Program-made: the position numbers and the translations under genes
From: a bacterium
Lineage (GTDB): Bacteria > UBA6262 > WVXT01
Assembly (NCBI GenBank): GCA_046759165.1
Contig: JBHIBS010000025.1
Span: 1-21,511, forward strand
Length of the DNA: 21,511 bases
Reading direction: 5' to 3'
Shown: piece after piece, positions 1 to 21,511 of the stretch
Layout: each line of letters opens with the position of its first letter
Position numbering within the stretch: position 1 is the stretch's first letter
Notes under the pieces: model-generated
What the model saw: only the letters and a program-made list of their open reading frames with translations
What the model was told of the DNA's origin: nothing
Databases searched by the model: none

Positions 1-128
1 TCAAAGAACAAAATTTACATTTTTCTTGACTAGCCTTTTCATAGATGCCTACAAATCCCTTTCGGGAGGACTCCATTCACTGATTTAATTAATGTTAAGA
101 TATTTTGTGTCTTTTTATAATTCATAAT

Positions 129-1802
129 TTATTTGAGGATGGCTCCTGTATTTGCCGACTGGACTATGCGTGCATAACGACTCAGCCAGCCCTCTCTTAT
201 CTTGGGTAGGGGTGGTCTCCACTCTCCAACTTTCTCCTTCCATTTTACCTTACGCAATTTTATGTCCCTATCCTCCAGACGTACATTCAATCTTCTCTTG
301 GGGATATCGATTTGAATAATATCACCATCTTTAAGAACAGAAATTGGTCCACCAACTGCTGCTTCAGGAGAAATGTGTCCAATGCAGGGTCCCCGTGTAC
401 CACCTGAAAATCGACCGTCTGTCAGTAGTGCAACGTCCTTACCCATTCCCATACCCACAAGGGCTGCAGTTGGCGAGAGCATCTCTCTCATTCCTGGCCC
501 GCCCCTGGGACCCTCGTAACGAATCACGACGACTTCCCCTCTCTTAATCTTTCTACCTAAAATAGCTTTCATCGCCAGTTCTTCAGAATTGAATACTCTT
601 GCTTTGCCGGAAAAATTCATCATTTTGGATTGGACTGCGGACTGCTTTACAACACACCCCTCTGGAGCTAAGTTGCCAAACAGGATCGCAATGCCTCCCT
701 CTTTCTGGTAAGGATTCCTTTGCGAGCGAATTATTCTATTATCATAAACCCTACCTCGAGAGGCAATCTCTTTTACGCTCACTTCAGAGACAGTGGGATT
801 ATCTTTCAACCTATTTTTCAAAACAGACAATACTCCCGGTACTCCTCCAGCATATTCTAAATCCTCCATAAAATATTCTCCACCTGGCCTGATAGCGGTT
901 ATCTGGGGCGTAACTTTACTAATCTCATCAAATACCTTAAGGGGCAAATCTACTTTTGCTTCTCTGGCAACTGCAGGAAGATGTAACACAGTGTTGGTCG
1001 ACCCACCCAGAGCCATGTCAACTACAATAGCGTTACGAAAGGCAGCAGAAGTCATAATCTTTCGAGCAGAAATGTCCTGTTCTACAAGGCTCACCACCCT
1101 TTCTCCAGAAAGATAGGCAGTCCGGCTCTTTTTGGACGAACCTGCCAGCGAGGTCGCACAGCCCACAAGGGACACGCCCATTGCTTCAGTCAAACAGGCC
1201 ATCGTATTAGCAGTATATAGACCTTGGCAAGCTCCTTCACCAGGGCAGGCAGAGAGTGCCAGATTTTCCAGCTCTTCCTCTTTCATCTTACCAGCCTGGT
1301 ATCTCCCTACGGCTTCAAATGTGTCACGCACCAAGGAAAGGCGTTTTCGCTTATACATTCCAGAAACCATAGGCCCTGCTGTGACAACAATAGAAGGGAT
1401 ATCGACCCTCGCCGCAGCCATTAGCATTCCTGGAGTGATCTTATCACAGTTTGTCAAAAGGACCAAACCATCCAGTTGATGGGCCTGGGCGACGCTTTCA
1501 ATTACATCAGCAATCAATTCTCGCGAAGGCAAGGAATAGTGCATCCCTACATGTCCCATTGCTATTCCATCACAAATTGCGGGAACGCCAAATAGGAATG
1601 GAACCCCCCCTCCTGCACGCACGCCTTGTTCAATAGCCCTCTCCAAAGGGCGCATTCCCATATGGCCGGGAACTAAATCAGTAAAACTTGTGGCAACACC
1701 TATAAATGGCTTCTTGAGGTCCTCGGGACGTAAACCTAATGCGTAGAGTAATGCACGATTGGGAGTCCTTTCAACACCTTTTCTTACCTTATCGCTTCGC
1801 AT
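129..1802 (-). CDS. ilvD: Dihydroxy-acid dehydratase
   Basis: Motifs [65 protein letters not shown]. Start moved from GTG 1808 to ATG 1802 because GGAGG lies 5 nt upstream of that ATG. Confidence 0.96.
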
Positions 1803-1837
1803 ATCCACCTCCCTTACAACCCGAATACCCTGAAGAG

Positions 1838-1907
1838 GTGCCCGGTAATTTTGCCAAGGTGGGCTATTCGCACACCTGAGCCACTCCTTCCCAATTTTCC
1901 CGGGCGC
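1838..1907. other. Long imperfect GC-rich hairpin between cimA and ilvD
   Basis: GTGCCCGG (1838-1845) pairs with CCGGGCGC (1900-1907); inner AAGGTGGGCT (1856-1865) pairs imperfectly with AGCCACTCCTT (1879-1889). No U-tract. Confidence 0.5.
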
Positions 1908-1916
1908 GGGCGGCCG

Positions 1917-3479
1917 TTACTCTTCCTTCAATAATTTATACTCTATGCTGTCAACCAGTGCCTGCCAGCTGGCTTCAATAATATTTTCTGAAACTCCGAC
2001 TGTCCCCCACTCATCTCTCTTATCTCTCGATTCAATCAAAACTCTCACTTTGGCTGCTGTCCCCTGAGTGGCATCGATTACTCTAACCTTGAAATCTGTG
2101 AGACTCATCGACTTTAACTCTGGATAAAATCTTTCCAGAGCTTTCCTGAGGGCATTATCCAGGGCATTGACCGGTCCATCACCTTCACTAGCGGTGTGTT
2201 CTTCCTTTCCCCTCACCATAACTTTTATAATTGCTTCCGATCTCAGTCTCCCTCTTTTGTCCTTTTCCACAATTACGCGAAATCCCTCCAGATCAAAAAA
2301 AGTCTTGTGTCTACCAATTGTCTTCTTCATTAGAAGCTCAAAAGACCCCTCTGCACCTTCGAACTGGTAACCCTGACTCTCCATCTGTTTAACTCTCTGG
2401 AGGAGCTTCTTTACTTCCTTGCTTTTCTTTCGAAAGTCAATCTTGAACTCCTTTGCTTTCGACAGAATGCTAGACCTTCCCGAGAGCTCTGATACAAGAA
2501 CTCTACGTCGATTGCCCACTCTTTCGGGAGCCACGTGTTCATAGGTCTTTGTCTGTCTGGCCACGGCACTGACGTGGACTCCTCCTTTATGGGCAAATGC
2601 GGAATTCCCTACATATGGTTGGTTGTCCTGAGGAATCATATTTGCTATTTCACTTACGTATCGCGAAACCTCAGTCAAGCTCCCCAATCTCTTATCGGAG
2701 ATGCAATTGATTCCCAGTTTTAATTTTAAATTGGGAATAATCGAACAGAGGTTCGCATTGCCACACCTCTCACCGTAGCCATTAATTGTTCCCTGGACTA
2801 AAACGCAACCAGCCTTAATTGCAATGACCGAATTGGCTACAGCCATTTCTGAATCGTTGTGAGTGTGAATTCCCAATGGAATTCTTATCTTTCTCTTTAC
2901 TTCCTTAACTATACTTTCCACCTGATAGGGCACCATCCCTCCATTGGTGTCACAGAGGGTAATATTGTTCGCCCCGGCCTTAGCTGCTTGCCTTAATGTT
3001 TCCATTGCATAGAAATGGTCATCAATATATCCATCAAAAAAATGTTCCGCATCATAAATAACTTCCAGCCCTTTCCATTTAAGATATTTTACTGAGTCGA
3101 AAATCATCTTGAGGTTCTCGCCTAGAGTGGTGCGAAGAGCGTATTTTACATGGAGTCCCCAGGTCTTGCCGACAATACAGGAGGCTTCAGGCCTTACCTT
3201 CAGAATAGCATTAAGATTGGGGTCCCTGGATACTTCTTTTCCCTTATAGCGCGTGCTGGCAAAAGCTACTATTTTTGCATTCCTTAAACGCAGCTTCGTC
3301 ACCCTCTTAAAGAAAAGGATATCCTTGGGATTGGAACCAGGCCATCCACCTTCAATATAATGGATGCCAAAATCATCCAGCATCTTTGCTATCTTCAATT
3401 TATCTTCTACAGAGAAGGAGATCCCCTCACTCTGTGCTCCATCTCTTAAAGTAGTATCATATATCAACACTTTTTTCAT
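1917..3479 (-). CDS. cimA: Citramalate synthase (LeuA/CimA DRE-TIM family)
   Basis: [72 protein letters not shown]; directly downstream of lysC, a common lysC-cimA arrangement. Confidence 0.9.
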
Positions 3480-3490
3480 TTCTACCTCTC

Positions 3491-4726
3491 TTATCTCTCA
3501 CCTTTTCTGGCAGCTTTCGCCAAACCAAATTTTCTATGAATAGCCCTCACTGCCTTTTCCATATCTTTCTCTTTGATTACACAAGAAATCTTTATTTCCG
3601 AAGTAGAAATCATTTCAATATTTATGTTCTCCTCTGCAAGGGCAGAGAACATCTTAGAAGCTACACCCGAATGGCTTCTCATCCCCACCCCAACAATAGA
3701 CACCTTGGCTACCCCATCGCCATAGACAAGCCCCTTAGCACCTATTTCTCCCTTGACTTTATCCATTATATCTGAAGTTTTCTTTAGGTCTCCTCTATTA
3801 ACTGTAAAGGAGATATCATTTACCCCTCCTGCGGCAGAACTCTGAATAATCATGTCGACATTTACGTTCCCTGCCCCAAGCGCACCGAAAATTCTGGCGG
3901 CAATTCCGGGCCGGTCAGGAACATCAGTAATCGCCACTTTCACCAGATCCTTATCATAAGCTACTCCTCTTACCACTACCTCTTCCATCCTCGAAACTTC
4001 CTTCGTAATCACAGTCCCCTCCTCATCCTCGAAGCTGCTCCTGACATGAATATCCACATCAAATTTCTTAGCTACCTCAATAGACCTCGGGACCATCACC
4101 TGCGCACCGAGGCTGGCTAATTCCAGCATCTCCTCATAAGAAATTTTATCAATCTTTTTAGCATCAGGAACAATCCTGGGATCTGCACTATAGACGCCGG
4201 AAACGTCAGTATAAACTTCGCATTGGTCTGCTTTTAGCACTGAAGCTAAGGCTACGGCTGTCAAATCGGACCCACCCCTACCCAAAGTTGTAATATCCCT
4301 CTTGGCAGTTATCCCTTGAAAACCAGCAACAATAACAATTCTATCCTTACTTAACTCCCTTTCGATCTTTCTCGTATCTATCTTCTTGATCTTCGCACTA
4401 GTAAATGTCTCATCGGTAACAATCCCAACCTGTCCTCCGGTCAATGAGACCGCCTCCTCCCCAAGAGCATTGATTGCCATGGCCAAAAGAGCGATGGACA
4501 TCTGTTCGCCGGTAGCCAACAGCATATCCAATTCCCTATCAGTGGGAGAATGGCTAATCTGTTGAGCTGTTTCGACTAATTTATCAGTTGTATCGCCAGG
4601 CGCAGACACAACAATAACCACTTTATTTCCTCTCTTCTTTGTCTCAATTATGCGTCTGGCAACTCTCTTTATTCTTTCTGGTCCAGCAATAGATGTTCCA
4701 CCATACTTTTGTACAATGAGCGCCAT
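3491..4726 (-). CDS. lysC: Aspartate kinase (alpha/beta type, two ACT domains)
   Basis: [51 protein letters not shown] domains ([27 protein letters not shown]). Confidence 0.96.
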
Positions 4727-4745
4727 TCTCTCTCCACAAACAAGA

Positions 4746-4960
4746 TAACCCCTTCGGGGTTACTTCCATAGGGGCTTCGCCCCTCTGGCGTTCCAAATGT
4801 CCACCAGACATTTACTTCTCTGTCCTCCGGGGCGCTCACAGTCTCGCGCCCGTCGCTAACACGGAGCTCCTTATTCGTCGCTCCAGCGACCCCTTGAGGG
4901 AAACCAGATTGTTTCCCTCAAACTCCCTAATCCGCATAGGAATTTTTCAAATTCCTATGC
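4746..4960. repeat. Cluster of short perfect hairpins filling the thrB-lysC spacer (REP-like)
   Basis: TAACCCC-TTC-GGGGTTA 4746-4762; AGGGGC-TTC-GCCCCT 4770-4784; AAATGTC-CACCA-GACATTT 4795-4813; TTGAGGGAAAC-CAGATT-GTTTCCCTCAA 4894-4921; GCATAGGAATTT-TTC-AAATTCCTATGC 4934-4960; plus the element at 4827-4892. Confidence 0.85.
4827..4892 (-). repeat. ~66-bp structured repeat, family B, copy 1
   Basis: Aligns with 21402-21468 and shares CCGGGG, TCACnnTCTC, CCCGTCGC, CTCCTTATTCGTC and GCGACCC; stems differ by compensatory changes. Confidence 0.85.
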
Positions 4961-4966
4961 TTAAGA

Positions 4967-5914
4967 TTAAACTATTTTTGTTCCCTCTCTGTCTATACCC
5001 AGAACTAAATATTTGCTCTCTATTTTATGTTTGGCAAATGCTTCCCGCATAGCTTCTCCGACCCTTTCAGCGAGGGAAGGTGTGGAGGATACGGTAAACG
5101 CAAGTATACTCGGTCCCGCTCCACTCAGGCTCACGCCCAAAGCTCCTGCTCTCAGTGCTTCTTCGAAGACTACCTCCATTCCCTTAACCAGCCTCTTCCT
5201 ATATGGTTGATGGAGCTTGTCTTCCATTGCCATTCCCAAAAGCTCATACCTTCTCCTAATTAGAGCAGATAAAAGCAGGGCTACTCGAGAAGAAGTAAAC
5301 ACTGCCTGTTCAAATTTTATAGTCTTGGGCAAGATTTTCCTTGCCCGGCTCGTCATTATCTGGAAATTGGGAATACAAACCACACAGGAGAGATTCTCAG
5401 GGGGATTTAATTTCACAATTTCTATTTCTCGCCCTTTTCTTCCTTTCGAGGAAGAGATGCAACAGACTACTAATCCTCCCACCATTGCTGCAGATACATT
5501 ATCTGCATGACCTTCTATTTCCGCTGCTAAGTCCACTATCTCTTCTCTACTCAATCTCTCTCCACAAAGTCTGTTTGCACTTACCAATCCTCCAATCCTT
5601 GCTGCAGCGCTACTGCCCAGCCCGCTGGCAAGAGGGATTCTGTTCTTAAGTTTAAGGTGTAAGCTACAGGAGGCGAGGTGAAACTTGTCGAATACGAGCT
5701 TGGCTGCTCGATACACAATGTTTCTTCTGTCTCTGGGCAAATTATCTTCTCCTTCGCCCACAATATCAATCTGTAATTTTTTTCCACTTTTTCCCCTTCC
5801 CACTTCCATCTCTACAGTATTGTAAAGTCGAAGTGCTAATGCCAAGACATCGAATCCCGGTCCTAAATTGGCAGTAGTAGCCGGAATTCTGACTTTCACT
5901 CTTTTCATACCCAT
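4967..5914 (-). CDS. thrB: Homoserine kinase (GHMP family)
   Basis: IPATTANLGPGFDVL, IPLASGLGSSAAA, EGHADN, EDKLHQPYR, SLSGAGPS. Start may be ATG 5914 or 5908. Confidence 0.96.
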   Translation of the reverse strand: MGMKRVKVRIPATTANLGPGFDVLALALRLYNTVEMEVGRGKSGKKLQIDIVGEGEDNLPRDRRNIVYRAAKLVFDKFHLASCSLHLKLKNRIPLASGLGSSAAARIGGLVSANRLCGERLSREEIVDLAAEIEGHADNVSAAMVGGLVVCCISSSKGRKGREIEIVKLNPPENLSCVVCIPNFQIMTSRARKILPKTIKFEQAVFTSSRVALLLSALIRRRYELLGMAMEDKLHQPYRKRLVKGMEVVFEEALRAGALGVSLSGAGPSILAFTVSSTPSLAERVGEAMREAFAKHKIESKYLVLGIDREGTKIV

Positions 5915-5929
5915 TTAGTATACCAGTAT

Positions 5930-6994
5930 TCACAATCTCATCAAGTTTACTACTGACTTCAAATCAGCTTCGACTACTCTTACTTTTCGGGCAACCTTAA
6001 TTGCTCTATCAGGATCCTTAAGTCCATGTCCTGTCAGAATACAAACTATAGTAGAAGGTCGCAAAAAGTATCCTTTCCGAACGTATTTTATAAGGCCGGC
6101 CACACTGGCAGCAGAAGCGGGTTCGACAAAAAGCCCTTCCAGAGAACTTAACGTCTTATATGCCTTAATAATCTCTTTATCAGTTACAGTATCAATCACA
6201 CCTTTAGATTCGTCTCGAGCCTCCTCGGCTCTCTTCCAAGAAGCAGGATTCCCAATTCTAATTGCTGTGGCGATAGTTCTTGGCCTCTTTATGGGATATC
6301 CTCGCACAATCGGCGCTGCTCCTTCAGCTTGAAATCCCATCATCCGGGGTAACCTCGTTTTACGCCTTCTCATTAAAGTGTTTCTGTATTCCTTATACCC
6401 TTTCCAGTAAGCAGTAATATTGCCTGCATTGCCTACTGGCATAAAATGATAATCAGGTGCATCTCCCAGTGAATCAACAATCTCAAAAGCTGCCGTCTTC
6501 TGACCTTCAATCCTGTGGGGATTAATTGAATTGACCAGGACAACCGGATACCTAACGCTGATTTCTCTTGCTAAATTCAAAGCATCGTCGAAGTTACCCT
6601 TAATCGCAACCACCTGAGCGCCATGAATCAGTGCCTGTGATAGCTTCCCCAAAGCCACTGCTCCCTCTGGAATCAGAACCGCACATTTTAGCTTCGCCTT
6701 TGCCGCATAGGCTGCTGCCGAAGCCGAAGTATTCCCAGTAGAAGCACAGATGACTGCACTGGCCCCTTCTTCCATAGCCTTGGACACAGCCACCGTCATC
6801 CCGCGGTCCTTAAACGAGCCGGTAGGATTTAGGCCCTCATATTTCAAATAGATCTTAGAGTCAACCCCCAGACTACGTCTCAGGTTTTCCGCTTCAATTA
6901 ACGGTGTATCGCCCTCCAAGAGAGTTACGATTGGAGTCTTCTCAGTAACCGGTAAGTAATTTTCATATCTTCTAATTACACCTTGATAAACCAC
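5930..6994 (-). CDS. thrC: Threonine synthase (PLP fold type II)
   Basis: EGLNPTGSFKDRGM, CASTGNTSASAAAY, NSINPHRIEGQKT, PVGNAGN, ATAIRIGNP, EPASAA, LTGHGLKD; GTG start. Confidence 0.96.
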   Translation of the reverse strand: MVYQGVIRRYENYLPVTEKTPIVTLLEGDTPLIEAENLRRSLGVDSKIYLKYEGLNPTGSFKDRGMTVAVSKAMEEGASAVICASTGNTSASAAAYAAKAKLKCAVLIPEGAVALGKLSQALIHGAQVVAIKGNFDDALNLAREISVRYPVVLVNSINPHRIEGQKTAAFEIVDSLGDAPDYHFMPVGNAGNITAYWKGYKEYRNTLMRRRKTRLPRMMGFQAEGAAPIVRGYPIKRPRTIATAIRIGNPASWKRAEEARDESKGVIDTVTDKEIIKAYKTLSSLEGLFVEPASAASVAGLIKYVRKGYFLRPSTIVCILTGHGLKDPDRAIKVARKVRVVEADLKSVVNLMRL

Positions 6995-7034
6995 TCAAAT
7001 TAACCCATTCAAGATATGGCCTGAGATAGGAAGT

Positions 7035-8351
7035 TTATGCTTTTTCCTCTATTCTAATAAATCTGCTCTTTCTCCTAACAACCTCAAGGTCATCTATCTC
7101 TCTCAAAGCTTTCCTGATGTCTTTCTCTCTTGCCCTGTGAGTTACCATTATAATCGGAACTTCTCTTGAGGAAGCGCTCTCCTTCTGGAAGACAGAGGCG
7201 ATCGAGACTCCATTTTTCCCCAGGATGCCCGATATCTTGGAGAGAACACCTGGGCGGTCAACAGCGGTAAACCTTATATAGTACTTCGTTTCTATTTCAT
7301 TAATATCAAGTAAGTTAAGCTTCTTTTTTGGGTCACACAATACATATGGCACGCGACCGGCTATGTTGTTATAAACATTCCTTGAAAGATAAATAATGTC
7401 GCTAACCACAGCAGAAGCGGCTGGCATCTGGCCAGCCCCTTTCCCATAAAACATCGTCTCTCCTACAGCATCTCCTGTAATATAAACGGCATTATATTCT
7501 TCATCTACCGAAGTCAGGAGATGCTCTTCAGGAATGAAGGTGGGATGCACACGCACATCTATCCCTCTATTTGTCACTTTTAGAATTGCTAACAATTTCA
7601 GAATATACCCAAACTCACTCCTACCATATCTTATATCTTCCTGAGCAATGTGCGTGATTCCTTCACAATAGACATCTTCCAAGTTAACCTGGGCGCCAAA
7701 GGCAATCGACCCCAAAATAGCAAGTTTGTTCAAAGTATCTATGCCTTCCAAGTCTAACGAAGGATCCGCTTCAACAAAACCTGCTTTCTTTGCCTGAGCT
7801 AAAGCACTCTTAAAGTCGACTTCGTTTTTAGACATCTTGGTTAAAATATAGTTGGTTGTCCCATTAAGGATACCCAAAATTGCTTTAATTTTATTAGCTG
7901 ATAGTCCCTCATTCAATGCCTGAATTACAGGAACTCCCGCACCCACACTCGCTTCGAAATAGACCAGTACTCTATGTTTTTGGGCTTGCGAAAATATTTT
8001 TGCCCAGTGCCTGGCCAAGAGTGCCTTGTTGGCTGTAACCACATGTTTTCCTCTCTCTATAGAGGCAAGTACTATCCTTCTTGCGGGTTCATACCCTCCA
8101 ATTAGTTCTACGACAATGTCTATCGCTGGATTGTTCAGGATTTGCTTAAAATCTTTAGCCAGAATACAATTTCCAATTTTCATCCCGCGGGCCAACCTGA
8201 GCCGATTTGGTTCCTTATCGCAGACAGCTCCTATGGAGACTTCTGTTCCCACCTTCTGTTTAATAATTGGACCATTCCTTTGCAGAAGCTCGATTACACC
8301 TGTGCCTACCGTGCCCAACCCGATAAGACCTAAGTTGACTCTCCTCTTCAT
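7035..8351 (-). CDS. hom: Homoserine dehydrogenase with C-terminal ACT domain
   Basis: GLGTVG, VVELIGG, HVVTANKA, FEASVGAGVP, GILNGTTNYILT, EADPSLDLEGID, YGKGAG, DRPGVLSKIS. Confidence 0.96.
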   Translation of the reverse strand: MKRRVNLGLIGLGTVGTGVIELLQRNGPIIKQKVGTEVSIGAVCDKEPNRLRLARGMKIGNCILAKDFKQILNNPAIDIVVELIGGYEPARRIVLASIERGKHVVTANKALLARHWAKIFSQAQKHRVLVYFEASVGAGVPVIQALNEGLSANKIKAILGILNGTTNYILTKMSKNEVDFKSALAQAKKAGFVEADPSLDLEGIDTLNKLAILGSIAFGAQVNLEDVYCEGITHIAQEDIRYGRSEFGYILKLLAILKVTNRGIDVRVHPTFIPEEHLLTSVDEEYNAVYITGDAVGETMFYGKGAGQMPAASAVVSDIIYLSRNVYNNIAGRVPYVLCDPKKKLNLLDINEIETKYYIRFTAVDRPGVLSKISGILGKNGVSIASVFQKESASSREVPIIMVTHRAREKDIRKALREIDDLEVVRRKSRFIRIEEKA

Positions 8352-8353
8352 CT

Positions 8354-9565
8354 CTACCCCCTCCGAGCACCACCGGTTGGCGGTGGACCTTCCCTCAAGA
8401 ACTTCTTCAGTCGCAATAAGGCATCGTGAAATCTATTATGGTGTGTAACCAATGCCATTCGCACAAAGCCTTCCCCATAACTACCAAAGCCAACCCCAGG
8501 AGCAACCGCTATTCCTGTTCTTTCTATTAACAGTTCTGCAAATTGGAGAGATGACATTCTTTCAAATTTCTCTGGCAACTTGGCCCAGAGGTACATAGTA
8601 GCTTTCGGTCTTTCCACTTCCCAGCCAATTCTATTCAGACCATCCACAAACTTGTCCCGCCTTCTCTTATATTCAGCCACCACAGCCTGCACGCATTTCT
8701 GAGAAGCACTCAAAGCCAAAACGCCTGCCAGCTGAATGGCAGTAAATACTCCATAATCAAGGTAACTCTTCAATTTCTCCAAAGGTCTCAAGACCTCTCT
8801 ATTACCCACACAGAATCCTAGCCTCCAGCCAGCCATATTGTAAGTCTTAGAAAAGGTGTGAAACTCCAATCCAACATCTTTTGCTCCGGGTGTCTGAAGG
8901 AATGAAGGGGGTTTATATCCATCAAATGTTATTTCGGAGTAGGCAAAGTCGTGGCAGACGATGATGTCATACTTCTTGGCAAAAGTCACCACCTCTTTGA
9001 AAAAAGAGAGATCTTCCACTACGGCTGTAGTAGGGTTGTTGGGATAGTTCAGAAACATCAGTTTTGCCCGCTTGGCAACTCTGGACGGAATCTTTTCCAG
9101 CTCTGGCAAATAATTCTTTTCAGGAAGAACGGGCATATCATAGACTTGTCCCTCCGCTAAAATCACGCCATTTCGGTGGATTGGATATGCCGGATTGGGC
9201 ACCAAAGCGAGGTCACCGGGGTTAAAATAAGCCATACACATATGCCCGATTCCCTCTTTGGAACCAATCAGAGCCAGAATTTCACTTTCAGGGTCTAATC
9301 TGACCTTGAACTTTTTCCAATACCAATCGGCAATCGTTTCTCTAAACTTGGGCATCCCTTTGGCCTGTGGATAACGATGGGTACGGGGATGATTTCTTAC
9401 CGTATCACAAAGCCTCTCTACGATATGGCTTGGGGTCTCCATATCCGGGTTACCCATGCCCAAATCGATAACATCCAGTTTCTTAGCGTAAGCCTCCTGC
9501 TTGAGGGCGTTTATTGCGCCAAAAAGATATGGAGGCAATTTGTTCAGTTTCTGAGCACAACGCAT
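8354..9565 (-). CDS. Class I/II PLP aminotransferase (AlaC / LL-diaminopimelate aminotransferase-like)
   Basis: LPPYLF, IDLGMGNPD, IGSKEG, NYPNNPT, HDFAY, FSKTYNMAGWRLG, SYLDYG. Position immediately upstream of hom matches the alaC-hom-thrC arrangement; substrate not determinable. Confidence 0.88.
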   Translation of the reverse strand: MRCAQKLNKLPPYLFGAINALKQEAYAKKLDVIDLGMGNPDMETPSHIVERLCDTVRNHPRTHRYPQAKGMPKFRETIADWYWKKFKVRLDPESEILALIGSKEGIGHMCMAYFNPGDLALVPNPAYPIHRNGVILAEGQVYDMPVLPEKNYLPELEKIPSRVAKRAKLMFLNYPNNPTTAVVEDLSFFKEVVTFAKKYDIIVCHDFAYSEITFDGYKPPSFLQTPGAKDVGLEFHTFSKTYNMAGWRLGFCVGNREVLRPLEKLKSYLDYGVFTAIQLAGVLALSASQKCVQAVVAEYKRRRDKFVDGLNRIGWEVERPKATMYLWAKLPEKFERMSSLQFAELLIERTGIAVAPGVGFGSYGEGFVRMALVTHHNRFHDALLRLKKFLREGPPPTGGARRG

Positions 9566-9662
9566 AGAAAGGTACCACTAATACAAACTTTGTTCGTCCG
9601 AGTTTTCAGACATCCCCACCAATGCCTTCTTTCCCGCCGCAAATTACGACCCACACCTACAA

Positions 9663-9811
9663 ACCTCGTTAGAAGGATTACCCCGTTTACAGATAAATCC
9701 CTTACGGAGTTTAGAAATCTTTGATTTCTAACGGGTTTTGAACAGATCTTTAACCCTGCCAATACCTTTCTTCTACACCACTCTATGAGGGACAGGGCCT
9801 TCTAACGGGGT
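9663..9811. repeat. Nested CGTTAGAA/TTCTAACG palindromic repeat cluster, family C
   Basis: ACCTCGTTAGAAGG (9663-9676) and CCTTCTAACGGGGT (9798-9811) are 13/14 inverted. They enclose a degenerate unit at 9680-9710 and TTAGAAATC-TTT-GATTTCTAA(CGGGT) at 9711-9736. Confidence 0.75.
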
Positions 9812-9834
9812 AAAAACAAACTGATGTTTCCACT

Positions 9835-10110
9835 CTACGATTTCAGCATTTTCTTCAATCCGAGACTGGATTTAAATAACACCCTCTTGCCAGCAGCGAT
9901 TTGGATGCTCTCCCCAGTCTTTGGATTTCTTCCTGTCCTCGACTTGGTCGACTTCACTCTGAATGTGCCTAAACCAGCAATAACTATTCGGCCTTCGGAT
10001 TTCAAAGAGCCGACAATGTTCTTTACCACAGCCTTTACAGCCCTTCCAGCCGCAGCCTTCTTAATCTTTGCTGCTTGTGCCACTTTCTCTATTAGCTGAA
10101 CTTGATTCAA
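9835..10110 (-). CDS. hup: HU family DNA-binding protein
   Basis: 91 aa, basic; GLGTF, RTGRNPKTGE; TTG start with GGAGGTG upstream. Confidence 0.92.
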   Translation of the reverse strand: MNQVQLIEKVAQAAKIKKAAAGRAVKAVVKNIVGSLKSEGRIVIAGLGTFRVKSTKSRTGRNPKTGESIQIAAGKRVLFKSSLGLKKMLKS

Positions 10111-10278
10111 CCTTACTCACCTCCTCTCTACTGGTTCCGCCACTGTCGCGCTCGCCCCAATTACTTTCTTCATCACCCGTACATCTGGGTACTCTTTAGA
10201 GTACCAACTCACAAATAGCGCATATAACTGCAGTGGTACGGATTAATCAATACTTATCTATATTAGATTAGCTTGTTT

Positions 10279-10307
10279 TTTATATCATATTTTATATGGC
10301 CTGTCAA
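10279..10307 (-). promoter_or_regulatory. Sigma70-type promoter upstream of hup
   Basis: On - strand TTGACA (10307-10302), 17 nt spacer, then TATAAA (10284-10279) with extended -10 TG. Confidence 0.65.
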
Positions 10308-10351
10308 GAATATTATCCAGAGCCTTAATTAATGGGAAGAGATAAGCTGAC

Positions 10352-10987
10352 CTACTTCGCATATTCCAAAACTAAAACTGTCTGTTCAGAAGGCATGGAT
10401 TCCTTGTTTCCACGCCATTCCCTTGCCTTTTCTACTTTTGTAAAGCCTTTCAAGAATTCCTCACACGAATCGACACCAATACTACAACATTCTGTCTTAT
10501 AATGCATGGGAATAATCAATCTGGGATTCAATTGCTTTGAAACTTTTCGCGCCTCCCGACCATCTATGGTGAAAGTGCCTCCCACGGGGATAAACAGAAC
10601 ATCCACTTCTCCTATCTCTTCCTGTTGATCACTACTCAAGAAGTGCCCTAGGTCTCCCAGATGGCAGACCCTTACCCCATCAACAGCAAAAACGAAAATA
10701 GTGTTGGTTCCTCGCTTAGCCCCTCCGCTTTTATCGTGGAAACTTTTGATGCCTTTAAAGATTGTCCCCTTAATCTTCTTCTCTCCAACATCCTTCACCA
10801 CCTCAGGATTACCCTGAAGCAAGTCCACCGCATTATGGTCAAAATGGCTATGACTCACAGTAACCAGATCAGGCTTTTCCTTAGGAATCCTGTATCCTAC
10901 AGACTCATCAAAAGGATCGGTAATGACTTTTGTTCCATCCTCTGCTTCTAACAAAAAGCAGGCATGTCCGAACCATTTAATTTTCAT
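10352..10987 (-). CDS. Metallo-beta-lactamase-fold hydrolase (Lactamase_B_3-like)
   Basis: MKIKWFGHACF, VITDP, SHSHFDH, HLGDLGH, IPVGG, IIPMHY. ATG 10987 has a GGAGGGG RBS; an upstream in-frame extension is interrupted by TGA (see findings). Confidence 0.88.
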   Translation of the reverse strand: MKIKWFGHACFLLEAEDGTKVITDPFDESVGYRIPKEKPDLVTVSHSHFDHNAVDLLQGNPEVVKDVGEKKIKGTIFKGIKSFHDKSGGAKRGTNTIFVFAVDGVRVCHLGDLGHFLSSDQQEEIGEVDVLFIPVGGTFTIDGREARKVSKQLNPRLIIPMHYKTECCSIGVDSCEEFLKGFTKVEKAREWRGNKESMPSEQTVLVLEYAK

Positions 10988-11028
10988 GTTCCCCTCCCTT
11001 TTCTTCAGCAATTTTGCCACTCGAGTAC

Positions 11029-11048
11029 CGTTAGAACAACTTCTAACG
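11029..11048. repeat. Isolated family C palindrome
   Basis: CGTTAGAA-CAAC-TTCTAACG, perfect 8-bp arms, same core as 9663-9811. Confidence 0.7.
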
Positions 11049-11155
11049 ACACGACCGAAACCAAATCAAATGAGCACCACACCCAGTACCAAAAGCAAAA
11101 TTTTTCTTCTCATGTTGCACCTCAGCCCATTCCAAAATACGCACTTATTCTTCAC

Positions 11156-11334
11156 TAAGAGATAGTTTTTGAAGAGGTCTTCGGATTTTAGCCAAAAAAC
11201 GAGGGCGGTTTATCTTCTTTTAAGCAAAAATTTGTTCGACTCCTGCTTTGCAAGGGAGTCCATTTTTGCGGCCTGCAAAGTCCGAAGTTTTTTCGCGTCA
11301 AAAAATTCCTCAGCAATGAACAAATTACCTCTTA
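11156..11334 (+). mobile_element. ~180-bp MITE/REPIN-like structured element, family A, copy 1 (more degenerate)
   Basis: Ends TAAGAGATAGTTT / AAATTACCTCTTA (11/13 inverted); colinear with 15281-15460 (shared GCCAAAAAACGAGGGCG, AAGCAAA, CCGAAGTTTTTT, AAAAAATTCCTCA). Confidence 0.7.
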
Positions 11335-11336
11335 AC

Positions 11337-12974
11337 TCACATCCTCTCGGGAGCGGAAATCCCAAGTAGACCTAATCCATTACTTATGACTAATTGAATC
11401 GCTCGAACGAGCTTCAAGCGGAACTTGGTAGCGCTTGTATCACCACTTAAGATTCTATATCTATCGTAGTAATGGTGGAAACATTTAGCCAGGTCTTGTA
11501 AATATCCGGTCAGATGGTGGGGTTCATACCCTTCAGCACATTTCTTGACAATTTCTGGATACTGGGATAACTTCTTTATGATCTCAATCGACTCTTTTTT
11601 CTCTTCTTCAGTCCTCTCAATGAGAGAGATCTTTTTATATTCTTTTTTCCTCCTTTCCCGGAAGATACTACAGATCCGTGCATGCGCATACTGAACATAA
11701 TATACAGGATTCTCAGCAGACTCCTTTTTGGCTAATTCCAGATCAAAATCCAAGCGACTGTCGGCTCCGCGCATCAAAAAGAAGAACCTCGATGCATCCT
11801 TCCCCACCTCTTCCATAACTTGTCTCAAGGTTACAAACTCACCTCCCCTCGTCGACATTGAAACCTGCCGCCCACCACGCATCAGAGTTACTAATTGATA
11901 AAGGATTATTTTCATGTTTTCTACTGGAATTCCCAGAGCAGCTACTGACGCCCTTATTCTATCGACATAGCCATGATGGTCAGCACCCCAGATATTTATA
12001 ACTTTCTTAAAACCTCTCCTGAATTTATCGTAATGGTAAGCAATATCAGAAGTAAAGTAAGTAGGTTTCTTATTCTCCCTGATTACTGCCCGGTCTTTTT
12101 CATCACCAAATTGAGAAGATTTAAACCACTGTGCACCATTCTTCTCATAAATTAAGTCTTTGCTTTTCAATGAATCGACAATCTCCTCAACTTTATTCTT
12201 TCTATAAAGCGTACTTTCAAAAAACCATTTATCAAATTTAACCTCAAAGTCTTCCAGATCTTTCCTTATCCAACTGAGTATTTTCTGAATGGCGTACTCC
12301 CTACAATCGAATGACTTCTTCTTACCAAATCTGGACTCGAGTTCTTCTGCTATCTCCCTCACATAAGGTCCTCGATACCCATCTTCCGGAAGCGAAACAT
12401 TCTCTCCACGTAACTCTTTTTGTCTTATCTTTATCGACTCTTCCAGGAGATCTATCTGATTGCCAATATCGTTAACATAATACTCTTTTACTACCCGATA
12501 TCCTACCTCTGTTAAGATATTTGCAAGAGAATCACCAATGGCTGCACATCTGCCGTGTCCAACATGCAACGGTCCGGTAGGATTTGCTGAGACAAATTCG
12601 ATCAGGACTTTCGCTCCCCTGGCAATATTGGCTTTCCCGTAATTTTTTCCCTCTCTGCAAATCGCATCCAGCTCCTTGTACCACCGTTTCCCTGATATGT
12701 ATATATTAATGAAGCCGGGCTTTGCCACTTCTATTCGATCTATTGTTTCAGGCTCGAGGTTCTGAAGAGCCCTGGAGATAACCCCGGCAACCTCTACACA
12801 GGGCTTTTTTGTTCTCGACCCTCCTATCAAGGCAACGTTAGTAGCAAAGTCTCCACCGATCTCTTCAGGCGCAAATTCTAAACTATAATCGGGAATCTCC
12901 AGGCGCAATTCCCTCAGCACTTCATCGATTCCCCTTCTAAGTTCACCTTTAACTCTCAATCTATCATTCCTCAA
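11337..12974 (-). CDS. argS: Arginine--tRNA ligase
   Basis: GDFATNVA, PGFIN, EFVSANPTGPLHVGHGR, YYVNDIGNQ, WGADHHGY, MSTRGG, NPVYYVQYAHARICSI, C-terminal APERM; TTG start uncertain. Confidence 0.97.
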   Translation of the reverse strand: MRNDRLRVKGELRRGIDEVLRELRLEIPDYSLEFAPEEIGGDFATNVALIGGSRTKKPCVEVAGVISRALQNLEPETIDRIEVAKPGFINIYISGKRWYKELDAICREGKNYGKANIARGAKVLIEFVSANPTGPLHVGHGRCAAIGDSLANILTEVGYRVVKEYYVNDIGNQIDLLEESIKIRQKELRGENVSLPEDGYRGPYVREIAEELESRFGKKKSFDCREYAIQKILSWIRKDLEDFEVKFDKWFFESTLYRKNKVEEIVDSLKSKDLIYEKNGAQWFKSSQFGDEKDRAVIRENKKPTYFTSDIAYHYDKFRRGFKKVINIWGADHHGYVDRIRASVAALGIPVENMKIILYQLVTLMRGGRQVSMSTRGGEFVTLRQVMEEVGKDASRFFFLMRGADSRLDFDLELAKKESAENPVYYVQYAHARICSIFRERRKKEYKKISLIERTEEEKKESIEIIKKLSQYPEIVKKCAEGYEPHHLTGYLQDLAKCFHHYYDRYRILSGDTSATKFRLKLVRAIQLVISNGLGLLGISAPERM

Positions 12975-12979
12975 AATTC

Positions 12980-13396
12980 TTACAATCTATTTGACATCTT
13001 GGGTTTCTTCCTCTTTACCTGTTGGAATTTTGCCTTTCTCCCTTCCGCCCAGAGCTTCTCCAGCCCATAGAACTTCCTTATCGGCTCGTAAAACACGTGC
13101 ACAATTACTCCCACATAGTCTATAAGTACCCACTGTGCCTGTTTTTCTCCCTCTATATGGAGTGGCTGAATCCTTTTACCTTTCAATTTTGAAACTATTG
13201 ACTCAGCAATGGTCCCCACGTGTATATTAGACCTACCGCTACAAATGACGAAATAATCTGTAATTGATGTCAATTTACGGACATCCAATATTAAGATCTC
13301 TTTTGCCTTCTTCGCCAAGGCAAGAGCCGCACATTGCTTTGCTAAATTTCTGAAATTCATCCTTATGTGAATCAGCCTGTGTCCTCCAAGCTTCAT
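12980..13396 (-). CDS. rsfS: Ribosome silencing factor (Iojap/RsfS)
   Basis: KKAKEILILDV, DYFVICSG, WVLIDY, VHVF, RKFYGLEKLW; ATGA overlap with the LCP stop; true start may be the later Met (MNFRN). Confidence 0.93.
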   Translation of the reverse strand: MKLGGHRLIHIRMNFRNLAKQCAALALAKKAKEILILDVRKLTSITDYFVICSGRSNIHVGTIAESIVSKLKGKRIQPLHIEGEKQAQWVLIDYVGVIVHVFYEPIRKFYGLEKLWAEGRKAKFQQVKRKKPKMSNRL

Positions 13397-14619
13397 TCAG
13401 GCTCGGTGAATCCCATAAAGTCATTACCGAGAACAATTGAGAGATCGACAAATCGGGTCTTGTCAATCTCAGTTTTTACCACACTCGAACCAACTATTTT
13501 TGCTACTTTATGGGCCAATTCAATATCACCAACACGATCTATAACTGTAGTATATTTCTTATGAATTCCGAAATTTCCCCAGCGAACAGCATCGATTCCA
13601 TATTGCCTCAATCTGCGCTGGACATTATAAGCTAAATCTTTTCTATTAGTGGCATTCCATACTTCCACCTTTACTATTCGATCGAGTTTCTCCCCAGAAT
13701 AGACCGGCCGACGAGCTTCCCGACGAACTCTATAGCTATTCATAATTACCTGAACAACCTCCTCAGCCATTTTCTCGTCCAAGACCCAATAGTCTACCCC
13801 CCGGATGTATTCCGATTTCCCAGGCAAACTCTGAACTCTCAAATTTCTACGGTCGAAACTTCTAAGCTCATTCCCCAGGCCTAAAAAATCCCAGAAGTTA
13901 AGATTTGTCCAGATACTGCCTCTTACATCTCGATAAATTTGGGGGAATTTCAATAGAATTTTTGCATCTGTTAGCTTTCCAGTAAGGAGTTTAAGGACTC
14001 TCTGTTGCCTCTCAATTTTCCCTCTATCGCCGAGTAGCTTATCCCGAAATCGGACATACTTTAACACTTCACTGCCATTTAATCTTTTCTCTCCCACTGT
14101 AAAGTGAATATGGAAGTCTCCCGCGTCATCATCGTAATCCATTGATTCGTCGATATTAACCGTTATGCCCCCAATAGTATCAACTATTTTAGCTACTCCC
14201 TGATAATTAATCCGCAAATAGAACGGTATTTCCATTTCCAAAACATCCCCAATTGTCTTCTTTGAAGAAAGGCATGCCTCACGAATGGTCTTACTCTTCT
14301 TATACACCATGGCATAAATTTCACTTATCTTTCTGTACCCGCGCCAGGAGAGCTCTTTTGAACAGGGGACTTTAGTGTCACCGGGAATTGATAGGACATC
14401 CAGGAATCTTGTTCTGGGTTCATAGCTTAACAGCATTATTCCGTCAGGATGTTTGGCAAACTTCAACTCATCGCATCCCAGAATTAGTATATTGATTCGC
14501 TTCCGCTGTCTGATAAATTGAAAGACCTTACTGGTAGAAGAAAAGAAGATAAATATAGATATTGAAATTAATATGAGAGCTAAAATTAGTTTATCTATTG
14601 GAATTCTTAGCTTTTCCAT
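13393..14619 (-). CDS. LCP (LytR-CpsA-Psr) family protein with C-terminal LytR_C domain
   Basis: N-terminal TM helix, INILILGCD, LSIPGDT, IVDTIGGITV, YVRFR, ERQQ, C-terminal VEVWNAT...LA...IVLGND; the nadD-LCP-rsfS neighbourhood is typical. Confidence 0.88.
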   Translation of the reverse strand: MEKLRIPIDKLILALILISISIFIFFSSTSKVFQFIRQRKRINILILGCDELKFAKHPDGIMLLSYEPRTRFLDVLSIPGDTKVPCSKELSWRGYRKISEIYAMVYKKSKTIREACLSSKKTIGDVLEMEIPFYLRINYQGVAKIVDTIGGITVNIDESMDYDDDAGDFHIHFTVGEKRLNGSEVLKYVRFRDKLLGDRGKIERQQRVLKLLTGKLTDAKILLKFPQIYRDVRGSIWTNLNFWDFLGLGNELRSFDRRNLRVQSLPGKSEYIRGVDYWVLDEKMAEEVVQVIMNSYRVRREARRPVYSGEKLDRIVKVEVWNATNRKDLAYNVQRRLRQYGIDAVRWGNFGIHKKYTTVIDRVGDIELAHKVAKIVGSSVVKTEIDKTRFVDLSIVLGNDFMGFTEPE

Positions 14620-14622
14620 CTT

Positions 14623-15213
14623 TTAAGAGTATAGTTTCTTCCTGCGGATATACTTTTCCACGCATTGGGGCAGCAAATATATAATTGGCTTACCAGCTTT
14701 TATCCTGTTTCGAATGTCCGAAGCGGAAATCTCTAAGCCAGGGACTTGTAGCATTATAACTTTAGAAGCTATTTTTTTATCCAACTTTCCTAACTCATAA
14801 CCCGGCCTCGTAACTACCACAAATTTGCACAGTCCTATCAACTTCCTCGGTTCTTTCCAGGTAGAAATTTTCAACATTTCGTCTAACCCAACAATGAAAT
14901 AGATTTTACCTCTCTTGCCATAAATCTTTATAAATTCTCTTATTGTTTCCAGAGTAAAAGTGGGACCATCTACAATCTTGCTCTTTTCTATCTCTATTGG
15001 AGAGACTTCGAATGAAGAATTCCCCTTTATCGCCAGACAGGCCATCTCATACCGTTCATCAGGAGTCGCTCCTTTAACCTTTTTATGTGGCGCCTTTCCT
15101 GCCGGAACAAAGATAACCTTATCTAATTTAAGTCTATCCTTAACCTCACTGGCGAGAACCAAGTGCCCATAGTGGACTGGATTGAACGTCCCTCCCAGAA
15201 TCCCAATTCGCAT
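14623..15213 (-). CDS. nadD: Nicotinate-nucleotide adenylyltransferase
   Basis: GILGGTFNPVHYGH, PHKK, FIVGLD, ISASDIR; strong GGAGG RBS. Confidence 0.96.
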   Translation of the reverse strand: MRIGILGGTFNPVHYGHLVLASEVKDRLKLDKVIFVPAGKAPHKKVKGATPDERYEMACLAIKGNSSFEVSPIEIEKSKIVDGPTFTLETIREFIKIYGKRGKIYFIVGLDEMLKISTWKEPRKLIGLCKFVVVTRPGYELGKLDKKIASKVIMLQVPGLEISASDIRNRIKAGKPIIYLLPQCVEKYIRRKKLYS

Positions 15214-15280
15214 TCCTCCTCCTTTATTTTTTGAACATACACTATTTATCCTGCAGATTTTCTACCGCTACTACTGACAT

Positions 15281-15460
15281 TTAAAAGATAGTTTATGAGG
15301 AGCCCTCGGAATTTTTGGCCAAAAAACGAGGGCGACTCTTTCTCTTTCAAGCAAATCATTGTTTGACGAGCGAAGCGAGGAGTTTTGATTTGTGCCTTAC
15401 AGAGCCCGAAGTTTTTTGGTGTTAAAAAATTCCTCAAGCGACGAATAAACTATCTTTTAA
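15281..15460 (+). mobile_element. 180-bp MITE/REPIN-like structured element, family A, copy 2
   Basis: Perfect 16-bp terminal inverted repeat TTAAAAGATAGTTTAT (15281-15296) / ATAAACTATCTTTTAA (15445-15460); internal stems GGAATTTTT/AAAAATTCC, CCAAAAAAC/GTTTTTTGG, GGGC/GCCC, GCAAATCA/TGATTTGT; apical GCGAAGC. Confidence 0.78.
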
Positions 15461-15466
15461 TTTAAT

Positions 15467-16723
15467 CTATTCTCTTATCTGTCCATTTCCGAATATTAGA
15501 AACTTCACACTTGTCAACTCCCTCACTCCCATTGGACCCCGGGCATGAAGCTTTTGCGTGGAGATGCCAATCTCAGCTCCCATCCCGAACACTCCACCAT
15601 CAGTAAACCTGGTAGAGGCATTCCAGAAAACTGAAGAGGCGTCGACTTCCTTTAGAAATCTTTGAGCAGCATCTTCATCCCTGGTTACAATTGCCTCGGA
15701 ATGCATCGACCCATACCTATTGATATGGTCTATGGCTTCCGAGAGGGAGTCAACGACTTTGACTGAGAGAATCAGATCCAGATATTCAGTACTCCAATCG
15801 TCTTCACTGGCATTCTTAATATGCGGAAGGATACTTTTCGCCTTCTCATCCCCGCGAATTTCCACCTTCACTTGCTCAAGTTTCTTAATCATCCGGGGTA
15901 AGAATTCACCTGCAATATCATTATGGACTAAAAGGGTTTCCATAGCATTACACACACCCGGCCTCTGCACCTTAGCATTAAAACATATCGTTTCTGCCAT
16001 TTCCAGATCAGCGTCCCTATCTACATAAGTATGGCAGACTCCTTTACCATGACTAATCACTGGAACGGCAGAGTTCGCTTTTATATTCTTTATCATCTCC
16101 TCACCGCCTCGAGGAATTACCACATCGATAAATTCATCCAGCTTTATGAGCTGGAACACCGCTTTTCTCTCCGTAGTCTCCACCAACTGGATCGCACCCT
16201 GAGGAATTCCAGATGAATAAGCAGCCTGTTGTAAGACCTTTGCGATAATTGTATTAGAGTTTATTGCCTCCGAACCCCCACGCAAGATAACCGCATTACC
16301 TGCCTTAAGGCATAGCCCTGCTGCATCAGAGGTTACATTGGGACGCGATTCATAGATTATAGCTATAACACCCAGAGGTACCTTTATTTTTTTAATTCTC
16401 AAACCATTGGGCCTTATCTTCTCTTCAATAACTTCACCAACCGGATCGGGCAGTTCGGCTATTTCCCCCAAACCTTTAGCCATGTTCTTAATTCTCTTAT
16501 CATTTAAAGTTAGCCTATCAATCAATGCAGGATTAAGACTTGCCTCTTTAGCTTCTTTTAAGTCGATCCTATTCTTGGACTTGATATCTTCAGCGCTATC
16601 CTCGATCGCCTCAGCCATCGCAAGGAGTGCTCTATTCTTCAATCGGGAACTTAGATTGGCCATTGCACTCGATGCTGACTTTGCACTTCTTGCCATCTTT
16701 TCGATTTCTTTCATAGCCTCCAT
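15467..16723 (-). CDS. proA: Gamma-glutamyl phosphate reductase
   Basis: PLGVIAIIYESRPNVT, GNAVILRGGSEA, IPRGG, RPGVCNAMETLL, NASTRFTDG, EIGISTQKLHARGPMG. Confidence 0.97.
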   Translation of the reverse strand: MEAMKEIEKMARSAKSASSAMANLSSRLKNRALLAMAEAIEDSAEDIKSKNRIDLKEAKEASLNPALIDRLTLNDKRIKNMAKGLGEIAELPDPVGEVIEEKIRPNGLRIKKIKVPLGVIAIIYESRPNVTSDAAGLCLKAGNAVILRGGSEAINSNTIIAKVLQQAAYSSGIPQGAIQLVETTERKAVFQLIKLDEFIDVVIPRGGEEMIKNIKANSAVPVISHGKGVCHTYVDRDADLEMAETICFNAKVQRPGVCNAMETLLVHNDIAGEFLPRMIKKLEQVKVEIRGDEKAKSILPHIKNASEDDWSTEYLDLILSVKVVDSLSEAIDHINRYGSMHSEAIVTRDEDAAQRFLKEVDASSVFWNASTRFTDGGVFGMGAEIGISTQKLHARGPMGVRELTSVKFLIFGNGQIRE

Positions 16724-16773
16724 AACTTTTTCCCCTCATGAAATACTTTCAGATATAGAATAATACGAGGTTT

Positions 16774-16802
16774 ATTCTAACATAATTCGCCAGCTAATGC
16801 AA
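16774..16802 (-). promoter_or_regulatory. Candidate sigma70 promoter for proA
   Basis: - strand TTGCAT (16802-16797), 17 nt spacer, TAGAAT (16779-16774) with extended -10 TG; overlapped by the inverted repeat TAGAATAA-N8-TTATTCTA (16756-16779). Confidence 0.45.
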
Positions 16803-16835
16803 TAGGGAAAGAGTATTCCTCGGTGGGATTTTCAA

Positions 16836-17462
16836 CTAATGGATCCTAGCTAACCGCTCGTAAAGGCCATTTTTAAGGAGGGAGATACGCCGGATAATGA
16901 CGGGGACTCCCAAGTATAGTGGAAGGCTAACTAAATAGACAGGCTCACCAAAATGCCATGCCAAAAAAGGACAGATCACATAGATAACCAGACAGCTACT
17001 CTCTATAGCTGGTGCTCTCCGATACCAGGCAGGAAAATATAAACAGGTCCGAGCCACTGCTATCCCCACCAAAGAGAGAAGAATGGCCTCTCGAGGCATA
17101 AGAGGAAGAATCACTCCTGTCAGAGTTGCCAAGCCAGAACCCCCACGAAATTGGAGAAAAATTGGCCAATTGTGTCCAGAAATTGCTGCCAGAGCTGTAA
17201 GAGTAATGGTATGGGGGGGCATTTTGAGAGCCTTGGCAAAAATTATGGGAACTACGCCCTTAAGTACATCGAAAATAGCTACTACGACCCCGAAGGAAGC
17301 TCCGACCATTAGCATCACATTCCTAGCTCCAGCATTACCCGAACCTAATTGTCGTATATCGGCTCCATTCTTCCACTTTGTAACATAGTATGCTGAAGAA
17401 ACCGAGCCCAAAAGATATGCGCCAATTATTAAACCAATTTGTCTTAATATTCCTGTCTCCAT
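16836..17462 (-). CDS. plsY: PlsY-family membrane acyltransferase (divergent)
   Basis: AYLLGS, DIRQLGSGNAGARN, DVLKG, GHNWPIFLQFRGG; multiple TM segments; motifs 2 and 3 atypical. Confidence 0.8.
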   Translation of the reverse strand: METGILRQIGLIIGAYLLGSVSSAYYVTKWKNGADIRQLGSGNAGARNVMLMVGASFGVVVAIFDVLKGVVPIIFAKALKMPPHTITLTALAAISGHNWPIFLQFRGGSGLATLTGVILPLMPREAILLSLVGIAVARTCLYFPAWYRRAPAIESSCLVIYVICPFLAWHFGEPVYLVSLPLYLGVPVIIRRISLLKNGLYERLARIH

Positions 17463-17470
17463 GGCTGTTA

Positions 17471-17499
17471 ATTTTATAAAATATCTTTTTTTCTGTCAA
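17471..17499 (-). promoter_or_regulatory. Sigma70 promoter for the plsY-like gene
   Basis: - strand TTGACA (17499-17494), 17 nt spacer, TAAAAT (17476-17471); only 8 nt separate it from the ATG. Confidence 0.65.
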
Positions 17500-17525
17500 G
17501 CATTTTTGAAGGATAGTTTTTTGCC

Positions 17526-17554
17526 TTGACCGATGTATAGCGTTTTGATATACT
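17526..17554 (+). promoter_or_regulatory. Sigma70 promoter for the lipid kinase-CPBP-SDR operon
   Basis: TTGACC (17526-17531), 17 nt spacer, TATACT (17549-17554) with extended -10 TG; divergent from the plsY promoter. Confidence 0.6.
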
Positions 17555-17580
17555 TACTTAAAGTAAGGGGATTCGATACT

Positions 17581-18480
17581 ATGAAAATGAAATTAATTGT
17601 AAATCCTTTATCTGGTGGCAAGAAAGTAGAAACTTACCTTCCCAAAATTAGAGAAATTCTGGGAAGGGATAATTTACTTAGTTTAGCTATAACTGAAGAG
17701 AAAAATAGTGCCTTTCAGGAAGCTCAGAAAGTAAGCCAAGAAGAGTATAACCTGATTGTGGTCTGTGGAGGCGATGGGACTTTAAATGAGGTAATTAATG
17801 GCGTGGTATCTTTCAACAGTTCCATTCCTATAGGATTTGTTCCCTGCGGTACAAGTAATATTTATGCGCTTTCTACAGGCATTCCCCTTAACCCTATCCA
17901 AGCCTGTGAAATTGTTCTTAAAAAATATGTAAGGAAAATCGATCTTGGGAAAGTGGGGACTGGCATTTCTGCCCGCTACTTTGTTTCCATGGCAGGAATA
18001 GGATACGATGCTTCCGTAATTCAATCACTGAAGCCTAAGCTGGTAAGAACTTTTGGGGGGATTCCTGCCCATTTAGTAGCAGGAGTGTCTGCGTTGATTA
18101 AGTACCAGGTAACTGAACTTTCTATTAAACTGGATGGCTCTTCCTGTCGAGGCTTTCAGGCCATCATTTCCAACGGGAGTTTCTACGGCATATCCTCCAT
18201 AATTGCTCCTGAAGCCGACATGACTGATGGCTATCTGGACATTATTCTATTTAAAAATGGTAGAAGAAGAGATATTCTTCGTTATGTCTTGGGCATTTTG
18301 AGGGAACGGCATCTCTGTTTTAAGGATGTCGAATATACTAGAGCTAAGAAGATAGAGATCGATGCTCCGAACGAAGTCTGGATACAGGTTGATGGAGAAA
18401 TTATGGGCACTCTCCCTCAAAAGTTCGAAGTTTATCCTCGGGCTATTCAGGTAATTTTGCCCGAGACAAGATTTGCTTGA
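17581..18480 (+). CDS. Diacylglycerol/sphingosine kinase family lipid kinase (YegS/DagK-like)
   Basis: IVNPLSG, CGGDGTLNEVING, PCGTSN, IDLG, AGIGYDA, NGSFYG, DGYLD, QVDGE. Start set at ATG 17581 (or 17587) because the ORF-track start at 17533 lies inside the predicted promoter. Confidence 0.9.
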   Translation: MKMKLIVNPLSGGKKVETYLPKIREILGRDNLLSLAITEEKNSAFQEAQKVSQEEYNLIVVCGGDGTLNEVINGVVSFNSSIPIGFVPCGTSNIYALSTGIPLNPIQACEIVLKKYVRKIDLGKVGTGISARYFVSMAGIGYDASVIQSLKPKLVRTFGGIPAHLVAGVSALIKYQVTELSIKLDGSSCRGFQAIISNGSFYGISSIIAPEADMTDGYLDIILFKNGRRRDILRYVLGILRERHLCFKDVEYTRAKKIEIDAPNEVWIQVDGEIMGTLPQKFEVYPRAIQVILPETRFA

Positions 18481-19198
18481 TAATGGAGGAAGATTGAGAT
18501 TCATTGAAACCTTAAAAGAAGGGGATTGGAAAGTAAAAATTCTTCTCCTTTCCGTCCCCGTGATTCTATTGATCTACATCTATCATGGAATGGACGAGGC
18601 ATTTGCACGGTATTTTTCTCATCTTTCTAACTTATACTATTTCGACATATATCGTTATGTTTACCAATTTTTGGCTACACTCATTCTGTTTCTTCTCTTT
18701 CCTTTAATAATTGTAAAATTGGTTTTCAAGGAGAAACTTAAGGATTACGGACTGACCCTGGGAGATAAAAGATATGGTTTACGATTTATTATTATAACTA
18801 TTCCTCTTATTGTAACTCCAATAATACTTCTGGGGTCGCATATGCCACAGGTTCGCGCAGAATACCCGCTATCGAAACTGGCCCAAGATAATGTTTCGGT
18901 TTTCTTGTTGTATGAACTTTCTTATGTCTTTCTATATTATGTGGGCTGGGAGTTCTTCTTTAGAGGATACATGCTATTTGGATTGAGAGAAAAATTTGGT
19001 GATACCTATGCAATTTTACTTCAAGTTATTCCCTCTTCTCTCTTGCATTTTAATAAACCAGAGCCTGAATTTTTAGGGTCAATAGTTCTGGGAATAGTAT
19101 TGGGCTACCTTGCTTTGCGAACTCGGTCTATATTGTATCCCTTCATAATCCATTCCTACATAGGAGTCTCCACTGACCTGTTCATAACTATCCTGTAG
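18473..19198 (+). CDS. CPBP (Abi/CAAX type II) intramembrane glutamic protease-like protein
   Basis: Multiple TM helices; WEFFFRG, LLH, RTRSILYPFIIH motifs; start overlaps the kinase stop. Confidence 0.82.
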   Translation: MLDNGGRLRFIETLKEGDWKVKILLLSVPVILLIYIYHGMDEAFARYFSHLSNLYYFDIYRYVYQFLATLILFLLFPLIIVKLVFKEKLKDYGLTLGDKRYGLRFIIITIPLIVTPIILLGSHMPQVRAEYPLSKLAQDNVSVFLLYELSYVFLYYVGWEFFFRGYMLFGLREKFGDTYAILLQVIPSSLLHFNKPEPEFLGSIVLGIVLGYLALRTRSILYPFIIHSYIGVSTDLFITIL

Positions 19199-19233
19199 TC
19201 GCAAAAAGTATTGAAAGTAGGCGAGGAATCCAG

Positions 19234-20244
19234 GTGAAAGCCTTTATTACTGGAATAAATGGCTTTATTGGAAGCAATTTGGCAGCACGCCTAATCGAAG
19301 AGGGTCAAGAAGTATCGGGTCTGGTGAGGAAAACCAGCGACCTCTCTTTCCTTGAAGGGTTAAAAGTAAAATTATTTTTTGGAGATCTGTCGAATAGAGC
19401 TCTACTAAATAAAGCTACCCAGGGAGTAAATGTAGTATACCACGTAGCAGGATTGGCATCCGATTGGGGACCAATAGAACTATTTAGAAAAATAAATGTA
19501 GAAGGTACCAAAAACCTCCTGGAAAGCTCAGTCAAGTCTGGAGTCAAAAGGTTCGTTTTTATCAGTTCTGCCGCGGTTCATGGTTTTGGAGGCTTTCACA
19601 ATGCTACTGAGGATTCCCAAAAGATGGCTACTATCTTTCCCTACTGTATAACTAAAAAGGAAGCAGAGGATTTGGTAAATAGATTCCATAGACAAAGAGG
19701 TCTACCCACATTGATTATCAGGCCCGGTAACGTTTTTGGGCCAAAAGATCGAACAACTTTTGTAAAAATGGCGCAACTCTTAGAGAAAGGGCAAATGGTC
19801 TACATTAACAGAGGAAGAGCTTTAACCTGTCCCACCTATATTGAAAATCTCGTAGATGCCGTTCTACTTGCTGGAGGGAGAAAGGATACAGTGGGAGAGA
19901 CATACATTATCACTGATGGGCTGAAAATCACCTGGAAGGAGTACATTGACAAGATTGCTGAGAAGCTCGGCGTGAGGCGACCTCTATTTTCAATCCCTTA
20001 CTGTTTAGCCTATTCTGCCGGTGGCATCTGTGAGGCAATCTTAAAATTGTTCAGGTCAAAGAGGCCACCTATAATAACTCGCTACAGAATAGCCAATGCG
20101 GGTAAGAATTACCATTTCAGCATAGAAAAAGCGAAGACTAAACTTGGCTACCAGCCAAGAGTCTCTCTGGATGAGGCTATACAGAGAACAGTGAAATGGT
20201 ATAAAAGTAGTTTAAAATATCGGATTAAGTCTTCGAAATCTTAA
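19234..20244 (+). CDS. NAD-dependent epimerase/dehydratase (extended SDR, 3-beta-HSD-like)
   Basis: ITGINGFIG, YHVAG, INVEGT, FISSAAV, catalytic YCITK, RPGNVFGP; GTG start with GAGG RBS. Confidence 0.9.
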   Translation: MKAFITGINGFIGSNLAARLIEEGQEVSGLVRKTSDLSFLEGLKVKLFFGDLSNRALLNKATQGVNVVYHVAGLASDWGPIELFRKINVEGTKNLLESSVKSGVKRFVFISSAAVHGFGGFHNATEDSQKMATIFPYCITKKEAEDLVNRFHRQRGLPTLIIRPGNVFGPKDRTTFVKMAQLLEKGQMVYINRGRALTCPTYIENLVDAVLLAGGRKDTVGETYIITDGLKITWKEYIDKIAEKLGVRRPLFSIPYCLAYSAGGICEAILKLFRSKRPPIITRYRIANAGKNYHFSIEKAKTKLGYQPRVSLDEAIQRTVKWYKSSLKYRIKSSKS

Positions 20245-20249
20245 TGCTT

Positions 20250-21371
20250 TCAAATATTGGTCTGATATACCCTGTACTTCTTGTATAATTTACCACCCAT
20301 CATTTCAGCTGCGCGCTGGGTTAAAATGTTGTCTTCCAGCACCCATGAGGACTCACAATATTTATAACCAACCCTCTGGGAACCTTTCAATCCTTCCAAC
20401 ATAAGGAGGGTCTCAATTCCTCTCTTCTGATACTCTTTTACCACCCCCAGAATCGGTAAACGCTGAGTAGTAATCCTCTTCCTGTACCATAGGAATTTCA
20501 GAAGAGTCCAGGGATTTAACCTCCCGTTCATCCTTTTCGTAACCTCGTTATAGTTGGGAACGGTAATTAACATTGCTACGGGCTTACTGTCTGCCTCAGC
20601 AATGGGAATTGTCCCGGGCACCAGAAAAGGCTTTAGCTTCATAGCTTCGGTGTAGAACTCTTCCTTTGTCCAGGGAACGAATCCCCAGTTTTTCTCCCAG
20701 GCATTATTATAGATTCTACGGACATTCTCCACTTCATTTTTCCAGTCTTTTAGATTGGCCTGTCGAATCTTAATGCCGGGACTTCTCTCCGTTATTTTCT
20801 CAGCTGCTTTTTCCAATTTTTCTAAGGGGCACTTCTCTACCTCTATCAAATAGGCAAAGAAATCCATCTCTTTAACTAAACCATATCTTTCCATAAAATC
20901 GATATAGTATTTTGGATTGTAGGTCATCAAAATGTAAGGGCTTGAGTCAAATCCTTCTAAAAGAACACCGACTTCGTCGTTGGTAGAAGGGTTCATCGGA
21001 CCGGCCATCTTTTCCATATTTTTCCCTTTTAGCCATTCCTTTACCCTGTTAAGCAAATTTTCGGCAATTGTGTAATCTTCCAAGGACTCGAAGAACCCAA
21101 AAAATCCCATCTTTTCATTGTGAAAATTTATGTAGTTATGGTCAATTATGGCGGAAATCCTCCCCACCAATTTGCCATTTCTTCCGGCAACGAAAAGCTC
21201 CTTTTCCGCATGTTGCCAGAAAGGGTTCTTTTCACTTAGAATAAGTTTTACATCCCTAATTAATGGTGGCACCCAGTAAGGGTCATTTTGATAAACCTTC
21301 CAAGGGAATTTTATAAAAGCCATCAACTCCTTCTTAGTTCTTACTTGTTTAATCTCAATATCTCCTGCCAT
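20250..21371 (-). CDS. YghO-like double-GNAT N-acyltransferase (candidate bacterial ceramide synthase)
   Basis: FIKFPWKVY..DPYWVPPL, VGRISAI, GFFGFFES, GPMNPSTN, YNPKYY, YNNAWEKNWGFVP, LGVVKEYQKRGI, ESSWVLEDN, YKKYRVY; RBS AAAGGAGGT. Confidence 0.8.
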   Translation of the reverse strand: MAGDIEIKQVRTKKELMAFIKFPWKVYQNDPYWVPPLIRDVKLILSEKNPFWQHAEKELFVAGRNGKLVGRISAIIDHNYINFHNEKMGFFGFFESLEDYTIAENLLNRVKEWLKGKNMEKMAGPMNPSTNDEVGVLLEGFDSSPYILMTYNPKYYIDFMERYGLVKEMDFFAYLIEVEKCPLEKLEKAAEKITERSPGIKIRQANLKDWKNEVENVRRIYNNAWEKNWGFVPWTKEEFYTEAMKLKPFLVPGTIPIAEADSKPVAMLITVPNYNEVTKRMNGRLNPWTLLKFLWYRKRITTQRLPILGVVKEYQKRGIETLLMLEGLKGSQRVGYKYCESSWVLEDNILTQRAAEMMGGKLYKKYRVYQTNI

Positions 21372-21379
21372 GTCTACCT

Positions 21380-21511
21380 CCTTTCGCTTCGCTCAATCCG
21401 GCCGGGGTTCTCACCATCTCGAACCCGTCGCCAGACTTGTCGCTCCTTATTCGTCCCGACGGCGACCCTTTCGCTTCGCTCAATCCGGCCGGGGTTCTCA
21501 CCATCTCGAAC
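21380..21511 (-). repeat. Direct repeat with 87-bp period containing the family B element, truncated by the window end
   Basis: 21380-21424 is identical to 21467-21511 (45 bp); 21402-21468 is homologous to 4827-4892. Confidence 0.88.

Follow-up and report, generated by a model that had tools for sequence, protein, structure and literature searches.

The stretch of DNA analysed here (the window, 21,511 nucleotides) carries twice a short, structured, uncharacterised element of about 66 nucleotides. Its presence raises the question of whether such an element is a piece of mobile DNA or an RNA motif, and to which kind of repeat it belongs. A preliminary description, made from the letters alone, had left both readings standing: a secondary structure under selection whose recognition loops are conserved, which would either be mobile or act as a non-coding RNA and which it could match to no known family.

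Two copies and their surroundings

The two copies described earlier, at 4827-4892 and 21402-21468, were both recovered at these positions, and their stems hold as drawn. P1 pairs GGGCGC with GCGCCC in copy 1 and GGGTTC with GAACCC in copy 2; P2 pairs GTCGCT with AGCGAC and GTCGCC with GGCGAC, respectively; and P3 is formed by GGAGC/GCTCC in copy 1 and by GTCG/CGAC, with one extra mismatch, in copy 2. The loops are indeed conserved and can close with G.A pairs only on the minus strand, where they read GAG-NNGG-TGA and GAC-GAATAA-GGA. Both copies also lie upstream of, and in sense to, unrelated genes, namely an aspartokinase gene (AA_kinase and ACT domains) and a gene with a weak GNAT match. The features of the two loci, with scores against our covariance model (CM R1), are as follows.

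4826..4893, minus strand: element copy 1, core and GG flanks (CM R1 91.1 bits)
4885-4890, minus strand: copy 1, P2 5′ arm (6-bp helix)
4863-4884, minus strand: copy 1, P3 hairpin, 5 bp, loop GAC-GAATAA-GGA, enclosed by P2
4858-4862, minus strand: copy 1, junction, a 5-nt bulge
4852-4857, minus strand: copy 1, P2 3′ arm
4830-4851, minus strand: copy 1, P1 hairpin, 6 bp, loop GAG-ACTG-TGA
4747..4813, minus strand: small hairpin modules between copy 1 and lysC (4795-4813, 4771-4783 and 4747-4761), a mosaic spacer
4895..4960, minus strand: two hairpin modules upstream of copy 1 (4895-4920 and 4934-4960)
3491..4726, minus strand: lysC-type aspartokinase gene 3′ of copy 1 (AA_kinase 181.5 bits, ACT domains)
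4967..5914, minus strand: GHMP-kinase gene (homoserine-kinase-like) upstream of copy 1
21402..21468, minus strand: element copy 2, of another stem subfamily (CM R1 78.6 bits)
21405-21426, minus strand: copy 2, P1
21427-21432 and 21461-21466, minus strand: copy 2, P2 arms
21439-21460, minus strand: copy 2, P3, with one mismatch
21372..21403, minus strand: copy 2, 3′ tail module, containing GCGAAGC and ending in AAAGGAGG
21467..21511, minus strand: next array unit (tail and start of P1), cut by the contig end; a 100% repeat of 21380-21424
20250..21371, minus strand: gene of 373 aa with a weak match to GNAT, immediately 3′ of copy 2 and its tail

The minus strand of the window is the sense strand for all genes neighbouring the copies. 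Copy 2 opens a head-to-tail array with a period of 87 that runs past the contig end, and such arrays also terminate other contigs of the same genome. Its tail (24 nt) closes with AAAGGAGG, 7 bases 5′ of the start codon of the GNAT-type gene (21369-21371); AAAGGAGG is the Shine-Dalgarno sequence of that gene, and this tail also ends units at other loci. Around copy 1, the 240-nt lysC leader (4727-4966) consists entirely of repeat modules, and those at 4747..4813 vary in presence and absence among relatives. The hairpin at 4934-4960 follows closely on the thrB-like gene; in relatives (L061, L062 and L065) its place and the length of its loop are unchanged, but its stem is exchanged wholesale between them, being of the AGGAAT type in some and of the CCCGAT type in others; the CCCGAT stem is identical to the stem in one P3 subfamily of the element. 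The window also holds a second repeat family of ~157 nt (11156-11312 and 15282-15436; 75-81% identity in three blocks), which occupies two spacers between minus-strand genes and pieces of which recur elsewhere in the genome.

The view that the element matches no known family was borne out by the comparison with Rfam. Rfam 15 gave no match at gathering score in the whole window, and a search of 4700-5000 yielded just two chance-level matches elsewhere in that stretch (E 4 and 5.9); no lysine riboswitch or other Rfam family was found upstream of lysC (4727-4966), and four loci of other phyla gave no match at E ≤ 1. Literature searches by loop sequence and by topic found no description of the fold. 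The accessible part of a 2026 preprint catalogue of noncoding clusters does not name the element, and the motif may be in its supplements. Integron attC sites and CRISPR arrays were dropped by eye: the element has no R boxes and no spacers, and its neighbours are housekeeping genes.

Copies, covariation and distribution

Iterated nhmmer searches of the genome that the window comes from (the source genome; 1.885 Mb in a 165-contig draft) returned 44 copies of the element at E < 1e-3, eight of which are cut by, or lie too near, contig ends; CM R1 retrieved 35. The copies form at least five stem subfamilies, plus one with a junction insertion of 15-21 nt, and chimeric copies exchange P2/P3 and P1 halves. 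One copy, on contig C39 (~3920-4023), lies directly 5′ of a stretch that resembles the start of an RNase P RNA gene (GAGAGGAAAGTCCG).

The phylum was sampled with 12 genomes: the source genome, eight further members of its family, two genomes of a sister family and one of a third family. All eight sister genomes of the family carry the element, with 4-41 CM R1 matches each, and CM R1 found none in the two sister-family genomes or in the third-family genome. Among 29 genomes of other phyla, only one (G021) was matched by CM R1, by two weaker copies of the same architecture that lie beside partial tRNA-Pro copies.

An exact-loop pattern, in which a gap of variable length separates the two loops, was searched for in a species-representative collection and matched at least 113 stretches, in MAGs of many phyla. 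By record title, about 45 of the 80 matches listed belong to Nitrospira or Nitrospirota, 13 to Deltaproteobacteria, Syntrophaceae or Thermodesulfobacteriota, 4 to Elusimicrobia or Endomicrobia, 3 to Planctomycetes, 3 to Omnitrophota, 1 to Firestonebacteria and 1 to Alphaproteobacteria; 4 are unclassified, and 11 are titled 'Clostridia' and carry the stem subfamilies and tails of the source genome's family. CM R1 found 74 copies in 69 of these 80 listed loci, a set from which the 11 loci with the family's own subfamilies were excluded. Five genomes of other phyla held 1, 14, 7, 9 and 4 copies. The flanks of the element vary between phyla and the core is kept: Nitrospirota copies have long conserved flanks in common, and an alphaproteobacterial MAG holds a tandem array of the core only. 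In many Nitrospirota and Deltaproteobacteria-type copies, the next motif after the element is TTTTTCAGCAGCCTG, which is related to GCCTGTTGAAAAAC. Viral contigs gave no match to the exact-loop pattern, and a phage origin was dropped on that ground.

A selected structure with conserved loops had been proposed from two copies, and it is strongly supported by covariation in the source genome as well as across phyla, with loops that are essentially fixed. In the 22 full copies of the source genome, 82% of cells are paired, against 68.9 ± 1.1 in shuffles, and 9 of the 23 pairs vary on both sides; the covariation score was 0.331 versus 0.104 for shuffled alignments, with none of 500 shuffles as high, and out-of-register control pairings reached at most 0.096. 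The cross-phylum alignment (71 distinct rows from the matches listed) was fitted to CM R1, which favours pairing; it has 81% of cells paired, against 61.7 ± 0.6 in shuffles, and 15 of the 23 pairs vary on both sides, a number that none of 500 shuffles reached. All six P2 pairs covary in this alignment of the matches listed, and P2 is 98.8% paired. Because the cross-phylum sample was picked by exact loops, loop invariance within it is partly built in; judged from copies outside the exact-loop pattern, the GAATAA loop is the hardest core of the element.

The non-canonical pairs distinguish the two strands. One stem pair is G.U in 21 of the 22 copies of the source genome and in all 71 distinct cross-phylum rows. 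Four positions are G.A or A.G, with G-C and A-U instead in two copies of the source genome, and the tandem G.A pairs turn into Watson-Crick pairs in variants that include copies outside the exact pattern. In the Watson-Crick stems of three alignments, G.T was counted 16 times versus 6 for A.C. The fold is therefore selected on one strand, since the other strand would give A.C and pyrimidine mismatches. Energy folding produced identical helices on both strands and did not separate them, and copy 2 was not significant by this measure. The element is real and structurally constrained.

Insertion sites and orientation to genes

Four orthologous spacers were compared across nine genomes of the family, and at all four the element is present in some relatives and absent from others. 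The thrB-lysC spacer, the site of copy 1, is empty in three of the nine genomes, where it measures only 15-21 nt; one genome has two small hairpins at this place, two have a different small hairpin bearing a near-copy of the P3 loop, and three have the element, in one case with the P3 of another subfamily. At locus C2:49590, a 120-nt insert made of the core and two other modules is found in one of the nine genomes, the source genome itself, and lies between the stop codon and the ribosome-binding site of the next gene. The spacer on contig C51 is empty in G007 and reads AAGGAGG, spacer, ATG; in G005 and G000, one unit of core and tail stands exactly 3′ of GGAGG and ends in its own AAGGAGG, and other relatives have GTAG-type hairpins or arrays. 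Near position 22986 of contig C2, the site is empty in G001 and G006 and holds a single unit in G000, and G007 carries three, namely a P3-only mini unit and two full units; the units each end in GCGAAAGGAGG, and the spacer and ATG that follow them are unchanged. These spacers, filled in some relatives and empty in others, are in keeping with the earlier reading as a mobile element or non-coding RNA motif, and show that the element is mobile.

In two relatives (G004 and G008; loci L083 and L087), the C51-orthologous spacer holds small GTAG-tagged hairpins of the classical REP type. The element and GTAG hairpins occupy one spacer in different relatives, and the two kinds of repeat therefore share sites. 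In the metagenome, contig depth over 4818-4891 is 20-40x that of the flanks (DNA runs X2, X4, X5 and X6 summed), a copy-number spike. In two of these four runs the spacer takes a variant form, with 31 other letters in place of 91 nt, as in G003 and G008.

Clean insertion directly behind a Shine-Dalgarno GGAGG is seen at two of the four spacers (C51 and C2 near 22986). Elsewhere in the source genome, a nested unit follows a GGAGG that belongs to a different module; a MAG labelled Thermodesulfobacteriota has a bare core directly 3′ of GGAGG, where it splits a half copy of tRNA-Pro; and in an Omnitrophota-labelled MAG, the core lies 3′ of GAGG at codon seven or eight of a small gene, with ~29 nt (the ribosome-site spacer and first codons) repeated behind it, such that the gene stays whole. 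Insertion directly 3′ of GGAGG or RGG is thus seen at five sites, and the ~29-nt duplication at the one that is an ORF start. The direct GG or AAGGAGG on both sides of the element could be a duplication or a part of the unit. The base at flank −1 is G in all 22 copies of the source genome and in 60 of 71 from other phyla, and that at −2 in 21 of 22 and 56 of 71 (among the matches listed); flanks +2 and +3 are G in 20 and 21 of the 22 copies of the source genome.

Several copies follow a partial tRNA gene of the Glu, Gly or Pro type (contigs C27, 20136-20318, C85 and C29 of the source genome, and G021, L046 1380-1760). At those sites an intact copy of each tRNA stands shortly downstream, and at two of them a downstream stretch is complementary to the tRNA anticodon arm.

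In the source genome, 28 copies have a downstream gene, which lies in sense in 26 cases; on the upstream side this holds for 37 of 39. Where the orientation departs from this, the copy is degenerate, its context is unclear or it lies in a divergent promoter region, with one instance of each. For relatives the downstream figure is 19 of 19. Outside the family, where gene calls were rough (GC3-aware, and crude in high-GC loci), both neighbours are sense for 16 and both antisense for 17 of the 71 copies that lie outside called ORFs among the matches listed.

The sense orientation within the family makes a function in RNA a serious rival to mobility as the cause of conservation, because copies in the family are co-transcribed in sense (26/28 and 19/19 for downstream genes) and because the purine loops hold the Shine-Dalgarno-like sequences AAGGAG and GGTGA, kept across phyla. 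The element would then act in cis in 5′ UTRs and intercistronic spacers, as a binding module for the 30S subunit or for a conserved protein. It would stabilise or process the mRNA next to it, or tune its translation, and its dispersal would be a secondary effect. The G.U and tandem G.A pairs lie on the transcribed strand, copies lie between a stop codon and the next Shine-Dalgarno sequence, some Deltaproteobacteria-type copies have a terminator-like hairpin and T-run directly 3′ of the core, and the loops give TAA and TGA stops in one reading frame, all of which favour such a role. However, the AAGGAG and GGTGA bases are engaged in non-canonical pairs and are unexposed, no link to a gene family was seen, orthologous spacers of close relatives do without the element and show no visible compensation, and copies occur inside an ORF start. 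The mixed orientation outside the family argues against an obligate mRNA-sense function and, with the easy gain and loss of copies and their occurrence in tRNA remnants, against RNA function as the primary cause of conservation. The strict sense orientation within the family would follow if copies land behind ribosome-binding sites, since such sites have an orientation of their own, and is thus not proof of an RNA role; insertion after GGAGG of a unit that ends in AAGGAGG accounts for the sense orientation and for the head-to-tail arrays alike. We therefore regard a primary role in RNA as possible but fairly improbable.

Place among known repeats and mode of spread

REP sequences are single palindromes of 20-40 bp with an unpaired GTAG or CGTC end tag, according to the accessible part of Di Nocera et al. 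(2013; PMC3733652), and BIMEs are REP clusters of alternating orientation with linker motifs, according to the accessible parts of PMC3733652 and PMC3184786. As these repeats are described in that part of PMC3733652, the element resembles them: it is small, GC-rich, hairpin-forming and extragenic, has tens of copies per genome, forms mosaic clusters, carries a short motif found across several phyla and is often co-transcribed with its neighbours. It differs from REPs in consisting of two unlike hairpins, one of them nested, over ~66 nt instead of one palindrome, in lacking GTAG and having CGTC only within the P3 loop on the opposite strand, in having no RAYT gene flanked by the repeat, in its loops fixed at 10-12 nt and in its insertion behind GGAGG. 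Its clusters are mosaic with linkers, as in BIMEs, but the units stand head-to-tail; one inverted copy pair occurs in an Endomicrobia-labelled locus among the matches listed.

MIRUs measure 40-100 bp and have ~40-50 copies (Supply et al. 1997, as quoted in the accessible part of PMC3184786). They form a mycobacterial sequence family with small reading frames that run across the stop and start of adjacent genes. The element shares with MIRUs its size of 40-100 bp, its location within operons, its orientation along transcription and its tandem copies. As MIRUs are described in that part of PMC3184786, it further resembles them in lying between co-transcribed operon genes, in having both occupied and unoccupied sites, with short direct repeats, and in ends that touch the translation signals of neighbouring genes. 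By the same partial description it is set apart from them by its occurrence in another taxon and by its definition through a covarying two-hairpin fold with fixed loops common to several phyla. Neisseria REP2 and Borrelia IR-A/IR-B likewise have two stem-loops followed by a ribosome-binding site, upstream of unrelated genes, but they carry a promoter and an ATG and are lineage-restricted in the accessible account (PMC3184786), whereas the start codon behind the element is that of the host gene.

MITEs have terminal inverted repeats and a target-site duplication; the element has no such inverted repeats, and has direct GG or AAGGAGG on both sides. Elements of the IS200/IS605 type have strand-specific hairpins near both ends, insert in one orientation 3′ of a short motif and are without inverted terminal repeats. 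In its hairpins and in lacking such repeats the element resembles them and their gene-less derivatives, and it may also share their mode of insertion; unlike them, it leaves no room for a guide sequence between the putative cleavage point and the first hairpin, and no Y1 transposase with matching ends was found in the source genome or its relatives. The element thus works like REP/BIME, MIRU and Neisseria REP2-type repeats, and lacks features of tagged REPs, BIMEs and classical MITEs. What sets it apart within the small structured intergenic mobile repeats is that its loops are fixed across phyla and that it inserts behind ribosome-binding sites.

The preliminary description had suggested a search for RAYT, IS200-like or small GIY-YIG genes flanked by the motif. 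None was found: neither of the two RAYT-like genes of the source genome and none of 14 Y1 loci is so flanked, and the sole GIY-YIG match in the genome sits in a 446-aa open frame. The two RAYT-like genes, on contigs C4 (49789-50478) and C40, reach the NCBIfam model REP_Tyr_transpos (85.8 and 80.1 bits, cut-off 80). Inverted copies of a different repeat stand on either side of one of them, the other has no repeat at its flanks, and no element copy was found beside either. Y1 transposase genes occur in six of the eight sister genomes and also in two of the three genomes of the phylum that lack the element, and no Y1 or RAYT-like genes were seen in the carriers G006 (24 copies, 92% complete) and G007 (10 copies, 83% complete). 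CM R1 placed the element within 1.5 kb of 1 of the 14 Y1 loci, where the copy precedes a phosphoglycerate mutase gene, and no copy was found at the ends of IS200-type genes in relatives. With neither adjacency nor a phyletic pattern, the RAYT link was rejected. The element could otherwise have been an ordinary REP or BIME mobilised by the RAYT-type tyrosine transposases of the genome, for which the two genes above the cut-off, the BIME-like mosaics of small GC-rich hairpins in the spacers and the GTAG-tagged hairpins in relatives would speak. We consider this very unlikely: the ends of the element carry no GTAG or CGTC tag, it is neither a single 20-40 bp palindrome nor found in alternating orientation (as such repeats are described in the accessible parts of PMC3733652 and PMC3184786), and RAYT genes, flanked by a different repeat or by none, show no phyletic link or adjacency to it.

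An all-against-all comparison of 1941 ORFs in the 80 loci listed revealed no recurrent neighbour protein family; it returned only ORFs running through the repeat, and syntenic Nitrospira genes in five loci. A 130-aa ORF inside an inverted copy pair (L143) was set aside, as its sequence suggests a hydrophobic membrane protein and not a transposase. A separate motif, consisting of an A-run, GGGGTCAGAGTCA and a T-run, has ~19-24 copies in the source genome (for example on C6, C32, C85 and C130); inverted copies at 49732 and 50481 of contig C4 flank one RAYT-like gene, and another copy adjoins a truncated element copy on contig C76.

Least probable of all is that the core only rides in, or forms a structural part of, larger transposon derivatives specific to a lineage (TIR-bounded MITEs or tRNA-gene island ends) and not itself an insertion unit, as might be read from a Syntrophaceae-labelled locus in which inverted GCCTGTTGAAAAAC-type motifs bound ~370 nt of hairpins including the element (L116, ~2680-3060), from the long flanks common to Nitrospirota copies and from the several copies that adjoin partial tRNA genes, since the core is kept where flanks differ between phyla, splits a tRNA-Pro half copy as a bare unit, forms a core-only array in the alphaproteobacterial MAG and exchanges its P2/P3 and P1 halves in chimeras.

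On balance, the element is probably a widespread non-coding, non-autonomous and strand-specific insertion module of the REP/MIRU kind, ~62-66 nt long, with a putative mobilising enzyme. Its copy number, covariation, strand-specific pairs, presence and absence, insertion point, orientation and distribution are observed. On the minus strand of the window, the module folds into a nested P2/P3 hairpin, with a GAATAA hexaloop on a C-G pair and tandem G.A pairs, and an adjacent P1 hairpin whose cap, GAG-NNGG-TGA, consists of tandem G.A pairs and a G.U pair. The stems are free to vary as long as they remain paired, and the loops and the flanking RGG and MGG bases are kept, as features that a putative trans-acting DNA-processing enzyme may recognise on the folded single strand. 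This enzyme would insert the module one way round, immediately 3′ of RGG, mostly a Shine-Dalgarno GGAGG. Both the action on single-stranded DNA and the existence and nature of the enzyme are what we infer, as is the choice of target over selective retention. In the lineage of the source genome, the core would move with short tail modules ending in AAGGAGG, and each insertion would rebuild the ribosome-binding site, leave the downstream gene translatable and offer a new target; a regenerated GGAGG target would thereby give rise to head-to-tail arrays and mosaic spacers.

GCGAAGC forms an unusually stable DNA mini-hairpin, and its presence in the tail would fit a single-stranded DNA stage. Against the insertion-module reading, the searches for a mobilising enzyme yielded none, Y1 and RAYT-like genes do not follow the distribution of the element, terminal inverted repeats are absent, the duplicated AAGGAGG could be part of the repeat unit and not of the target, the placement at ribosome sites may reflect surviving insertions and not landing sites, and the sense orientation in the family and the hairpin and T-run in some Deltaproteobacteria-type copies would also fit an RNA role. 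Rather doubtful, and going further than the insertion module as proposed, is the idea of a third, uncatalogued super-family of tagged repeats in at least six phyla, whose purine loops would be the handle of a putative conserved single-stranded DNA (or RNA-templated) insertion machinery that homes to GGAGG and rebuilds it; on another version of this idea, the fold itself would be a small catalytic or ribosome-binding RNA spreading as selfish DNA.

Small intergenic repeats are a known class, and to our knowledge nearly all described families are confined to a single lineage or have only a four-base tag in common. A 66-nt fold with two fixed loops of 10-12 bases across phyla, and with all stems compensating, points to an unnamed conserved partner. 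Arrays of the element break assemblies, as seen from the many copies at the ends of contigs. In gene calling they give rise to spurious ORFs, and they could pass for regulatory RNAs. An enzyme that inserts DNA beside GGAGG in a fixed orientation would be of interest as a tool. Within its own family, the element, placed exactly behind ribosome-binding sites that it restores, points to selfish DNA that colonises operons harmlessly, and it shows how 5′ UTRs and intercistronic spacers are built.

Follow-up and report, generated by a model that had tools for sequence, protein, structure and literature searches.

An intergenic rod-shaped repeat with conserved tandem G.A mismatches lies antisense to its neighbouring genes in a small bacterial phylum

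The window analysed here is a stretch of 21,511 nucleotides (contig JBHIBS010000025.1 of assembly GCA_046759165.1) and belongs to a genome, G000, of 1.885 Mb in 165 contigs with 42% G+C and 92% completeness. In a spacer between two genes transcribed from the - strand, positions 15281 to 15460 of the + strand form an imperfect palindrome over their full length, closed by a terminal stem, interrupted by tandem G.A steps and capped by a GCGAAGC apex. The parts of this element, a member of what is called family A below, and the features around it are as follows.

15281-15296, + strand: left terminal arm, TTAAAAGATAGTTTAT (family consensus TTAAAAGATAGTTTGT), the exact reverse complement of 15445-15460
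15297-15303, + strand: left half of the basal G.A motif, GAGGAGC
15304-15364, + strand: left arm of the rod, with the GGAATTTTT, CCAAAAAAC and GAGGGC helices, a pyrimidine-rich internal loop and the GCAAATCA helix
15365-15382, + strand: apex, composed of GA-C-GA, the GCGAAGC mini-hairpin (15370-15376) and GA-G-GA, and reading GACGA-GCGAAGC-GAGGAG
15383-15437, + strand: right arm of the rod, with TGATTTGT, GCCC, GTTTTTTGG and AAAAATTCC
15438-15444, + strand: right half of the basal G.A motif, GCGACGA
15445-15460, + strand: right terminal arm, ATAAACTATCTTTTAA, with TAA and TAG stops in two frames on the - strand
15467-16723, - strand: gene upstream in the operon, proA-like and of the aldehyde-dehydrogenase family, with 6 nt between its stop and the element
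14623-15213, - strand: gene downstream, cytidylyltransferase-like and nadD-like, with 67 nt between its start and the element
15249-15280, - strand: REP-like flank in degenerate form, with CTAC repeats on the + strand that read GTAG in sense direction, followed by ACAT
11155-11335, + strand: second family A copy ("copy 1") between argS-like and MBL-fold genes, in the same orientation

The end-to-end fold described in the initial annotation, with its perfect 16-bp stem, G.A motifs and GCGAAGC apex, was recovered in full at 15281-15460, and the inner helices named there are present. A repeat search returned the arms of the element as the longest inverted repeat of the window. In the basal motif GTGAAGAGC stands against GCGATGAAC, and in the window copy the pairing of GAGGAGC with GCGACGA gives the series G.A, A.G, G-C, G.A, A.G, G-C, C-G. 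Folded as DNA, the + strand of this copy reaches -33.2 kcal/mol (z -4.9) and the - strand -31.1 kcal/mol (z -4.2), and for neither strand was any of 200 shuffles as good. In the minimum-energy fold of the single sequence the left arm forms a local hairpin; the full rod is seen in the centroid and in the family consensus. The apex corresponds to d(GCGAAGC), an unusually stable DNA mini-hairpin (PMC13037366).

A sequence link to a second repeat of the window, family B, had also been claimed through a common 11-mer. This holds for the window copy, which carries GCGACGAATAA, but not for the family, since the 11-mer occurs in only one of 28 aligned copies, most of the others having GCGATGAACAA instead. 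Family B is likewise present in many copies and is found at 4827-4890 and at 21380-21511 of the window; at the latter place, which is the contig end, its 87-nt unit lies in tandem. It has about 20 BLAST loci in G000, several of which are 94-98% identical and situated at contig ends, so that it looks younger than family A. Small G+C-rich hairpins crowd the spacer at 4727-4966, upstream of an aspartokinase-like gene; this spacer has no Rfam match and resembles positions 125-271 of contig C5 over 148 nt at 84% identity.

Family A is abundant in G000. The initial annotation had proposed a genome-wide copy count, and a profile built from 15 full copies (nhmmer, E <= 1e-3) gave 78 non-overlapping matches that merge into 71 loci over the 1.885 Mb, which establishes a multi-copy non-coding element. 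Both ends are present in 27 copies of 46-261 nt, and 15 of these measure 178-190 nt; in short forms the tip of the rod is missing and both ends are retained, and long forms contain additional small hairpins internally. Pairwise identity among 16 full G000 copies has a median of 0.72 and a maximum of 0.87, which indicates that the copies in this genome are old. Contig ends fall within 300 nt of a family match in 8 of 330 cases against 9.8 expected, and this lack of enrichment makes it unlikely that identical copies are hidden in the gaps of the G000 assembly.

The phylum comprises 12 genomes in total in GTDB, those of the relatives being 76-98% complete. BLAST matches were obtained in all nine genomes of the GTDB family that includes G000 (f1; from 8 to at least 45 matches per genome) and in neither of the two genomes of f2, and there was one weak match in f3. 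The exact right-end pattern occurs at 29 loci in 7 MAGs titled 'Clostridia bacterium', with one further match that is likely due to chance, and at 120 or more metagenome loci; searches of viral contigs and of plasmids with the same pattern gave no match. The f3 genome, G011, harbours a version in which the inner rod and the apex G.A motif are shared and the termini are different, yet still complementary to each other. It has 19 matches, the 12 best of which are 94-100% identical, and about 10 of the 19 stop at a contig end. The near-identical copies show that the family is still spreading in this lineage.

The unit in G011 measures about 217 nt with a conserved pyrimidine-rich left extension included, and is sometimes found in tandem (contigs C286, C204 and C95). 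Copies at 94-100% identity break the assembly there, at about 10 contig ends.

Conservation of the fold was assessed in an alignment of 68 copies, 16 from G000, 12 from relatives and 40 from metagenomes, with a hand-curated rod of 48 pairs. Pairing is found in 96.1% of 3108 cells, and 25 of the 48 pairs display double changes (126 cells); none of 500 shuffles reached these levels by any measure, and slid controls were at most 55% paired. The 16-pair terminal helix taken separately has 96.2% of its cells paired and double changes in 9 pairs, and mean pairwise identity is 0.81 in paired columns versus 0.63 in loops. The initial annotation had made its reading depend on conservation of the G.A steps among copies, and conserved they are. 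The basal G.A is present in 64 of the 68 copies (15 of 16 in G000) and the basal A.G in 65 (14 of 16 in G000), the 40 metagenome copies having been picked by a right-end pattern that contains part of this motif. The pair between the basal steps is A-T in 60 copies and G-C in one, the window copy. Near the apex the G.A is kept in 67 of 68 and the A.G in 66 of 68, and the pair enclosed there covaries (CG 48, TA 5, GC 5, AT 3, TG 3 and GG 2 among 66 of the copies). The hairpin at the tip is less constant, being of the GCGAAGC type in 19 copies, of the CCGA..TCGG type in 36 and of other types in 13. Since other small hairpins replace GCGAAGC in most copies, this apex sequence is not essential.

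Several lines of evidence converge on the + strand, that is the strand with the G.A mismatches, as the one on which the fold is maintained. Of the ten positions with a conserved mismatch, nine have G.A or A.G on this strand and would consequently be pyrimidine-pyrimidine on the other, and the G.A mismatches recur at four separate places of the rod, some of them far from the ends. With RNA parameters the + strand folds better in 23 of 28 copies (-60.0 vs -53.1 kcal/mol), and with DNA parameters in 22 of 28 copies, where the gap is small (-31.1 vs -30.0 kcal/mol). The consensus energy from RNAalifold is -21.1 on the + strand and -6.4 on the complement. On the curated pairs, with pair 38-179 left out as its consensus is itself U.G, G.U was counted in 93 cells and A.C in 45; G.U exceeds A.C at 24 pairs and the reverse is seen at 10. 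This excess runs against compositional pressure, because third codon positions of the sense strand have more G than C and more T than A. The young G011 copies likewise have G.T wobbles in the terminal stem, on the same strand as in family A. The strand specificity claimed from the window copy alone is thereby extended to the family, and the fold is both strand-specific and under structural constraint.

This strand has a fixed relation to the neighbouring genes. With crude gene calls (longest ORFs of at least 90 aa), the G.A strand in G000 is antisense to the ORF on its 5' side, i.e. the downstream one, in 64 of 66 cases and to the ORF on its 3' side, the upstream one, in 56 of 63; among the 71 loci it is antisense on both sides at 50 and sense on both sides at none. 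On metagenome contigs (81 matches) the corresponding figures are 60 of 63 on the 5' side and 71 of 71 on the 3' side, and the 11 young copies of G011 for which a flanking gene could be called are antisense without exception. The antisense placement noted for the window operon is thus a family-wide property, and the orientation of the family is near-absolutely tied to the direction of neighbouring genes in old and young copies alike.

Orientation relative to replication is hard to separate from orientation relative to transcription, since only 109 of 1043 crude genes (10.5%) on G000 contigs of at least 20 kb lie on the minority strand; 101 neighbour pairs switch strand there. Five elements lie between two minority-strand genes, and all five are antisense to those genes. 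A cause of the orientation in replication only is weakened by these cases, of which only two, both on contig C9, fall in a clear block of minority-strand genes.

The neighbours are housekeeping genes (proA-like, nadD-like, rsfS, argS-like and others), and the element sits between co-directional genes, where it usually fills the space between the stop codon of the one and the ribosome-binding site of the other almost completely. The upstream ORF ends at a TAA or TAG within the terminal arm in 17 of 45 full metagenome copies, and in most metagenome copies 0-120 nt separate the end of the element, in sense direction, from the next start. A flank logo places ACAT often 3' of the element in sense direction. 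IS200/IS605 elements have a conserved target tetra- or pentanucleotide 5' of the left end; counted at the left end of the 68 aligned copies, ACAT precedes the element in 13, CAT in 17 and AT in 25. A CTAC within 20 nt upstream of the left end, from an adjoining REP hairpin of GTAG type, is found in 26 of the 68, and intact GTAG hairpins stand beside other copies where the window copy has the degenerate flank at 15249-15280. Runs of A6 and T6 bracket the inner rod; in 32 of 68 copies the CTTTTAA that closes the outer stem has TT behind it.

Comparison between relatives indicates that the family has been gained or lost at individual sites. The proA-nadD spacer contains a full copy in G000 and G001, only the right half in G006 and G008, and a 70-nt mini form in G005; in G003 and G004 both ends are present and the interior has been replaced, wholly or in part; G002 has REP hairpins only and G007 nothing. 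The termini at this site differ among the genomes by paired changes in both arms. Thirty-three loci of relatives were mapped onto G000 and eight of them aligned, with one, L127, left out as it aligned too poorly. At five inspected loci a full copy is present in the relative and none in G000, the exact junctions being blurred by diverged intergenic DNA. Gain or loss between relatives is thus evident, as is the presence of young near-identical copies in the sister lineage.

The flanking sequences of 27 G000 copies, and those of 28 aligned ones, show no target-site duplication. Where the termini vary, the two ends change together as inverted repeats (TCAA/TTGA, CTAA/TTAG, TTGA/TCAA), in no case as direct repeats, which argues against a duplication of the target. 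The initial annotation had suggested a search for longer versions with the same ends around an ORF. None enclosing a transposase ORF turned up, whether in G000, in the 454 kb surrounding 80 metagenome loci or in G011: pairs of ends 1-6 kb apart in G000 proved to be unrelated partial copies, the sole split end pair among the metagenome loci encloses a hypD-like gene, and in G011 only units of about 183 nt lie between family ends. Taken together, these observations describe a mobile or formerly mobile, non-coding and strand-asymmetric rod, constrained in structure and locked antisense to transcription.

Enzymes that could act on such a rod were looked for in G000 and its relatives. Two G000 ORFs, at 49.7-50.5 kb of contig C4 and 2.3-3.1 kb of contig C40, reach the NCBIfam model of REP-associated tyrosine transposases (RAYT; NF047646, cut-off 80 bits) with 85.8 and 80.1 bits. 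Each of these Y1 genes is bracketed by inverted copies of its own short repeat, GGGGTCAGAGTCA (AAAAAGGGGTCAGAGTCATTTTTT-type) with 25 sites and GGGGACAGGCTAC with 9, and the family profile has no match at the Y1 loci, whose flanks are occupied by these other repeats. Across relatives Y1 genes do not appear to track the element. In genomes 76-98% complete, Y1 matches were obtained in 6 of 8 f1 relatives, 1 of 2 in f2 and the single one in f3, and the element in 8 of 8, 0 of 2 and 1 of 1, respectively; G006 and G007 have no Y1 match yet 8 and 30 element matches, and G009 has a Y1 gene and no element. IS200-type tnpA genes (139-168 aa), with tnpB-like ORFs (395-416 aa) behind them, are present in G003 (contigs C100 and C7), G004 (C27) and G008 (C22), and the profile search found no family copy beside the tnpA genes of these relatives; in G000 no match to the TnpB domain was obtained. 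Transposases above cut-off in G000 number seven for DDE_Tnp_1, two for DDE_3 and four for rve, and no family ends were detected on the G000 contigs with DDE_Tnp_1, rve, DDE_3 or IS110 transposases. GTAG hairpins are overrepresented in G000, with 113 against 38-84 for control tetranucleotides.

These GTAG-tagged REP hairpins fall into several sub-families in G000 and are stacked head to tail in some spacers, as at locus L062, the proA-nadD spacer of G002. Their orientation is biased and not locked (45 sense-sense vs 16 antisense-antisense). Of the 25 sites with AAAAAGGGGTCAGAGTCATTTTTT-type repeats, 14 lie between genes in sense orientation. Two stretches just upstream of the RAYT gene on contig C4 resemble tRNA genes.

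The element resembles REPIN/BIME, ERIC and Correia repeats in kind and fails the testable defining features of each. In size it stands apart from REPs and REPINs, with 180 nt against 20-40 nt for the former and about 70-110 nt for the latter. It also has no GTAG at its 5' ends, which read TTAAAAGATAG, GTAG being present only in the separate adjoining hairpins; the RAYT genes are flanked by other repeats, G000 has no cloud of identical copies, and the orientation is locked to transcription. Common to both are RAYT genes in the same genome and, in G000, GTAG-tagged REPs beside many family copies. REPINs and REP-BIMEs with RAYT are likewise non-coding intergenic hairpin repeats, mostly downstream of genes, long-lived, vertically inherited and devoid of target duplications, and their recognition is strand-specific and based on mismatches (PMC3116915, PMC3337134, PMC8266576, PMC3733652). 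For one REP family, unpaired GA residues are mentioned and G-T pairing is taken as a sign of transcription in PMC3733652.

The likeness to ERIC/IRU and Correia/NEMIS lies in imperfect palindromes of 100-200 bp with terminal inverted repeats in transcribed intergenic regions, the lack of an own transposase, size variants by internal insertion or deletion, and transcripts that fold into long stem-loops with an mRNA effect that depends on orientation, all as given in the accessible parts of PMC2229807 and PMC3184786. The same texts describe neither a conserved tandem G.A architecture nor a near-absolute orientation bias for these repeats, and the TA ends with target duplications reported in PMC2229807 are absent from family A. 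The Chunjie MITE of Geobacter uraniireducens is close in its 178-235 bp, A+T-richness, very stable predicted hairpin and position inside operons; it has 21-bp terminal inverted repeats flanked by 9-bp direct repeats (PMC3184786), whereas no direct repeats are found here.

Like the present element, IS200/IS605 elements leave no target duplication; they are recognised as folded single strands whose stems are irregular, and their hairpins are subterminal where the present element is an end-to-end rod. Their expected strand relative to replication is also the opposite one: in the IS608 model the active strand is on the lagging-strand template, the sense strand of co-directional genes, and the folding strand of the element is antisense to the genes, the direction of replication being inferred from the 89.5% of genes on the majority strand. 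To our knowledge there is no sequence similarity between family A and ERIC or Correia.

Integron attC sites are imperfect palindromes directly behind the stop codons of co-oriented genes and are recombined as a folded bottom (antisense) strand with unpaired bases as the mark. Inspection by eye of the element ends found no RYYYAAC / GTTRRRY core heptamers, and attC was rejected; unlike cassettes, the neighbours are syntenic housekeeping genes, and the copies are scattered over all contigs. A kink-turn was rejected as well, the tandem G.A steps being flanked by Watson-Crick pairs on both sides with no three-nucleotide bulge. A rod of stacked tandem G.A steps with near-absolute orientation bias was not encountered in the literature searched, a partial review outside the subscription journals.

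How the element spreads and why its orientation is fixed are matters of interpretation, and one reading is that the host selects it as a cis-acting RNA of the sense strand, an intercistronic hairpin serving mRNA stability, processing or translational coupling, a role also proposed for REP, ERIC and MIRU elements, its mobility being past. The lock to transcription and the position between co-directional genes agree with this, as do an upstream stop inside or at most 12 nt from the terminal stem in most full copies and a downstream start usually 0-120 nt off; the site is moreover kept at an orthologous locus across genera with stems more conserved than loops, and orientation matters for the mRNA effect of ERIC (PMC2229807). 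We nevertheless consider it rather unlikely. The transcribed strand is the one that folds worse (it is better in 5 of 28 copies, and the consensus is -6.4 vs -21.1), the conserved mismatches are pyrimidine-pyrimidine on it, a count on the opposite strand gives fewer A.C than G.U, and the young near-identical G011 copies show ongoing spread. The G.U pairs and tandem G.A steps that weaken this reading would favour the + strand as the functional RNA, either as a one-way terminator or insulator against antisense transcription or as a family of antisense small RNAs, and the A6/T6 runs together with CTTTTAA then TT in 32 of 68 copies make the + strand rod resemble a hairpin followed by U's. These A and T runs are symmetric, however, and so appear on the other strand too, and the flank logo at the left end contains only the complement of a ribosome-binding site and ACAT, with no conserved promoter. 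A promoter scan of either strand at the element was negative, and Rfam gave no match at the gathering score in the window and none at E <= 1 in 15180-15560. An action of the G.A strand as RNA is unlikely, and the undescribed non-coding RNA entertained in the initial annotation gains no support from Rfam (E <= 1) or from the promoter scans.

A further reading would make the element a classical MITE, moved as double-stranded DNA by cut-and-paste of a DDE transposase through its 16-bp terminal inverted repeats, with the G.A pattern as a difference between the left and right sites. The terminal repeats are indeed perfect or near-perfect, and G000 encodes DDE_Tnp_1, DDE_3 and rve transposases. This is quite improbable given that no target duplication, no transposase contig with family ends and no long version (in G000, the 454 kb around 80 metagenome loci or G011) was found, that the G.A mismatches lie at four separate places including some far from the ends, and that the sister-family version keeps the inner rod while its termini differ.

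The reading we favour, with a probability of about 0.45, is that of a lineage-specific, non-autonomous REPIN/ERIC-like rod that is handled as a folded single strand and kept only where the weaker complement is present in operon mRNA. Handling as a single strand fits the lack of target duplications and the conservation of the purine-purine mismatches. The element would then spread as a folded single strand with the polarity of the G.A strand, and a trans-acting single-strand DNA enzyme, similar to HUH/Y1 RAYT or IS200-type proteins, may read the purine-purine mismatches as a strand mark. Such enzymes bind folded single strands strand-specifically by way of mismatches or bulges (PMC8266576). As RNA the G.A strand would be a very stable hairpin adjoining U runs, and hence presumably polar, so that tolerated insertions may be only those which give the weaker rod, with C.U and A.C instead of G.A and G.U, in operon mRNA. 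In the mRNA a tolerated rod would draw the stop codon close to the ribosome-binding site that follows, much like an intercistronic hairpin of REP/ERIC type. The initial annotation had likewise proposed recognition in folded single-stranded form by an enzyme acting in trans, and that proposal fares well in respect of the missing target duplication and the conserved mismatches, but no enzyme could be tied to the family. RAYT and IS200-type proteins are the nearest precedents for such an enzyme.

Some observations stand against this favoured reading of a single-strand REPIN/ERIC-like rod. The candidate RAYT genes are flanked by other repeats and the distribution of Y1 genes does not appear to follow the element, which has no GTAG tag of its own; its folding strand is the opposite of the one expected from the IS608 model, the copies in G000 are old, and the energy gap between the strands with DNA parameters is small (-31.1 vs -30.0). 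We also envisage, as an improbable case, that these rods represent a novel type of single-strand mobile element or of host signal, in which a template-strand hairpin of stacked sheared G.A pairs is inserted or retained by reading the direction of transcription and is served by an enzyme unrelated to RAYT or IS200. A hairpin in the template strand could in that case also be a barrier in one direction only, stopping antisense transcription but not that of the operon.

REP, REPIN, ERIC and Correia repeats are common, and both their movement and their retention by the host are still debated. The present family gives clean handles on both, with invariant tandem G.A pairs among covarying neighbours as the strand mark. 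If the orientation lock stems from the mechanism of insertion, it would point to an undescribed, transcription-oriented single-strand pathway; if it stems from selection, the family would serve as a natural test of the amount of hairpin that operons tolerate.

What the first reader, a model, noticed from the sequence alone, without database searches (positions are those of the whole stretch)
17581..21371. Candidate ceramide/sphingolipid biosynthesis locus with extra uncharacterised partners
Seen: a YghO-like GNAT, an NAD-dependent extended SDR, a DAG/sphingosine-kinase-family enzyme, a CPBP membrane protein and a divergent PlsY, all adjacent. Established: bacterial ceramide synthesis as described in Caulobacter uses Spt, a GNAT-fold ceramide synthase (bCerS) and an SDR-type reductase (CerR), and a DAGK-family ceramide kinase (CpgB) phosphorylates the product. 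Inference: bCerS, CerR and ceramide kinase candidates. The CPBP and PlsY-like proteins are not part of the described pathway and may add unknown modification or turnover steps. No spt is visible; it could lie upstream of the GNAT beyond the window.
Basis: partly seen in the sequence, partly recalled or inferred. Interest (0 to 1): 0.75.

Follow-up and report, generated by a model that had tools for sequence, protein, structure and literature searches.

The report
Ceramide acyltransferase beside a CPBP–reductase module
This stretch holds the acyl-adding enzyme of a bacterial ceramide pathway whose other core genes lie elsewhere in the genome, next to a lipid kinase, a membrane protein and a reductase that recur beside ceramide genes in many bacterial groups but have no assigned role.

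Summary
The 373-aa YghO-like GNAT (20250-21371, -) is very probably a bCerS-type ceramide synthase. Its homologues lie directly beside an Spt-like gene in 8 of 15 GNAT-bearing genomes outside the window's class, and inside named spt clusters of Sphingomonas, Roseomonas, Rubrobacter and E. coli.

The genome does have an Spt-like gene, but on contig C12, next to a second extended SDR. That C12 SDR, not the window SDR, matches the CerR-position reductases. The window SDR falls in a separate clade that sits next to a divergent CPBP membrane protein (WExxxR instead of EExxxR) in 49 of 80 loci from 11 named phyla. Eight loci from other lineages also hold Spt or bCerS.

The kinase is of the DgkB/YegS type, not the CpgB type. 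Whether it acts on ceramide stays open. The PlsY is a second paralogue, and its adjacency is particular to this genome.

Verdict: the core pathway is a new member of a known kind; this scan has already reported Spt-bCerS-CerR operons in at least 8 other genomes. The CPBP-SDR pair is an undescribed accessory module whose function is only inferred. No paper in the searched library links CPBP proteins to bacterial sphingolipids.

The parts
20250..21371 (-). 373-aa YghO-like GNAT; a bCerS-type (bacterial ceramide synthase family) N-acyltransferase and the only copy in this genome
   Evidence: It is 35-38% identical over the full length to GNATs in named spt clusters: Sphingomonas, Roseomonas, Rubrobacter and E. 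coli YghO. Homologues lie directly next to an Spt-like gene in G013, G014, G018, G019, G025, G026, G027 and G030. In the tree it falls in a clade with support 98 together with the Spt-adjacent G019 and G025 copies.
19234..20244 (+). 336-aa extended SDR of 'clade IIa' (CPBP-associated). It is a paralogue of CerR, not its orthologue. The Rossmann TGxxGxxG motif and the S111/Y137/K141 triad are conserved.
   Evidence: best NCBIfam matches are HpnA at 183 bits and OleD at 167 bits, both below cut-off; clade II has 33 rows and clade IIa 14 rows, with support 100 and 99. One search gives the invariant residues. The AU test does not reject a CerR-clade placement (p 0.159).
18473..19198 (+). 241-aa divergent CPBP/Rce1-like polytopic membrane protein. 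Motif 1 reads WExxxR in place of EExxxR; E160, R164, H192 and H227 are invariant.
   Evidence: PF02517, 50.7 bits; in 78 sequences W159, E160, R164, H192, P196, E199 and H227 are 100% conserved, while the genome's canonical paralogue on C161 has EEVLWR / FTIWH / HFLLN; model with pLDDT 89.7; best PDB matches are Rce1 (4cad) and SpdC (6u0o_A); an SDR is adjacent in 49 of 80 loci.
17533..18480 (+). 315-aa DgkB/YegS/BmrU-type lipid kinase (the start may be Met17 at 17581); first gene of the kinase-CPBP-SDR operon
   Evidence: TIGR00147 at 155.9 bits, over the cut-off of 118.65. S. aureus DgkB (2qv7), E 3.2e-33; the same kinase-CPBP-SDR order occurs in 6 family loci and in an Aminicenantia MAG (L096); it falls in a clade of 6 with support 96; it is not like the CpgB-position kinase.
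16836..17462 (-). 208-aa second PlsY paralogue, transcribed divergently from the kinase. It is probably not part of the module.
   Evidence: the paralogue is conserved (80-85% identical) in family genomes but lies 11 kb away in G004 and on another contig in G003. One search found no PlsY match in the upstream flanks (7.8-9 kb) of family loci L091, L092, L093 and L095.

Best explanation
The organism carries a split sphingolipid pathway.

**Core on contig C12.** The order is radical-SAM/SPASM protein, MGDG-synthase-like GT28, CerR-type SDR, then an Spt-like alpha-oxoamine synthase.

**In the window.** The window supplies the third core enzyme, a bCerS-type GNAT that N-acylates the sphingoid base. 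Converging on it is a three-gene operon that I read as an accessory sphingolipid-tailoring module.

**How the module most likely works (inferred).**
- The CPBP-fold protein has lost the first glutamate of the protease motif. It probably serves as a membrane-embedded partner that binds or presents the lipid, rather than as a protease.
- The catalytically intact clade-II SDR probably carries out a second NAD(P)-dependent oxidoreduction on a sphingoid lipid, most likely a 3-keto/3-hydroxy step on a substrate pool other than CerR's.
- The DgkB/YegS-type kinase either phosphorylates the product (ceramide or sphingoid base) or recycles diacylglycerol. It holds the place that a PAP2 phosphotransferase holds next to CPBP in other phyla.

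**Shown:** gene content, homology, synteny and co-occurrence.
**Inferred:** every substrate and the CPBP-SDR partnership.

**Component odds:**
- GNAT is bCerS-type: 0.85.
- The window SDR is not the CerR orthologue: 0.8.
- The CPBP-SDR pair acts on sphingolipids or a related lipid: 0.55.
- CPBP is a non-proteolytic partner of the SDR: 0.3.
- The kinase acts on ceramide or a sphingoid base: 0.35.
For: **GNAT**
- 27 of 41 genomes hold a homologue.
- 22 of the 23 genomes with an Spt-like match of at least 450 bits hold it.
- It is directly adjacent to Spt in 8 of the 15 GNAT-bearing genomes outside the window's class, and within 1 kb in a ninth.
- In a second sample, Spt and GNAT lie within 1.1 kb in 11 of 16 GNAT-bearing genomes.
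- Named spt clusters hold a homologue, with pairwise E-values from 1e-71 to 1e-92.

**Spt**
- One AOS-family gene, on C12. Its best model is NF047600 (serine palmitoyltransferase) at 552.9 bits.

**CerR**
- All four named CerR-position SDRs prefer the C12 SDR.
- Clade I (23 rows, support 100) holds every named and every Spt- or GNAT-adjacent SDR, plus the C12 SDR.

**Module**
- The kinase-CPBP-SDR-GNAT block is kept while its flanks differ, in L090 to L095 and L056 to L058.
- CPBP is adjacent to an SDR in 49 of 80 loci, from 11 named phyla.
- Spt, GNAT or a CerR-like gene lies in the same locus in L122, L123, L126, L137, L141, L142, L147 and L160.
- A PAP2_3 gene lies within 6 kb of CPBP in 17 of 80 loci.
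- Among 201 genomes, the GNAT is present in 21 of 27 with CPBP and in 56 of 174 without. Leaving out the own order, the figures are 10 of 16 against 56 of 174, Fisher p 0.025.
- A solved CPBP-fold protein that partners an enzyme, SpdC in the SagB-SpdC complex, is the second-best PDB match.
- The window kinase sits in a clade of 6 with support 96. All 6 come from Spt+GNAT+ genomes, and 4 of the 6 lie next to CPBP or the GNAT.
Against: - The references used are named only by their position in a cluster.
- The AU test does not reject placing the window SDR with the CerR clade (p 0.159). All trees are 'quick' trees.
- CPBP and GNAT co-occur only as a tendency. Six of 27 CPBP genomes lack the GNAT. 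So do 4 of 20 in the other sample: a Poribacteria MAG, a Flavobacteriales MAG, Salibacter halophilus and an unnamed MAG (G059).
- 31 of 80 CPBP loci have no adjacent SDR.
- Part of the type-A synteny (carAB, MFS, CPBP, SDR, cca) is ordinary lineage synteny.
- The kinase family also occurs in 5 of the 14 genomes without the GNAT. One of these, G036, is 35% identical, as close as the same-order copies.
- In most family genomes this kinase is the only DAGK_cat lipid kinase found, which would fit a housekeeping role.
- E160, H192 and H227 are kept, so CPBP could still be a hydrolase.
- Kin genomes are not independent, so the p-values overstate the case.
Confidence: 0.55

Rival explanations
1. One reading: the window itself holds the core pathway, with the GNAT as bCerS, the adjacent SDR as CerR and the kinase as a CpgB-type ceramide kinase, and spt lies just beyond the contig end.
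For: The domain types fit. Spt-GNAT-SDR triads exist in other genomes: G013, G014, G025, G026, G027 and G040. The AU test does not exclude the window SDR grouping with the CerR clade (p 0.159).
Against: In every such triad, the SDR beside Spt or the GNAT best matches the C12 SDR and falls in clade I. All four named CerR-position SDRs prefer the C12 SDR. The CpgB-position kinase shares only the GGDGT motif with the window kinase. Spt is on C12. Beyond the GNAT, relatives have folP, folE and ftsH.
Confidence: 0.08
2. The kinase-CPBP-SDR operon has nothing to do with sphingolipids. The kinase would be a DgkB-type diacylglycerol kinase feeding phosphatidic acid synthesis (hence PlsY next door). 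CPBP would be an intramembrane protease or immunity-type protein. The SDR would be a sugar-nucleotide or other lipid oxidoreductase. Its place beside the GNAT would then be a lineage-specific accident.
For: The best solved match of the kinase is DgkB. The kinase family occurs in 5 of 14 genomes without the GNAT. A PlsY paralogue is adjacent in this genome. Six of 27 and 4 of 20 CPBP genomes lack the GNAT. Poribacteria have CPBP next to GT9 and DedA genes with no SDR. Chloroflexota-type loci show ordinary synteny with carAB and cca.
Against: The CPBP-SDR pair lies inside or beside Spt, bCerS, CerR or PAP2 clusters in loci with five different named phylum labels, plus unnamed ones. The GNAT is enriched in CPBP-bearing genomes. 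GNAT paralogues flank the pair on both sides in G009. The PlsY adjacency is not conserved.
Confidence: 0.25
3. CPBP is an active intramembrane amidase working in sphingolipid turnover. It would cleave the amide bond of ceramide or of a lipidated protein, and the kinase and SDR would process the released sphingoid base.
For: E160, R164, H192 and H227 are invariant in 78 sequences. The fold matches Rce1, which acts on lipid-modified substrates within the membrane. The kinase shares an operon with CPBP.
Against: The first Glu of EExxxR is Trp in 78 of 78 sequences, and the Asn of HxxxN is missing. I recall, from no call, that this Glu is the catalytic residue of Rce1. No S1P-lyase-like or other catabolic gene was seen in the loci. 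In type-B loci the pair sits with biosynthetic genes.
Confidence: 0.1

Closest known systems
Caulobacter crescentus ceramide pathway: Spt, bCerS and CerR. I read passages of PMC11087976. Stankeviciute et al. 2022 was not held and is known to me only through citations.
   Same: The same three enzyme types are present in this genome: an AOS-family Spt, a YghO-like GNAT of about 370 aa, and an extended SDR. Spt, GNAT and SDR occur as triads in related genomes.
   Different: The genes are split over two contigs. There is no ACP or acyl-ACP synthetase beside Spt. A GT28 and a radical-SAM gene sit beside CerR and Spt. The SDR next to the GNAT is a different clade from CerR.
CpgB, the bacterial ceramide kinase of Caulobacter (PMC10331486, passages read)
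   Same: Both carry a DAGK_cat-type domain with the GGDG motif, and both lie near sphingolipid genes.
   Different: The CpgB-position kinase of Roseomonas scores only 34.7 bits on DAGK_cat and aligns with the window kinase over just 26 residues. The window kinase is a full DgkB/YegS-type enzyme with a YegS_C domain. The paper describes CpgB as a clade distinct from YegS.
DgkB (S. aureus, PDB 2qv7) and YegS/BmrU lipid kinases
   Same: DgkB is the best solved match (E 3.2e-33 over residues 18-310). The kinase scores over the TIGR00147 subfamily cut-off.
   Different: It is below the cut-off of every equivalog model. It sits in an operon with CPBP and an SDR, and in related genomes beside bCerS-type genes.
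Rce1 / CPBP family of intramembrane glutamic proteases (PDB 4cad)
   Same: The Pfam PF02517 match is over the cut-off. Rce1 is the best fold match, with TM 0.50 and probability 1.0. One Glu, the Arg and both His of the motifs are kept.
   Different: The first Glu of EExxxR is Trp, and the Asn of HxxxN is absent, in all 78 sequences. The subfamily has its own invariant K195-P196-x-x-E199. It is below the cut-off of every myxosortase model.
SpdC in the SagB-SpdC complex (PDB 6u0o)
   Same: It is a CPBP-fold membrane protein solved in complex with an enzyme, and it is the second-best fold match (TM 0.46, probability 1.0). It is the precedent for a CPBP protein serving as an enzyme's membrane partner.
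   Different: SpdC's partner is a peptidoglycan hydrolase, not an SDR. Sequence identity is 17%. Nothing here shows that the window CPBP binds its SDR.
Spt-bCerS-CerR-PAP2 (Aur1-like) operons reported earlier in this scan
   Same: The same core genes are present. In type-B loci the same kind of PAP2_3 gene follows the CPBP gene.
   Different: Those notes mention neither a CPBP nor a second SDR. This genome has no orthologue of that PAP2 gene, judged with one query in a genome that is 92% complete.

Membership tests
bCerS (bacterial ceramide synthase, YghO-like GNAT) | Full-length homology to the GNATs of experimentally defined or named spt clusters. Ding et al. 2024 used E <= 1e-30 and coverage >= 50% against the reference set. 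| tested here: met
   35-38% identity over 97-100% of the length. Pairwise E-values are 1e-71 to 1e-92 against the Sphingomonas, Roseomonas and Rubrobacter GNATs and E. coli YghO. These are stand-ins named by cluster position; CCNA_01212 itself was not available.
bCerS (bacterial ceramide synthase, YghO-like GNAT) | Genomic linkage and co-occurrence with Spt | tested here: met
   Directly adjacent to Spt in 8 of 15 GNAT-bearing genomes outside the class. Present in 22 of the 23 genomes with an Spt-like match of at least 450 bits. This genome has an Spt-like gene on C12.
bCerS (bacterial ceramide synthase, YghO-like GNAT) | N-acylation of a sphingoid base (enzyme activity) | not testable with these tools
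   Needs expression together with Spt, followed by LC-MS.
CerR (ceramide reductase, extended SDR) | Orthology to the SDR that sits beside spt or ACP in named clusters | tested here: not met
   For the window SDR, all four named CerR-position SDRs score higher on the C12 SDR, and the window SDR falls in clade II, not clade I. Caveat: AU p 0.159. The C12 SDR does meet this feature.
CerR (ceramide reductase, extended SDR) | NAD(P)-binding Rossmann motif and the Ser/Tyr/Lys catalytic residues | tested here: met
   G7, G10 and G13 of the TGxxGxxG Rossmann motif (T6-G13), and S111, Y137 and K141, are invariant in 20 sequences. This feature is shared by all extended SDRs and is not specific to CerR.
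CpgB-type bacterial ceramide kinase | Sequence membership in the CpgB clade, which is distinct from YegS (PMC10331486) | tested here: not met
   The Roseomonas kinase at the CpgB position (between spt and a CDP-alcohol transferase) aligns only over the GGDGT region: BLAST E 3e-4 over 42 residues, phmmer 6.4 bits. CCNA_01218 itself was not available.
YegS/Rv2252/BmrU (DgkB-like) lipid kinases | Score over the TIGR00147 subfamily cut-off; DAGK_cat plus YegS_C architecture | tested here: met
   155.9 bits against a cut-off of 118.65. DAGK_cat 111.9 and YegS_C 92.5 bits. DgkB (2qv7) E 3.2e-33.
CPBP / Rce1-like intramembrane proteases | Pfam PF02517 match and Rce1-like fold | tested here: met
   50.7 bits against a cut-off of 22.4. 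Best PDB match 4cad, TM 0.50.
CPBP / Rce1-like intramembrane proteases | The full motif set EExxxR, FxxxH and HxxxN/D. The motif names are recalled; all three are seen in the genome's own canonical paralogue. | tested here: not met
   WExxxR in 78 of 78 sequences. H192 and H227 are kept, but the Phe of motif 2 and the Asn of motif 3 are not.
PlsY (acyl-phosphate:glycerol-3-phosphate acyltransferase) | Score over the TIGR00023 equivalog cut-off | tested here: not met
   118.6 bits against a cut-off of 137.2, with only residues 9-136 matched. The Pfam domain is present at 124.6 bits. The C2 copy scores 178.6 bits on the same Pfam family, PF02660.
Serine palmitoyltransferase (the C12 gene, outside the window) | Score over an NCBIfam Spt equivalog cut-off | tested here: inconclusive
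   The best model is NF047600 (SerpalmtaseCFB) at 552.9 bits, below its cut-off of 640 but above the KBL and BioF models (410 and 396 bits). Its homologues are GNAT-adjacent in many genomes.

The most novel reading that the evidence does not exclude
The divergent CPBP-fold membrane protein and its clade-II extended SDR form a previously unrecognised two-protein unit of bacterial sphingolipid (or, more broadly, sphingoid-type lipid) metabolism, found across many phyla. It could be a membrane-embedded oxidoreductase complex that performs or hands over the reduction step at the membrane. That would bear on two unsettled points of the bacterial pathway: the order of acylation and reduction, and how intermediates cross the inner membrane. 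In this reading a kinase (here) or a PAP2 transferase (in other phyla) completes the module by adding the phosphate head group.
Probability: 0.3. Interest if true: 0.8.

Novelty: new variant of a known kind. Interest (0 to 1): 0.55.

Why it matters
The bacterial ceramide pathway was defined only in 2021-22 with three enzymes. Two things remain open according to the passages I read in PMC11087976: the order of acylation and reduction is disputed, and no flippase or transporter for the intermediates had been identified there.

A membrane protein and a second reductase recur next to each other in 49 of 80 loci from 11 named phyla. They sit inside Spt/bCerS/CerR/PAP2 clusters in several of those phyla and are enriched in bCerS-bearing genomes. 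That makes them concrete, testable candidates for a missing step.

The case also warns against annotating by domain type alone. The SDR next to the bCerS gene here is not the CerR orthologue, and the neighbouring 'DAG-kinase family' gene is not a CpgB.

On its own, the core finding (a bCerS in one more uncultured lineage) is expected. Ding et al. 2024 (PMC11334938, passages read) already predict sphingolipid producers in about 40 phyla.

Tried and rejected
- **Complex prediction, CPBP (A2) with SDR (A3)**: no verdict (score 0.00 in both runs). This counts neither for nor against binding.
- **PDB sequence search with the CPBP profile**: only a chance-level hit, so no residue-level alignment to Rce1 could be made.
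- **Promoter and terminator scan of 16700-21511**: 13 promoter-like sites against 10.2 +/- 3.2 in shuffles, and 4 terminator-like sites against 5.2 +/- 2.4. Not informative.
- **Protein atlas for the GNAT**: only generic 'N-acetyltransferase' clusters.
- **NCBIfam for the GNAT**: no specific family.
- **Earlier notes of this scan** by place and by CPBP sequence: nothing relevant.
- **Stankeviciute et al. 2022**: not held, so the published bCerS, CerR and Spt query set could not be used.
- **The 84-aa ORF on C12 as a possible ACP**: rejected, with no Pfam or NCBIfam hit.
- **The window SDR as HpnA or OleD**: rejected as a member, since both are far below cut-off (183 against 368 and 167 against 580 bits).
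- **BT_0972-type KDSR as a relative of the window SDR**: rejected. The paper describes a classical SDR of about 31 kDa with GxxxGxG (PMC9278070, passages read).
- **AU test to exclude the window SDR from the CerR clade**: not significant (p 0.159).
- **Spt search on the 201-genome sample**: not run. The GNAT served as the proxy there.

Full report
**Observation.** The window is a complete contig (G000:C25, 21,511 b) of a 1.89-Mb, 165-contig genome that is 92% complete. The region holds the following ORFs:

| Coordinates | Strand | Product | Key scores |
|---|---|---|---|
| 16836-17462 | - | PlsY-like | PF02660 124.6 bits |
| 17533-18480 | + | lipid kinase | DAGK_cat + YegS_C; over the TIGR00147 cut-off |
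| 18473-19198 | + | CPBP | PF02517 50.7 bits |
| 19234-20244 | + | extended SDR | best models HpnA and OleD, both below cut-off |
| 20250-21371 | - | 373-aa GNAT | — |

Kinase, CPBP and SDR form a tight co-directional set. The GNAT converges on the SDR. On the minus strand downstream of PlsY lie proA, nadD, an LCP gene, rsfS and argS. The GNAT is 35.5% identical over 99% of its length to annotated E. coli YghO.

**Is there an spt?** Yes. A Pfam PF00155 scan of the genome gave nine hits, and only one of them is of the AOS type. It lies at C12:34556-35917. Its best NCBIfam model is serine palmitoyltransferase NF047600 at 552.9 bits. That is below the cut-off of 640 but above the KBL and BioF models. 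Directly upstream lie a 323-aa extended SDR, an MGDG-synthase-like GT28 and a radical-SAM/SPASM protein. Further upstream are obg and proB, and cdaA lies downstream.

**The GNAT is bCerS-type.**
- Among 41 genomes (G000 plus 40 relatives), 27 hold a homologue, and 23 have an Spt-like match of at least 450 bits. Of those 23, 22 hold the GNAT; G034 does not. G002 and G005 have Spt fragments at contig ends. G012, G029 and G035 have the GNAT without a high-scoring Spt.
- In 8 of the 15 GNAT-bearing genomes outside the window's class, the two genes are directly adjacent (G013, G014, G018, G019, G025, G026, G027, G030). In G040 they lie 1 kb apart.
- In 20 further genomes reached through CPBP loci, 16 hold the GNAT and 11 of those have Spt within 1.1 kb of it.
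- Named records give the same picture. In Sphingomonas parapaucimobilis the order is SDR, ACP, AOS, then lptFG, a desaturase and the GNAT. In Roseomonas marmotae it is ACP, AOS, a hypothetical gene, a DAG-kinase-family gene, a CDP-alcohol transferase, then lptFG, the GNAT, an acyl-AMP ligase and an SDR. Rubrobacter radiotolerans has AOS, GNAT and SDR together. An E. coli record has yghO beside an acyl-AMP ligase, an SDR, an ACP and an AOS.
- The window GNAT is 35-38% identical to these four over the full length.
- In a 33-row tree it falls in a clade with support 98 together with the Spt-adjacent G019 and G025 copies. A Bacteroides finegoldii homologue sits in a more distant clade.
- I could not compare it with CCNA_01212 itself.

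**The window SDR is not the CerR orthologue.** The four named CerR-position SDRs score as follows against the two SDRs of this genome:

| Named SDR | C12 SDR (bits) | Window SDR (bits) |
|---|---|---|
| Sphingomonas | 106 | 67 |
| E. coli | 110 | 55.5 |
| Roseomonas | 109 | 62.4 |
| Rubrobacter | 177 | 132 |

- In other genomes, every SDR beside Spt or the GNAT best matches the C12 SDR.
- A 56-row tree splits into two clades. Clade I (23 rows, support 100) holds all named and all Spt- or GNAT-adjacent SDRs plus the C12 SDR. Clade II (33 rows, support 100) holds CPBP-adjacent SDRs. The window SDR lies in subclade IIa (14 rows, support 99).
- Against this: an AU test did not reject forcing the window SDR to join clade I (lnL 23.9 lower, p 0.159). 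I also named that group only after seeing the tree.

**The CPBP-SDR pair.**
- A profile of seven CPBP orthologues found 583 relatives in one-genome-per-species contigs. All share the motif [GS]WE[FC][FLM][FY]RG[YF].
- In the 80 best loci, an extended SDR lies directly beside the CPBP on the same strand in 49. In 34 the order is CPBP then SDR, as here. In 18 it is SDR then CPBP, and 3 loci have both. These loci come from 11 named NCBI phyla. The other 31 loci have no adjacent SDR, and 19 of them are Poribacteria.
- Sixteen of the 80 also hold a GNAT or Spt within the fetched flanks. Eight are from the window's own order. The other eight carry the labels Acidobacteriota, Planctomycetota (two), Verrucomicrobiota and Thermodesulfobacteriota (two), or are unnamed.
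- An unbiased clustering of neighbouring ORFs found a PAP2_3 family within 6 kb in 17 loci. In the SDR-then-CPBP type it usually follows CPBP directly. The other recurrent neighbours (carAB, MFS, cca; and GT9 with DedA in Poribacteria) look like lineage synteny.
- G000 has no orthologue of that PAP2 gene, judged with one query.
- Among 201 genomes, CPBP (E <= 1e-20) occurs in 27 and the GNAT (E <= 1e-40) in 77. The GNAT is present in 21 of 27 genomes with CPBP and in 56 of 174 without. Leaving out the own order gives 10 of 16 against 56 of 174 (Fisher p 0.025). With CPBP at E <= 1e-30, the figures are 7 of 9 against 59 of 181 (p 0.009). Kin genomes are not independent, so these p-values are generous.
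- The subfamily has 383 representatives at E <= 1e-30 in the 1.84-billion-protein library.

**CPBP anatomy.**
- In 78 sequences, W159, E160, R164, H192, P196, E199 and H227 are invariant. The genome's other CPBP (on C161) has the canonical EEVLWR, FTIWH and HFLLN. The subfamily has therefore replaced the first Glu of EExxxR with Trp and lost the Asn of HxxxN.
- That this first Glu is the catalytic residue of Rce1 is recalled and comes from no call.
- The AlphaFold model is confident (pLDDT 89.7, pTM 0.86).
- The best PDB matches are Rce1 (4cad, TM 0.50) and SpdC of the SagB-SpdC complex (6u0o_A, TM 0.46). SpdC is a solved case of a CPBP-fold protein partnering an enzyme.
- The SDR keeps its Rossmann motif and Ser/Tyr/Lys residues.

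**Kinase.**
- It is of the DgkB/YegS type.
- The Roseomonas kinase at the CpgB position has only a weak DAGK_cat match (34.7 bits) and aligns with the window kinase only over GGDGT.
- The kinase-CPBP-SDR order recurs in six family loci and in an Aminicenantia MAG at 45%, 54% and 50% identity.
- Related kinases lie next to a GNAT paralogue in G011 and inside or near the GNAT clusters of G013.
- In a 22-row tree, the window kinase lies in a clade of 6 with support 96. All 6 come from Spt+GNAT+ genomes.
- Against a sphingolipid role: the family occurs in 21 of 27 GNAT-bearing genomes and in 5 of 14 GNAT-lacking ones. G036, which lacks both genes, has a copy 35% identical. G000 has a second paralogue on C2, but most family genomes show only this one.
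- A diacylglycerol-recycling role is therefore about as likely as a ceramide or sphingoid-base kinase role.

**PlsY.** It is a second paralogue, conserved in the family at 80-85% identity. It lies 11 kb from the block in G004 and on another contig in G003. Its adjacency here is not evidence of a shared function.

**Beyond the contig end.** In relatives that share the block, the genes beyond the GNAT are folP, folE and ftsH.

**Literature.**
- Three full-text searches found nothing that links CPBP or CAAX proteases with bacterial sphingolipids.
- The main text of PMC11334938 does not mention them either. Its supplementary lists could not be seen.

**Earlier notes of this scan.** They report Spt-bCerS-CerR(-PAP2) operons in at least eight other genomes. 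None mentions a CPBP.

**Verdict.** The new content is the CPBP and clade-II SDR pair, joined by a kinase here and a PAP2 gene elsewhere. It is a recurrent accessory of sphingolipid clusters whose function is not yet known.

Noticed in passing
G000 contig C12, 31016-35917 (L010 5017-9918): The core sphingolipid cluster lies outside the window: radical-SAM/SPASM (480 aa), MGDG-synthase-like GT28 (371 aa), CerR-type SDR (323 aa) and an Spt-like AOS (452 aa). obg and proB lie upstream and cdaA downstream. The order GT28, SDR, Spt, cdaA is kept in G011 (L088). Sphingomonas also has obgE and proB directly beside its SDR-ACP-Spt genes. The GT28 suggests a glycosyl head group, and the radical-SAM gene is unexplained.
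   Followed up: partly
G000 C12:35777-35917 (C-terminus of the Spt-like protein): The Spt-like protein carries an Arg-rich C-terminal extension of about 45 residues beyond the AOS domain. Open frames of 441-460 aa in its family, order and class relatives suggest the tail is conserved. It may be a membrane- or partner-binding tail.
   Followed up: no
L052 / L118 9494-11878 (G009, same order): One GNAT paralogue is fused in frame, with no stop, to a complete beta-ketoacyl-ACP synthase domain, giving a 794-aa ORF: GNAT at residues 1-373 and KAS at 386-750. In the same locus a second GNAT paralogue flanks the CPBP-SDR pair on the other side.
   Followed up: partly
L091 9109-14705 (G008, same family): There is a tandem duplication of the module: kinase, CPBP, a truncated SDR copy (one in-frame TAG), a kinase fragment, then CPBP, SDR and the GNAT.
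   Followed up: no
L092 3266-8941 (G004, same family): The genes upstream of the block in relatives include a TPR/PorV-like protein and a protein with a T9SS-type C-terminal sorting tail. This points to a diderm cell envelope, although the NCBI titles call these MAGs 'Clostridia bacterium'.
   Followed up: no
L151 and L139 (Salibacter halophilus KCTC 52047 and a Flavobacteriales MAG): Here the CPBP-SDR pair occurs in genomes where neither a bCerS-type GNAT nor a high-scoring Spt was found. Their best AOS matches score about 350 bits. The pair may serve another sphingoid-type lipid there, such as sulfonolipids, but that is speculation.
   Followed up: no
window 1-16723: The rest of the contig is housekeeping genes on the minus strand: an aminotransferase at 8354-9565, argS, rsfS, an LCP-family transferase, nadD and proA. 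proB lies with obg next to the Spt cluster on C12, so the common proB-proA neighbourhood is broken up in this genome.
   Followed up: no
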